A DNA stretch of 64,000 nucleotides, taken from positions 512,001-576,000 of the forward strand of contig CAVOUE010000003.1 in NCBI GenBank assembly GCA_963699545.1. The letters run 5' to 3'. Below are positions 1 through 64,000 of this stretch, in pieces. Position numbers and translations under genes: made by a program. Under the pieces are notes generated by a model, which was not told the DNA's origin, ran no database searches, and worked only from the letters and a program-made list of their open reading frames with translations. This DNA is from Nitrospirota bacterium (lineage in GTDB: Bacteria; Nitrospirota; Thermodesulfovibrionia; Thermodesulfovibrionales; UBA9159). Each line of letters opens with the position of its first letter. The first letter of the stretch is position 1.

Positions 1-27
1 CGTGATAAAAGGTAATCAAAGTGAGAG

Positions 28-108
28 GTATCCCGATAAGACCAAACCCTTCATGAGAAGGGGGCGGAAAGTGGCGGGTCTTCAGAGAAGATGGCCGAAC
101 CGCCAAAG
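28..108 (+). ncRNA. GEMM-I riboswitch, probably the c-AMP-GMP (3'3'-cGAMP)-sensing variant
   Basis: Pattern GATAAG-ACCAAACC-CTTC-atga-GAAG-GGGGCGGAAAG..GGGTCTT-cagag-AAGATGGCCG..CGCC matches the GEMM-I P2/P3 architecture. A occupies the position equivalent to G20 of c-di-GMP-I aptamers. Lies in the 5' UTR of the CBS gene. Confidence 0.8.
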
Positions 109-155
109 GCAAGACTTTTGGCGTCAAAAGAAGGAAAAGAAAAGGAGGATGAGGA

Positions 156-593
156 ATGATGGTTACCGTAAAGAAGATACTTGAAGTAAAGAAGAAGGGC
201 TTCTGGACGATCGCACCAGATATGTCTGCTTATGAGGCTCTCCAGATCATGGCTGAGAACGATGTTGGCGCATTGCTCGTCGTCGGCAAAGAGAAGAATC
301 TACTAGGAATCATCACGGAAAGAGACTATTCACGGAAGGTGGTTCTGAAAGGAAGATCTTCCAAGGATACTCCTGTCAGTGAACTCATGACCGAGTCAGT
401 ATATTGCGTAACTCCTGATGATCCGATAGAAAACTGCATGTCTATTATGAACGATAAGCATGTCCGACACTTGCCGGTCTTAGACCGTGGGAAACTGGTG
501 GGCCTTGTGAGTATCCGCGATGTGGTGAATATGATAATCTCCGAAAGGGAAGCTACTATCAGGCATCTTGAGGAGTACATATCAGCAGGATAG
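156..593 (+). CDS. CBS-domain (tandem CBS pair) protein
   Basis: 145 aa with motifs VGALLVV, GIITERDY, HVRHLPV, GLVSIRDVV; GGAGG RBS upstream. Confidence 0.92.
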   Translation: MMVTVKKILEVKKKGFWTIAPDMSAYEALQIMAENDVGALLVVGKEKNLLGIITERDYSRKVVLKGRSSKDTPVSELMTESVYCVTPDDPIENCMSIMNDKHVRHLPVLDRGKLVGLVSIRDVVNMIISEREATIRHLEEYISAG

Positions 594-824
594 GGTAGTG
601 ATCGGCGAAGAGAAGGGAACGGGTTCCTTTTGCCACAGAGCCAATATCATGACGCCAGTATAAGAAGGTAATAGGTACCTTACCCTTCGCTGATGTCGTA
701 GCATCCCCCGCGCCTCTCGCCGTGTACCATGCATAGACTCTTTGACCGGCTCCTTGTCACAATACCCCTTTGAATATCTGGCTGTTACGAGGCGTTTTAT
801 TTTCGGGCTTTTTACCCAGTTTTT

Positions 825-862
825 CTTGACTTACCACCGCCCTCCTTCTATAATTCGCACAT
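825..862 (+). promoter_or_regulatory. sigma70 promoter, copy 1 of a 38-nt direct repeat
   Basis: TTGACT (826-831), 17-nt spacer, TATAAT (849-854); 37/38 identical to 3951-3988. Confidence 0.8.
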
Positions 863-886
863 CATGTGGGATACACATAAGAAGGG

Positions 887-1387
887 ATGCTGAGAGACAT
901 GAAGGCATCTTACCTTAGGACACTGCTGGCGGGGGTTGCGGGCGGGCTGGCAATGAACCTTACGATGCTGGCCACATTCCGGTTTCTAGGGTTCGGAGTG
1001 AATGGAGATGGAATCCTCCTCGATCCATCCCTTCAGAGCAGGAAACTTATTGCCGTGTGGACAGAGCTTGAGCCTCTGCCTCTTGTGGTAAATCACCCCC
1101 TCCCCATCGTTCTCGGGATCACCGTCTTTGGGATTGTGCATGCATATCTCTACCGCTGGCTCTGCCCGTCATGGCCGACGGGCATCGCGAGAAGAGGTCT
1201 TTCCTTCGCCTTGCTTGTCTTCCTGATGACATTTGTTTTCTGGGAGTTCTTCACCCCGTTCAACCAATTCGGTGAGCCCGTAGGCCTGATCGCCCTGGAG
1301 CTCACTTTCTGGGCTCTGATCGCCCTTGCAGACGGCTTCGCAATCGCAGCAATCATGGAACGGGGAGTGGCGAACCATCGGCGCTAG
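887..1387 (+). CDS. hypothetical multi-pass membrane protein
   Basis: 166 aa ORF with about four hydrophobic segments, directly downstream of a consensus promoter. Confidence 0.75.
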   Translation: MLRDMKASYLRTLLAGVAGGLAMNLTMLATFRFLGFGVNGDGILLDPSLQSRKLIAVWTELEPLPLVVNHPLPIVLGITVFGIVHAYLYRWLCPSWPTGIARRGLSFALLVFLMTFVFWEFFTPFNQFGEPVGLIALELTFWALIALADGFAIAAIMERGVANHRR

Positions 1388-1443
1388 GTGACGCGCCGGC
1401 ACTTTTTACAAGAGCTGTCACCGCAAATACAGACTACTGCACT

Positions 1444-2187
1444 TTAGCGAACCAAGCCCTCGTCCCTCTTCCCAAGACTGTCTTCCATCTGCGAAATAAT
1501 ACCGTGAAGCATACGTGCTTCACGCTCCGTGACGGCCGCCTTTGAGATCAGACGCTTCAGGTCCGCCATGATCTCGTTCTCCTCGTCCCTGATCCCCTTA
1601 GGCACATAGCCTGCCATTTTCATTAGATTGCGGAGCCGCTCGAACAGGTTCAATAGCTCTTCGTTGTTAATGGTGGCAGGCGGAGGGTTGATGGCGTGTG
1701 TTGCAAAGGAAATCTCATAGGCAATGATGAGTACCGCCTGGGCAAGGTTGAAAGAAGGATGTTCGGTCGAGGAGGGGATGCTGATCATCAACGCGCATTC
1801 GGCAGCCTCATCATTTGTAAGTCCCCTGTCTTCCCTTCCGAAAAGCAGCGCCACGCGATTATTCTCAGAAAAGCTCCTGATCCTTTCGACAGCCTCTCTC
1901 ACCGGATATGTGAGTCCGCGTTTCTTCCCGGTTCTCCTCGTAGTGCCGATGATCAAAGACTTGTCCTTCAAAGCCGGCTCCAGTTCAGGATGGACCTTAA
2001 CAGTGGAGAGAATGTCCTCTGCGCCGTGGGCAAACCATCCTGCCTCGCGAGAGGGGAAGTTCCTTGGACGGACAAGTTCGAGCATCGAGAAACCGCAGTT
2101 CTTCAGCGACCGCGCCGCCGCCCCGATATTCCCGCTCTCCATCGTATCAATGAGCACGAAGGATATGTTGTCTTTCCATTTGTCCAT
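1444..2187 (-). CDS. trmJ: SPOUT RNA methyltransferase, TrmJ/LasT family
   Basis: GNIGAAARSLKN, LLFGREDRGLTN, SFNLAQAV motifs. Confidence 0.88.
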   Translation of the reverse strand: MDKWKDNISFVLIDTMESGNIGAAARSLKNCGFSMLELVRPRNFPSREAGWFAHGAEDILSTVKVHPELEPALKDKSLIIGTTRRTGKKRGLTYPVREAVERIRSFSENNRVALLFGREDRGLTNDEAAECALMISIPSSTEHPSFNLAQAVLIIAYEISFATHAINPPPATINNEELLNLFERLRNLMKMAGYVPKGIRDEENEIMADLKRLISKAAVTEREARMLHGIISQMEDSLGKRDEGLVR

Positions 2188-2256
2188 GAGGATTGGCCAT
2201 TATTCCATGTGCTTGCAATAATTCTCAAGGGTTATTTCTATGAGACGCCGGACTCG

Positions 2257-2321
2257 AATTCTAGGGACACCCTACTTAGTTATGAAGGCTAGGATGAATT
2301 TCATATTGTGTCCCCGTAATT
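2257..2321. repeat. REP-like imperfect inverted repeat
   Basis: AATTCTAGGGACAC (2257-2270) and GTGTCCCCGTAATT (2308-2321) are near reverse complements; located at the edge of the nuclease island. Confidence 0.5.
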
Positions 2322-2454
2322 AAATCACAAAAAAGAATGTTCGGTGAATAATGAATGAGTGAACAAAATAAATTTACTGATTTCATAAAGGCCGATCGCA
2401 AGGAAGAGGAACGCGAGAAGAAAGACGTACGGCATAGATTGCAAACCGAATTCT

Positions 2455-3222
2455 CTATTCTATAGTATATTGTCCGCTACCTCTGAATCTTAAAATCCTC
2501 TTGTCTCTTAAGACCTGCAGTTGCTGACGAATTTTTTGACGGATATGCTTATTGTCCGGATGCAGCGTTTCAAGATGTTTCTGAAATTTATAAACGTCAT
2601 TTAAGTCAAAATCCTGCTTGTCGAGTTCCCTTACACACTTCAAAACGTCCGCTGTCCATCCCCTTACGTCGAACTTCTTTTCCGACAAGAATCTAAATTT
2701 GTCAAAACGTTGTCGAACATTCTCGGGTCGTATAATCTTTTTTCCTTGGATAATAGGAATTTTTCCATCAACAGGTATTTCTCTTAAGACAATATTGCAT
2801 CCTATCCATCCTGCTCTCCGGGCATTTGCTGATAGAGGTTTACGAGCTTCTATGCAAGAGAGTGTTAAGAAAAAGCGGGGGATAATGAACAAATTTTCTG
2901 CACAGTAATTTAGTGCACTGTAGTGGAGAAGAAACAGGTTAGGTGCTCTATTGCTCTTTATAGAATCAATCATAGGTTCATAAGCAGAATCAAGAATCTT
3001 TCCGCCCAATGGTTTGCTCTGGCTCTTGAGTTGATATTCTTCAGAACAATGCTGGCAGACAAAATCGATAACCTTTGTATTCTCACGCGCCGTTTGCAGG
3101 TTCGGGTTCCTACAGGCAGGGCAAAATAGGTTTCGCGCGGCCCAATCTTCTGTCAGAATTCGCGCTATCTGAGATGGACTTTTATAGTCTCTGCTTTTTT
3201 CTCTATCGAAGCACAAATTCAT
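2455..3222 (-). CDS. DpnI/Dam-replacing-protein family methylation-dependent restriction endonuclease
   Basis: SQIARILTEDW, Zn-binding CPAC..CQHC, YQLKS, RRAGWIGCNI, and C-terminal winged helix HPDNKHIRQKIRQQLQVLRD. Confidence 0.9.
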   Translation of the reverse strand: MNLCFDREKSRDYKSPSQIARILTEDWAARNLFCPACRNPNLQTARENTKVIDFVCQHCSEEYQLKSQSKPLGGKILDSAYEPMIDSIKSNRAPNLFLLHYSALNYCAENLFIIPRFFLTLSCIEARKPLSANARRAGWIGCNIVLREIPVDGKIPIIQGKKIIRPENVRQRFDKFRFLSEKKFDVRGWTADVLKCVRELDKQDFDLNDVYKFQKHLETLHPDNKHIRQKIRQQLQVLRDKRILRFRGSGQYTIE

Positions 3223-3884
3223 TGCACAGATTTATCGATGCTTCTTTTTCGGTCCAGCTTGCTTAACGATTTGGTAGTAATTCCGAAGACTAGTATCGGA
3301 CAGCCGCCGCTAAACCCCATTTGCAACTTTGGTAACAGTTGAGCCATATGCGATTTAGTAGCATCATATTTTTGAATGTACTTTCTTTTTTCCCCATCCT
3401 TGTCAAAATACTCCCCAAATGACGGAAACCAGGGATCCAGTTCATTGCTTCTTGTAACCAGAATGCCCACGCTTATTTTGTCGTATTCAAAAAAGGCCCT
3501 GAAGGCATAAAGATCCCTGTCAAATGTCTGATCCTTGCTATTCCATTCTAGGTCAAAGGCCACTCTGTTCTTGATGAAATCAACCTTGTGCGTATCATGA
3601 GATACTTCACTTTCGTCAACGATTATCTTTGCCGTCAAGGATCGCTCTTTCCACTCTAAGCCTCTTAATAACTTCGAGAACTTCTTCGGGATTTTGCTTT
3701 CATTCCCACCGGCTTCTTTTATGTCTGCTATAGTGAGCCGGAATTTTAGGAGCGCATTGCATATTTCTTTAAACTCACCGGGGAACTCGTTCGAGAGTAT
3801 TGCAGCAGCGTGCTTGAAGTCATAGACTTCGTAAAGTTCTTTAATCCTGGCCGGGATGTAGTCTTTCCAAACCATGCCGGTCAT
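3219..3884 (-). CDS. BglII/BstYI-family restriction endonuclease
   Basis: THKVDFIKNRVAFDLEWNSKDQTFDRDL PD-(D/E)XK-type core and GGCPILVFGIT; overlaps the DpnI-like gene by 4 nt. Confidence 0.85.
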   Translation of the reverse strand: MTGMVWKDYIPARIKELYEVYDFKHAAAILSNEFPGEFKEICNALLKFRLTIADIKEAGGNESKIPKKFSKLLRGLEWKERSLTAKIIVDESEVSHDTHKVDFIKNRVAFDLEWNSKDQTFDRDLYAFRAFFEYDKISVGILVTRSNELDPWFPSFGEYFDKDGEKRKYIQKYDATKSHMAQLLPKLQMGFSGGCPILVFGITTKSLSKLDRKRSIDKSVQ

Positions 3885-3950
3885 TATAGCAAAGGAGTAC
3901 GTGAAAGATCTCCCATAGAATCGGGGTAAAGGTGATTATCCCCCATTTCC

Positions 3951-3988
3951 CTTGACTTACCACCCCCCTCCTTCTATAATTCGCACAT
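3951..3988 (+). promoter_or_regulatory. sigma70 promoter, copy 2 of the 38-nt repeat; probable leaderless start
   Basis: TTGACT (3952-3957), 17-nt spacer, TATAAT (3975-3980), ATG at 3987 with no RBS. Confidence 0.8.
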
Positions 3989-4889
3989 GGAAAATCAGAA
4001 CATTAAAATACTGATCACATCACGTGGTCCGGTTGAGTACCTCGATACGGGGAATGGAGAGGTTGTACTCTGTCTGCACGGGGCCATGGGGGGATATGAC
4101 CAAGCACAACTTCTTGCACGCACGATCGGCGAATCAAACTACCGCTATCTGTCACTCTCCCGTCCGGGGTATCTCGGAACCCCCCTCACCGCCGGCAGAA
4201 CGCCCGAGGAACAGGCGGATCTTTACGCCGAGTTCATCGATCTTCTCGGTATCAGGCAAGTGATCGTATTTGCCATCTCCGGAGGCGGCCCAAGCGCGAT
4301 CCACTTTGCCCTTCGACATCGTGGCAAGTGCCGCGGGGTGGTGCTGATCTCCACCCTTGGCGGCAGGGCAAAGAACAAGCTACCTCTCTTTTTTCATATC
4401 ATGACACTTCTGGCCAGATGGCCGGCCTTTGTGACGATGCTAAAGAAAAAGACCGAATCGAATCTGAAACAGAACCTGGGTCGTTCCATATCCGATCCCG
4501 CCATTTTGGAACGTACGCTCAGGGATACCGAGGTGATGGCCCTATACAAAGAGTTGACGGTTGGATGCTTGTACAGGATGGCAGAACGAATAGAGGGAAC
4601 AAAAAATGATATAAGAATAACTCAAACAAGAACTTACCCCCTGAAGGATATAGCCGTCCCGACGCTGGTGATTCACGGCACGAAAGACCCTCTAGTCCCA
4701 TTTGAGGAGCATGGCAAGCGACTTGCCACAGAAATTCCGGGAGCACAGTTGCTTGCGGCAGAAGGTGGCGAGCATGTCACCATCTTTACGCATCGCAGGG
4801 AGATTCGCTCAAGAGTTTCCGCATTTCTTCAAGAGTTAAATTTGAGTTCCCCGCGCTCATCAAACGCAGTGTCGGCGCAAAGAAACTAG
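3987..4889 (+). CDS. alpha/beta hydrolase
   Basis: LHGAMGG, RPGY, AISGGG nucleophile elbow, IHGTKDPLVP, GGEH. Confidence 0.9.
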   Translation: MENQNIKILITSRGPVEYLDTGNGEVVLCLHGAMGGYDQAQLLARTIGESNYRYLSLSRPGYLGTPLTAGRTPEEQADLYAEFIDLLGIRQVIVFAISGGGPSAIHFALRHRGKCRGVVLISTLGGRAKNKLPLFFHIMTLLARWPAFVTMLKKKTESNLKQNLGRSISDPAILERTLRDTEVMALYKELTVGCLYRMAERIEGTKNDIRITQTRTYPLKDIAVPTLVIHGTKDPLVPFEEHGKRLATEIPGAQLLAAEGGEHVTIFTHRREIRSRVSAFLQELNLSSPRSSNAVSAQRN

Positions 4890-4895
4890 GTCATC

Positions 4896-5261
4896 GTGCT
4901 TTCAAGATTATTCGCTGATATAATCCTGTTCCTTCATTTTGCCTTTGTTGTTTTTGCAATATTCGGCGGGTTGATCGTTCTCTATAAACGGCGCGTGGCC
5001 TGGCTTCACGTGCCGGTGGTGCTGTGGTCATCGGTGATCAACCTGGCCAACTGGATCTGTCCCCTTACGCCGCTTGAAAACATGTTTCGTTCTGCAGCCG
5101 GACAGGCAGGGTATGAAGGCGGATTTGTGGAGCATTATATCATGCCGTTGGTTTATCCCGGCGGCATGCCCCGGGAACTGGAGATAGTTGCCGGAGTCTC
5201 GATCCTCATCTGGAACGGCTTTATGTACACCTACATTGCAATTTGGGCCCGGCGTCGTTAA
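4896..5261 (+). CDS. DUF2784-family membrane protein
   Basis: HFAFVVF..GG, WICPLTPLEN, GYEGGFVEHYI motifs. Confidence 0.85.
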   Translation: MLSRLFADIILFLHFAFVVFAIFGGLIVLYKRRVAWLHVPVVLWSSVINLANWICPLTPLENMFRSAAGQAGYEGGFVEHYIMPLVYPGGMPRELEIVAGVSILIWNGFMYTYIAIWARRR

Positions 5262-5264
5262 AGA

Positions 5265-5298
5265 AAAGGGGCGGTCGGGAAAATCCCGACTGCCCCTT
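5265..5298. terminator. intrinsic terminator hairpin between convergent genes
   Basis: AAGGGGCGGTCGGGA-aaa-TCCCGACTGCCCCTT; the A-run on the left gives a U-tail for groL. Confidence 0.8.
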
Positions 5299-5325
5299 GG
5301 ATGAATCGCTTGTGAGAAACTTCTC

Positions 5326-6965
5326 TTAGTACATCCCTCCCATGCCGCCGCCGCCCGGCATCGGAGGCATCTTCTTTTCCTCTTCAGGAAGGTCCGCGAT
5401 CATCACGGAGGTGGTGAGCATAAGGGATGCGACCGAAGCTGCGTTCTGGAGCGCGGTTCTGGTGACCTTTGTGGGGTCGATGATGCCCTGCCTTTATCAT
5501 GTCCACATACTCTTCGCTCTGCGCGTCAAAGCCGTAGTTTGCATCCTTTGAGCCCTTCACCTTTTCGACGACCACCGAGCCCTCTACTCCGGCGTTGTTG
5601 ACGATCTGCCGGATCGGCTCTTCGAGGGCCTTCATTACAATCGCCACTCCCATCTTCTGGTCGTGGTTGTCGAGTTTCATGTCCTTTCAGTGCAGAGATG
5701 CACCTGAGCAGGGCAACTCCGCCGCCGGGCACGATCCCCTCTTCCACTGCCGCCCTTGTGGCATGGAGGGCATCTTCAACCCTGGCCTTCTTCTCCTTCA
5801 TTTCCGTCTCTGTTGCTGCGCCGACGTTGATCACTGCAACGCCGCCGACTATCTTTGCAAGGCGCTCCTGGAGTTTTTCGCGGTCATAGTCAGAGGTGGT
5901 CTCTTCGATCTGGGCCTTTATCTGTTTCACCCTGCCCTGGATCTTTGCTGGATCGCCCGCACCTTCGACGATGGTGGTGTTTTCCTTGTCAACGGTTATC
6001 TTCTTTGCCCTTCCGAGGTCGGAGATCTTGACGCTCTCGAGCTTGATGCCGAGGTCCTCGGATATCATTGTGCCGCCGGTGAGGATCGCGATGTCTTCAA
6101 GCATCGCCTTCCTCCTGTCGCCGAATCCGGGCGCCTTCACTGCGCAGACCTGGATGGTGCCGCGCAAGCTTGTTCACGACGAGGGTTGCAAGGGCCTCGC
6201 CTTCAACTTCCTCTGCGATGATGATGAGGGGTTTGCCCATCTTCGCGGTTTGCTCGAGGATGGGCAGGAGGTCTTTCATGCTGGATATCTTCTTCTCGTT
6301 GATGAGGATGTAGACGTCTTCGAGATTGCATTCCATCCTGTCGGGGTCCGTAATGAAGTAGGGGGATATATATCCGCGGTCGAACTGCATCCCTTCTACA
6401 ACGTCCAGGGTGGTTGCCATGCTCTTTGCCTCTTCGACGGTAATGACGCCGTCTTTTCCGACTTTGTCCATCGCCTCTGCGATGAGCTCCCCGATGGATG
6501 GGATCATTATTTGCAGAGATGGTTCCGACCTGTGCTATCTCTTTCTTGTCCCGCACCGGCTTGCTGATCTTTTTCAGTTCCTCGATGACCACCTCAACTG
6601 CCTTCTCGATGCCTCTCTTGAGGTCCATGGGGTTTGCCGCCTGCTACCACATTCTTGATCCCCTCGCGGTAAATCGCATGGGCAAGGACGGTTGCTGTCG
6701 TTGTCCCGTCGCCTGCCACGTCCGAGGTCTTGGATGCAACCTCTCTCACGAGCTGTGCGCCCATGTTTTCCCACGGGTCCTTCAGCTCTATCTCCTTTGC
6801 AACGGTGACACCGTCTTTTGTAATGGTGGGTGCGCCGTATTTCTTGTCCAGGATGGCGTTCCTTCCCTTTGGTCCGAGCGTCGCCTTCACCGCTTTGGTC
6901 AGGAGGGTGACGCCGCTTAATATCGCTCTCTGTGCTTCTTCATCGAATAGAAGTTGTTTCGCCAT
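5326..6965 (-). CDS. groL: chaperonin GroEL (several apparent sequencing frameshifts)
   Basis: [34 protein letters not shown] and a GGM-rich C-terminus spread across several frames. Confidence 0.95.
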
Positions 6966-6992
6966 TGTTATCCTCCTTGAGGTCTTAAGACT

Positions 6993-7283
6993 TTATTTCT
7001 CCACGATTCCTAAGATATCTTCTTCCCTGATGATCAGGTATTCAACATCGTCCATGGTCACCTTTGAGCCGGAATACTTGTCGAAAAGCACGGTATCTCC
7101 GACCTTTACCGAAATGGGCTGGAGCTTCCGTCATCTGTGATCCTGCCGGCACCCACTGCCACGATCTCACCTTTCTGCGGCTTCTCCTTTGCCGAATCCG
7201 GGATGTAAAGACCGCCCGGCTGTTCTTTCGGCCTCTTCGGAGTATTTTACGAATACCCTGTCTCTCAACGGTTTGAACTTCAT
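6993..7283 (-). CDS. groS: co-chaperonin GroES (frameshifted)
   Basis: [47 protein letters not shown] read manually on the minus strand. Confidence 0.92.
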
Positions 7284-7317
7284 ATACATGTCTCCTTTCT
7301 TTTAATAAGATTTATTG

Positions 7318-7346
7318 TTAGCACTCGACAGCTGAGTGAGTGCTAA
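7318..7346. promoter_or_regulatory. CIRCE (HrcA operator) upstream of groES
   Basis: Perfect arms TTAGCACTC and GAGTGCTAA; the spacer reads 11 nt instead of the canonical 9. Confidence 0.85.
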
Positions 7347-7452
7347 TATAATAGTTTATTGTATGTTTAAGGCAAGGTCGCTATATGGCAGAAATTGAGG
7401 GAAAACGGCGAATAATTGATGATTTATTCTATTATTCTCTAATTATCTAAAA

Positions 7453-8390
7453 TTATTGATCCAGTTCTTTTTTTCTCTTCTCGATGAAGTTGTTTATCGC
7501 CTCGTTATAGAAGTCACCCGTTCTTCTGACTTCCGCCGAGTACCCTGTTTTCATAGAGCTTAAGCCCCTCTTTCAGCTCCGACGCGAATGTGGTGTGGAA
7601 TGCATCTTTTCTTATGGCTTCGTCCACCTTTGCCTTGCTGTATAGATATATATCGGAAAGTATGGTCCTGGCCAGTCTCTTTGCCTTTTCGACCAGGTCA
7701 CCTGCCCCTGAAGGCTGCGGCTGGAACGGAGGTTGCGTGGGTTTTTCTTCTTCTGCTGGTATTCTCTGTTCAGTCCTTCCCCCGGTTTGAGGCATTTCCC
7801 TGCTCTTTGCCGCCTCCTCAAGGGGTTTATCGGCCTCCGGGGAAGGGGCCGGGTTCCTTCAGGGCGTGTATCTTCCCGATGAGCAGCGTCTCTATCTCGT
7901 GAGCCTCTAGGTAGTCGTCCGCACCATGGAAAGATTCGGGTTGCCTCCGGTACTTGTTCTTATCGTAGATCGAGGCGATAAGGATCACCTTCATCTCCTT
8001 GGTCTCGGTCCTGCCCTTTAATCTCCTGCATACCTCAAAGCCGTAGATCTTCGGTATTGAAACGCCCAGGACCGCAAGAAAGGGCAACTCTTTTGTTGCA
8101 TTCACCATGGCTGCTATGCCGTCCGGAGCGGTGATGACGTTGTAACCATCGGCAGTGAGGATCGTCTTCAATTTTTCAAGAACCGCAGGGTCTTCGTGGG
8201 AGGCAAGCATTTTGTGTTGATCCAGGGGTCTAAGCCTGGGTACCGGTCTCTTTACAAGAAGCACGGTGCTGCATTTGGGACATTTAAAGCGTGTGCCCTG
8301 AGGCGCTATCTTTTCATCAGCCACCTTCAGCTTCACCTTACAGCTTGGACATATTACTACCACTCCGACATCCTCCTTTTCGGCAGCCAC
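7453..8390 (-). CDS. MJ0042-type zinc-finger plus response-regulator receiver protein (frameshifted)
   Basis: CPSC..FKCPKC finger, REC-like domain, C-terminal AKRLARTILSDIYLY domain in another frame, stop at 7453. Confidence 0.75.
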
Positions 8391-9032
8391 AGTTTAATGG
8401 TTATCAGGCCAAAGAGAAAACCGCCTATATGAGCAAACCAGGCAACGCCGCCATGGCCCACCAGTCCCGTAGTGATCATGCCGCTGGCAACCTGTATAAT
8501 AGCCCAAAACCCGATAACAATCAAGGCAGGCACCCTTATCATCTGCCAGAAAAATCCCAGTAAAACGTATCGTATGAACGCGGGCCTGGGGGAAAAGCAG
8601 GAGATAGCCGCCAAGGACACCTGATATGGCGCCGCTTGCCCCGATCATCGGGATGCGGGAAGCAGAGTCGGTCAGCGCATGTGCATAGGCCGCGACTAGA
8701 CCGCGGCAAGATAAAAGAGCATGAAACCTGAAATGTCCGAGTCTGTCTTCTATGTTGTTGCCGAAGATCCAGAGATAGAGCATATTGCCCCCGAGATGAA
8801 AGAGACCGCCGTGAAGGAACATGGAGGAGAAGACGGTGACAACGGGATGAATCGGCTGGGTCTTCTCGAAGGTCAGCAGGTTATGGGGGATCGCACCGTA
8901 ATGGTAGACTATGTCCTGTTCTCCTGGGGGAGAGAAAAGCCCCCAGAGATAGAAGGCAGCATTCAGGACTATTATCCCGATCGTGACAAAAGGGAAGATG
9001 GTGGTGGGATTGTCATCCTTGTACGGGATCAA
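8357..9032 (-). CDS. rhomboid intramembrane serine protease (frameshifted)
   Basis: MFLHGG..HLGGNML, GASGAISG, and AWFAHIGGF in a second frame. Confidence 0.9.
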
Positions 9033-9077
9033 GCGTCCTCACCCCGTAAAGCTCGCAGCTTCTCCTTCTCCTTCTTC

Positions 9078-11555
9078 TCACGCCAACTCGATCTTGACGG
9101 CATCCATGGGTGATTCACCGTTCAGGGAAGGGTGCGTCAGCGCATTCACATTGGCATGAGGGAAATGCGTGGGCACAAACACTACGCCTTCAGGCATTTC
9201 GTCCGAGACTATGGCCTTCAGATACACTTCTCCCCTTCTGGATGTCACCTTGACGTATCCTTCGTCGTGGACCTTGTATTTCTTCGCATCCTGCGGGTTT
9301 ATCTGCAGATATGCATCTGAAACCACGGATCCGAGGTTCTTGGAAAGCACGGACAAGGCGCCTGAGTGCTGAAGAAGGTTTGAGGTGATGAGGAGCAGGG
9401 GATACTCACCGTCCGGCTTCTCCGATATCTCATGCGCTGCGGGATTGAATGAGCGAACCTCTTCCCCTGCCGGGCCTCCGGCAACGAGGTCCATGATCGC
9501 CTCCCTGATCGCAGGAAGGTCTTTTTCTCCCAGGTCCCTGTTCATCGTCCTTGCCAGGTTCCTGAATATCTTCCAGTCAGGTACTGATTGTCCCGTTTCA
9601 GGGAGGAGTTTGGGGATTTCCCGGATATTGCCGGTGGCGGACATGAAGATGCCTTCCTTTTCGCCCCAGCTGCTGGCGGGGAGGACTACGTGGGCAAGTT
9701 TTGCGGTGTCGGTAAGGATGATATCCTGAACCACAAGGAACTCAAGTGCCTTAAGTGTTTTTTCGACTGCGGAGATATTCTTGAAGGTGATCAGGGGATT
9801 CTCTCCCATCATATAAAGGGCCTTCACCGCACCGGGCTGATACAGCATTTCATGGGCGTTCTTTCCTCCGGAGAGGGGCCTCACACCGACCTTCCAGGTG
9901 CCGAGGGTGTTGCAGAATTCTGCGGGTATCTGGAGGGTGTCAGCGCTGTCTCCCATGAGGAGAACGAGATTGGCCGCGGCAAACAGGGTGTTCAGACCCT
10001 TTGTGTTTTCAGAAGCACCTGAGGTCAAGGTCAAAAGTCTGTTCTTTGCCCGCGCATATGATCTCGCCAGCTCAATGATCTCATCCTCGGAAAGGCCGGT
10101 AAGCCCGGCAACAGCGGCCGGCGTGAAGCCCGCAAGGCTCTTCACCAGGGTCTCATAGTTCGGGATAGTGAGGTTCTTGTCCTCCATGGGGACTTCCTCA
10201 TCCAGGTCATAGAGTTTCTCGTCCAGGATCACCTTTGCCATACCGTTGAGCAAAGCGATGCCGGAGCCCGGTCTGATCTGGAGCCAGGAGGAGCTGTTCC
10301 TCGCAAGTTTTGTTTCCTTGGGGTCAGCAACGACGAGCTGGGCGCCGAAGTTCCTGGCCTTGATGAAATTAAGCCCCCACACGGGCAGGGTGGAAGTGAC
10401 ATCGGATTCGACAACCAGAATGAAATCAGCCTTCAGCGGCGCATCCCACTGGATCGGCTGGAAGTCAATGCCAAAGGCCTTCTTCACCGCCTTCTGGGCT
10501 TTCGCATACCCGAAGCGGGCAGCAGAATCGATGTTGTCGGTCCCGATAACCTCCCTCATGAAGCTCTGAAGCATATAGTTGTCTTCCATGGTGCACCTCT
10601 GCGAGCCGATGGCACCGATGGCCGAAGGTCCGTCTTTCTCTTTTATGGTCTGGAGTCCCTTCGCGACATGATCGAGGGCCTCTTCCCAACTCGCCTCGAC
10701 AAGCTTCCCGTCCTTCCTGATCAGGGGGGTGGTCAATCTGTTTTCGGAATAAATGTAATCGAAGCCGAACCTGCCCCTGCTGCAGAGGTCCCCATCGTTT
10801 ATTCCCGTACCCTGCTTTCCTCTCGCCCGCACGATCCTGCCGTCCCTGAGGCTGAGGTTTGTGGTACACCCGCAGCCGCAGTAAGGGCAGGTAGTTGCCT
10901 TTTCATCCAGGAACCATACCCGTGATCTGAACCGGTACGGCTTGGACTCCCAGGGCGCCCACGGGACAGGCATCGATGCACTGGCCGCAGAACTCGCAGT
11001 CAAGGGTCTCTTCAAAGGCCGGGCTGATCTTTGACTTGAAGCCCCTGCCCAGGAGACTGATAGCGCCGACGCCCTGATGGTCATAGCAGACCCTCTCACA
11101 TTTGCCGCAGAGGATGCATCTGTTTGGGTTCCTTTCCACAAGGGGGGCCGCGATGCTTTCGGGCTCGTGCTTTCTCTCTCCCACAAAGCGGGATTCGGAC
11201 GGGCCGTACTTGAAAGCCAAGATCCTGGAGCTGACATTCCCCTGCCTTGTCGCAGATGGGACAATCCAGAGGGTGGTGTATCAGGAGGAGTTCAAGTACC
11301 AGTTTTCTGGCCTTGTGGAGTTTCGGGGTCTCCGTATGCACTACCATCCCATTTTCGGCAGGGGTGGAACAGGCGGCAAAAAGCCTCTTCTGTCCCTCCA
11401 CTTCCACTACACAGAGCCTGCAGCCGCCATAGGGTCTGAGCCTCTTGTCGTAGCAGAGGTTCGGGATAAAGATGTCGTTTCCCTTGGCAGCCTGGAGGAT
11501 GGTGGTACCCTGGTTCGACCTTAAGGGATTTTCCGTTTATTTTAAGTTCAATCAT
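9078..11555 (-). CDS. NuoG/FdhF-like Fe-S oxidoreductase subunit (frameshifted)
   Basis: N-terminal 2Fe-2S, HPLDCPICDKAGECQLQD, RCILCGKC, CEFCGQCIDACPVGAL, TTCPYCGCGC, molybdopterin-fold C-terminus; no catalytic Cys/Sec (DSAARFG). Confidence 0.85.
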
Positions 11556-11559
11556 CTTC

Positions 11560-13444
11560 TTATTCCTCCTTTCCCGCAAGTGCCTCGACCTGCTTGTTTC
11601 CGAGCGCCCGCTGGTCAGGGAGGTCCTTGAGGGTCTCACGCATGCTCAGGGGACCGATCTTCACCGAGTCGAACTTGCAGACCTCGTAGCATGACCGGCA
11701 TTGGATGCAGAGGGCCTGATCGATGCGGTGAGGCACTTTCTTCTCACCTGAGATCGCTGTCTGGGGACAAGCCTTCTTGCACAGTCCGCACGCCTTGCAC
11801 TTCTCTTCATCGATATAGAACGTACAGATGTCCTTGCAGACGCCTGTCTTGCACCATTGTTCATTTATATGGGATTCATACTCATCCCTGAAATATTTTA
11901 TCGTTGTCAGGACGGGGTTGGGCGCGGTCTGCCCAAGGCCGCAAAGGGAAGTAGAGATGATGTCATGGGACATGTCCTGGAGCAGCTCTATATCCCCCTC
12001 TTTTCCCTTCCCCTCAGTGATCTTCGTGAGGAGATCAAGCATCACCGTGGTGCCGATCCTGCAGGGAGGGCATTTGCCGCATGATTCCTCGGCAGTGAAC
12101 TCGAGGAAAAATTTGGCGACACTCACCATGCAGTTAAGGTCGTTCATGACGACCATTCCGCCCGAACCCACAATGGCCCCTGTCTGGACGATATCTTCGT
12201 AGGTCACCGGCGTATCCAGGAGATGCTTCGGGAATGCAGCCTCCGGAAGGTCCTCCCAGCTGGACCGCCTTGAATTTCCTCTTGTTCGGCACGCCACCGC
12301 CGATATCATAAATGATCTTCCTGAGGGGGATGCCCATCGGCACTTCGATCAGTCCGATATTGCTTATTGCTCCGCTCAGGGCAAAGACCTTTGTGCCGGT
12401 GGATTTTTCAGTTCCGAGGGTTCTGTACCAGTCGGCACCGTTCAGTATTATCTGGGGGATATTCGCATAGGTTTCGACGTTGTTCAGGACGGAGGGCTTA
12501 TCCCAGAGTCCCTTCTGGGCAGGGAAAGGCGGCCTCGGTCTCGGCATCCCCCGTTTGCCTTCGATGGACCGCATCAGCGCTGTCTCCTCACCGCAGACAA
12601 ACGCGCCGGCGCCCAGATAGATTTCGATATCGAGATTGAACCCCGTGCCCAGGATGTTGTCGCCGAGGAGGCCGTTTTCTTTTGCCTGGTCTATGGCAAG
12701 CTGCAGACGGTGCACCGCCAGGGGATACTCAGCCCTCACATAAATATATCCTTTATTCGCTGCGATCGCCTTTGCGCCGATGATCATCCCCTCAAGGACG
12801 ACGTGGGGATCCGCCTCCATGATACTTCTGTCCATGAATGCGCCGGGGTCTCCTTCGTCACCGTTACAGAGGATGAATTTCTGGTCGCCCTTCACTCTTG
12901 CGCAGAGCTCCCATTTCATGCCGGTGGGAAATCCCGCGCCGCCCCTTCCCCTGAGCCCGGACCTCTTCAACTCGTCGATCACCTGTTCCGGGGTCATCTC
13001 GGTCAGCGCCTTTCCTGCTGCCTGATACCCGTCCCGCGCAATGTATTCTTCGATCTTCTCTGCATCGACGAGACCCTTGTTCCTCAAGGCCCTGAGGACC
13101 TGAAGGCTGAAGAAGGGGATATCCCTCATAAGCGGGATGGTCTGCTTCTTCACCGGCTCCTTATACATGAGCCGTGCCACAGGCCTTCCCTTTATGAAAT
13201 GCTCCTCCACGATGAGGGGGACATCACTGACGGCGACCTTCTCGTAAAAGATATCTTCGGGATAGACCGTCATGACGGGACCTTCCGCGCAGAACCCGTT
13301 ACACCCCGTGAGAACCACGTTTATCTCATTTTCGAGCCCTCTATTTCTCAGCTCTTCATCAAGAGCTTTCTTGATCTTGAGACTGCCGCCGGCGATACAA
13401 CCGGTGCCTCCACACAACATGACACTGGCGCGGTAATTTTCCAT
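11560..13444 (-). CDS. nuoF: NuoF/HydB-type flavoprotein with N-terminal thioredoxin-like 2Fe-2S and C-terminal 2x4Fe-4S domains (one frameshift)
   Basis: CGGTGC, SGLRGRGGAGFPTG, NGDEGDPG, CGEETAL, ESCGKCPPCR, CKACGLCKKAC, CIQCRSCYEVC. Confidence 0.88.
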
Positions 13445-13535
13445 TTCTCCTCCATATATTGGCTCACAGCTCTTGGCTGACAGCTCTCAGCAAGGGAAGA
13501 ACCATGAACTATGAGCTATGAGCTACGAACCGTAT

Positions 13536-13919
13536 TTAATATGCCGTTTCACTGCCCATGACAAGGGCGGAGTCCTGAACGATCTGACCGTTCAGAACAT
13601 GCTCCTTAAATATCTTGCGCATCTTCTCGTCGTCAAGCAGAACATATTTTACGGGGGCTTCACTGATGATCTCCACGGTAGCCATGGGTTCCTTGCTGCA
13701 GAGCCCGGCGCATCCCGAAGTCGCCACGATCACATCCGTCACCTTGCTTGTGTTTATCTCATCAAGCAAGGCCTCCATCACTTTTCTCGCCCCGGCAGCG
13801 ATGCCGCACGTCCCCATATGGACGGTGACCTTAGCCCGGTACCCGCCCTCTCTCAGGGTGAGCATCGCCTTGTGATCTTCCTTTATCTTCTTCAGATCTT
13901 CTATCGTTAATCTGGCCAT
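13536..13919 (-). CDS. thioredoxin-like (2Fe-2S) ferredoxin, HndB/HydD-like
   Basis: VHMGTCGIAAGA, SGCAGLCSKEP. Confidence 0.88.
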   Translation of the reverse strand: MARLTIEDLKKIKEDHKAMLTLREGGYRAKVTVHMGTCGIAAGARKVMEALLDEINTSKVTDVIVATSGCAGLCSKEPMATVEIISEAPVKYVLLDDEKMRKIFKEHVLNGQIVQDSALVMGSETAY

Positions 13920-13928
13920 ATCTGCCTC

Positions 13929-14792
13929 CTATTCGTAGTTCTTCAGCACTTCATTCACCTTGACTGCGCTCAGAGAGCCATAGTAATCCTTGTCCACGAC
14001 GATCACCGGCGCCAGCCCGCACGCGCCGAGGCACCGCACGGTCTCCAGGGAAAACTTCTTGTCCTCTGTGATCCCTCCCACACTGATGGCGAGCCCTTCG
14101 CTCAATTTTTTCACGATCTCTTCCGCACCTTTCACGTAGCACGCTGTTCCGAGGCATACGCGGATATTGTGTTTTCCCTTGGGCTTCATGGTGAAGAAGG
14201 AGTAGAACGACACCACGCCGTGCACTTCGCTCACCGGCAGTTTCAGTCCCTTGGCGATGTGCCGTTGCACGGAAGGCGGTAGGTAGCCGATGAGCTCCTG
14301 GGCCTCCTGGAGCACGGGGATGAGACTGCCCGGCTTTTTCCGATATTTCTTTACGATGGAATCCAGTTCCCTCGCCATGTCTTCCGTATATTCTTCAGGG
14401 GGGGCGGTCCCCGTGACCTCGCCCGCTTTCTTGTAGTCCAGGGCTCTCTGAGTGATCTCAATAAGGAGGGCAGGGGAAAATGGCTTGGGGAGATAATCAA
14501 GGATTCTCAGACCGAGGGCTTCCTTGATGCTTTCCTGGGACGGAAAGCCGGTGATGACCACGATCCCTGTGTCAGGCCTGGAGTTCCTGATCCATCGGAT
14601 AAGTTCGAGGCCGTCAATATCGGGCATCTTGAGGTCAGTGATCACAAGGTCATAGCCGTTCTTTCCCAGCTTGCCGATCGCTTCGTTTCCGTTCGACGCG
14701 CTGTCGACAGTGTATCCTTCCGGCGTGAGGATCCGTTCACAGCTCTTGACAACAACAGGTTCGTCGTCCACAACGAGTATTCTGCCTGGCAT
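13929..14792 (-). CDS. response-regulator receiver domain fused to a NuoE/HydC 2Fe-2S subunit
   Basis: ILVVDDE..TDLKMP..LPKPF followed in frame by LIPVLQEAQ..VCLGTAC..RCLGACGLAP. Confidence 0.9.
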   Translation of the reverse strand: MPGRILVVDDEPVVVKSCERILTPEGYTVDSASNGNEAIGKLGKNGYDLVITDLKMPDIDGLELIRWIRNSRPDTGIVVITGFPSQESIKEALGLRILDYLPKPFSPALLIEITQRALDYKKAGEVTGTAPPEEYTEDMARELDSIVKKYRKKPGSLIPVLQEAQELIGYLPPSVQRHIAKGLKLPVSEVHGVVSFYSFFTMKPKGKHNIRVCLGTACYVKGAEEIVKKLSEGLAISVGGITEDKKFSLETVRCLGACGLAPVIVVDKDYYGSLSAVKVNEVLKNYE

Positions 14793-14929
14793 TCCTTTCT
14801 TTCCTCCTTGAAACCTTATTGTCTATAATAAAAAAATGATCTCTTCTTTATCAAGCATTCCATGTCTCTGCAGCAGACCTTGAAGTTGCGATAAAACGCA
14901 ACTCTAACGGACGTCACAGGAAGAACCCG

Positions 14930-15307
14930 TTAAGATGTCTTTCTGTCGCGAAGCGCCTCTTTCACCGCAGCGATGAGGGTATCCGGCGTGAAGGGTTTTT
15001 CGATATAGTTGTATGCCCCGAGGCGTGTTGCCTCTTCGGCATGCTCCATGGTGCTATACCCTGTTATCATGATAACCCTCGCCTCGGGCTGCATCTCTTT
15101 CATGGTTATGAGGAATTCCATGCCATCCATGTCCGGCATCTTCAGGTCCGTGAGAATGAGGTCATAGTGGTTTTCGCGGGTCAGCCTGAGCCCGTCAGCA
15201 CCATTGCCGGCTACGTCCACCTCATATCCCTCAGGGGTTAAACATTTCCTGCAGCTGATTCGTACGATGTCTTCGTCATCGATCACAAGTATCCGTGGTT
15301 TGCTCAT
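14930..15307 (-). CDS. single-domain response regulator
   Basis: ILVIDDE, TDLKMPDMDG, ITGY, IEKPF. Confidence 0.92.
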   Translation of the reverse strand: MSKPRILVIDDEDIVRISCRKCLTPEGYEVDVAGNGADGLRLTRENHYDLILTDLKMPDMDGMEFLITMKEMQPEARVIMITGYSTMEHAEEATRLGAYNYIEKPFTPDTLIAAVKEALRDRKTS

Positions 15308-15404
15308 GCACTTGCCTCCCTGCCAAATCTAAAATACACCATAGGGCCGGAGGATTCAAGGGTTTCCTCAGACCCTGGGCCTGTCGACCCGCTGGACCGG
15401 TCCC

Positions 15405-15968
15405 TCATCCTTTCAACCCTTCATCGATATCTTCCCGTATGAGCTTCAGCACGTCCGGCGAATTTATCGGGACCTCTGCCAGTTCTTCCCTGATCTCCCG
15501 GGTGTCAAACCGGTAGGTGTAGGCATCTTTCTTATAGGTAAAGAGAACATCAACCCCGGGGTTACCCGCTATCAGCACCATAATGCTGGCTCCCACGTCG
15601 CCTAGCGGTTTCCTGTCTATATGGCTGTTCCTGAAGCTCGCTGAGACCGCGGTGCCCTTTCCCTGTTCCGACGCGATGGAAAAGCGTCCGTCACATTCTT
15701 CCGCTGCCTGCTTGAGGAACGGCAACCCCAGGCCAACCCTTCTCACGGTCTTTGTCGTGAAAAAGGGATCGGTAACCGCCTGCATGGTGGCTTCTTCCAT
15801 TCCCCTGCCGTTGTCCCTTATCTCCATGACGAGGAGGTCGTCTTTCGTATCTTCTTCCACAGTGATCTCGATCCTGTCCGCCCCCGCATCAATGGAGTTT
15901 TCTGCAATGTCGAGGATATGGAGGGAGAGGTCTTCCATGCCGTCAATCCCATGAGAGTGTACGGCCAT
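15405..15968 (-). CDS. HATPase (histidine kinase-like ATPase) of hydrogenase-associated regulatory clusters
   Basis: DLSLHILDIAENS, DNGRGM, DPFFTT, GLGLP, HIDRKPLGD; true start probably ATG at 15938. Confidence 0.85.
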   Translation of the reverse strand: MAVHSHGIDGMEDLSLHILDIAENSIDAGADRIEITVEEDTKDDLLVMEIRDNGRGMEEATMQAVTDPFFTTKTVRRVGLGLPFLKQAAEECDGRFSIASEQGKGTAVSASFRNSHIDRKPLGDVGASIMVLIAGNPGVDVLFTYKKDAYTYRFDTREIREELAEVPINSPDVLKLIREDIDEGLKG

Positions 15969-16686
15969 CAGAGTTCATGAACGCCCGCTTCATCTCATCA
16001 AGTGAAGGCTCCCTCATGGTGAATGTTGTGATCCTTCTCCCGATATCCTTTACGTAATGGGCGTCGGAAAAGGAAACCCAGGGGAATCGCTTCAACCCCC
16101 GGAAGGCGGTCTCGGCTTCACTTCTGCTCAAGCGCGGAGAGAGTTCGAGGGCATCGAAGCGGAGGTCTTCCGGAATAAAACCGAGCTGCGAGAGAACACT
16201 GAAGGCCTCACGGTCGACATGGCTCGCGATCGAGATGCCGCCCAATGACCTGATGAAATCCAGGAGGGCATGCGCAGTGAGACTCGTCGCACCGATCAAC
16301 AGCCTCCGGTTGAACCCCATAACCTCGTTGTTCTCATTTACGATGATCTGGTGTCCGTATAATCGTTCGTCGTTCTCTCCGGCGGGCAGGTTCTTGTGAA
16401 CAACGTCCTGTAATGCCTTTGCATCATCAGGGGACTCAAAAAGGGCGATGATATGCACCTCCTCGGAGGAGGTCACCTCCATGCCCGCCAGGACCACAAG
16501 CCCTGTCCCATCCGCCGCCTTCCATGCTGCTTCGACGTTCTCTGCAGAGTTATGGTCTGTTATGGCGATGAGGTTCAGTCCCTTCTCAAGCGATACGGTC
16601 ACGATCCCCCGGGGGGTCATATCGATTTCGGCGCAGGGAGACAGGCAGGTGTGCATATGCAGGTCGGCATGGAAGGGCTTCAGCAT
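15943..16686 (-). CDS. PHP-domain protein
   Basis: DLHMHTCLSPC, ITDHN, SHVDR, SDAHY. Confidence 0.9.
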   Translation of the reverse strand: MLKPFHADLHMHTCLSPCAEIDMTPRGIVTVSLEKGLNLIAITDHNSAENVEAAWKAADGTGLVVLAGMEVTSSEEVHIIALFESPDDAKALQDVVHKNLPAGENDERLYGHQIIVNENNEVMGFNRRLLIGATSLTAHALLDFIRSLGGISIASHVDREAFSVLSQLGFIPEDLRFDALELSPRLSRSEAETAFRGLKRFPWVSFSDAHYVKDIGRRITTFTMREPSLDEMKRAFMNSDGRTLSWD

Positions 16687-17015
16687 CGGAGCATCGTATA
16701 AAGCATGCCTCCAACCTCAAACGTGGATAAAGGGCTGACCGCAACAACGATACGTTCGTCTTCGGCCTTCTTCAGGGTCTCTTCCTCGGGGTTCCTTTTA
16801 TTCGTAATGATGATGCCGGCAAGGTTCTTAAGGGCCGCCACTGCAACGATGTTGGGATGGGTCTGGAGGGTGATCCAGACCTCTCCCTCGCTGGCATTTG
16901 CCATGACGTCCGAGAGAAGGTCGCTGATATAACACCCCGTGACGGTACGTCCGAGATCCCCCTTTGCCGTCTTCACATCCAACGACAGAACGTCCACAAC
17001 CTCCCGAATATTCAC
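16680..17015 (-). CDS. DRTGG-domain protein
   Basis: YISDLLSDVM, VWITLQTHPNIVAVA. Confidence 0.85.
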   Translation of the reverse strand: MNIREVVDVLSLDVKTAKGDLGRTVTGCYISDLLSDVMANASEGEVWITLQTHPNIVAVAALKNLAGIIITNKRNPEEETLKKAEDERIVVAVSPLSTFEVGGMLYTMLRC

Positions 17016-17458
17016 CGTGTCTTATCCTCCTTGATCTTTATGATTATCTCGACGGTCGTTCCCTCACCCACAACCGAGTCTACCCTGAATTCGTCAGAGT
17101 TTTTTTTCATGTTCGGCAGTCCCATGCCGGCGCCCCATCCCATTTCCCGAACCCAGTCCGGTGCCGTGGAGTACCCCTCCCTCATTGCCTGCTGAATGTC
17201 AGGAATGCCGGGGCCCATGTCGTTGAGAACGACTTTGATATGATCGGGGGTGATCATGTAGTACATCACTCCGGCAACCGCATGGATGATCACGTTCATC
17301 TCCCCCTCAAAGGTGGCGATGGCGGCCCTCCTCACGATATCAGGACTGATGTTGAGGTTGGTCATGATGGATTTCAGCTCACTGGAAGCAGCGCCCGCAT
17401 TGGTAAAATCTCCCCCGGTGAGATGAAAACTCCCCTCTATGTGCTTGTCCACTTCCAT
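17012..17458 (-). CDS. anti-sigma-factor-type Ser/Thr kinase (RsbT-like)
   Basis: EGEMNVIIHA, DMGPGI, GYSTAP, GAGMGLPNMK. Confidence 0.88.
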   Translation of the reverse strand: MEVDKHIEGSFHLTGGDFTNAGAASSELKSIMTNLNISPDIVRRAAIATFEGEMNVIIHAVAGVMYYMITPDHIKVVLNDMGPGIPDIQQAMREGYSTAPDWVREMGWGAGMGLPNMKKNSDEFRVDSVVGEGTTVEIIIKIKEDKTR

Positions 17459-17818
17459 TACCGGTTTTCTCCTGTGCAGCTTCCAAGACCCTCCGCGTAC
17501 AACCTCCCGCAGGCCGTGAACCGTGAGAGCCGTGTAACGATGAGAGTGATGCCTTTTTGCCGGGCCATCTCCACAGCCTCCCGGTCAGGCCTCTTGCCAA
17601 GGACAAAGACCACTGCCTTGATGTCGGCGATCTCCGCCGTTCGTATCACCTGGGTATTGTTCAGCCCGGTAATGAGCAGTGACCTGGGCCTGCTCGAAAA
17701 ATGCAGCAGGTCGCTCATGAGGTCAGAGCTGCAGACAAAAAGGATTTCTGTCTCCCATATCCCCTGTGTTGAGCACCACCTCTCCCTCCAGTATCTCTGC
17801 AATTCTTCCGAGGGTCAT
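17458..17818 (-). CDS. DRTGG-domain protein (5' frameshift)
   Basis: SSDLMSD, LLITGLNNTQVIRTAE; start MTLGRIAE lies in another frame. Confidence 0.82.
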
Positions 17819-17854
17819 GTTTTCACCTTCTTTCTCCTTTTTGCGATACACATG

Positions 17855-19475
17855 CTAGGGCTCCTCAACCATAGTGCTCTCCACCGGCAGTCTCACGAAG
17901 AAACTCGCCCCCCTGCCCAGGTCGCTCCTGACAAAAATATTTCCGCCGTGTTTCTTGATTATCCCGTAGCTCACCGCAAGGCCCAGCCCTGTCCCTTTGC
18001 CCACCGGCTTCGTCGTAAAGAACGGTTCAAATACCCTGCCCAGGTGCTCTTCAGGAATGCCGGGTCCCGTGTCGGTGAACTCGATCTCCACATATCGCTT
18101 GCCGCTGGCGGTGTCTGAGGTGACCCGCGTGGCCACAGTGATCTGTCCCCTCTCGGTCATGGCGTCGGCCGCATTGATGAGAAGGTTGATGAATACCTGC
18201 TGCAGCTGGTTAGGGTCGGTGGATATATGGGGGAGGGAATTGTCAAAATTCAGTGCGAATTTAATGTTATGGAACTTCGCCTGGTTTCTCACCATGGAGA
18301 TGGTGTTCTCCGTTAATGAGTTGATGTTCACAAAGACCTTTTCCGCAGACGTTTTGCGGGAGAATCCGAGGAGCCCCTTGATGATCTTGGAACACCGCTC
18401 TGCCTGTTCGATGATCACCTCAAGGTCCTCGATATCCTGTTTGTTCTCGGGAGGCATCCGCTTCAGCATGAGATGAGAGAACGTGACAATTCCCGTAAGG
18501 GGGCTGTTCAACTCATGGGCGACGCCCGCAGCCATTCTGCCCAGGGAGGCGAGTTTTTCAGCATTGATGAGCTGGTCATGGGCCTTCATGATCTCCGAGG
18601 TTTTTTTCTGGATCTCCTCCTCCAGCGCTTTGGTCCAGTTCTCCATGTTGTCTTTGTATCGCCTGATATCGCTCGCCATTGTATTAAACGTATTGGCAAG
18701 GAGTCCCATTTCGTCCCGGGAGTGGATCTCGATGACGTGATCCAGTTCCCCCTTTGCCAGTTTCTGCATCCCCTCATCCAAAAGAGAGACCGGCTTTGAA
18801 ACAAACTTATAGAGTATGATAAAAAGAGAGAGGGATATCATGACAATAAAGAGACCGCCGAACACGATGGTGCCGAGACGGTTCTGACGTATGACGGTAT
18901 CGACCGTCGCGGTACTGAAATTCGTTTCGAGGATCCCGAGGATACTTCGTTTCCTTCCGGTGATAATGGCAAGATGCGGTGTAACACGAGGGTTCATTGT
19001 AGATGGGGATGACGAACTTCAGGACCTTTACGCCGGCAGCATCCGACAGGATGGCCCAGTTCCTGGCGTTAGCGATAGACGCAATAGGCGTGTCGTGCCT
19101 GTGGCAGAGCTGGCATGTCACGGAGCTCTTGTCAAAGGAACGGCCTACCTCGGATTTCCGAGAAGAGTAGATAACCTTCCCGCTTTTATCGAGGATCGAA
19201 ATGCCCTTGATTTCGGCCCCGGAGCCGATGACCTCCACGGTCTGCTCAATGGCCTCACGATGGGCGGTCATCATATAGTAATTGATTCCTTTTTTCACAA
19301 GGTCTGCCGTGGAGGCGGCGTAGCTCATCAGGTTGTTCATCATGATGTTCTCCTCGTAACGCATGAAGGTGAAGCCGAAGAGGAGACTGCCGAGGGTTAT
19401 GAGGGTGCCGACAGCGATGATGAGTTTGCCGGCGAGGGAGTTCAGGGATTTCCGAATCATCCGGAATTGTATCAT
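17855..19475 (-). CDS. membrane sensor histidine kinase with heme-c-like periplasmic motifs, HAMP, HisKA, HATPase (one frameshift)
   Basis: CQLCH and CYTASCH in the periplasmic part; AAGVAHELNSPL, QVFINLLINA, GTGLGL. Confidence 0.88.
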
Positions 19476-19522
19476 AAAATCTCAGGAAATTATGGGTTAA
19501 AATGGCCCCGGAATTTTTCTTC

Positions 19523-19551
19523 TTGACTACGCCTGCTGCTTCAGGTATAAA
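19523..19551 (+). promoter_or_regulatory. putative sigma70 promoter of the nuo operon
   Basis: TTGACT-17 nt-TATAAA just upstream of nuoA. Confidence 0.55.
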
Positions 19552-19554
19552 ATA

Positions 19555-19938
19555 GTGCGTTTTATGCCGACTGCATTCTTGCCAGAAGAGTATTTGCCGA
19601 TAGTCATCTTTATGATGATCATACTGGCGTTCGGTCTCGGAACGCTGGCAGTGGGTATCGTCCTCAGGCTCCGGAAACCCTACTATGAAAAACTTCTCCC
19701 CTATGAGTCAGGAAATCCTCCCGTGGGAGAACCGCGGTACCGCTTTTCCGTAAGTTTTTATATCGTCGCCATGCTCTTCGTGATATTCGACGTGGAGGCG
19801 GTGTTCCTTTACCCGTGGGCTATTGTGTTTGATCAAATCGGGCTTTTTGCGCTCATAGAGATGTTGCTCTTTATCGCCATTCTTGTGGTGGGCTACGTGT
19901 ACGCATGGAAAAAGGACGCATTCCGGTGGGACCGATGA
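19555..19938 (+). CDS. nuoA: NADH-quinone oxidoreductase subunit A
   Basis: PYESG, FYIVAMLFVIFDVE, YAWKK. Confidence 0.93.
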   Translation: MRFMPTAFLPEEYLPIVIFMMIILAFGLGTLAVGIVLRLRKPYYEKLLPYESGNPPVGEPRYRFSVSFYIVAMLFVIFDVEAVFLYPWAIVFDQIGLFALIEMLLFIAILVVGYVYAWKKDAFRWDR

Positions 19939-20004
19939 GAAGGAGCAGGCACGATGCAGTAAACAGTTTCATGCTGCATACTGCATGGTTTCTACTGCTT
20001 ACTT

Positions 20005-20547
20005 TTGAGAGAAGGTGAGGAAAGCATGATCATAGACGGCGCGACCGCCCTTGTCGAAGTGGAAGAGGGAGTAAAGATACTCCCGGGGGCCAATGCCATC
20101 GTAACGACCCTTGACAAGGTGGTGAACTGGGGAAGGGTCTCTTCCCTTTGGCCCATGGCCTTTGGTCTGGCGTGCTGCGCCATAGAAATGATGACCACAG
20201 GCTCGGCACACTATGACCTTGACCGGTTCGGGATCATCTTCAGGGGCTCGCCGAGACAGTCAGACGTGCTGATCATCGCGGGGACAGTGACGAAGAAGAT
20301 GGTTCCGGTCATACGGAGGGTCTACGACCAGATGCCCGAGCCGAGATATGTCATGGCCATGGGCAGTTGCGCAGGTTCCGGAGGTATCTTTAATACCTAC
20401 AGCACGGTCCAGGGTGTCGACACTTTTCTTCCTGTGGACGTGTATATCCCCGGCTGTCCCCCAAGGCCTGAAGCCCTCATGGAAGGGATCATCAGGCTTC
20501 AGGAGAAGATAAAGAAAGAACATTTCAAGTGGAGCATGTGGAGATAA
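20005..20547 (+). CDS. nuoB: NADH-quinone oxidoreductase subunit B
   Basis: [25 protein letters not shown]. Confidence 0.95.
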
Positions 20548-20548
20548 T

Positions 20549-21106
20549 ATGTCCACGACGGAACCAAAACTCATATCACAGGCGATCGCAGAGGGAATCC
20601 GGGAACGTTTTCCCGCTGAAGTGAAAGAGATAAGGGAATTCTGCGGGCAGGTGTCCGTGGTGGTACAAAAAGGCAGACTGAAGGAAATCATGGAATATCT
20701 GCACGATACCCCCGAACTCTGCTTCAGCTACCTGAGAGACCTTTGCGGCGTCGATTACCTGGGAAAGAAGGAGCCGAGGTTTGAGGTCGTCTATCAGCTT
20801 TACTCCATCAGCCACAGGAACATGATACGTATCAGGGCCGAAGTCCCGGAAAATGACCCGACCATTGACAGCGTAGTGGGTATCTGGGATGGGGCGAACT
20901 GGCATGAGCGGGAGTGTTACGATATGTTCGGGATCCGGTTCGTGGGACACCCTGATCTCAGACGGATATTGATGCCCGAGGACTGGGAAGGGTATCCCCT
21001 GAGAAAGGACTATCCTCTGGAGAGCGATCTTGGTGATAAGGAATGGCCGGGTCTGAAGGAAATCCTTGAGCTGTCCGAGAAGAACAAGGTGTATAACGTA
21101 GGATGA
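20549..21106 (+). CDS. nuoC: NADH-quinone oxidoreductase subunit C
   Basis: [29 protein letters not shown]. Confidence 0.95.
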
Positions 21107-22305
21107 TGACGGATAAGGGCGCCGCAGAATTACAGACAAAAGAGTTGACCATAAGCATGGGACCGCAGCATCCTGCAACCCACGGGGTGCTGAGGCTCGT
21201 CCTTGAACTGGACGGCGAGACCGTGGTGAAGTGCACTCCCTATGTGGGGTATCTCCACCGCGGCGTCGAGAAGCTCGGGGAAAACAGGACATACCTTACC
21301 GCGCTTCCCCTCACTGACAGGCTCGATTATATCGCGGCCATGGCGAACAATCAGGGATACTGCCTTGCGGTGGAGCGGCTGTTCGGGATCGAGGCTCCTG
21401 AAAGGGCAAAGTACATAAGGACCATGGTTGCAGAGATGTCGAGGATCAGCAGCCATATCCTGTGGCTCGGAACCCATGCGCTGGACATCGGGGCGATGAC
21501 CGTGTTCCTTTACGCCTTCAGGGAAAGGGAATGGATCCTGGACCTCTTTGAGATGCTCTGCGGGGCGAGGCTCACCACAAGCTATACCAGGATCGGAGGG
21601 GTCAGGAACGATGTGTCGCAGGAATTTCTCGACAGGCTCTATAAATTTACCGAGGAATTCCCCGTCGAGGATGGAGGAGTATGAGACGCTCATAGACCAG
21701 AACCGGATATGGCTAAGAGGACAAAGGGTATCGGCGTGATTGAAGCGGACGAGGCGGTAAACTGGGGACTCACCGGTCCTACGCTGAGGGGATCCGGGGT
21801 ATCGTATGATGTGAGGAAGTATTCCCCCTATGACGCATATGATAAAGTGGAGTTCGATGTTCCGGTGGGGAAAACCGGCGACGTGTACGACCGGTACCGT
21901 TGCAGGATGGAAGAGATCAGGCAGTCCAACCGGATCATACGGCAGTGCATCGAAAAGTTCCCCGAGGGCCCTGTCATGGCTCCTGACGCTCCGAAGCTTA
22001 CTCTCCCGCCCAAGAACAATGTGCTGAAGGACATGGAATCAATGATCCATCACTTCGTCCTTATCACCAAAGGACCCATGGTTGCTCCGGAGGGAGAACT
22101 CTACTCGGCGGTGGAAGCGCCGAAGGGAGAACTGGGGTTCTATTTTGTGAGTGACGGAACAGGCAGGCCTTACCGGATGAGGGTAAGGGCGCCTTCCTTT
22201 GTCCATGCCTCGGTCATCCCGAGACTGTGTGAAGGCTCCCTGATCGCTGATGTCATCGCAAACATCGGGACTATTGATATTGTGCTCGGTGAATGTGACC
22301 GATAG
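21103..22305 (+). CDS. nuoD: NADH-quinone oxidoreductase subunit D (one frameshift near 21670)
   Basis: [35 protein letters not shown]. Confidence 0.93.
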
Positions 22306-22399
22306 CAGGGGCTATTAAGACAGACGCTTTTTATCTTTGTTCTTTTTCACGCGGTGCGGCTTTTGCTGAAAATGAAGTCGGGAGATTGAGGGTTCGGGC

Positions 22400-22855
22400 G
22401 TGATAGGGAAAATTCACATTTTCGGGGATCTTGAAGGTCCGGAGGCGGGCATCATCCAGGACCTGTTGCAGTCCCGGGATTATGAGCCGAACGAGATTAT
22501 CTATAGAGAGGGAGATAAGGGCGACAGCCTGAATATCATCGAGAAAGGGAAAGTGAAGATAAACAAGATGATGGTGGAAGGCGATCAGTTCTGCATCGCA
22601 ACCCTGAAGGAGGGTGATATCTTCGGGATCATGTCCTTTCTCGACGGCAGCGCTCACGATGCGACGATTATTTCAGATCAGCAGACGCGGCTGACGGTAT
22701 TGCGGAAGCCGGACTTTGACGGACTTCTCCTGTCCGATCCGCTTGTGGCGGGCAAGGTATTGCGGCGGATCGCGATACATCTGGCATCCATTGTGAGAAA
22801 TATGAACAGTCAATATATAGACCTGATGCATCTTATGTTCAGGAAATCGAGATGA
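22400..22855 (+). CDS. stand-alone cyclic-nucleotide-binding (Crp-like, no HTH) protein
   Basis: IYREGDKGDSLNII..GKVKI, LKEGDIFGIMS, ATI. Confidence 0.85.
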   Translation: MIGKIHIFGDLEGPEAGIIQDLLQSRDYEPNEIIYREGDKGDSLNIIEKGKVKINKMMVEGDQFCIATLKEGDIFGIMSFLDGSAHDATIISDQQTRLTVLRKPDFDGLLLSDPLVAGKVLRRIAIHLASIVRNMNSQYIDLMHLMFRKSR

Positions 22856-22947
22856 TCCGGGAGCGGGGAGTGAGACCCGGGCGATTGACAAAACGGTCGC
22901 CTATCTTGTTTCATTAATGCCAATTCATATGCGGGTGAGAGGTTAGG

Positions 22948-23942
22948 ATGACGGGTGTCGTAGATACCCTTTTATACGTTGCGATTATACTGGCGAAGAT
23001 ACTGGTCGTGTTTGGAGCGATCATGCTTCACGTCGCCTACGCAACCTACTGGGAGCGGAAGATCATAGCGCATATGCAGGTGAGGCTCGGGCCCATGAAT
23101 GTCGGACCCTACGGCCTTCTCCAGCCCTTTGCGGACGGCATCAAGCTGTTCTTCAAGGAAGACATCATCCCTGCCGAATCGGACAAGCCGATATTCTATC
23201 TTGCACCGGTCATATTCTTTGTCGCAGCCCTTACGTCCCTTTCAGTGATGCCCGTTCTTCGACGGGTTTGCCATCGCCAATATCAATGTCGGGCTGCTCT
23301 TTCTCCTTGCCATGTCATCGCTTGCTCTTACGGGATCGTCATGTCCGGGTGGTCGTCGAACTCAAAATATGCTTTCCTCGGCGGACTACGGTCTGCCTCC
23401 CAGGTGATAAGCTATGAAATCGCCATGGGGCTCAGCCTTGTGGGAGTGATGATGATGGCGGGTTCGCTGAATCTTACGGATATCGTCAGGGCACAGGAAC
23501 GATATCCCTTCGGTATGTTTTGATCCCCCAGATTATCGGATTCTTTGTCTCACGATTGCCGTCATTGCTGAGACCAACAGGTCGCCCTTTGACCTGCCGG
23601 AGGCTGAGAGCGAACTGGTGGCAGGCTACTTCGTCGAATACAGCGGGTTGCGTTTCGCTCTCTTCTTTCTGGCGGAGTACACGGGAATGCTCATTATGTC
23701 CTCGATGGGCATCGTCTGTTTCCTGGGTGGATGGAGCGGGCCGTTCAATATACCCAATGTACCCTTTGCCTGGTTTTTCTTGAAGCTCTATGTCTTCATG
23801 TTCATTTATTACTGGGTGCGGGCTACGCTGCCGAGATACCGGTATGACCAGCTCATGGCATTGGATGGAAGCTGCTGATACCCCTCGCATTGTCAACATC
23901 GTGATAACCGGAATTTTGAAGATTACCAAGGTGCTGCTATGA
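22948..23942 (+). CDS. nuoH: NADH-quinone oxidoreductase subunit H (frameshifted)
   Basis: [51 protein letters not shown]. Confidence 0.92.
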
Positions 23943-24482
23943 CATTCCGGAAACTTGTAAGAACGGTATTTCTCACGGAGATCATCAAGGGCATGGCGCT
24001 TACGCTCAAAATGTTGTTCACCCGCCCTGTAACACGGCGGTATCCAAAGGTGAAAAGGCCGGTGATGCCGGGATTCAGAGGGCTCCATGCTCTTGTGAGG
24101 GATCAGCAGACGGAGAGGCGCAATGCGTGGGCTGCGGTCTCTGCGGCGCCATACTGCCCCTCACAGTGCATCTATATTTATACCGCGGACAGTCAGGACC
24201 ACAAAAAGGTTGTGGACAGGTACGAAATAGAGGTGCTCCGGTGCGTCTTCTGCGGCTTGTGTGTAGAGGCCTGTCCGTATTCCGCGTCATACTTAGCGAG
24301 CACTACGAATATCCGGTTATTCCAGGGAGGCGTTCTACATGACCAAGGAGAAGCTGCTCGATAACTGGGACAAGTATTTGGGGTGGGAAAAGAACGTGGA
24401 GTATTACAAGAAGTTCTGGCACCCTAAGTCAGAGGACTTCGGCTTTCCCAGGAACCAGGCGATGTTCAGCAAGGTGAAGTGA
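23939..24482 (+). CDS. nuoI: NADH-quinone oxidoreductase subunit I (frameshifted)
   Basis: VTRRYP, FRGLH, CVGCGLC and RCVFCGLCVEACP. Confidence 0.9.
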
Positions 24483-24497
24483 AGACAAGGAATGACG

Positions 24498-25011
24498 ATG
24501 CTGACCGGAACTGTTCTTTTGACCTTGCCGTAGTGATCAGCTTTCTGTCGGTGCTTGTGGTCACCAGGAAGAACCCGGTGCACAGCGTGATGTGGATGCT
24601 CCTCCTCTTTTTCCATATTGCAGGCCTCTATCTGTTTTTGAACGCGGAGTTTATAGCGGCGATACAGGTGATCGTGTATGCAGGCGCCATCCTTGTGCTC
24701 TTCCTTTTCGTTGTGCTTCTGCTTAATCTGAAGGAAGAGCAGTGGCGAGGAGGTATGTCGGGACCGTGGCCTCTGCGGCTCATGGCTGCCGTGGGATTGT
24801 TTCTGGTCATTATCGTTTCCCTGAAGTCCTTTGTTGCCGGGCCCAAAGGCTCCTTTACCAACGAAGCGATAAAGGCTGCGACGAACACGAAGGTGCTGGG
24901 GAAGCTTCTCTATACGGAATATCCTGTTCCCCTTTGAGATAGCTTCGCTGATACTGCTCGTGGCTGTGATAGGCGCGATAGTCCTTGCAAAGAAGAAAGC
25001 TGAGGAGTTAG
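24498..25011 (+). CDS. nuoJ: NADH-quinone oxidoreductase subunit J (frameshifted, ends approximate)
   Basis: NPVHS, AEFIAAIQVIVYAGAILVLFLFVV. Confidence 0.88.
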
Positions 25012-25014
25012 AAA

Positions 25015-25341
25015 ATGGTCCCTTTGCACTGGTATTTGATGCTGAGCGCCGCGGTCTTCATGATCGGCATGTTCGGGTTTCTCACGAGGAAGAATATTAT
25101 CATCATGTTCATGTCCGTAGAGCTGATGCTCAACGCGGTCAATATAAGCCTTATCTCATTCAGCCACTACCTGCAGGACATGAGGGGACAGATACTCGTC
25201 TTCTTTGTCATCACGGTGGCTGCGGCCGAGGCAGCCATAGGTCTTGCGATAATCATAGCGCTCTTCAGGAACAAGCAGACAGCGCATGTCAATGAAGATG
25301 AACGAGATGAAGGGATGAGACAGAGTGACAAGTCGGAATGA
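25015..25341 (+). CDS. nuoK: NADH-quinone oxidoreductase subunit K
   Basis: [21 protein letters not shown]; the C-terminus is probably shifted. Confidence 0.92.
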
Positions 25342-25363
25342 CCGGTAGGCAGGAAGGAAAAAC

Positions 25364-27299
25364 ATGCATAATTATCTCTTAATACCGTTTTTGCCGCTTG
25401 CTGCATTTTTGATAAATATCCTCTTCGGCAGGAACTTTATAAAGGACAAGGCCCACTGGGTCTCGATCCTTGCGGTCGGCGGTTCCTGGGTCGTTGCGGT
25501 CATGACCCTCATGGATGTGCTTCGGGGAAAGACCCTCAACGAGGACCTCTATACCTGGATCAGCCTCAGGCACCTTCAAGGTGTCGGTCGGCTTCCTCAT
25601 AGACCAGCTTACAGCGGTGATGCTCGATCGTGGTCACCACCTGCAGCACGCTCATCCATATTTACTCTATCGGTTATATGCACGGCGACAACGGCTATTA
25701 CCGGTTCTTTGCATACCTGAGCCTCTTCACGTTCTCGATGCTTATGCTGGTCATGGCCAACAACTTTCATGCAGCTCTATTTCGGCTGGGAAGGCGTGGG
25801 TCTCTGCTCCTATTTCCTTATCGGATATTACTTCAACAAGAAATCCGCATCCGATGCAGGCAAGAAGGCCTTTATCGTCAACAGGTTCGGCGACTTCGGC
25901 TTTGGTCTCGGCATTATTATAATATTCCTGACCTTCGGCAGTGTTTATTACGTGCCGGTCTTTGGACAGGCAGCGCCTTTTGCGGCACAGAGCATAAACT
26001 TCCTCGGCTATGATCGTGCACTTTGATCTCGTCACTGATCGCGCTTCTGCTCTTCTGCGGCGCGGTCGGCAAGTCCGCACAGATGCCGCTCCATGTCTGG
26101 CTGCCTGATGCGATGGAAGGCCCGACCCCTGTCAGCGCACTCATCCATGCAGCGACAATGGTGACTGCCGGCGTGTTTCTGGTCGCCCGCTGCAGTCCGA
26201 TCTTCAACCTTGCTCCCTACAGTTCTATGACGTCGTGGCTCTGACCGGCGCGATAACCTCGCTTTTTGCAGCAACCATAGGCCTTGTGCAGAACGATATA
26301 AAGAGGATCATCGCCTACTCAACGATCAGCCAGCTTGGATATATGTTCCTTGCCTGCGGGGTGGGCGCATACAGCGCTGGCGTTTTCCATCTTTACACCC
26401 ATGCCTTCTTCAAGGCCCTTCTCTTCCTCTGCGCAGGAAGCGTGATGCACGCCATGGCAGGAGAACTCGATCTTCAGAAGATGGGCGGACTGAAAAAGTA
26501 CATGCCGGTGACATACTGGACGATGCTCCTCGCTTCACTGAGCATCTCGGGAGTCCCCGGGTTTGCCGGCTTCTTCAGCAAGGACGAGATACTCTGGCTC
26601 GCCTATTCAGGCCCGAGTCCGGTAGGCAAGTTCGTCTGGGCCATAGGCACCCTCGTGGCGTTTCTTACCGCCTTTTATTCCTTCAGGCTTATATTCCTCA
26701 CCTTCCACGGAAAGTTCCGCGGCACCCATGAGCAGGAACATCATCTCCATGAGTCCCCGAAGAGTATGACGGTTCCTCTCATGCTCCTCTGTGTCGGTGC
26801 GGTCGCCTCCGGCTGGGTCGGGATACCCTATCTGCTTGGAGGCGGGGCCCACTTCACGGAGTTTATGAAGCCGGTGCTGGGACATCCTGGAAGGCCACGG
26901 AACACATTCCGAGGAATGGATGGTAATGGCGATCTCGGTAGCTGCCGGTTTCTCCGGCATCGGGCTTGCTGCATTTTTCTATCTCTGAGGCCGAGATCTC
27001 CCGGCGAAACTCGCACAGCAGTTCAGCGTCGTCCATAAGGTCCTTTTCAATAAATACTATGTTGACGAACTCTACAGCTTTATTCATTATCAGGCCGACT
27101 ATCTGGGTGGCGAAGAACGTCCTGATAGGCATTACTGACAGAGGATCATAGAGGCGATTGTAAATGGCGTTCCGGCGGCCATCGGGGGCGTTCAGCCAGC
27201 TGTTGAGGAAGATGCAGACAGGCATTTACTCAACATTACGCGACGATTATGGCAACGGGCGCACTGATTATTGTGGCGCTGATGTGCTATGTAGAGTAG
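25364..27299 (+). CDS. nuoL: NADH-quinone oxidoreductase subunit L (multiple frameshifts, end approximate)
   Basis: [54 protein letters not shown]. Confidence 0.9.
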
Positions 27300-27321
27300 G
27301 GAGCATAGATTGGAACAGGCA

Positions 27322-28841
27322 ATGACGAACAGCCTGGGATTCCCGATACTCAGCACCCTGATATTCCTGCCGGTCGCCGGTGCGGCCCTTCTCCTTCTGA
27401 TAGACAGGAGCCAGGAGAGCGTTGATCAAAATGGGTGGCCTTGTCGTGAGCATATAACATTTTCCTTTCCTCCCCCTGTTTACCAATTTCGACAAGACAA
27501 CCCATCTCATGCAGTTTACTGAGAGGCATGCGTGGATACCTGCATGGAACATCAACTATTCACTCGGTCTTGACGGCATCAGCGTGCTCTTTGTGCTGCT
27601 CTCGACGCTGGTCACCATCCTCTGTATCCTCATCTCCTGGAATTCGATAAAGATGAAGATAAAGGAGTTTTACATCTCCATCCTGATGCTGGAAGGGGCG
27701 ATGATCGGCGTCTTCTGCGTCCCTTGATTTCTTGCTCTTCTATATCTTCTGGGAGGCGATGCTCATCCCGATGTATCTGCTTATCGGCGTCTGGGGAGGG
27801 CCCAACAGGATATATGCAGCCGTAAAGTTTTTCCTCTATACCCTTGTCGGAAGCGTACTGATGCTGGTCGGCATCATCGTGCTTTACTTTTATGCGGGCA
27901 GGACATTCGACATTCTCGAACTCATGACCAAGACCTATCCCTATCAGATGCAGTTCTGGCTCTTCTGGGCCTTCTTTGCGGCCTTTGCCGTGAAGGTGCC
28001 GATGTTCCCTGTACATACCTGGCTTCCTGATGCACATACCGAGGCGCCTACCGCAGGCAGCGTCGTACTTGCCGCAGTGCTGATCAAGATGGGCGCATAT
28101 GGTTTCCTGAGGTTCTCTATGCCGATACTTCCCGGAGGCCTCAAAGGCCATGACGCCCATGCTGATCCTTTCGGTTATCGCCATCATCTACGGCGGCAGT
28201 GATATGTCTTGCGCAGACAGATCTCAAAAGGCTGATCGCCTACAGTTCGGTGAGCCATATGGGGTTTGTGACCTTGGGCATCTTTGCACTGAATATGCAG
28301 GGCATGGAAGGCGGCATACTCCAGATGATCAACCACGGCATTGTGACCGGCGCGCTCTTCCTTAGCGTCGGGGATAGTTTACGACAGGACCCATACACGG
28401 CAGATAGCTGATTACGGCGGCGTTGCATCGGTGATGCCTGTATATGCGACGATGTTTATGGTGTTTACCCTTGCCTCGATCGGGCTTCCCGCAACGAACG
28501 GGTTTATCGGGGAGTTCCTGATCATCCTGGGCGGATTTACCGCGAGCCAGCTGGCGGGCGTGCTTTCGGCAACGGGAATTATCATCGGCGCCGGATACAT
28601 GCTCTGGCTCTACCAGAGGGTATTCTTCATGGAGACGAACCCGAAGGTCAGCGGTCTTCAGGACATGGATGCCAGGGAGATCATGACCCTTCTGCCCATG
28701 GTGATCCTGATATTCTGGATCGGCATCTATCCGGATACCTTCCTCGGTTTCATGCACGCATCAGTTGAGCATCTTCTGGAGCGTGTGAACACAGGAGCGG
28801 ACAGGCAATGGCCACTGCCAGGAAGGTTATGGAGATACTGA
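27322..28841 (+). CDS. nuoM: NADH-quinone oxidoreductase subunit M (multiple frameshifts)
   Basis: [47 protein letters not shown]. Confidence 0.9.
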
Positions 28842-28868
28842 AATGAAAGTCACGCCGGGGCAGGATGA

Positions 28869-30316
28869 ATGAAGATGGAGGTTGTGATGCAGATGCCTGA
28901 TATATCACCTGTGATGCCTGAAATCGTCATGACGTGTCTGGCCCTCGCAGTCCTTATGGCGGACCTCTTCATAAAGAGGAAAGAGACGATCGCCCTGCTG
29001 AGCATCATAAGCGTAGGTGTTGTGGCGTATCTGCTGCGTCGGATTCATCGGGGACCGACTTTCAACGGCATGTACATCTCGGACGGCTACAGCACCTTCT
29101 TCAAGCTTATCTTTCTCATGAACGTGATACTCACCGTCCTCATCTCGATTAAATATATCGAGATCGAGAAGGTGAATTTCGGGGAATATTACAGCCTCAT
29201 ACTTTTTGCGACCCTGGGCATGATGCTTATGGCATCTGCAGGTGACCTGATTGTTCTGTACCTCGGCCTTGAGCTGATGGCGTTGAGCACCTATGTGCTT
29301 GCAGGGTTTTTCCGTACGACACAAGGTCCAACGAGGCTGCCATGAAGTATTTCCTCCTCGGCGCCTTTGCCTCGGCCTTTCTGCTCTACGGCACGTCCAT
29401 GATATACGGTCTTACCGGCACTACGAACCTCAAGGCCATTGCGCAGTATCATCGTGGAGCACGGACTGGCCGCGAACCCCGTCGCTGATGCTTTCGATGA
29501 TCCTCTTTGCGGTGGCATTCTCCTTTAAGATTGCAGCAGTACCTTTCCATATGTGGGCCCCTGACGCGTATGAAGGCGCACCTACATCCATTACGGCCTT
29601 TATGTCTGTCGGACCCAAGGCAGCCGGTTTTGCGGTCCTGGGGAGGGTGTTCATGATCGCCTTCGGCTCATTTCAAGATAGAGTGGGCGGCATACTTGAT
29701 CCCGATCGCCATCCTCACCATGGCTGTGGGAAATATTGTTGCCCTTTCGCAGACGAACATAAAGAGAATGCTCGCCTATTCATCGATCGCCCATGCGGGG
29801 TATGCGCTCATCGGCATCATCGCAGGCACAGCCGACGGTATGGCGAGCGTGATGAACTATATGCTTATCTATGCCTTTATGAACATCGGGCGCCTTTGCT
29901 GTTAGTGATCATGCTCAGGATCAGAGGGCTTCAAAGGGGACAATATCACCGACTATGAGGGCCTTTCGAAGACCCATCCGCTGGCTGCGGCACTTATGCT
30001 GGTATTCATGTTCTCCCTCACCGGAATCCCTCCGACAGCCGGTTTTATGGGCAAGTTCTATATCTTCATGAGCGCCATCAATGCGGGATATACCTGGCTC
30101 GTCATCGTGGCGGTCATGTTCAGCGCCATATCCGCTTACTTCTATCTCAGGATCGTCATGTACATGTACATGAAAGAACCCAGGGCCGAGGTTGCCCTTT
30201 CCACGTCAGCGTCCACCAATCTTGCTCTGGCAGTGACGGTGCTGGCTGTTCTGATTATCGGCGTGCTTCCTTCCGGCGTTATCGAGATGGCCCGCGCAGC
30301 AGTAATGTCGTTTTAG
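28869..30316 (+). CDS. nuoN: NADH-quinone oxidoreductase subunit N (multiple frameshifts)
   Basis: [50 protein letters not shown]. Confidence 0.9.
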
Positions 30317-31722
30317 CTCAGCTTTGCGGCTGCAAATTCCTTGACAAGACGGGCCTTTCGTGCAATTTTCGCCTTGATGCCGGTTTCCAGCGCCTGATCC
30401 AGAACCTCCACTATTTTGTCAGCGATGCTCTCGTCTATAATCAAGGGCGGAAAAAGCCCCAGGACGTTATCAGCGGGATAGAGAAGTAGACCGAGTATCG
30501 CAATATCGACCGTGATGTCGAATGTATTCTTTTTGTCCAACGCTCCTTTCTTTTGCCGGTCTTCGACCAGCTCAATGCCGAGCATGAGGCCCCTTCCCCG
30601 GACCTCGCCGATGATTTTGCGACTGTTCATCAGATCCTTGAGACGGGACTTCAGATAAGATCCCACTCTGGCAGCATTCTCAGGGATCTTCTCCCGGATG
30701 ATAATGTCGATATTCCTGAGCGCTACCGCCGCACAGACGGGATGTCCGCTTGCCGTCGGTCCATAATCAAACCGTTTCCCTTCCCCATTAAAACGCTGAC
30801 ATATTTCATCGGTAGCCAGGGTCGCTGCCAGTGGCAGGTAACCACTGGTGATCGCTTTGCTGAGACACAGGATGTCGGGCCCGGGATTCCAGTCCTCACT
30901 CATAAAAAGTTTGCCTGTACGTCCGAACCCGGTGGTCACTTCGTCGGCGATGAAAAGCAATCCACGGCGACGACAAATCTCCCCGACACGCTTATAATAC
31001 TCTTCCGGAGGATCAATGATACCGAGGACGCCCATGATGGGTTCCAGAATGAAGGCAGCTACGGTTCTCTCACCTTCCGATCGTATGGTTTTCTCCAGCG
31101 CATCTGCACACGCTAACCCGCACCCGGGATAACTTTTCTTCTTGAACGGGCAACGATAACAATACGGCGGCTCAATCTGGATGAATCCGGGGACGAGGGG
31201 GCCGACCTTGGTTTCGTTACTGGCCAGGCCAGCCGTGCTCATTGCACCGTAGGAGACACCATGATAGGAACCTCGCAGCGAGATTATCTTGTATCGGGAA
31301 TGATCTTTTTTCTTCGGGCTCTGCCTATGGTACTGTCTTGACATCATAAGAGCGGCCTCGACAGCATCGGAACCGTTCGAAGACAGAAAGACATGCTCAA
31401 AATTCCCCGACGTTATTTCAACTAATTTCGCAGCCAGCTCAATGGCCTTTGGATGGACTTGCCGAAAGCAGGATGCATACGCCAGTTCACGCATCTGCTT
31501 TGCTGCCGCTTCCACAAGCTCCTCCCGGCCGTGTCCGATTGCGACATTCCAGAGCGAGGACATGCCGTTGATGAAGCGATTCCCCCGTTCATTGAAGATA
31601 TAGGGTCCTTCTCCGCGCGTGATAACGATGGGGCCGATCCCGAGCAAGGGAAGGAATTCGTCCATGGAAGTAAAGGGGTTCCATAGATGGTAGGGCATGC
31701 CGTGATATTTTTTTGCCGTCAT
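30313..31722 (-). CDS. class III (omega-amine/BioA-like) aminotransferase
   Basis: SSLWNVAIGHG, GSDAVEAA, SYHG, IADEVTTGFGRTG, SKAITSGY. Confidence 0.92.
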   Translation of the reverse strand: MTAKKYHGMPYHLWNPFTSMDEFLPLLGIGPIVITRGEGPYIFNERGNRFINGMSSLWNVAIGHGREELVEAAAKQMRELAYASCFRQVHPKAIELAAKLVEITSGNFEHVFLSSNGSDAVEAALMMSRQYHRQSPKKKDHSRYKIISLRGSYHGVSYGAMSTAGLASNETKVGPLVPGFIQIEPPYCYRCPFKKKSYPGCGLACADALEKTIRSEGERTVAAFILEPIMGVLGIIDPPEEYYKRVGEICRRRGLLFIADEVTTGFGRTGKLFMSEDWNPGPDILCLSKAITSGYLPLAATLATDEICQRFNGEGKRFDYGPTASGHPVCAAVALRNIDIIIREKIPENAARVGSYLKSRLKDLMNSRKIIGEVRGRGLMLGIELVEDRQKKGALDKKNTFDITVDIAILGLLLYPADNVLGLFPPLIIDESIADKIVEVLDQALETGIKAKIARKARLVKEFAAAKLS

Positions 31723-31756
31723 GTTCTCACCCCCAAAACCTTAGTTCTCTTAATAA

Positions 31757-33025
31757 TCACTTTCCCTTAACGTAATAGCATCTTAGCTTGTTGCCCTGCT
31801 CAGTCTCCCCAAGGCAGCGGTTGCACGACACGCATTGTGCCGGTTTCAGGTCACCACTTGACCACCTGTTCGGCAGGCCGGGTTCACGGACCAGAGGTCG
31901 TGCCATGGATACAAAGTCTGCGGAGCCTGATTCAATAATCCTCTCTGCCGTTTCAGGACTGCGGACGCCACCCACAAGGATGAGAGGGATATTCAGTATA
32001 GGCCTCAGTTTTTCGGCATAGGGAAGAAAGTATGCTTCGTGAAACGGCAAGAAGAGCTTCTCTGCACCGAGGACGAACTTGAAGTACATTTTTGTTAAAA
32101 TGCTGCGGTCCCGTGCGATGATATCGGCAAAACTGTCTCCCCGCATCATACCAAGCGCCATCTCATTAATCCCGCCGCTGATTTCGACCGCATCAAGTCC
32201 GAGTTCAGCGAGACGCCTGGCTGCGGGAAAACTGTCGCTGGGCGTTGTTCCGAAGGGAACAAGGTCACTGATGTTCAGCTTGTAAAAAACTCCAAAATCC
32301 GCTCCGACGGCCTTCCGCACAGCATTATAGACTTCTGCAAGGAAACGAAACCTGCGCTCAAAATCGCCGCCCCACTCATCCCGCCTGCGATTTGTCAAGG
32401 GCGACAGAAAGCTCGAGATGAGATACCCGTGTGCGCCGTGAATCTGGACCGCGTCAAAGCCTGCCTCTTTAACGCGGGCAGCGGCATCTCCGAAGTCCTG
32501 TATCGTCCGGAGGATTTCCGCCTCAGTCATCCGCCTGGGCATGGTGAAATAAACGAGATCAGGGGTCGCTGAAGGAGCCACAGATTTGCGGCCTCCCAGT
32601 GCCCGGGCCTTTATCTGTCTGCCGCCGTGTGCGATCTGCATGGCGATCGTGCCACCCAGTTCATGCACCCCATCGGTGATCCTGCGCCATTCCGGGACTG
32701 CCCTGTCTATATGAATTCCGCTCTGCAACGGAAAGGACTGGCCGGTTTTGTTCACATAGGCATAGCCGGTGATGATCAGACCTGTGCCTCCCTGGGCCAA
32801 ACGCCCATAGAACAGCCGGGTCTCATCAGTGGGCAGCCCTTCCAGCGTTGCCATGTTCTCAAGAGTGGCAGACTTGATGACGCGGTTTTTCAAGGCGATT
32901 CCCTTGAGAGTAAAAGGGGTGAACAGTTTCAATGTGTTATCTCCTCTCCTTTGTGCGGGTAGCTGGCCCTCATGATGACCGAAGAGTGAACGCGCGCGTG
33001 AAATAAAAAGACACGACGCTTGCAT
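31757..33025 (-). CDS. NADH:flavin oxidoreductase (old yellow enzyme family)
   Basis: LKNRVIKSAT, QIAHGG, GFDAVQIHGAHGYL, CVSCNRC; true start probably about 32933. Confidence 0.9.
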   Translation of the reverse strand: MQASCLFISRARSLFGHHEGQLPAQRRGDNTLKLFTPFTLKGIALKNRVIKSATLENMATLEGLPTDETRLFYGRLAQGGTGLIITGYAYVNKTGQSFPLQSGIHIDRAVPEWRRITDGVHELGGTIAMQIAHGGRQIKARALGGRKSVAPSATPDLVYFTMPRRMTEAEILRTIQDFGDAAARVKEAGFDAVQIHGAHGYLISSFLSPLTNRRRDEWGGDFERRFRFLAEVYNAVRKAVGADFGVFYKLNISDLVPFGTTPSDSFPAARRLAELGLDAVEISGGINEMALGMMRGDSFADIIARDRSILTKMYFKFVLGAEKLFLPFHEAYFLPYAEKLRPILNIPLILVGGVRSPETAERIIESGSADFVSMARPLVREPGLPNRWSSGDLKPAQCVSCNRCLGETEQGNKLRCYYVKGK

Positions 33026-33266
33026 CAGAAATGGTCTTACCGAAAATTATCCCCCTTAATCGCATTCTATAACAAGGACAGGCGGTATGCAAGAACTCTC
33101 TTTCTCCATGACTTTTTTACAGGTCTCTGGTAAACTTTCATGAAAATACAAACAGGGATCAGGGGACCCAGGATTCAAGTGTTTGACTTTGCAAGAAATG
33201 CCTAAGCCCAAGGCCTTTATTCCTCAATCACCCGACCCCTCGAATCCTTGCAGCCTTATATCGAAT

Positions 33267-34623
33267 ATGATATACAACGATACAATTAATTACCTCTACC
33301 GCCTTCAGAAACACGGCATCAAGCTGGGGCTGGATAATACCAATAGGCTTTTGTCCCTCCTTGGCAATCCCCAGAACTCCTTTCGAGCGATCCACATCGC
33401 CGGCACCAATGGCAAGGGCTCCACTTCTGCCATGATAGCGTCTGTTTTGAAGACCGCCGGCTATAAGGTGGGCCTTTTCACGTTCTCCGCATCTCGTCAG
33501 CTTCACAGAGAGAATAAGGGTGGACAATGTCGAGATAGAAGAGGAAGAGGTCGTGGAGCTGACGAAGGAAATAAGAGAGGTCATTGAAAGCGACCAGGGA
33601 TCAGCGGCCGCCGATCAGCGGTCTTTTCTTCCCACGTTCTTCGAGTTCGTCACCGCGATGGGATTTCTTTACTTCAAGAGAAAGGGGGTTGAATGGGGAG
33701 TGGTCGAGACAGGCATGGGGGGAAGGCTTGATGCCACGAACGTCCTTGTCCCTGAAGTGACCGTGGTAACAAACATCAGTTACGATCACAGGGAGTTCCT
33801 TGGCGAGACGTTGAAAGAGATCGCCGGAGAAAAGGCAGGGATAATAAAGAAGGGCATTCCTGTGGTCTCTTCAGCCCAGGAGCCTGGCGCCATGGAAGCG
33901 GTCAGCGGGAAGGCTGCAGAGCAGGGGACCGAACTTTTTGTCTATGGGGAAGACTTTATCTCACGCCCGAAGCACATGGATATGTATGGCATCACCTTTG
34001 ACTATGAAGGGAAGGAAAGGATGGCAGACCTTTATGTGCCTCTTTGTGGAATGCATCAACTGGAGAACGCATCAGTCGCCGTAAAGGCCTTGGAACTCTT
34101 GAGAGAAAAAGAATCTGTTCCGCCTCACTGTGTCAGGGAAGGGCTGGCTCGTACGAGATGGCAGGGGAGGCTGGAGCTCATCAGGAACGAGGAGTGCAAC
34201 TACGACTTTCTCATCGATGGCGCTCATAACCCCAATGCATCAAGGGCCCTTGCCGTCTCCCTGGAACGGTATTTTATTTCTCCCTATCAAACGATCATTC
34301 TCATTCTTGGAATAATGGCTGACAAAGATGCGGAAGGGATAATGAAGCCCCTTTTGCCCCTTGCATCAGAGATAATCTTTACCGCTCCTGCTTATGAAAG
34401 GGCTGCCCCTCCTCAAAAGCTCTCTGAATATGCGGGGAGTCTCGGGTTTCGATCGAGAATCGCGGAGCCGGTGAAGGCCTCTATCGAGCTTGCGAAAGGA
34501 ATGGCGGGAGAAAGCACCGGGAAGGCCCTTATCGTTATTACCGGTTCCTTTTATACTGTCGGCGAAGCAAAATTGCATCTTGGAGAAGAATGTCATTCGC
34601 CTTCCCTGGCGAGGCTGAGATGA
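33267..34623 (+). CDS. folC: folylpolyglutamate synthase/dihydrofolate synthase (one frameshift)
   Basis: HIAGTNGKGS, TFFE, ETGMGGRLDATN, DGAHNP, ITGSFY. Confidence 0.92.
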
Positions 34624-36629
34624 CCACAAGAATAACGTTCAACGTTGTGGTTTTTGCTCTCTGCTCTCTGTTCTTTGCTCTTTGCCTCCACTTCCTGGCT
34701 ACTCCCTCTTTTGGAGCCGAGAGCACGACGATCGATTCAGACAGCCTTGACTACGACGGTGAGACATCTACCTACACCGCAAAGGGCCACGTGAAGATCA
34801 GGAAGGGTACGACAACGGTCGATGCCGATGAAATGATATATAACGACGAGACCTCAGAACTCAATGCTGAGGGCAATGTCGTCTATGGGGACTCTGATGT
34901 GAGGATCAAGGCGAAGAAGGCTGATTTGAACCTTGAAGACAAAACCGGGACACTTTACGAAGCAGAGGTTTTTTCGAAGAAGGACAATTTTCATGTCAAT
35001 GGTGTCGAAATTGAGAAGACAGGGGAAAAGCAATACAAGCTGAGAAACGCATCATTCACCACCTGCGACGCACCCTTGCCTGCCTGGTGCTTCAGGGGCT
35101 CCGATGTCGATCTTATTATGGGTGACAGGCTGAAGGCCAGGAATGTGACATTCGATATAAAAGGTCAGCCGGTATTTTATTCCCCCTATATCTCGGCCGG
35201 CCTGGGCAAAGAAAGAAAGACGGGTTTCTTGATCCCCACTGCAGGGTTTGTGAAAGGGAAGGGCATTCACTATGAGCAGCCTTTTTTCTGGGCCATCTCT
35301 GACACCAAAGATGCCACCCTGATCTTTGATACTTTCACCAAGAGGGGTGTGGGTGAGGGACTTGAATACCGTTTTGTTGAGCCTGATGGCTCCAAGGGCA
35401 CCCTCTGGACGTATCACCTCAGGGATAACGAACTGAGCAAGGATTTCTGGGATATCAGAGGGACTTATGACAGGGACCGTGACGCCAGGATCACCGCTTA
35501 TCTTGACATCAACTATATAAACTCAAGTCAGTTCTACCAGGAATACGACCCCTTTCTTATGAGCAGGGGCAAGAAGTTCATGGACCCGGCATCGTATCTG
35601 ACCGTCAGTACAGGGAGATTCCTCGAATCCACGGGAGAGCTTTCCACGAGGTTTGACAACTCAAGACTTTTTCTGGCGTCCCAGTACCTCGTGGATCTGA
35701 AAGTGGGGGTAGACCAATCTACCATTGTGCAAATGCTCCCTGAATTGGGATATTTCATAAACCCCCGGAATGTAGGTCCGGTGGTTTTCTCCTTCTCTTC
35801 AACCCTTTCGAACTTCTGGAGGGAGAACGGCACTTTGGGACAGAGGCTTGATCTCTACCCGAGGTTCTCCTATGCTTTCGGAAGTGATCTTATTGTCAAT
35901 CAGTCACTCGGGCTGCGGGGAACCGCATATTCCCTGTCGGATAGTGGTGACTTTGGCAGATCACCACACAGGGAAAGCCTTGACTATACTGTTTCGGCCC
36001 AGACAAGGCTGACGAGAAGATACGATTCGTTCATACATATCCTGGAACCCTCTCTGGGGTATACGTTCATTCCTGACGCTGAATCGAACCTGCCCCTCAT
36101 CGACTCCACCGAGCTTTACACAAAAACCTCGACGATCTCGGCTTCTCTCCTGAACAGGTTCCTAGACAGCCAGGGAGAGTTCTTGACCGTAAGGATAACC
36201 CAGCCCTTTGATTCATACCAGGGAGATCGTCCCTTCCTTCCCCTGAAGATGCAGGCGGCTCTCCACAGACCCGTGGCTCTCCGGGGAGAGGTATCCTACG
36301 ATGTGAACACAGGGAGGGTTGAGGCGGTCAATTCAGACGTCTCTTTCACTTTGCCTTCCCAAATGACCCTCAACCTGGGGGAAAGGTACAACAGGACCGG
36401 GGATATACTCTTTTATACGGTGGGGATGAATTACTCTTTCTCGAAAGAAATATCGGCACAGACAAATTTCTGGTATGATGCGAAGAGCGGCGACCTCAAC
36501 GATCTTATGGCAAAAGTGACATACCAGAAGCAGTGCTGGGGTGTGAGCATGGTCTTCACCAAGAGGCCGCAAGACTACAGCATATCCGTGCTTTTTGACC
36601 TCCTCGGCCTCGGCACAATAAAACTATGA
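34620..36629 (+). CDS. lptD: LPS-assembly protein LptD
   Basis: Signal peptide, OstA-like N-domain, ASFTTC, RKTGFLIP, beta-barrel ending QCW...LLGLG. Confidence 0.85.
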   Translation: MTTRITFNVVVFALCSLFFALCLHFLATPSFGAESTTIDSDSLDYDGETSTYTAKGHVKIRKGTTTVDADEMIYNDETSELNAEGNVVYGDSDVRIKAKKADLNLEDKTGTLYEAEVFSKKDNFHVNGVEIEKTGEKQYKLRNASFTTCDAPLPAWCFRGSDVDLIMGDRLKARNVTFDIKGQPVFYSPYISAGLGKERKTGFLIPTAGFVKGKGIHYEQPFFWAISDTKDATLIFDTFTKRGVGEGLEYRFVEPDGSKGTLWTYHLRDNELSKDFWDIRGTYDRDRDARITAYLDINYINSSQFYQEYDPFLMSRGKKFMDPASYLTVSTGRFLESTGELSTRFDNSRLFLASQYLVDLKVGVDQSTIVQMLPELGYFINPRNVGPVVFSFSSTLSNFWRENGTLGQRLDLYPRFSYAFGSDLIVNQSLGLRGTAYSLSDSGDFGRSPHRESLDYTVSAQTRLTRRYDSFIHILEPSLGYTFIPDAESNLPLIDSTELYTKTSTISASLLNRFLDSQGEFLTVRITQPFDSYQGDRPFLPLKMQAALHRPVALRGEVSYDVNTGRVEAVNSDVSFTLPSQMTLNLGERYNRTGDILFYTVGMNYSFSKEISAQTNFWYDAKSGDLNDLMAKVTYQKQCWGVSMVFTKRPQDYSISVLFDLLGLGTIKL

Positions 36630-37157
36630 TTTTGACTGGAGCTCGCTGATCAGACTCTCCACTTTCTGCACCGTCTCGGGAATAAACGTCCTGTCAGCTT
36701 CTATGAGGAGCTCCGGGTTCAGGGGCTCTTCGTAGGGTGCAGAGATGCCGGGAACAGGCCATCCGGCCTCTCCTTTCTTATAGATGTCCCTGGGTGCCCC
36801 GTGGGTCTGAAGGCGTTCCCTTTCCCTCAGCATGCAGAGCTCGACGGGACACTTCAGGTAGACCTCTCCATATTTTGGAATGTGCTGCCTTGCCAGAGCC
36901 CTCCACTTTCTGAGATTCCCCGTGGCGTCGATCATCACGTTGTGGCCGTTTTCTACCAGAGCGGAGGCAGTGTATACAAGACACCGGTACACGATATCCC
37001 TTTCTTCTTCAGAATAGGTCGGTTCGGGGGTAACGATCTTTCTGATATCGTCCATTCGGAGAACGATAAAATCCGGATGGCGCCTTTTTATCTCTTCCGC
37101 AATGGTGCTCTTCCCGCTTCCCGGCATGCCGGTCAACCAGATTGCAAGAGGAATCAT
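36624..37157 (-). CDS. adenylylsulfate-kinase-like P-loop kinase
   Basis: WLTGMPGSGKSTIA, EVYLKCP, PGISAPYEEP. Confidence 0.8.
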   Translation of the reverse strand: MIPLAIWLTGMPGSGKSTIAEEIKRRHPDFIVLRMDDIRKIVTPEPTYSEEERDIVYRCLVYTASALVENGHNVMIDATGNLRKWRALARQHIPKYGEVYLKCPVELCMLRERERLQTHGAPRDIYKKGEAGWPVPGISAPYEEPLNPELLIEADRTFIPETVQKVESLISELQSKS

Positions 37158-37251
37158 ACTTGAAGTTTATCACAAGAAAGGGGATGTTGTGGGAGTGGGA
37201 TCCGCCCGAACCGAGGCAAGGTACAAGAGCAGCTTCAGATCGTTGAAAGAC

Positions 37252-38805
37252 TCAGAGCAATATCTGGTTTTCCTTAGACCTTGACTCGCCGACGCTGGTC
37301 ACGTAGATCGCGGGCTGGCCGACCACCGGACATTTTGTCTCGCATATGCCGCACCCGATGCAGAGCTCAAGATCAACCCTGGGCTGTTTCACGACCTTCT
37401 CTTTCCCCCTCCTGTCCTTTACCTTCGCCTCCTCAAACCATATGGCCTTCTTCGGGGTGGGACAAACCTCTTCACATACTATACACGGCGTTGCATGGGC
37501 GTAAGGCAGGCATCTCCCCTTGTCGATCATCGCCAGTCCTATCTTCACCTTTGTCTTGTCCTTTAGCTCAAGCTTTTTGATAGCGCCTGTGGGGCAGACC
37601 TGGCCGCAGAGGGTGCAGCGGTACTCGCAGTATCCCATCCTCGGAACGAGCACGGGCGACCATATCCCTTCAATGCCCGCTTCAAGGAGCGTCGGCTGAA
37701 GTCCGTTGGTAATACATACCTTCATGCACTCACCGCATTTGACGCATCTCCTGAGGAATGCGTTCTCTTCGAGGGAGCCCGGCGGCCTTATTAATTGCGG
37801 GTTCGAAAAGCCCGGTTTGGAAAGGGGGACAGATTTCAGAAGGGGAACGGCAATGATTCCTGAGAGAGCAGCGGTGATGACCCTCCTTCGCCCCAGATCC
37901 ATAGATGCGGCGGCTTTCTTCTGAGAAAATCCGAAACTCACAGCATTCTGGGGACAGACGTCATCACAGTTCCAACAATAGAGACATTCGGTGTCTCTCC
38001 ATTCCCCTTTCCTGTCAGGCGATGCCTTTCCCTGACAGACCGGGGCACACGCCCCGCATGAGGTGCACCCTTCGCTCACTGACCTCTTCAAGAGAGAGAA
38101 TCTCGAAAGAATACCGAGAAGGGCCCCAAGGGGACAGAGATATCTGCACCAGAAACGCCTTTCCACAAGGTTCAGCGCCAGGATACCAAAAAAGAGGATC
38201 CCGATGAATATGCTCTGCCTGTAAAAGGGCTGCTGGAAGGAGAGGACGCTCTTTTTCAGTAAGGCGTAGAGGGATTCTGAAACGTCCACGACACCCCGGA
38301 TATTGAGGTCGTAAAGGGAGTCAAAGAAAGCCCTGACGCCGTAATTAAAGAGCGGAGATACACTAACCGAGAATGACCGGATGAGCAGGGACAGGGGATC
38401 CATTATGCCCACCAGTTGGAGCGTAAAGAGAGAGGACAAGAGGATGAATATCAGCACATAATACTTTGCCCTGTACCAGTTTTCGCTCATCCCGGCAAGG
38501 CGCACTTTTTTCAGCGCGCCGATCATATTATGGAGAGTGCCCAGGGGACAAGCCCATCCGCAAAATACCCTTCCCAGAAGCACCGTGGCAATAACAAGGG
38601 CGATGGAGAGATAAAAAGCCTTTGCAGCGGCATGGGCGGAAAGGATAGTCGTGCTTAAGATGAGAGGATCAAAATCCAGGAATATCTTGACCGGATAACC
38701 GAGCGCATCATTTCCCTTTGACTCTGTCTGTACAAAGAGAAAAAGGAATATAAGTAAGAATATCCCCTGTGAAATCCTTCTAAAATTCTTCAGTGAGTAC
38801 TTCAG
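37252..38805 (-). CDS. membrane polyferredoxin (NapH/MauN-like fused to a NapG/MauM-like domain)
   Basis: GRVFCGWACPLG, RFWCRYLCPLG, IRPPG, many CxxCxxC motifs; the frame is open upstream of 38583 to about 38805. Confidence 0.85.
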   Translation of the reverse strand: MKYSLKNFRRISQGIFLLIFLFLFVQTESKGNDALGYPVKIFLDFDPLILSTTILSAHAAAKAFYLSIALVIATVLLGRVFCGWACPLGTLHNMIGALKKVRLAGMSENWYRAKYYVLIFILLSSLFTLQLVGIMDPLSLLIRSFSVSVSPLFNYGVRAFFDSLYDLNIRGVVDVSESLYALLKKSVLSFQQPFYRQSIFIGILFFGILALNLVERRFWCRYLCPLGALLGILSRFSLLKRSVSEGCTSCGACAPVCQGKASPDRKGEWRDTECLYCWNCDDVCPQNAVSFGFSQKKAAASMDLGRRRVITAALSGIIAVPLLKSVPLSKPGFSNPQLIRPPGSLEENAFLRRCVKCGECMKVCITNGLQPTLLEAGIEGIWSPVLVPRMGYCEYRCTLCGQVCPTGAIKKLELKDKTKVKIGLAMIDKGRCLPYAHATPCIVCEEVCPTPKKAIWFEEAKVKDRRGKEKVVKQPRVDLELCIGCGICETKCPVVGQPAIYVTSVGESRSKENQILL

Positions 38806-39701
38806 ACGTTTATCTTCCTGACCTTCAGTTTCGTGAGGTCCATGACACCGAGACCCATTTTGTCACCTGTCTTCACAAACCCGAGGTCGCTCCCCTTCAT
38901 CCCGAAAAGGGTGGCGCCGTATGAGTCCACCGCCACCTGATCGATCCCGACGACCACGGTGTCCGTCTTCTTTACGTCCTTCAGGTCCCCGCCCTGGGGG
39001 CCATTGGCAGTGAGGATCCGGACTGCATCAAGGACAGTGAGAGTGGGCTTGATGACCAAGCTGAGGTCAACAAGGCTTTCATTCAGCCGCTGGTGGATGC
39101 TGTTCCTTCTTCCTCCCATTATCCCCATCCAGTTCTTCATCGCCATGGTGAGGATGGAGAGGCTGTGATGTTTTGCGATGGGGATGTTGATAACCTTGTC
39201 TGCTTCGAATATCTCGGCATACAGGGGCCATGTCTTAAGGGCCTCTCCATTGATCTTTATCTCCTTGAATTTTCTTTCGTCGACATAACTGACCTCTGCA
39301 CCCAAAGCAGATGCTGCCGGCGCAATGCCGCTCTGAACGTAACACCGCCTGGGGTCGTTCACCGGCCGGTCAAATACCTTTACCTTCTTGGCCCCTGCCT
39401 CGAAGCAGAGCTTTACTACCGTTGCCACTACGTCAGGGTTGGTATTGGCTGCCTGCTCCGGAAGCCTGTCCCACCCCATGTTCGGTTTTATCACCACCAC
39501 GTCGCCCCTGGAGATGAATCGCTTCATGCCTCCCATGACGTCAATGGCAGCCCTGGTGATCATTGCAGGAGAAGGGCCATGAGCCACCGCCAGGTCGATC
39601 TTCTCATAAGCCTCTGCAAAAGGAATAAGCCCGTCCATTCGTGTAACCGAAAGCCCGAGACCGCTCATTGCGGCCAGTTTCAAGAACTCTCTCCGGTCCA
39701 T
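38802..39701 (-). CDS. DUF362-domain protein with Tat-like signal
   Basis: MDRREFLK, VVIKPN, NTNP, IPIAKHH, MKNWMG. Confidence 0.88.
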   Translation of the reverse strand: MDRREFLKLAAMSGLGLSVTRMDGLIPFAEAYEKIDLAVAHGPSPAMITRAAIDVMGGMKRFISRGDVVVIKPNMGWDRLPEQAANTNPDVVATVVKLCFEAGAKKVKVFDRPVNDPRRCYVQSGIAPAASALGAEVSYVDERKFKEIKINGEALKTWPLYAEIFEADKVINIPIAKHHSLSILTMAMKNWMGIMGGRRNSIHQRLNESLVDLSLVIKPTLTVLDAVRILTANGPQGGDLKDVKKTDTVVVGIDQVAVDSYGATLFGMKGSDLGFVKTGDKMGLGVMDLTKLKVRKINV

Positions 39702-40013
39702 ATCGATCCTTTTCCTTCACTGTTCCGGATGATCTGCCGGGACGTATTCGGTAATTTCCCCGATAATAAGTACCGCAGCATCCGTAAAGTGCACAGATTC
39801 CCCTTCTTGTATATTAAGAGATAAAAGGGGACACTTGTCAATCCAGGCTGTGGCGGATGCTTTCTCTCTCCCGGGATATCGTGAAAAAATGTGCTTGTGG
39901 GACGCCGCCCCTTTATCCGTTCATGGACCAGCATCATTGGCTAGGTGAAGCGGGAGTGTCTGAAAATCTGGTAAAATAATAGAAAGATGAAAAGCGGGGG
40001 ATACGGTTGAAGA

Positions 40014-40328
40014 ATGAGCAGGGATGGGTCAAAGACAGAGGGAGATGTTGAGGTAAGGACGAGGCGGGAAGTGAAGAGCCCTGCACTATACAGGGTTCTT
40101 CTCCTGAACGATGACTATACCTCCATGGATTTTGTGGTCCGGGTTCTGGAGATCGTTTTTCACAAGCCGCCTGCAGAGGCAACACAGATCATGCTCAATG
40201 TCCATAAAAAGGGCGCCGGGGTGTGCGGGGTGTATACCCGGGACATTGCAGAGACCAAGGTTTCAACGGTGCATGAGCTTGCCCGCGGGAAGGGATTCCC
40301 CCTCATGTGCATCATGGAGAAAGAATGA
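40014..40328 (+). CDS. clpS: ClpS adaptor
   Basis: YRVLLLNDDYTSMDFVV, MLNVHKKG, AETKV. Confidence 0.95.
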   Translation: MSRDGSKTEGDVEVRTRREVKSPALYRVLLLNDDYTSMDFVVRVLEIVFHKPPAEATQIMLNVHKKGAGVCGVYTRDIAETKVSTVHELARGKGFPLMCIMEKE

Positions 40329-42581
40329 TCGGTAAGGAACTGGAATTAACATTGGAGGCCACGGTGCGGGATGCAAGGGCGCGCAACCACGAGTATCTCA
40401 CGGTGGAACATATTCTCTTCGCTGTTGTCCACGACGAACTGGGCGTGGAGATCATTACCCGTTGTGGGGGAAGTGTCTCACAAGTCAAGTCTTCCCTCGA
40501 GGGAATTTTTTGTGCGGAACATTCCGACGGTGAATACTGATCCGGCCACATACCCGCAGCCGACCATCGGCTTTCATCGCGTCCTTCAGAGAGCCCTGAA
40601 CCACGTGCAGTCGGCGGAGAAGGAGGAGGCGGATGCCGGAGATGTTCTTGCGGCCATCTTTTATGAGGAAGATTCCCATGCCGTGCATGCGCTCCGTGCA
40701 CAAGGGATCACGCGACTGGATGTCTTGAATTATATCGCTCACGGGATGACAAAGAAACCTGACGAAGGCGGGGCGGAAGAACAGGATGAGAGGCAAGCCT
40801 TTCATCCTGACGGGGAAGAGAAACCGATGGATGATCCCCTGAAGATTTTTGCCGTGGATTTGACGGAGAAGGCGGCACAGGGTGGGATCGATCCTCTGGT
40901 GGGCCGGGAAGGAGAGTTGAAGAGGACCACCCAGGTGCTGAGCAGAAGGAGAAAGAACAATATTGTATTTGTCGGAGAACCGGGAGTGGGGAAGACCGCT
41001 GTTGTGGAGGGGTTGGCCTTAAGGATCCATGGGGGCCTTGTCCCAGACGTGCTGAGAGGGACCAGGATTTTTGCGCTCGATATGGGCGGGCTGCTGGCGG
41101 GGACCAAGTATAGAGGGGACTTTGAAGCTCGCCTGAAGTCAACGATAAAGGGCATCGAAAAGATCCCCGGAGCCATTCTCTTCATCGATGAAATTCACAC
41201 CATTGTGGGAGCGGGTGCGACCAGCGGCGGCTCGCTTGACGCGTCCAATATCTTAAAGCCTGCACTTATTTCGGGAAGGTTGAGATGTATCGGTGCTACG
41301 ACGTACGAGGAGTATAAGAATTATTTTGAAAAGGACAGGGCTCTTTCGCGCCGTTTTCAGAAGATAGAGATCCGGGAGCCCGGCATGGAAGAGACCATCT
41401 CTATCCTGAAAGGGTTGAAGCAATATTATGAAGACTTCCACAGGGTGAGATACACTGACGCCGCCTTGAGGTCTGCGGCAGAGCTCTCCGCAAAATATAT
41501 CAACGACAAGTATCTACCGGATAAGGCCATCGATGTTGTTGACGAGGCGGGGGCATCATTGAAACTCTCTTCCTCCTACACGAGAAAGAAGGTGATCGGT
41601 CCGCGAGAGATCGAAAAGGTGGTCGCGCGGATGGCAAATATCCCATCAAGGACCATCTCCACGTCTGACATGGACAAGCTCAGGGCTCTTGAAGATGAAC
41701 TGAAACGTGTAGTCTTCGGCCAGGACGACGCCATCATCTCACTGGTCTCGTCCATCAAGAGGGCACGATCCGGACTCGGACTTCCGGACAGGCCCATAGG
41801 CTCTTTCCTTTTTACCGGACCCACAGGGGTGGGAAAGACCGAGATATCAAAGCAGATGGCTGCTGTTCTCGGTATCCAGTTCACCCGCTTTGATATGAGC
41901 GAGTACATGGAGAAACACGCTGTTGCACGATTAATAGGGGCGCCGCCCGGGTATGTAGGCTTTGATCAGGGGGGATTATTGACCGATGCTATCCGGAAAC
42001 ATCCGTACAGCATCCTCCTGTTGGACGAGATCGAGAAGGCACATCCTGATATCTTCAGCATTCTCCTTCAGGTGATGGATTATGCCACCCTCACCGACAA
42101 TAGCGGGAGGAAGGCGGATTTCCGCAATGTGATCCTTGTCATGACCTCCAATGCCGCTTCACAGGAGATGGACAGGGATGTCATCGGGTTCGGGGACAGG
42201 AGCATGGATGTCCATGCAAAGGGGAAAACGGAGATTAACAAGCTGTTCAGCCCTGAGTTCAGGAACCGCCTCGATGCCGTTATCACCTTCAGGCCGTTGA
42301 CCCCGGAGATCGTCAAGAAGATAGTGGACAAGTTCGTTATAGAACTGGAAAGTCAGCTTCACGGGAAAAAAGTCAGGATGGTCATCTCCGGTGATGCAAG
42401 GAACTGGCTTGCGGGGAAGGGGTTCGATCCCCGCTATGGAGCGCGGCCTCTGGGAAGGCTCATCCAGACTGAGATTAAGGATGTGTTGTCAGAGGAGATC
42501 CTTTTCGGGAAGCTCGCGAAGGGCGGCCAGGTCCGTATCGATCTGGAGATCGATCACTTAAAGTTCGAGTATGGTGATTGA
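40325..42581 (+). CDS. clpA: ClpA ATP-binding subunit (frameshift near 40505)
   Basis: HEYLTVEH, GEPGVGKT, GTKYRGDFE, GPTGVGKTE, DMSEYME. Confidence 0.93.
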
Positions 42582-42616
42582 GTCCTGTTGTTGCATCTTT
42601 CCGATGACTGCGGCCA

Positions 42617-43339
42617 ATGACTTCGCGACTGAATGACCGGTCTATGCCTGTCTACAGACTGACGGATGAAATCATTTTCCCTCCTCCTGAATATGCCGAT
42701 GAGGACGGCCTTCTGGCAGTGGGAGGGGATCTCAGTGAAGAACGTCTCCTGCGTGCCTATGCCATGGGCATCTTCCCGTGGTATTCAGAGGATTCCCCGA
42801 TCCTGTGGTGGTCTCCTGATCCCCGCCTTATTCTCATTCCGCAGGAGGTGAGGGTATCGAGAAGTCTGAGGCAGACCATCAAGAAAGGGACGTATGAGGT
42901 GACAATGGACAGGGCCTTTGACCGGGTCGTGAGAAGCTGCGCTGAAGTGCACAGGAAAGACGACGGAAGGACATGGATCACTCAGGATATGTTTGACGCT
43001 TATCGCAGGCTCCATGGTTCAGGGGTTGCCCATTCAGTGGAAAGTTGGTACAAGGGAGAACTGGCGGGAGGGCTTTACGGGGTTGCCCTGGGAGGAGCAT
43101 TTTTCGGGGAGTCCATGTTCGCAAGGAGGACCGATGCGTCAAAGGTTGCCTTTGTGAACCTCGTCCAGCATATCACTCAATGGGGTTTCGAGCTCATTGA
43201 CTGCCAGGTCACCACGAAACACCTTGTGAGTTTAGGCGCAACAAATGTCCCACGGACAAAATTTCTTGAGCTGCTCAAGCATGCGTTACGAAGGCCGACC
43301 CGGCGAGGTATTTGGAAGATCCCTCCCTCTGCCCACTGA
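42617..43339 (+). CDS. aat: leucyl/phenylalanyl-tRNA--protein transferase
   Basis: GLLAVGGDL, GIFPWY, WWSPDPR, FFGESMF, DASKVA. Confidence 0.95.
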   Translation: MTSRLNDRSMPVYRLTDEIIFPPPEYADEDGLLAVGGDLSEERLLRAYAMGIFPWYSEDSPILWWSPDPRLILIPQEVRVSRSLRQTIKKGTYEVTMDRAFDRVVRSCAEVHRKDDGRTWITQDMFDAYRRLHGSGVAHSVESWYKGELAGGLYGVALGGAFFGESMFARRTDASKVAFVNLVQHITQWGFELIDCQVTTKHLVSLGATNVPRTKFLELLKHALRRPTRRGIWKIPPSAH

Positions 43340-43400
43340 CTGAGTGAGAGAGAGGAGGGGGAAGAGATTCCTCAAAAACTTTTCGCTGCATTGAACGGCT

Positions 43401-45170
43401 TCACGCAGTGATGAACCCGTTCAACCACATGCTCTTTGCAGGATATTTCAGTTTCTTGATAGCCTTGACCTCAATCTGTCTGATCCGCTCCCGCGTGACA
43501 TCAAACTCCTCTCCGAGCTCTTCGAGGGTGTGGGGGGCATCTTCTCCTATTCCATACCTTAAGCGTATGATCCTCTGCTCCTTGGGACTGAGAGTGCAAA
43601 GAATCTGCTCAATGTGATGTTTGAGGTCGTCGTTCATGACGATATCGATGGGGGAAAGGGTTGTCCTGTCCTCGATAAAGTCCCTCAGGTGGATTTCCTC
43701 ATCCTCACCTGCAGGTGCTTCCAGGGACAAAGGTTCCTTTGATATTCTCAGGATAGCCCTGACCTTCTCCTCGGGGATATTCACCCGAACAGCAATCTCT
43801 TCTGAGCACGGCTCATATCCCAGCTCCTGCAAAAGCTCCCGTGAAGCTTTGACGATACGACTCCTCAGATCAATCAAGTGCACCGGGATCCGGATGGTCC
43901 GCGACTGATCGGCAAGGGCCCTGGTAATGGACTGCCTGATCCACCACGTGGCATAGGTGCTGAACTTGTATCCTCTCCGGTACTCGAACTTGTCCACAGC
44001 CCTCATCAGCCCGATGTTCCCCTCCTGGATGAGGTCAGGGAAACTGAGCCCCTTCCCGATATACCGCTTCGCGATGCTGATCACAAGCCTGAGATTGGCC
44101 TCGATCATCCCGCTTTTTGCAGCAGACATCTCTGTTTCTGCCTCTGAAAGGATCCCCATGACCTTCTTCATTTCGGCATAGCGGACGCCGACGGAGCGCT
44201 CGTAGTTCTTTATTTCAGCCATGGAGTTGCGGTATGACTTCATCGCTTCAATCCGGTTCGCATCGGCGATTCTCGATTTCCCCCTAGCTCTCCCCATGAC
44301 TTTCTCCGACGCTTTCTTTGGGAACGATTTTGCCGATCTCTGCCGACGCCCGCCGACGCTCCAGCCAAGGTCCAAAAGTGTTTTCTCAATACCTCTCATC
44401 TTCCGCAGAACATCTTCAATACGGTGCACGGTCTTCGCCAGTTCATCTGAAAATGTGTAAAGGACATCCTCTTTCAGACGTAAGGCCTTCACTCCTTCCA
44501 GGATCTTTTCTGTGTTGTTTTCGAGAAACCTGGTCGCCCGGGGGGCTGAGAACTTAAGAGCAGCGGCATTGTTCAGGAAAATTCTCTGCTTTTCCGGTCT
44601 GTCACCGTTCTTGCCGGCCTTTACCCCGGAAGAGCGGCCGCTTCCCGGTTGTTTTCCGGATAATTTCTTAAGGTAAGCGACCCTCCGGCGATAAAGGGAC
44701 CTGATACGCCCGATGAACAACAAAAATCTCCTTTTCTCATCTTCGGGGGTCTCTTCAGAGTCGCTCTCGGTCCGCGCAAACTCAGAAAGTGACGCCCCTC
44801 CGGCCCTGATCAGATTACCGTAACTGATCAGTTCCTCCAGTGCAAAGGGGAGAGCAAGGAGAGCCTTTGTGACCTTTTCTCTTCCCTTCTCGATCCGCCG
44901 CGCAAGTTCGACTTCGTCGTCTTTCTTTAGCAGAGGGAAGCCGCCCATCTCTTTGAGATACATTTTGACAGGATCATACTCGTCGCTGACAAAAGAGGGT
45001 TTTTCGCCTTCTCCCTGACCCTCCTCATGCAGACCGTTGCCTTCCTCCCAACGAAGCGCGGTATCCTCTGCGATGACCTCGTTGAAAGCCCCGGGGTGAT
45101 CGCCGTCAGCATACTCTCCAAGATACTGAAAATTCTCTATCCTCTGACTCACCGTGTCATATACATCCAT
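43401..45170 (-). CDS. RpoD-like sigma70 factor with a large non-conserved insert
   Basis: [52 protein letters not shown]. Confidence 0.92.
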
Positions 45171-45401
45171 TGGCCGTTCCCCTTTCTTTAAAAGAGAATT
45201 GTTCTCACCATAATTGTCGTAACAAGCGCATTTTTTACGAGGAAGAGTTGCTCAATGGATTAACTTTAGAGCAATTGAAAGAAAAGAGAAATCAGCGGAA
45301 GACTGATTTTCTTGTAAGAAAATACTTTTCCCCCTGTAAGTGTTTGTCCTACAACATCACTGGGAGGTGGCGAAACCTTGTGAGGCGGAACTCCATAGGA
45401 T

Positions 45402-46040
45402 CTAATCTACCAATTTGTTCTGAATTGCGTAGTGGGTTAATTCAGCATTGTTCTTCATGTTCATCTTTTCAAGGATGCGAGCCCTATAGGTGCTGATGGT
45501 CTTGGCGCTCAGCGTCAGCTTCTCCGCGATCTCCCCCACGGTTTTTCCCGAAGCGATCATGCACAATACCTGGTATTCACGGTCTGAAAGCATTTCGTGA
45601 GCAGGCTTTGAGGCATCAACTTCAAGGTCAACAGCCAATTTCTCAGCCAGCGAGGGACTGACATACTTCTTCCCCTGCGCAACTTTGCGCAGTGCCACTA
45701 CCAGTTCATCCGGTGCACTCTCCTTTGTCAAATAGCCTGAAGCACCAGCCCGCAAAACCCGGACCGCATATTGCTCCTCGGGGTACATGCTTAAGACAAG
45801 GACAGGGAGTTTGGGGTTTTCCGTTTTCAGTTCTCTCAGGATATCGAGGCCGCTCTTGCCGGGCATGGAGATATCGAGCAAGAGGACGTCATACTGGCTT
45901 TGTTTCACCTTTTCCATCACTTCAAAGCCGTTGCTCGCTTCCCCTGTTACGACCATGTCCTGGGTCTCTGCCAGGATCTGCTTCAACCCCTTACGGACAA
46001 TGGTGTGATCATCGGCAATCAGAATATTTATCATACCCAC
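45402..46040 (-). CDS. NarL/LuxR-family response regulator
   Basis: IADDH, LDISMPG, YLTK, LSDREYQV, KTISTYR. Confidence 0.95.
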   Translation of the reverse strand: MGMINILIADDHTIVRKGLKQILAETQDMVVTGEASNGFEVMEKVKQSQYDVLLLDISMPGKSGLDILRELKTENPKLPVLVLSMYPEEQYAVRVLRAGASGYLTKESAPDELVVALRKVAQGKKYVSPSLAEKLAVDLEVDASKPAHEMLSDREYQVLCMIASGKTVGEIAEKLTLSAKTISTYRARILEKMNMKNNAELTHYAIQNKLVD

Positions 46041-46108
46041 ACTATACTATACGGGAATAATAAAAGTGGAACATCGGGGAAATCCTGATAATTTTGTCAG
46101 TTCCTGTC

Positions 46109-48302
46109 CTACAAGCTCTTCCCATCACTATAGGCTGTTCTTTCGATGGGAATCGTTATAACCAGGGAAGTGCCTTTGTTCCGTGCCCCTGTTATTCTGA
46201 CCTCACCGCCAAAGAAATGGACCCTTTCCCGTATCCCGATGAGCCCGAAGGACTTGGGGTCGGTGAGCTGCTTTTCGGTGAGCCCTTTCCCGTTGTCCTC
46301 CACGCTTAAGAGGATACTCACCGTGTTTTTCTTCCAGGGATACCTTCACTTGTGTTGCCCCGGCATGGCGAATCACATTGGTCAGCGCTTCCTGAAGGAT
46401 GCGGAAAACGGCGGTAGAAATTCCCCTGTCCAAAATGATATCGTCAGGACGGAACGTAACCCGGCATTCGATGCCGGTCCTCTTCTGGAACTCCTCCGCC
46501 TGCCATTCGATGGCCGCGACGAGACCGAGGTCGTCCAGAACCACGGGCCGCAAGTCCGAGGAGATCCTCTTCACCGTGCGGATAGTGGCATCTATGAGTT
46601 TTATCATCGCTTTTGTTTTTTCCGAAAGGGGTTCGTACTCCTTATATTTGTTTCGGAGCCACGATATGTCCATCTTCAGGGCGGTCAATGATTGGCCCAG
46701 TTCATCATGGATCTCACGGGCAATGCTTGTCCTCTCCCGCTCTCTCACCGTATTCAGGTGTGCGGAAAGATTGCGCAGCTGTTCCCGGGAAGACCTCAGG
46801 CGTTCTTCCACAAGCTTGCGCTCGGTGATATCCTGGACCGTTCCTACCATTCGGACCGGCTCACCGGCATCATTGAATGTCACTTCCCCCTGTTCGTGTA
46901 CTATTTTCACTCTTCCATTCTGCAGAACAATACGGTGCTCAATGCCGTATGGTCTTGTCCCCTGCAATGCCTCATTGATGGCTTTCTTTACCCCCTCCCT
47001 GTCGTCCGGGTGGACATAGTTTAAAAAGGCGACATAGGTTGTTCCGAACTGTTCAGGGTCGGTTCCGAAAATCTGATAGATTTCATCTGACCAGTGCAGA
47101 TCGTTTGTCAGTATATCCCACTCCCAGTTTCCCAGGCTCGCGATCCTCTGTGCCTCTGAAAGGCGCTTTTCACTCCTCTGAAGCGCTTCATAATTTCTCC
47201 TGAGTTCGTCTTCGATGGAAAACCTGTAGAGGGCTTCTCCGATGAGAGGGGATATCAATTCAATGAACTCTACGATCTTCAGGGAGACCATCCCCGCCTT
47301 CTCATCCGCAAGATGGACGGCGCCCAGTATGCTTCCACGGTACCGCACGGGAATAACGGCAACAGAAGTAAACCCGTTGCGGACACATACGTGGCGGTAC
47401 CTTTCCTTGTCCCTTCCCGCCAGCGATTCCATAAATTTCGATGTGTTATTGGAATAAAATGAACCGTATGGTGTCATTGCGGACATCTCCTGAAGATCAG
47501 GCGTTGCTTTGATAACCCGGATACAGACGCACTGGTTTTCTTCTGTGGAGAGACAGTTCTCCAGCTCCCAGAACTCCTCACTAAACCCGGCGTACGACTC
47601 ATACGGTATTTGTTCATGTGCGTCCTTGACCCTGATGCCGGTGCAGCGGCACCCGCTCCATGTGCGGATAAGATCCACTACCGCGTCCAGATATTCTTTC
47701 CGGGACAGCGACCGTGAGAACAACCTCAGGAGTTCATTGTTCGCTGTGATACGCTTCTCCGCTGCCTTGCGCTCGGTAATTTCAGCCTGCAATTCCTTGT
47801 TGGTTGCTGCAAGTTCCGCGGTTCTCTCCAGAACGTGGATCTCCAGTTCGTCGAGCGCCTTCTTCAGCGCTTCTTCTGCCTGTTTGCGCTGGGTGATGTC
47901 AATATGATAAATACGGATAAGGTTGCTTTCTCGGACGTGATGAGTGGCCTGTTCATACCAGGTCTCATCGATCTTGATCTCGCGAACATGCGAATTCCTC
48001 TGATTGTTTTTAAATGGAGCAAGCAGTGTTTCAAAGTTCTGAAGCAGAGAATGCTGAATCCCGAGTTTTGCCAGGTCGGGAAACGTCTCCCTCGCAGAGG
48101 GGTTCGCATAGAGAACTTCTCCTGCAAGGTCCACTTCGATAATGGCATTCGGATTCAGTTCGGGGAAGGAAGCAAGCTTACGATGCTCCTGTTCCGTGAC
48201 CTTGCGACCGGTCACCGTCTTGTTGGATGTCAGGGGCGTCAGTGGGGCCTTCGCTCTAGCGGTTTTCGCTCTTTTTCTTGCCGGGTCCTTCTGATCGCTC
48301 AT
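46109..48302 (-). CDS. PAS/GAF sensor histidine kinase, NarX-type (C-terminal frameshift)
   Basis: PAS, PocR/GAF-like, PAS, IAREIHDELGQ, QEALTNVIRHA; DNGKG..FGLIGIRER in a second frame. Confidence 0.88.
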
Positions 48303-48681
48303 GGCTTGAAGATCCCCTTTCTGTGAATCTGGTTCCGGCACAAGACGGTGAAATCCGTGCCCGGTTGCTCACCGCATCTCCCATGGCAGCGATGATCGCC
48401 TGGGTTTTTGCTTTCTCCTTCTCACCCTCACAAGGGATGCTGCCCGCAGATACACCCTCCACACTGTTGACGATGAAGCCCCTCTGTTACCGGTGGAATG
48501 AAATAGTATATCAAATCGGGCTCCCCGACCACAAATCCCCCGGTCCTGTATGCGACGCCTCAAGTGGAAATGACGGTCCCGCCCGTTTGGAGAGAGGGCT
48601 CCTCGGCTGCGACAGAACGGCTTGGCCTTCCTTCGAATGAAGCGTTCCTTAATGTAGTATAATGCTGACGTAGGATACTGT

Positions 48682-49590
48682 ATGACGATTCTCTACGGTG
48701 TTGTGGTGCACGGGGGGGTTGGATCTCCCGCCGAATTGTCGGATGGCTGCAAAGCCGCGTGTGAGTCGGTATTCCCCCTCCTTGAAGCCGGAATGTCTGC
48801 CCTCGATGCGGCAGTCGAAGCTGTCAGGATTCTTGAAGATGACGGCAGGTTCAATGCGGGAAGCGGATCTGCCCTTCGTCTTGACGGCAGAACCATTGAG
48901 ATGGATGCAGGCGTTATGGATTCGAAAAACAATATCGGGATGGTGATCTCTGTAAGAGGGGTGAAGAACCCTGTGCTTGTGGCCAGGGCAGTCGTGCATA
49001 CCCCTCATGTCGCGCTGTCGGGGCTGGGCGCCTCTGCCTTCGCAAGGAAGCAGGGGTTCCCGCCTTTTTATCAGGTTTCGCCCCGTTCCCTGGAGCGATT
49101 TAAAAAGATACGGGAATTGATAGAGGAGGGCAAACTGGGTCAAGAGAATCCGCGCTGGCAGGGGTATGATGTGGAATCCCTCTGGAATTTTGAAGATATC
49201 TCTTACAGGGACCTCTTCCGCTGCGATACTGTCGGAGCGGTCGCGCTGGACAGGGAAGGGAACACGGCGGTGGCAAATTCCACAGGGGGCGCTTCCCCCA
49301 TGATGCTGGGGAGAGTGGGGGACAGCCCCCTGACAGGCTGCGGATTCTATGCCGGGCCTGCATGCGCAGTGGCTGCCACCGGCATCGGTGAGGAGATCAT
49401 AAAGCGGATGCTGACCAAAACGGTGTACGACATCGTCGCCGCCGGTGTGGAGATTAACGATGCCTGCAAGAAGGGAGTTTCTTTGTTTCCTCCCGAAATT
49501 GCGGCCGGCCTCATCGGCATATCAAAGAAAGGGTATGCTGTGGAGTCGAACAGGGACATGGCGCATTATGTCATGCTGAAAGAGCGGTAG
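48682..49590 (+). CDS. isoaspartyl peptidase/L-asparaginase (Ntn hydrolase)
   Basis: VHGGVG, FNAGSG, EMDA, DTVGAVALD, STGG, GRVGDSP. Confidence 0.92.
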   Translation: MTILYGVVVHGGVGSPAELSDGCKAACESVFPLLEAGMSALDAAVEAVRILEDDGRFNAGSGSALRLDGRTIEMDAGVMDSKNNIGMVISVRGVKNPVLVARAVVHTPHVALSGLGASAFARKQGFPPFYQVSPRSLERFKKIRELIEEGKLGQENPRWQGYDVESLWNFEDISYRDLFRCDTVGAVALDREGNTAVANSTGGASPMMLGRVGDSPLTGCGFYAGPACAVAATGIGEEIIKRMLTKTVYDIVAAGVEINDACKKGVSLFPPEIAAGLIGISKKGYAVESNRDMAHYVMLKER

Positions 49591-49622
49591 TCTAAAAGAC
49601 TTCAAGGGGCATCACGCATTCG

Positions 49623-51096
49623 CTATCTCAGGTTCCTGAGCAGCGTTTCAAATACCGCGTCCGCTCCCCATAGCGTAGAGTCAATGGGGTGGGTGTTCTT
49701 GTTTTTCCTGTACCTGCCATTCAGCCTGGAATATTCAATGAAGGCCCGTGGCGTCAGGTCCCACCCCCTCTTGTTAAGGAGCTGGGCCTTGTCAGCCGGC
49801 GTCAGCTTCTCCCATGGCAGGGTGTGCCCCTTGTAACCTACAAGCCTTTCCCACGTTTCCGGATAGGTGTCTTTAAGAAATTCCATGTATCTGTATGAAT
49901 AGTCCCTTGCCCTTGCCCTGTTTTCATCATTGTGGTCAGGGTCATTCTTTTTCCCGAAGAGTTTTGACATAGAGGTATGCTGTGCATTGGTGATCCCCTT
50001 GTGCGTTGCCAGGTCCTGGATTCCATGAAGGACATAGCCGAGAAAGAATAACCCGGAGCGGACATCTTTTCCCGTGCTCCGAACCAGCCTGCGAGAGAGG
50101 TCTCTCATCCATCGTACATAGTTTCCTTCTGCCTGTTCTCTGGATTCAATGGTTCTTCCTTCGTTATCGTTGTCTGTCTGGGCGTGGGCGGCAGGGGTGT
50201 ACCAGTCATAAAAGTCCGGGTCTTGGGAGGCATCGCCAGCCACCTCCACGGCATTGCCGGAAAAACCGGATGCTCTCAGGATATCTCCCGTGATTTCACA
50301 GTGGCCTGGCTCCCAGTCACCCGTTATTCGGGAGAGCCAGCCCCCCGAGGGAAGTCGCGTCTTTCTCATATTGACCTTTCTGCCGCGCAGCCTGAGATAT
50401 TTTTCAAGAGCCAAGGCCTTTGAACCGGCAGTGTTTTCGGGAAAGATCTCCCAGAGATGGTGATGATTAAAGCAGTAATAGGGTTTATATTGGAAGGACT
50501 GGCCGGGAATGGTGAGCTTATCCGCCTCAGGCATTCGGGAGGGTACAGTGTCGAGTGTGCTTTCGAGGATGCACCATTGTCCTGACTCGTTCTTGTATGC
50601 GGGCCAACAGTGGCCCCCCAGGGATCTGCCGTTTTCGTCGAACACTTCGCCCAGGACCACGCGGACACAGAAAGGACTTATTCCGCATGTGATGAGGAGG
50701 CTTGCAAGGAGCAAACTCGCGTCCTGACAGTCTCCCCTTTCTCAGGGCACAGACTTCAGGGGGAAAGAGCCAGAAGTCTTCTTCCCCCCGCTTCTCGCTA
50801 TCATGTACGTAGCTCACATTCCGCGCGATGAAATCCCAGAGGATCATTGCCCGCTTGTCAAAATCACCCGGTCCTCTGCTTGTGGGCAGTCCTTTCTCGT
50901 TCACAAGTCTTCTGACGATCCCTTTCAAAATATTGTTGTCCTCAAAGGAGATCCACTCCCTGATATCAGTCTTGATCTGCGTGTCAGGACTCCCGATAAC
51001 AAACCGCTTGTCCTCAGTGATGGTGTCCTGGATTATCAGGTCTCCTTCCCAGCGATAGGAGAGTGTATTTACTCTTTCTCGGATGCTTCCGGGCAT
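49623..51096 (-). CDS. transglutaminase-like domain fused to a Zn-dependent phospholipase C/P1-like domain (one frameshift near 50735)
   Basis: FWLFPPE, reconstructed KGDCQDAS, GGHCW, ILEST; then WEPGHCEIT, DPD, AH, LHGIQDLATH. Confidence 0.65.
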
Positions 51097-51481
51097 CGGG
51101 GTCTCCTGCAATGTTTGACGGCAATGAGCAGGGCAACGGCACTGATGGATACGCAGATTGCCTCACTTTTCCTTTTGTGCATGACTGCTCTCCTTAAGGG
51201 GGGCGCCGAAGCCGCAAGGACAGATATCGGCGGAGAACTCTGCGGCTCCGGTAACCCGGTTTCCAGGATAGTATCGCAGGAGAGCGCAGTGGCTGGCTAT
51301 ACATTTCTTGCTTTTCTTTCTGCAGATATTGCTGTTTTATAACGTTATAATGACATGTGAAGGTGCAGAAGATGATGATATCAGCGCATGAGGCAAAGGG
51401 ATAAAGCGAGAAAGAGGTTCTCCATGTGGAGGCGGTGAGGTGAGAGCGTGTATACCGGCGGGCGACCGCGCAAAGAGTCCG

Positions 51482-52954
51482 TTATGGCGAGAGAGCTTCC
51501 CCCGGCTTCAGTGACTGTTGTATCTGATCCAGTCCTTTCCTTGCCTTGGCGTTCTCCGGGTCCAGTCTCAGGGCCTTTTCGAACTGGTGCTGCGCCCTTT
51601 TACTGAGTCCCGCTTTGAGGTAGAGGTGACCGAGGTTTGCATAGTGCTCACCGCTGAAAGGCTCCAGTTTGATCGCCTGAAGAAGTGCCTCCTCGGCCTC
51701 TTTCAGCCTGTTTGGTATCTTGCTGAGGGAAAGGGAGAGATAGCTCCAAGCCTTCGGGTTTTTCGGAAAATTCCTTGTCACCAACCTGAAAAGTTCAGCT
51801 GCTCCCCAGTAGTTTCCCCTCTTGAACTCTTCAACCCCCCTCCTGAACTGTTCCTCTAAAAGGGCGGCATGGGTATCCTCGGACTCTTTTTTTACCGTTC
51901 CAAGGGAACGGAAATACTCAGACCTCTTCGCTTCATCCTTCACGGTGTCGTATGCCTTCGTGGCAACATCGAAGATGGCGGCGACCTTACTTTTCAACTC
52001 AATGTCGTCTGAATGATGGACCCTGTCAGGATGAAACTCTTTTACCAGCCGGTAATAGTTCCTTTTTATCTCCTCGAGGGGTGAATGCTCATTGATCTGG
52101 AGCAGGTCGGCAGGGCTCATATCATGGAGTTTTTCGTGCAATTCGTCCACTTTTTGCTTCAAGGCCTCCTCATCTTGCGCCACGGATTCCAGGATCTCCT
52201 CTCCGATGTTGACGGTCCCTTCTTGTGCCTTGCCGGGCATTTCCCTCTCGACGATGAACCCCGTTGACCACAGGACATAGAGGGTCTTCATCACATCAAA
52301 GGAATTCACGCGGGATTCCTCTATTAACTGATTAATGCTCCTTTTCCCGTCCACGAGGGAGAGGATGGTTCTGTCAAGGGAGGACAGATCGATCCCCTTA
52401 GAAATACCCGCGTGATCTTCATTCAGTCTGAAGACGGTCTTTACATCGGGCATCTCCTTCCGGATGTTCGTTATCGTGCCGATCCGGCTGACCCCTTCGC
52501 AGATGAGGTTGTTCATGCTGATCTTCAGGGTAATGACCTCATCAGGGGGGACGGCGTTCTCATTGAATTCGTATTCGCCATCCTCGATCTGGAAGATACT
52601 GCAGATGATCTCTTTCACCTGATACTTGACACCCCAGAAAAGGTCCTTTGGTGTTATATACCCAAGGTCTACCAGGATGGCGCCCTGCCGTTTCTTCGAA
52701 GTTTTCAGGAACTTCGCAGACGTATCGTACTGCTCCAGGCTGATCTTGCCGGCCTTTACCAGCATCTCCCCCAGCCTGTCATCCTCGAAAGTGGAAGAGG
52801 CAAAGATGACGCTGCCGTCCCTCACATAGATGCTCTTTGTGAAACGCGGGGTGGTAACGGCAAGGGTCCCGGTTGCCTTGTCCCTGTTGAGTTCGTTCAG
52901 GATCTTCGGTAGGCTGAACTCTTTAAGATTTCCCCTGTGCGGTATGTTCATCAA
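51482..52954 (-). CDS. DUF4388 + DnaJ-like + TPR protein
   Basis: GNLKEFSLP, RLGEMLV, KEFHPD, TPR repeats. Confidence 0.85.
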   Translation of the reverse strand: MMNIPHRGNLKEFSLPKILNELNRDKATGTLAVTTPRFTKSIYVRDGSVIFASSTFEDDRLGEMLVKAGKISLEQYDTSAKFLKTSKKRQGAILVDLGYITPKDLFWGVKYQVKEIICSIFQIEDGEYEFNENAVPPDEVITLKISMNNLICEGVSRIGTITNIRKEMPDVKTVFRLNEDHAGISKGIDLSSLDRTILSLVDGKRSINQLIEESRVNSFDVMKTLYVLWSTGFIVEREMPGKAQEGTVNIGEEILESVAQDEEALKQKVDELHEKLHDMSPADLLQINEHSPLEEIKRNYYRLVKEFHPDRVHHSDDIELKSKVAAIFDVATKAYDTVKDEAKRSEYFRSLGTVKKESEDTHAALLEEQFRRGVEEFKRGNYWGAAELFRLVTRNFPKNPKAWSYLSLSLSKIPNRLKEAEEALLQAIKLEPFSGEHYANLGHLYLKAGLSKRAQHQFEKALRLDPENAKARKGLDQIQQSLKPGEALSP

Positions 52955-53457
52955 TGAAACCTTCTCACCTCGAACCGATATATTTCGGCGTCTTCATCCT
53001 GCCCCATCCCTGCCTTCATCTTTGCGATCCTGATCTGTTCTTCCGCGGTGTCCACCCCCTCAAGGTCAGGCAGGAGGAGTCCTTTCATTCCTCCTTTGAC
53101 AACGATCACCCCATATTTCCCGGGATCCAGGTCCCGCACGTCATGTATCTTTTCCGGGGGAGAGAGGATATCCACAGAGTATTCCAGGGAAGGGAGCTCA
53201 TCCTTCCCTACAGGCAAGAAACGGGGATCCTGCGTCGCGGCCGATATGGCATTTCGTATGGTCTCATCAGCCACCGTGCCGTAGCAGGGCATGAAGGTCC
53301 CGATACATCCCTTCAGCTGGCCGTGCATTTTCAGGCAGACGAAGACCCCGGCCTTTTCGCTCATCTCCGGGCTGAGGTCTTTCGGTACGGGAAGCGTTTT
53401 CCCGTACCGGATATATTCCTCAACCGCTTTCTTTGCCAGTTCAACAACAGGGTGCAT
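52951..53457 (-). CDS. amrA: AmmeMemoRadiSam system protein A (AMMECR1 domain)
   Basis: GVFVCL, LKGCIGT, DPRF, YSVDIL, GLLLPDLEGV. Confidence 0.9.
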   Translation of the reverse strand: MHPVVELAKKAVEEYIRYGKTLPVPKDLSPEMSEKAGVFVCLKMHGQLKGCIGTFMPCYGTVADETIRNAISAATQDPRFLPVGKDELPSLEYSVDILSPPEKIHDVRDLDPGKYGVIVVKGGMKGLLLPDLEGVDTAEEQIRIAKMKAGMGQDEDAEIYRFEVRRFH

Positions 53458-54431
53458 TATCTGTCCCTTTCAAGGGCATAATCTGATATTCCCATCAGGG
53501 CATCTTTCCCGGGTGAGGGGGGGAAGAGGTTCAGTTCGCTCTTTGCTTCCCTGACCAGTTCGCGCGCAATCCTGTGGGATTTTTCTATGACGCTGTGCGT
53601 TTCAAAAAGGAGGAGGATTCTCTTTAGGTCGTGCTCATCCGAGACGCCATTTTTTATGATTTTCTTTGTTTCCGCCGCTTCTTCAGCACCGGCAACGCCG
53701 AGGAGGTATATGAGGGGCAGGGTGATCTTGCCTTCTTCGAGGTCCTTCCCGAGCTTTTTCCCAAGTCCTTTTTCGTCGGCCATATAATCGAGGATATCAT
53801 CCACCATCTGAAACGCCATGCCGATCTTCATTCCGAATCTCGCCAGGGCATCTTCCTTCTCTCCGGAAAGCCCGCCGATGATACCCCCTATTCTGCATGC
53901 CGCAGATATGAGGGCGCCGGTCTTTGCAGAGATAATCCGGTAGTATTCTTCTTCCGTTATCTCGGGGTCTGCCACCCTGTTCAACTGGAGGACCTCTCCC
54001 TCTGTCATCATGGTGGTTGCCTCTGAAAGGGCCTCCATCACCCTCTGATCCCTCTGGAGCACCGCCAGCCTGAGGGCGTTGGAATAGAGGAAGTCGCCCA
54101 CAAGGATAACAATCTGATTGCCCCAGAGCTTATGCGCTGTCTGCTTTCCTCGCCTCAATTCGGCGCCATCCACCACATCATCGTGAAGGAGGGACGCAGT
54201 ATGGATGGCCTCAATGATGCTGGCGAGAACGATCCTGTTCTCGCCCCTGTATCCGGCAAGGTCGGCACTCAGGAGAAGGAAAAGAGGCCTCAGTCTCTTG
54301 CCGCCTCCCCCTACGATATGCTCGCCGATCAAGGGCAACAGGGGGGCGTCACTGGAAAATATCTCTTTCAGATTCTTTTCCACCATGGTGAGGTCATGTT
54401 TGTACAGGGGGAAAATATCGTGGATTGTCAT
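53457..54431 (-). CDS. polyprenyl diphosphate synthase
   Basis: GGKRLRP, LLHDDVVD, RRG, FQMVDD; ATG at 54431 overlaps the mtnA stop. Confidence 0.92.
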   Translation of the reverse strand: MTIHDIFPLYKHDLTMVEKNLKEIFSSDAPLLPLIGEHIVGGGGKRLRPLFLLLSADLAGYRGENRIVLASIIEAIHTASLLHDDVVDGAELRRGKQTAHKLWGNQIVILVGDFLYSNALRLAVLQRDQRVMEALSEATTMMTEGEVLQLNRVADPEITEEEYYRIISAKTGALISAACRIGGIIGGLSGEKEDALARFGMKIGMAFQMVDDILDYMADEKGLGKKLGKDLEEGKITLPLIYLLGVAGAEEAAETKKIIKNGVSDEHDLKRILLLFETHSVIEKSHRIARELVREAKSELNLFPPSPGKDALMGISDYALERDR

Positions 54432-55543
54432 CGTCTTACAGGAGGAACAAAAGCTTTCCTTCGTGTTCCCTTCCACGTCTTCCTCATTATGTTCTTAATA
54501 TCGCCGGGGCGAATAATACCCTTCTCAGTAATTATACCAGTAATGTACCGGTGAGGTGTTATATCGAACGCCATGTTCTTCACACTGATGCCTTCAGGAG
54601 CGATCCGAACAGAGCCCCATGAACACACGTTGTCCTGCGTCTGCACCCTGCCGTAGATGCAGGTAACCTCTGAGGGATCCCGTTCCTCAATGGGGATCTG
54701 ATCCCCCGTGGAGATCGAAAGGTCGATACTGCTCAGCGGCGCCGCTACGTAAAAGGGTATGCCGTGTTCCTTGGCAAGCACTGCCACGGCGTAGGTGCCT
54801 ATCTTGTTCGCCACATCCCCGTTTCTCACTGTCCTGTCGGTTCCCACAATCACAAGGTCTATCTCACCCCTCCTCATCAATGCGCCCGCCGAGTTGTCGG
54901 CGATGAGGGTGACCGGGATCCCTTCCTGGACCAGTTCCCATGCGGTGAGCCTTGCACCCTGCAGCACCGGTCTTGTCTCGTCAGCGAAGACCCGGATCTG
55001 TTTCCCCTGATCCCTGGCAAAAAGCATGGGCGCTGTGGCGGTACCATATCCCCCGGTGGCGAGGGCACCGGCATTGCAGTGGGTGAGGATAGTGTCACCA
55101 TCCCGTATGAGTTTTGCGCCGAATCTTCCGATGGCCTTGTTCACCTCGATATCCTCATCCAATATCTTTCCGGCCTCAGCAACAAGCATCTTCTTCAGCG
55201 TTGCAACTGACTTCTCCCTGTGGGCGAGGAGGTGTTTCTTGAGGCGGTCTACCGCCCATTTGATGTTCACCGCCGTGGGGCGGGTGGAAAGCATTGCATC
55301 GCATATTGGTTCCAGCCTTTCCATGAATTCATCGAAGCCCGCGGCTTTTATATCTTTTGCCCCCAGCGCGATCCCCATGGCGGCAGCGATGCCGATAGCA
55401 GGCGCCCCCCGGATCCAGAGCTTTCTGATCCCCTCCGCCACCAGCCGGTAATCGGTGCATTCGATGAACCTCACCTCGGCGGGAAGCCTGCTCTGGTCGA
55501 GCATGACGACCTTATTGTTCTTCCACGCTATGGCGCGTACCAT
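54428..55543 (-). CDS. mtnA: S-methyl-5-thioribose-1-phosphate isomerase
   Basis: IRGAPAIG, TRPTAVN, THCNAGALAT, ETRP, ANKIGTY. Confidence 0.93.
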   Translation of the reverse strand: MVRAIAWKNNKVVMLDQSRLPAEVRFIECTDYRLVAEGIRKLWIRGAPAIGIAAAMGIALGAKDIKAAGFDEFMERLEPICDAMLSTRPTAVNIKWAVDRLKKHLLAHREKSVATLKKMLVAEAGKILDEDIEVNKAIGRFGAKLIRDGDTILTHCNAGALATGGYGTATAPMLFARDQGKQIRVFADETRPVLQGARLTAWELVQEGIPVTLIADNSAGALMRRGEIDLVIVGTDRTVRNGDVANKIGTYAVAVLAKEHGIPFYVAAPLSSIDLSISTGDQIPIEERDPSEVTCIYGRVQTQDNVCSWGSVRIAPEGISVKNMAFDITPHRYITGIITEKGIIRPGDIKNIMRKTWKGTRRKAFVPPVRR

Positions 55544-56785
55544 TTACCCTTTTCCTCCTAGGGGGATGAGTAAGGTGATAACCAGAAAGGCGGTGAGGCC
55601 TATGATCACTATCACCGTTCCCCATGCTATATAATTATAGCTTTTTGGATTCGTATATGCTCCCATGAGGCTCTTGTTGTTTATCAGCGAGAGGGCATAG
55701 ATGAGGACGAAGGGCAACAAGAGCCCGTTAACGACAGAGGAAAGCACCATCAGGAAGACGAGAGGGGCTCCAGGGATCAGGATCAGGAGCGCTGCCACTA
55801 CAATGGTGAGGGTGTATATCCACATGAACTGCGGAGCTTCCTTGAATGTTTTGTTTATCCCTGCCTCCCATCCCATAGCCTCACAGACAAAATAGGCTGT
55901 AGAGATGGGAACTATAATGGCACCGAGCAAGGAAGCATTGGCGAGACAGAAAGCGAATATGAGAGATGCGTAGTCCCCTGCAAGGGGTTTCAGGGCCATT
56001 GCCGCCTCTGTTGCTTCATTTATCCTGATCCCCCGGGGAAACAGGAGCGTGCCGCAGGTTACGATAATGAAAAAACTGATTACGTCGGTTAAAAGACAAC
56101 CGCTCACAACATCAATCCGCGATGTCTTGTAGTTCTCTTTCGTGACCCCCTTTTCCACAATGGAGGACTGGAGATAGAACTGCATCCACGGGGTGATGGT
56201 CGTTCCTATGATGGCTATGCTGAGCATCACATACTCCGCATCCCACTGCACGTGCGGTACAAACGTGCTCTTCGCTATGACCGCCCAGTCCGGCTTTGCC
56301 ATAACGCCGGATACGATGTAGCCCAGATAGACGAAGCAAGCGATGAGAAGTATCCCCTCCACAAAGCGATAACTTCCTTTGGTCACCAGCATCCAGATGG
56401 ATATGGCTCCCAGCGGGACCATAATATACTTGCTTATCCCGAGGATCTCTGTGCTGGCTGCCCATCCTGCAAAGTTGGCGACCGTGGTCCCAAAGTTTGC
56501 AACGAGAAGGCCCAACATCATGAAGAAGGTCGTCTTCACCCCATAGTTCTCCCGTATGAGGTAAGAGAGTCCTTTCCCCGTTATTACCCCCAGCCGGGCG
56601 ACCATCTCTTGGATGACCACAAGGGCGATGGTCGTGGGGATAAGGGTCCAGAGGAGTCCGTACCCAAAACGCGCACCTGCAACAGAGTACGTAGTGATGC
56701 CGCTGGCATCATTATCGATGTTCGCAGTGATGATGCCGGGACCGACAATCGATCCGATGACCATCATTTTTTTCCAGAATTTCAT
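55544..56785 (-). CDS. NRAMP-family divalent metal transporter
   Basis: GPGIITANIDNDASGITTYS, QEMVARLG, GTTITPWMQF. Confidence 0.9.
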   Translation of the reverse strand: MKFWKKMMVIGSIVGPGIITANIDNDASGITTYSVAGARFGYGLLWTLIPTTIALVVIQEMVARLGVITGKGLSYLIRENYGVKTTFFMMLGLLVANFGTTVANFAGWAASTEILGISKYIMVPLGAISIWMLVTKGSYRFVEGILLIACFVYLGYIVSGVMAKPDWAVIAKSTFVPHVQWDAEYVMLSIAIIGTTITPWMQFYLQSSIVEKGVTKENYKTSRIDVVSGCLLTDVISFFIIVTCGTLLFPRGIRINEATEAAMALKPLAGDYASLIFAFCLANASLLGAIIVPISTAYFVCEAMGWEAGINKTFKEAPQFMWIYTLTIVVAALLILIPGAPLVFLMVLSSVVNGLLLPFVLIYALSLINNKSLMGAYTNPKSYNYIAWGTVIVIIGLTAFLVITLLIPLGGKG

Positions 56786-56918
56786 TGCCGTCTCCCATGC
56801 CCTTTCGCGTAAGGAAAATATTATATCTGATGGTGCGTATATTTTTCCTGGCGCTTATTTTTTCTTGTGAGGTAACTGCTGTTTGTGGTAACATATTAAA
56901 CTTTATGGAGGTGTAGCG

Positions 56919-57698
56919 ATGTATAAAATGTTACTGTCACTGGTTGTTACTGTACTGCTGTTGCCGGTATCGTACTCGTACGGCTTCAGCACGCAGGGCG
57001 AAGACTGCTCAAAATGTCATACCCTTACGAAAGATGATGCAGCTACCCTGCTGAAAGACCTGATTCCGAACGTGAAGGTTCTGGAAGTCAGGGTGGTCCC
57101 TGTAAAGGGCCTGTGGGAAGTGGATATAGAGTCGGGCGGCAAGAAAGGGCCTCTCTATGTTGATTTCTCCAAGAAGTACATTGTATCGGGCTCCATTGTC
57201 ACTATCAAGGAGAAAAAGAACCTCACCCAGGAAAGGGCTGAAGAGCTTAACAAGGTAGTCCTGTCGCAGGATGATGTGTCAAAGATCCCGCTCGATGACG
57301 CCCTCGTGATGGGTGACAAGAGCGCCAAGCATAAAGTGATCGTTTTTGACGATCCTGACTGACCCTACTGCGGAAAACTTCATCAGGAGATGAAGAAGGT
57401 CATAGCAGAGAGGAAAGACGTTGTCTTTTATGTAAAGATGTTCCCCCTGCCGATGCACAAGGGAGCATATGATAAGGCAAAGGCCATTGTGTGTGAAAAG
57501 TCCATCACCCTTCTTGAGGATGCTTTTGCCAAGAAGGAAATCCCGAAGCCGAAATGCGATACCAAAGTGATCGACGAGAATATTGCCCTGGCCCAGAAAC
57601 TGGGTATTTCGGGCACCCCCGCGCTGATCTTTCCCGACGGCAAGGTGGTTCCGGGGGCGGTCGATGCCAAGGCCCTCATGGAAATGATCGGGAAATGA
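56919..57698 (+). CDS. dsbC: DsbC-family thiol:disulfide isomerase, probable selenoprotein (UxxC)
   Basis: Two same-frame ORFs joined by TGA (57360-57362) at the first Cys position: FDDPD-U-PYC; downstream FPLPMH and GISGTP; signal peptide. Confidence 0.82.
57378..57395 (+). promoter_or_regulatory. putative bacterial SECIS hairpin
   Basis: CTTCATC-AGGA-GATGAAG, a perfect 7-bp stem with a G-containing loop, 22 nt after the UGA. Confidence 0.6.
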
Positions 57699-57730
57699 CA
57701 GCGTATACCCTGTGAGATAGAGTATTCAAG

Positions 57731-57759
57731 ACGAGGGGTCTGAAGTCCTGACCCCTCGT
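57731..57759 (+). terminator. hairpin between dsbC and the tRNA (terminator or processing signal)
   Basis: ACGAGGGGTC-tgaagtcct-GACCCCTCGT followed by GTCTGTTT. Confidence 0.5.
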
Positions 57760-57767
57760 GTCTGTTT

Positions 57768-57854
57768 GCCGAAGTGGCGGAACTGGCAGACGCGCTAGGT
57801 TCAGGGTCTAGTGGTCGCAAGGCCGTGCGGGTTCGAGTCCCGCCTTCGGCACCA
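57768..57854 (+). tRNA. tRNA-Leu(CAG)
   Basis: GCCGAAG/CTTCGGC acceptor stem, anticodon loop TT-CAG-GG, long variable arm, GTTCGAG T-loop, encoded CCA. Confidence 0.96.
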
Positions 57855-57884
57855 ATTCTTCTCTTAAACATCAATACGTTCATG

Positions 57885-57956
57885 TGTCGCGGAACCATAA
57901 CTTGTCGCAAACGACAGATTATGGTTCATTTACACGGTGCGACAAAATATGGTTCC
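57885..57956. repeat. transposon end with three putative TnsB-binding repeats
   Basis: GGAACCATAACTTGTCGCA (57891-57909); inverted copies CGACAGATTATGGTTC (57912-57927) and TGCGACAAAATATGGTTCC (57938-57956). Confidence 0.78.
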
Positions 57957-58226
57957 AAGGTGTTACGCCCTAAATGGGGATATCTTTAATAACGGCAGCC
58001 GATTACACGTAGTAACCCTTTTTCTTGGGCTCCATGGGATAAAACTGAGAGGTAATCACTGACGAATAATATATTTGTAAGGTTTCACTAGGGTGGAACT
58101 GCTTGAGTTCTGGCATAACGTCAAGGAAGCAGAGCCCGACGTTATCGTTATAAAAGAGATTTTGGGCGGCTAGGTCGCTAACGAACTACTGTATGCGGTG
58201 GCATGACATCACCGCTGAGACCGTTC

Positions 58227-58616
58227 CTATTCATCTCTACCGTTCGTCTCTTCTTTGTACTTTCTCCGCAATTGAGACAGGGCGAGAGCATCGACCGTCA
58301 TGCCGGCATATGCCACAGCTATCCCAAAGAGTATTACGAGATCCAGAATATAGAACTTTGCGGCTCCATCTGAAAAACCATGCAAGATAATCCTGCATAT
58401 TATGAGAGCAGCGACGATAATAAATACGACTATCGACCAGTACACCACACGTCGTACTGGAATTTTAAAGGTAGCGCCCGTTGTCGCATTTTCAGCTGCC
58501 TCAAGGGTCTTCTGAGCGTTGTATATGGCACCCATGACCAGGACCAACACGATAAAGGGTGGAGCGTTTCCGTCTATCAGACCGCTGAGTTTGTGCGCCT
58601 CGATCACTTCTTGCAA
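58227..58616 (-). CDS. hypothetical membrane protein (about 3 TM), transposon cargo
   Basis: 129 aa with three hydrophobic stretches; overlaps the upstream cargo gene by 13 nt. Confidence 0.65.
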   Translation of the reverse strand: MQEVIEAHKLSGLIDGNAPPFIVLVLVMGAIYNAQKTLEAAENATTGATFKIPVRRVVYWSIVVFIIVAALIICRIILHGFSDGAAKFYILDLVILFGIAVAYAGMTVDALALSQLRRKYKEETNGRDE

Positions 58617-59404
58617 CCTGTGCTCCTCAGCTTCTGTATCTCTGCCACACTGTAGTCGTTAAAATCCTTCAGACCATTAATGTCGATACATTGTTTGACC
58701 TGCTCAAGTTCCTGCTGCGACAAAAGCAGGTAGTCTTTGTCACGGACACATTTCGCGAATGGCATGGCAGACTTCTTCATCCGTCGGGTCCGGCGAATGT
58801 AATTCTTCACCTCGTATCTGTTCTCCCGGAAATGCACAGACTGTCTGTGGGGCTCGTTGGGCGCATGCGGATATTCAAAGTATAGCTCCCCAGTGTAGAG
58901 GTTTGCTCTGAAATGTCTGTTATGCCGAGTGGGCATCACATACAGGTCGACCAGCCCGTGCGCTGCAGCCGTAAGGGCAAAAGACTCCTGATTGTCGTCC
59001 ACCAAAAAGACCGGGCCCGCGAGCATCGTCACTGGTACGTTCGCTTCCTTCAAGATGCGCAAACGGTCATAGAAATCCTGGCCGTACACCCTCGGTGCTG
59101 CCTCTCCGGCCACAATGACAATCTTTTCTTTATAAAGAAGGTTGTCCAGCCATTTGCCGGACAGGAACTTGTATCCCGTTGTGCCCCTCGGAAAGTTCAG
59201 GAAGCGAAGCACCATTTCCTTGCGGGGCGTGTCATAGGCGATAACAGTGTATTTGAACGAGCTCCCGAAAAACAGGTCTCGGAACCAGAGAACAAAGACC
59301 GCCGGTGGCAGTATAATAACGGCAAAGAGCAGGAGAAAAAGGTTAATGCCCGAGAGGTTGCGGAAAAAATCTACAACTTGTTGCGCTATCCCTTGCAGTT
59401 CCAC
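58604..59404 (-). CDS. hypothetical membrane-anchored protein, possibly a degenerate PLD-like fold; transposon cargo
   Basis: 266 aa; N-terminal TM helix; IVIVAGE, TMLAGP, RHF, EYPH; G-rich RBS upstream. Confidence 0.7.
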   Translation of the reverse strand: MELQGIAQQVVDFFRNLSGINLFLLLFAVIILPPAVFVLWFRDLFFGSSFKYTVIAYDTPRKEMVLRFLNFPRGTTGYKFLSGKWLDNLLYKEKIVIVAGEAAPRVYGQDFYDRLRILKEANVPVTMLAGPVFLVDDNQESFALTAAAHGLVDLYVMPTRHNRHFRANLYTGELYFEYPHAPNEPHRQSVHFRENRYEVKNYIRRTRRMKKSAMPFAKCVRDKDYLLLSQQELEQVKQCIDINGLKDFNDYSVAEIQKLRSTGCKK

Positions 59405-59438
59405 GAATCCACCCCCCCCTCCGTCGTACTATCTACTG

Positions 59439-59467
59439 AATTTACCAGACTATTTTGAAATTGTCAA
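59439..59467 (-). promoter_or_regulatory. sigma70 promoter for the cargo operon
   Basis: Minus-strand TTGACA-17 nt-TAAATT upstream of the cargo RBS. Confidence 0.6.
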
Positions 59468-59579
59468 GGGCTTGTACTGGGCGTGTCAAGGCAAAGCCTA
59501 GGTCCGAGGCCATCGTAAAAGCAATTTCCAATCAGTGATGGATGTTCGAACTGAGCGGAATATCCATCTCAGGGAGTAG

Positions 59580-60983
59580 TCAATTGAGCCTTAATCGGCA
59601 GCCGCTACCCGTGAGATTAGTAATCACTTCCTCGCAGATTCTCTTGCACGCTGCCCTTTCGTCCGGCTTCTGGCTGACTGTATCTCTGCCCCCGATATCT
59701 AAAGCAACTAATTTTTGCGTTGGCCGTATCCCTTGATGTATTAGCCTGACTGCGCTTTCTTTGTACAGGGCGCACTTATCCTCAAACTTCCGGTTTTTCA
59801 AGGAGTGCCGGTGTGCTTGAAACCGCTCATTCATTTTCCTGGCAAGAGCTCCGAATGTACGAAAAAGAGTGCGGCGGCTGACACCAATCTTCATGGCTGC
59901 TACAGCCACACTGACCGGAGGGTTCACACTCACAAGCGTTTCGAGTTGCCGCTTCACTGCCTTTCTATCGAATCTCCGCGTCTCTCTTTCACGAAAGGAC
60001 CTTCGGCTGCTCGTATGCGCGTTGACAATCTCTGTTCCTTCAAAATCAACATGAGCCCCCAGCATCACATCAGCTATGGAACACCCGCACGAATACGCGA
60101 TCTCAACTGTCTGTGGAAAGGTTGGTAAGAACCCGCCGTTCATCCATCCATGTAACGTGGTTTTCTTGATGCCCAACAGCCGTCCAAAGATAGCCGCTTT
60201 TCCTCCGGCAAAATGCCGTACAGCATCTCTAAGGAACGCAGGGATCCCGCAACCAGCAACGCCATGAGCATCAGCCTTCAGCATCTTCATATCGCCTAAC
60301 AGGTCCGCTACGAGTTGCGCCCGGTCCACTTCATCCTGCGAGGCGCTTTTTATCAATGCTTCATAATTTCGTGTCAGGAAGCGCCCGCAGGAGTCACAAT
60401 ATCCCGATAGGTGTTTAATCTGTCGTGTCAACAGAGGCGATAACCCACTGCATTCGCATCGGTTGATCAACTTGATCCTGTGTTTTGGACAGGCATCGAC
60501 AGCCGCGATTGCCCAAAGAAGCTGCCCGTAGACCCTGCCCTCTTTAGCCGCTTCCTCAAAACACAGCGGGCACCATTTCTTTGCCTGGCTGGTAAGCCGC
60601 TGCTTGTTCGTATACGGCCTCAAAGGAACCAGTGTCAGATCAACAAGGTTTGCCTGCCCTGTCAGCTCGCTCAGGACCTTCGCCCATCTCTCCGGTGGGG
60701 CGCCGATCCCATTGAACAACGGCATGTTCCATACGGTGAAGGCGCCATCGCTTCGGCGCTCACCTTCGCCGACCATTCGCGGGATTATCAGTTCTCTCGC
60801 CAGGGTCTTAGGCGACAGATGGTGAAGATGGGCAAGGGCAAGATAATAACTGCTGAGGCTTTCCCTGTATGGGGTTCCCATCCCCATCGGCTTTAGTGAC
60901 GCCAGAACTGATCTCGAGGGGACCCGTGCATACGGGTCCCCTCCTACCAACGGATAATCCTCGAGCTCGTCGATTGCCGTCAC
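59580..60983 (-). CDS. tniQ: TniQ/TnsD target-selector protein (long form)
   Basis: PMGMGTPYRESLSSY, WCPLC, ACPKH, CEC..CDSC zinc motifs, C-terminal HTH-like regions; 467 aa. Confidence 0.88.
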   Translation of the reverse strand: MTAIDELEDYPLVGGDPYARVPSRSVLASLKPMGMGTPYRESLSSYYLALAHLHHLSPKTLARELIIPRMVGEGERRSDGAFTVWNMPLFNGIGAPPERWAKVLSELTGQANLVDLTLVPLRPYTNKQRLTSQAKKWCPLCFEEAAKEGRVYGQLLWAIAAVDACPKHRIKLINRCECSGLSPLLTRQIKHLSGYCDSCGRFLTRNYEALIKSASQDEVDRAQLVADLLGDMKMLKADAHGVAGCGIPAFLRDAVRHFAGGKAAIFGRLLGIKKTTLHGWMNGGFLPTFPQTVEIAYSCGCSIADVMLGAHVDFEGTEIVNAHTSSRRSFRERETRRFDRKAVKRQLETLVSVNPPVSVAVAAMKIGVSRRTLFRTFGALARKMNERFQAHRHSLKNRKFEDKCALYKESAVRLIHQGIRPTQKLVALDIGGRDTVSQKPDERAACKRICEEVITNLTGSGCRLRLN

Positions 60984-62074
60984 GCCGCCTTCTTCTCGGT
61001 AGCGGTTTTGGCGATCAGTATCCTCGAGCCGAAGATGGTCTTCTCAATTTCTACCTCTCCCTTCAATGTCTCTTCGAGGATGGATGTGACCTGCCCTTCG
61101 GTAAGTAGCGCCTTTGCGAGACAGGCATCCGACCATTTCCCATTGTTCTGTAAAAGAGCGAACGCAAGTGCCCTTTGCATAGTTTCCTTCATTGTGCCCA
61201 CACAGCCAATGCAGGACTGTATCAGCTCACCGGACCACGGCGTCAGGTCTGGAACTCCTTTGATCGGATAGAATGCCTGCAGTTTGGCGATGCTTTTCGT
61301 AAACGCCTTCTCGTCCTCCGGAATTCCCGGGCGGTACCTCTGAAAGTGCACAATGGCGGTCCGCCGCGCAACCTGACCGCTCAGGCCCATCAACTGATAA
61401 AGGTCGTAGGAGCCGATCAATGCCAGGGTGAGGTTAACCCCTTCGAGCACGGTCAACGCCTTCAATGCGTCCATGTGAGCGGCCAGCGCATCCCCTCTCG
61501 CATTCCGTATGAGATGGACTGCCTCATCGATGATGACCAGGAGAGTGTTTCGGTAACGCAGGGCATCTTCAACGGCCATCCGGAGTCCGGCCACGGTACT
61601 CCCACCAGTGACTTGCTTTACGGACAGGCGGCCGTCAGAAAGCCGGAATTCCTGCTTCTTGTCAATCAACGGATCGATGAGAGCCTTCCCGAGTTTGATG
61701 TAAAAAATACGCCAGGCAAATTTCTTCTCTCCGGAAGACGGCGCAGAGATCATAACTGCAGGAATAAAACTCAGGTCCTCCAACATTTCAGCATGATGCG
61801 CTTTGATGATCCGCTCCAGAAGCGATGTTCCAAGCGTTGTCTTGCCTGCCCCAGTCGGGCCGATCACCAGGGCAATATCCGTCCCAGATCCCGGCAGGAC
61901 CATGGTTCCCAGGTCGTCAAGGATCGACGCCACCCTTGGGTGTTTCACCCGCACCCGCCAGAAATAGGCAAGCTTTTCATCATTAGAAGAGAGTAGCATT
62001 GCCTCCTCAGGGGTCATGTCTTTCGGATTAATCGCTGGGTTGATCTTAGAATAGTTCGTATTCTTCCTCCTCAA
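60980..62074 (-). CDS. tnsC: TnsC/TniB AAA+ ATPase
   Basis: Walker A GPTGAGKT, Walker B LVIIDEA, QVARR, GCVG; lies between the transposase and tniQ. Confidence 0.9.
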   Translation of the reverse strand: MRRKNTNYSKINPAINPKDMTPEEAMLLSSNDEKLAYFWRVRVKHPRVASILDDLGTMVLPGSGTDIALVIGPTGAGKTTLGTSLLERIIKAHHAEMLEDLSFIPAVMISAPSSGEKKFAWRIFYIKLGKALIDPLIDKKQEFRLSDGRLSVKQVTGGSTVAGLRMAVEDALRYRNTLLVIIDEAVHLIRNARGDALAAHMDALKALTVLEGVNLTLALIGSYDLYQLMGLSGQVARRTAIVHFQRYRPGIPEDEKAFTKSIAKLQAFYPIKGVPDLTPWSGELIQSCIGCVGTMKETMQRALAFALLQNNGKWSDACLAKALLTEGQVTSILEETLKGEVEIEKTIFGSRILIAKTATEKKAA

Positions 62075-64000
62075 TATCGGCCATCGGTTCCTGGACCGCT
62101 GGCGCTGAAGTATCTATAACCGAAGACGAAGGCTGAGGCACAGGGGGGCATGCCAGATCAGTAGGAGACTGGGGCGTAAGATCCTCCACCGTCGTCATGC
62201 CCAGGCGCTCATACACTATCCGCGCCTCACTCTGCTGCTCCCTCAGCCTTTCGTCGAAATTCCTTGCATCCAGTACCGTCATCCATTCAGCTATACGTTC
62301 GGGCGATAGGTCCTTCTTTTGGATATTGTGCTCTTTCGCCAGCTCTTCAAAGGCATAGCGCAGCTCTATCACGGTATACTGTCGGAGCCGCCAAGCCAGT
62401 TTGGACTCGCATTTATGCCACTGCTTGTTTACCAATGCATATACGAACCTCACATCCCATGGATCGATCCGGATATCGACGGGGTTCTTATCCAGGCTGG
62501 CAGCCCTGAAGGCATTGCTCCAGTACCAGATATGATTGATCTTGACGCCGCGCTGGCCGTCAATAATGCGGGTCCCCTGGGCGTCAGGCGCCGGGCATGT
62601 CTCGATAAGGAACAGACGGTCGAAGCGGACAATGCGGTGCAGGCGCATCCCGGTATCAGTCATCCGTGTTACGAAGTGCTTCACAGGCTCCTCCCCATGC
62701 GCCGGATGATTCTCGGTGCCGTAGAGATTCTGGAAATAGTAGTCCAGCGCGCCATGCAGTGCCGGCAGCGTCCATTCCACAAAGTTCTTCGGGTTTACGG
62801 ATTTGGTGACGGTGCGGACGTGCTTCATGAGCTGGGTATTACCTTTCATATTATGGATTAGCTGAGATTGGGTCGTTCCGAAGAGACGCTCCATTACCGA
62901 GCCGTGACGCGGCTGGCCTGCCGGACGATACCTGATGCTGCACCCATAAAGCTTGCAAACACGCTTGAACTCACGCGACTTAAAGTCTTTTCCGTTGTCC
63001 AAAATGAGCATATCAGGCATACGTCCGTGCCTTCTCACGATATCGCGAAGGACCATCATGCAGGATTTGTAGCTCGGCGGCTCAAAGGACAAATAAAAGC
63101 CGACCACCCTGCGGGATTCGGCGTCGATTGCCAGGGAAAGCCAGGCATGCCACTTTGAGTTCTTTTGCCTGGGGGAGCGGAGCAGGATATCCAGCGGCGT
63201 ATGATCGATATGCACATACTGGAACGGACGGACACCATGTATGGCCTCGGTGAGCTTCAGATACCAGACGATGGGCTGGGTCTGGTAAAAGGCCCTTTTG
63301 CCCTTGCGCTGACGAATAGATATAAGTCTGTCGACTTCCTTATTGAAGGTCTTTTGCGAGCAGGGCTTCAGACCGAGTGACTGACAAACACCCAGGAACT
63401 CTTTGTACGCCGCACTTTTGTTGATGTTGGTGGGAGTGTTGACTTCCTTTTTAACGAAATCTTTTATCGCAGCGATCAGGGCCTGCGGAATCTTCCGGAG
63501 TCGGTTTCCACGGTCCATCAGCTTCGGAACGAGGGCCAGCATCTGATCAATGGCGCTTTCTCCTGCTTCCTTAGCGGCTTTCCGGAGGCGCTGCATGGTG
63601 CGTTTAGATTTTGTAACAAACTGTGGCGCTACGCCGGCATATTCAAGCTGCCGTGCTCTTTCGAGCGCCGCGTCCATATACTTGGGTGATATGGCGGCTA
63701 TTGGTTCATCATTCGAATCGTGATGCACAGAGGATCTGATAATGAGCTTGCCGGCCGCATACTGCTTTTCCAATACTTCCAGCGAAAGCTCAGTGGTGCC
63801 GTCATCTGTCGAGAGCATTACGGACTTCTGCCCCACAAGATCAATCCGATAGGTCCTGCCGTCATAATCGACTTCCGTCCCTACAGCAAACGATACGTCA
63901 AGACGATCTGGCTCATTGATATTGCTGGCAGATTCAATCCTTTGATAAAATGCAAGCGTGGTCTTATCGCGATAAACACGCGCCCTCTGCGTCTCGGCGA
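62046..64000 (-). CDS. tnsB: TnsB-type DDE transposase, 5'-truncated by the window edge (probable TnsA-TnsB fusion)
   Basis: HIDHT, LDNGKDF, MERLFG DDE triad and a Mu-type C-terminus; the frame is open to position 64000. Confidence 0.9.
   Translation of the reverse strand, partial: AETQRARVYRDKTTLAFYQRIESASNINEPDRLDVSFAVGTEVDYDGRTYRIDLVGQKSVMLSTDDGTTELSLEVLEKQYAAGKLIIRSSVHHDSNDEPIAAISPKYMDAALERARQLEYAGVAPQFVTKSKRTMQRLRKAAKEAGESAIDQMLALVPKLMDRGNRLRKIPQALIAAIKDFVKKEVNTPTNINKSAAYKEFLGVCQSLGLKPCSQKTFNKEVDRLISIRQRKGKRAFYQTQPIVWYLKLTEAIHGVRPFQYVHIDHTPLDILLRSPRQKNSKWHAWLSLAIDAESRRVVGFYLSFEPPSYKSCMMVLRDIVRRHGRMPDMLILDNGKDFKSREFKRVCKLYGCSIRYRPAGQPRHGSVMERLFGTTQSQLIHNMKGNTQLMKHVRTVTKSVNPKNFVEWTLPALHGALDYYFQNLYGTENHPAHGEEPVKHFVTRMTDTGMRLHRIVRFDRLFLIETCPAPDAQGTRIIDGQRGVKINHIWYWSNAFRAASLDKNPVDIRIDPWDVRFVYALVNKQWHKCESKLAWRLRQYTVIELRYAFEELAKEHNIQKKDLSPERIAEWMTVLDARNFDERLREQQSEARIVYERLGMTTVEDLTPQSPTDLACPPVPQPSSSVIDTSAPAVQEPMADIEEEEYELF

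Follow-up and report, generated by a model that had tools for sequence, protein, structure and literature searches.

The locus raises the question of what kind of element lies behind the tRNA-Leu gene near the end of the window, by which we mean the whole 64,000-nucleotide stretch of Nitrospirota DNA that was analysed, and how it reached that gene. The initial annotation had read a tRNA-Leu-targeting Tn7-like transposon with a transposase frame open beyond the window, and both points held when the sequence was followed further. The element was a 19,660 bp (∼19.7 kb) Tn7-like element, running from a TGTG at position 57883 to a ...CACA at window-equivalent 77542, and its transposase was encoded by one ORF of 922 aa. 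Features are listed below; those outside the window are given in window-equivalent positions or in positions of loci L002 and L003.

57768 to 57854, plus strand: tRNA-Leu(CAG), intact, called by ARAGORN (Rfam tRNA, 49.5 bits); attachment-site gene
57878 to 57882: GTTCA, left copy of the duplication
57883 to 57960, plus strand: left, tRNA-proximal end, starting TGTGTCGCGG
58227 to 58616, minus strand: 129-aa ORF, no family match; cargo or unknown
58604 to 59404, minus strand: 266-aa ORF, no family match; cargo or unknown
59580 to 60983, minus strand: tniQ/tnsD, 467 aa, TniQ domain at residues 33–172, conserved Cys/His
60980 to 62074, minus strand: tnsC, 364 aa, AAA+ ATPase (Pfam AAA_22/TniB)
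62046 to 64000, minus strand: 3′ part of the tnsAB fusion, which runs out of the window
window-equivalent 64823 to 64945: control region with three conserved operator-like palindromes (L002 7823, 7884 and 7930) and divergent promoter-like sites
window-equivalent 64948 to 65568, plus strand: lambda-CI/LexA-like repressor, 206 aa, adjoining tnsAB
window-equivalent 65689 to 77142: cargo region, including ORFs without family matches
L002 8689 to 9822: T5orf172/MUG113 protein, cargo
L002 9858 to 12368: UvrD/GajB-like helicase with Zn ribbon, cargo
L002 16241 to 17284: Mrr_cat nuclease, cargo
L002 17390 to 18175: NERD protein with Zn ribbon, cargo
window-equivalent 77390 to 77542 (L003 390–542): right, distal end, ending ...CACGGCACA
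window-equivalent 77543 to 77547 (L003 543–547): GTTCA, right copy of the duplication, directly after ...CACA (L003 540–542)

The tRNA gene was left intact, as had been claimed, and the assembly, with 45 tRNAs in all, had no second tRNA-Leu(CAG). The end of the element had been placed at a TGT 31 nt past the CCA; this TGT exists at 57885, but the true terminus was the TGTG at 57883, 28 nt past the CCA, which had been offered as the alternative end. Likewise, the first duplication suggested, TCATG (57880–57884), was wrong, whereas its alternative GTTCA was found as a perfect 5-bp duplication flanking both termini, and the anticipated distal end in ..ACA was located. The left end contained three transposase-site cores, one outward (57892–57907) and two inverted relative to it (57912–57927 and 57940–57955); the right end had four, all in a single orientation (L003 400, 431, 496, and 519). 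In the 3.04-Mb genome, the 16-nt site core CGACAnnnTATGGTTC had 54 matches with at most 2 mismatches, seven of which fell in the two ends, while the exact core occurred three times, always in the tRNA-side end; clusters of these sites were found only at the two element ends. A genome-wide search with the terminal 30-mer, allowing 9 mismatches, did not find the second end, and it was the shorter site core that located it. The two termini matched at 12 of 30 positions when aligned ungapped; a visual alignment with a single gap gave about 18 of 26. What identifies the ends is the site arrays together with the duplication, not this terminal alignment, and the ends are not due to chance.

The tnsAB, tnsC and tniQ genes were all on the minus strand, pointing toward the tRNA as first read, and adjoined one another, with overlaps at 62046–62074 (tnsAB/tnsC) and 60980–60983, where the tniQ start lies over the tnsC stop. 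The whole tnsAB ORF spanned L002 5046–7814 (window-equivalent 62046–64814) in one frame; the start is probably at window-equivalent 64784 (M11, preceded by AAGGAGG), giving 912 aa, the length of database entry P0036. Pfam placed TnsA-like_N at residues 87–174 and rve at residues 529–635 of the 922-aa ORF, confirming the suspected TnsAB fusion, and no separate tnsA was present. Residues D537, D606, and E642 of the DDE triad were invariant among 34 TnsAB homologues, and most of the best 120 homologues listed were about 900 aa long. The TnsA-like_N match was 26.2 bits, just below the cut-off of 26.5, which counts against the classification given below.

Comparison with solved structures extended these assignments to full-length proteins. 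TnsAB aligned end to end with PDB chain 9bw1_M (898 aa; E 4.6e-133, query residues 23–864), TnsC with 8fcu_Q and 9g0f_A (E about 8e-40), and TniQ with the TnsD chain 8v32_J (E 2.6e-39, residues 20–426), its C-terminal part aligning as well. The TniQ had been described as long; it was indeed 467 aa, but this is simply the size of a TnsD, compared with 462 aa for 8v32_J. It was also the only TniQ in the whole genome. We take 9bw1, 8v32, and 8fcu to be the TnsABCD homing complex of the type I-B2 PmcCAST; their PDB labels read only “Integrase,” “TnsD,” and “TnsC.” For 9bw1 and 8v32 this identification is based on chain lengths and on a residue count, as PmcTnsAB has 898 residues, the same length as 9bw1_M, according to PMC11915506.

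The fusion, the TnsC and TnsD-sized TniQ beside the transposase, the fixed spacing with a 5-bp duplication, and the end architecture are features of the fused-TnsAB tRNA branch. In particular, left-end sites in both orientations with right-end sites in one are described for its cyanobacterial members in PMC9881144. Based on anatomy, homology, duplication, end architecture, the placement of relatives, and an empty site in the same genus, the element is assigned, with a probability of about 0.88, to the fused-TnsAB tRNA-homing branch of Tn7-like transposons, using a TnsAB + TnsC + TnsD pathway without a CRISPR arm. We infer, by analogy with characterised relatives, that the tRNA-Leu(CAG) gene is the binding site of the 467-aa TniQ/TnsD and that the element could be active at present. 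The bound selector would recruit a TnsC ring, which would position the TnsAB transpososome, and insertion would follow about 28 bp beyond the tRNA 3′ end, with the left end facing the tRNA, 5 bp duplicated, and the tRNA kept intact.

Movement may be by cut and paste or replicative. An unlikely alternative is that the same element moves replicatively via cointegrates, with a catalytically impaired TnsA. The Lys of the (D/E)xK part of the PD...(D/E)xK motif was replaced by Arg (R132; EEWR here and EECK in 9bw1_M), and 5′-strand cleavage is therefore uncertain. Of the 34 aligned TnsAB proteins, 22 were at least 44% identical to ours; among these, 18 had R at position 132, one had H, and three had K. 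All 12 of a clade at 36–38% identity had K. Against impairment, E69, E74, E82, and E130 were invariant in the 34 homologues and D117 nearly so; judging from this conservation, the TnsA pocket looks to be under selection, and Arg may substitute for Lys. The catalytic residues were assigned from the motif pattern and from what we take to be the Tn7 TnsA residues (E63, D114, and K132) rather than from structural superposition, because a profile search with the 34 TnsAB proteins did not reach Tn7 TnsA in the PDB; a literature search on these three residues returned no match. Scanning of the element turned up no resolvase, and a clean simple insertion was seen, though a resolved cointegrate would look alike. 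[quoted passage not shown]

Homing by a tRNA-reading TniQ can also be judged from related elements. Nine other loci had a recognisable left end, which in seven lay 27–31 nt from a called tRNA or tmRNA gene, being behind tRNA-Asn (L007), tRNA-His (L032), tRNA-Arg (L040), or tmRNA (L024, L010, L011, and L009). The eighth (L038) adjoined the 3′ end of an incomplete tRNA at the edge of its contig. The association of relatives with tRNAs, implicit in the initial annotation, was thus borne out, and the left-end pattern with both orientations recurred in L007, L038, L040, L024, L009, L010, and L011. The remaining left end, in L029, had no tRNA beside it, which counts against the assignment. The direction of the tns operon differed: here it reads toward the left end, in L008 it faces a terminus resembling a right end, and in L009–L011 it reads away from the left end. 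The order of genes with respect to the ends is thus variable, again a point against the assignment. The right end of L007 was not found within that locus.

In the same-genus genome G401 the site was empty, with tRNA-Leu(CAG) lying 86 bp from a PIN_5 gene, the gene that follows the element in the present genome. A stretch of about 1.1 kb that separates the right end from the PIN_5 gene had no counterpart in G401, and the pre-insertion site could therefore be reconstructed only in part. Since G401 has no element at this tRNA, the insertion is not old. This speaks against a decayed, immobile relic that stays at tRNA-Leu by descent alone and whose TniQ has lost, or never had, the ability to steer insertion here. 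The element was present as a single copy in the genome and the tniQ of L007 was split by a frame change, as such a relic might suggest, but the repressor and the three tns genes had open, full-length frames, the duplication was perfect, and relatives whose TniQ was 32–63% identical to this one stood at an equal distance from different target genes, which together make a relic distinctly improbable.

All ORFs from about 90 aa upward were scanned with Pfam, NCBIfam, and PADLOC, and none of those scanned matched a cas, integrase, or resolvase family; PADLOC gave a lone weak line for Cas1a (E 0.00096), which fell on the Mrr_cat protein. As had been noted for the stretch between tniQ and the near end, cas genes and arrays were lacking there: it held only the two ORFs of 129 and 266 aa and no tandem repeats. 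The check proposed for cas genes or a second tniQ likewise yielded neither. That the element is a CAST of type I-B2 or I-D kind with an overlooked guide arm, or an integrase-type island, is extremely improbable: the closest solved relatives are taken to be a type I-B2 CAST and tRNA genes are the classic sites of integrase islands, but cas effectors and a small second TniQ were absent from the ORFs and genome searched, L002 had no tandem repeats that would mark a CRISPR array, tRNA was the only RNA family matched by Rfam, and the duplication was 5 bp rather than a repeat of the tRNA 3′ end.

The element can also be compared with known systems. Canonical Tn7 carries TnsA, TnsB, TnsC, TnsD, and TnsE and inserts at attTn7 behind glmS. 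The element resembles it in having a selector that would read a conserved gene, insertion just downstream, a 5-bp duplication, TGT...ACA termini, and asymmetric TnsB arrays. It differs in that TnsA is fused to TnsB, no TnsE-like protein was matched among the scanned ORFs, the target is a tRNA gene rather than glmS, and it is the “left” end, with sites in both orientations, that lies nearest the target. With PmcCAST it shares the fused TnsA–TnsB, TnsC, and TnsD-sized selector, all of which aligned, an acidic-aromatic C-terminal tail (...EEEEYELF), and a tRNA gene as attachment site, with insertion some 30 bp beyond it. Unlike PmcCAST, it has no Cascade genes, array, or second small TniQ, belongs to a different phylum, carries a CI-like S24 repressor beside tnsAB, has R rather than K in the TnsA (D/E)xK motif, and has a tns operon that reads toward the tRNA-side end.

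Among type I-D elements, TnsD of McCAST directs insertion downstream of tRNA-Leu, with a target-proximal left end whose sites are in both orientations (PMC9881144), and CyCAST homing lands 30–33 nt past the tRNA (PMC10293859). The tRNA-Leu target, the adjoining left end, the 5-bp duplication, and the distance of about 30 nt are thus shared, whereas type I-D cas genes are absent here and the ends are TGT/ACA rather than the TAC/GTA of McCAST. This likeness is known only via the solved complex taken as PmcCAST, the elements themselves being compared by description.

The element had been placed in a mainly cyanobacterial group as a member from another phylum. By kinship the host does belong to Nitrospirota. 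Fused TnsAB is not nearly confined to cyanobacteria, as the named homologues, among those listed, came from Nitrospirota, Acidobacteriota (Holophagaceae and Geothrix), and many Burkholderiales. The element is a further member, in Nitrospirota, of a known fused-TnsAB tRNA-homing kind. Lists of fused-TnsAB elements in the supplements of PMC9881144 and PMC10293859 may already include non-cyanobacterial members. TnsAB–TnsC–TnsD homing at tRNA genes, which has been solved biochemically and structurally, is hereby extended to Nitrospirota and Acidobacteriota, and the general picture of Tn7-like elements is unchanged. The relatives' TniQ proteins, with tRNA-Leu here added to their tRNA-Asn, tRNA-His, tRNA-Arg, and tmRNA sites, form a small natural series useful for the study of TnsD target reading and for designing tools that insert DNA under protein guidance at new landing sites.

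Nothing about this intact-looking element is unusual except a phage-style repressor switch next to the transposase genes. The repressor matched HTH_3 (E 9.9e-11) and Peptidase_S24 (E 3.5e-28) in Pfam, and its A91-G92, Ser127, and Lys164 aligned with lambda cI residues in PDB 3bdn_A. By sequence it thus has the features of LexA/lambda-CI S24 proteins, namely an HTH, an S24 domain with a Ser-Lys dyad, and an Ala-Gly site at which cleavage is predicted. The tns operon is most likely kept off by this repressor at the three candidate operators. As in lambda CI and similar mobile-element repressors of the S24 type, an N-terminal HTH is joined to a C-terminal S24 domain with the cleavage and dyad residues, and, as in lambda, three palindromic (here putative) operators lie between divergent promoters; unlike in lambda, the repressor adjoins the operon of a Tn7-type transposase and not the lytic genes of a phage, and its RecA-dependent cleavage is putative.

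We tentatively propose, while considering it somewhat more doubtful than probable, that a Tn7-type transposon of this sub-clade has acquired a switch of the phage kind: DNA damage, through activated RecA, would make the repressor on its three operators, which overlie divergent promoters, cleave itself, turning on tnsAB–tnsC–tniQ and homing, maybe coupled to altered 5′-cleavage chemistry through the Lys-to-Arg change in TnsA. Such a switch, if true, would offer a simple handle on the timing of element movement. It would also be a new control mode for the Tn7 family, because Tn7 and one I-F3 CAST are not SOS-regulated (PMC12452197). Our literature search did not find a Tn7-like element with a LexA/S24-type repressor, and the terms “S24,” “LexA,” and “repressor” do not occur in the main text of PMC8649781.

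A CI-like repressor as a fixed part of the transposition module was rejected. Five close elements (TnsAB at least 67% identical) had upstream sequence, and HTH plus S24 was present in three of them (ours, L006, and L007), the other two (L008 and L074) having an HTH-only regulator. Moreover, homologues 53–56% identical to the repressor were found in five genomes with no tns gene nearby; of the two whose neighbouring genes were inspected, one lay beside a phage O-replication gene (L075) and the other beside a BsoBI-type restriction-modification pair (L078).

A single tRNA, tRNA-Leu(CAG), was called by ARAGORN within positions 50000–64000 of the window, and Rfam concurred. Its CCA was followed by ATTCTTCTCTTAAACATCAATACGTTCA and next by TGTGTCGCGGAACCATAAC. 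The initial annotation had described this tRNA together with transposase, tnsC and tniQ genes pointing toward it, and all were found by ARAGORN, Rfam, ORF calling and Pfam:

57768–57854, plus strand: tRNA-Leu(CAG) (ARAGORN, Rfam)
59580–60983, minus strand: TniQ ORF, 467 aa (Pfam TniQ, E 1.6e-16)
60980–62074, minus strand: TnsC ORF, 364 aa (Pfam AAA_22/TniB)
from 62046, minus strand: transposase frame, open to the window's end (Pfam rve)

The transposase frame also had a weak Mu-transposase C-terminal match (Pfam, E 0.0003, 21.2 bits, cut-off 21.7). The DsbC-like gene directly upstream of the tRNA (56919–57698) consisted of two ORFs, one of 147 aa with DsbC_N and one of 102 aa with a thioredoxin domain from profile position 23; a frameshift, a pseudogene or an assembly error could each account for the split.

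The transposon ends were searched across the whole 3.04-Mb genome with the 16-nt core CGACAnnnTATGGTTC, allowing at most two mismatches, which gave 54 matches. The exact matches (n = 3) were at 57892 (minus) and at 57912 and 57940 (plus), and the four distal matches were at 589400, 589431, 589496 and 589519 of the same contig, all on the plus strand. In the left, tRNA-side end one site faced outward and two inward, while all four right-end sites faced outward. The right-end cluster finished ...CACGGCACA at position 542 of L003, a stretch of the source genome beyond the window, and was followed by GTTCA, which also directly preceded the TGTG at 57883. Because both site clusters end next to GTTCA, the element extends from 57883 to window-equivalent position 77542 (19,660 bp), flanked by a perfect 5-bp duplication, so that the alternative end offered initially (57883, duplication GTTCA) was the correct one. 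G+C content was 47.2% in the element and 52.1% in the genome. It is well supported that this is an intact-looking member of a known, mechanistically solved family, not previously characterized in the phylum Nitrospirota; its only unusual points are the putative repressor switch and a Lys-to-Arg change in TnsA.

When the 50 kb past the window were also read, the whole transposase frame proved to be a single ORF of 922 aa (positions 5046–7814 of L002, a stretch of the source genome around the window's end). The product is likely 912 aa, because M11, preceded by AAGGAGG, is the start position of the relatives and the database entry for the gene has 912 aa. Residues 87–174 matched the TnsA-like N-terminal endonuclease domain (Pfam, 26.2 bits, cut-off 26.5), residues 529–635 matched rve, and residues 23–864 aligned with the solved chain 9bw1_M (898 aa, E 4.6e-133). 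TniQ residues 20–426 aligned with the 462-aa 'TnsD' chain 8v32_J (E 2.6e-39), and TnsC matched 8fcu_Q and 9g0f_A (E about 8e-40). The 9bw1, 8v32 and 8fcu chains are taken to be those of the PmcCAST TnsABCD complex; PMC11915506 gives 898 residues for PmcTnsAB and cites a structure of the complex. On this evidence the TnsAB fusion, at first only thought probable, is real, and the TniQ initially described as long (467 aa) is a TnsD-type selector.

The TnsA motif read PD(116–117)...E130-W-R132, the lysine of PD...(D/E)xK being replaced by arginine (codon near window-equivalent 64419–64421, past the window), whereas 9bw1_M has K at the aligned position. Among 34 aligned TnsAB homologues, position 132 was R in 18, K in three and H in one of the 22 that were at least 44% identical, and all 12 less closely related proteins had K; the acidic residues were invariant or nearly so.

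Divergent from tnsAB was a gene for a repressor, which with its operator-like palindromes spanned window-equivalent positions 64823–65568 (L002 7823–8568):

L002 7948–8568, divergent from tnsAB: repressor, 206 aa (HTH_3 and Peptidase_S24)

Its best solved match was lambda cI (3bdn_A, E 4e-13), with the Ala-Gly site, Ser and Lys (A91-G92, S127, K164) aligned to their cI counterparts. The intergenic region carried three palindromes GTTAGn6CTAAC (L002 7823, 7884 and 7930), a motif with just one other match in the genome. The repressor gene was faced by a perfect TTGACA-18-TATAAT promoter-like site and tnsAB by weaker ones; the -35 boxes of these divergent sites have the palindrome CTTGACAGTCAAG in common, and the -10 boxes lie inside the second and third operator-like palindromes. 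Repressor (70% identical), palindromes and promoter-like sites were kept in the related loci L006 and L007, and an HTH-only regulator took the repressor's position in L008 and L074. Homologues 53–56% identical occurred elsewhere without tns genes, e.g., near a phage O gene and a BsoBI-type restriction-modification pair. From this arrangement we infer that the repressor would hold down the tns operon, with release possibly through RecA-stimulated cleavage. According to PMC12452197, neither Tn7 nor one I-F3 CAST is under SOS control. A literature search found no Tn7-like element with an HTH and S24 repressor of this kind.

A CAST or an integrase island was rejected, as the scan of all element ORFs from about 90 aa upward detected no cas, integrase or resolvase family, L002 had no tandem repeats, and the whole genome encoded one TniQ. 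Rfam found no RNA family apart from tRNA. Family matches among the cargo were to a T5orf172/MUG113 protein, an Mrr_cat nuclease and two Zn-ribbon proteins, one a UvrD/GajB-like helicase of 836 aa and the other a NERD protein. No cargo gene, with or without a family match, recurred in the related loci.

The PIN_5 gene downstream of the element was present in 25 of 31 related genomes, the source genome included. Nine PIN_5 loci from other genomes were scanned for the empty site, and tRNA-Leu(CAG) adjoined PIN_5 in two (G401 and G175). In G401, from the same genus, the two were 86 bp apart; in the source genome they were set apart by 28 bp, the element and about 1.1 kb (window-equivalent 77543–78640; 13543–14640 of L005, a further stretch of that genome). 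This 1.1 kb had no counterpart in G401 and contained no transposase-site cores. The differing sequences downstream of the tRNA are consistent with recognition of the tRNA gene, and not of the insertion point, by the selector.

TniQ had 34 database matches at E ≤0.001 (among 8000 scored candidates), and 25 non-self homologues were 51–64% identical, the named ones being Nitrospiraceae and Dissulfurispiraceae. Scans with an alignment of 24 homologues gave 13 loci on genome contigs and 18 on metagenome contigs, nine with a recognizable left end; L034 (a duplicate of L008) and L035 and L036 (of L009) were not counted.

Neighbor of the left end and distance to it (TniQ identity in brackets)
L007 (63%): tRNA-Asn(GTT), 31 nt
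L032 (60%): tRNA-His(GTG), no encoded CCA, 30 nt
L040 (32%): tRNA-Arg(TCT), 28 nt
L024 (about 28–31%): tmRNA, 28 nt
L010 (34%): tmRNA, 27 nt
L011 (33%): tmRNA, 28 nt
L009 (35%): tmRNA (Rfam, 122.9 bits; two N in the spacer), 30 nt
L038 (about 33%): contig ends 43 nt outside the left end, showing ...CTCCACCA, 29 nt
L029 (45% over a 178-aa C-terminal fragment): no adjoining tRNA, no distance

The left end thus lay beside a called tRNA or tmRNA gene at seven of nine loci, or eight with the partial tRNA 3' end at L038; the exception was L029, where a 16-nt stretch 18 nt outside the left end (1823–1870) was the reverse complement of a tRNA-3'-end-like sequence.

In L008 (TnsAB 67% identical) a right-end-like terminus was located downstream of tniQ and the left end fell outside the locus. 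Its tns operon faces this terminus (15100–15262; all sites in one orientation, last bases ...GGCACA), so the orientation of the core module between the ends is reversed among close relatives. The tniQ of L007 was in two frames (10019–11360; residues 7–93 and 97–454), through a frameshift or else an error in sequencing. Holophagaceae relatives (L010 4874–5080; L009 4880–5200) had a second left-end-like copy about 155–250 bp inside the first, near the tmRNA, with the tns operon directed away from that end; L010 had an additional left-end-like sequence at 13139. The doubled copies may be stacked or remnant ends.

TnsAB homologues of fused length numbered 160 at E ≤0.001 (among 7999 scored candidates), and the taxa of the named ones (Dissulfurispiraceae, Nitrospiraceae, Holophagaceae, Geothrix and many Burkholderiales) indicate that the fusion is widespread outside cyanobacteria. 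In a more distant relative from Nitrospira, whose TniQ was about 31% identical, TnsA was encoded on its own (252 aa, EVK motif; L018 6073–6831, L048 6253–7011). An HTH regulator lay upstream, and a tRNA-His followed tniQ at about 4.5 kb in L018 and at about 6.2 kb in L048.
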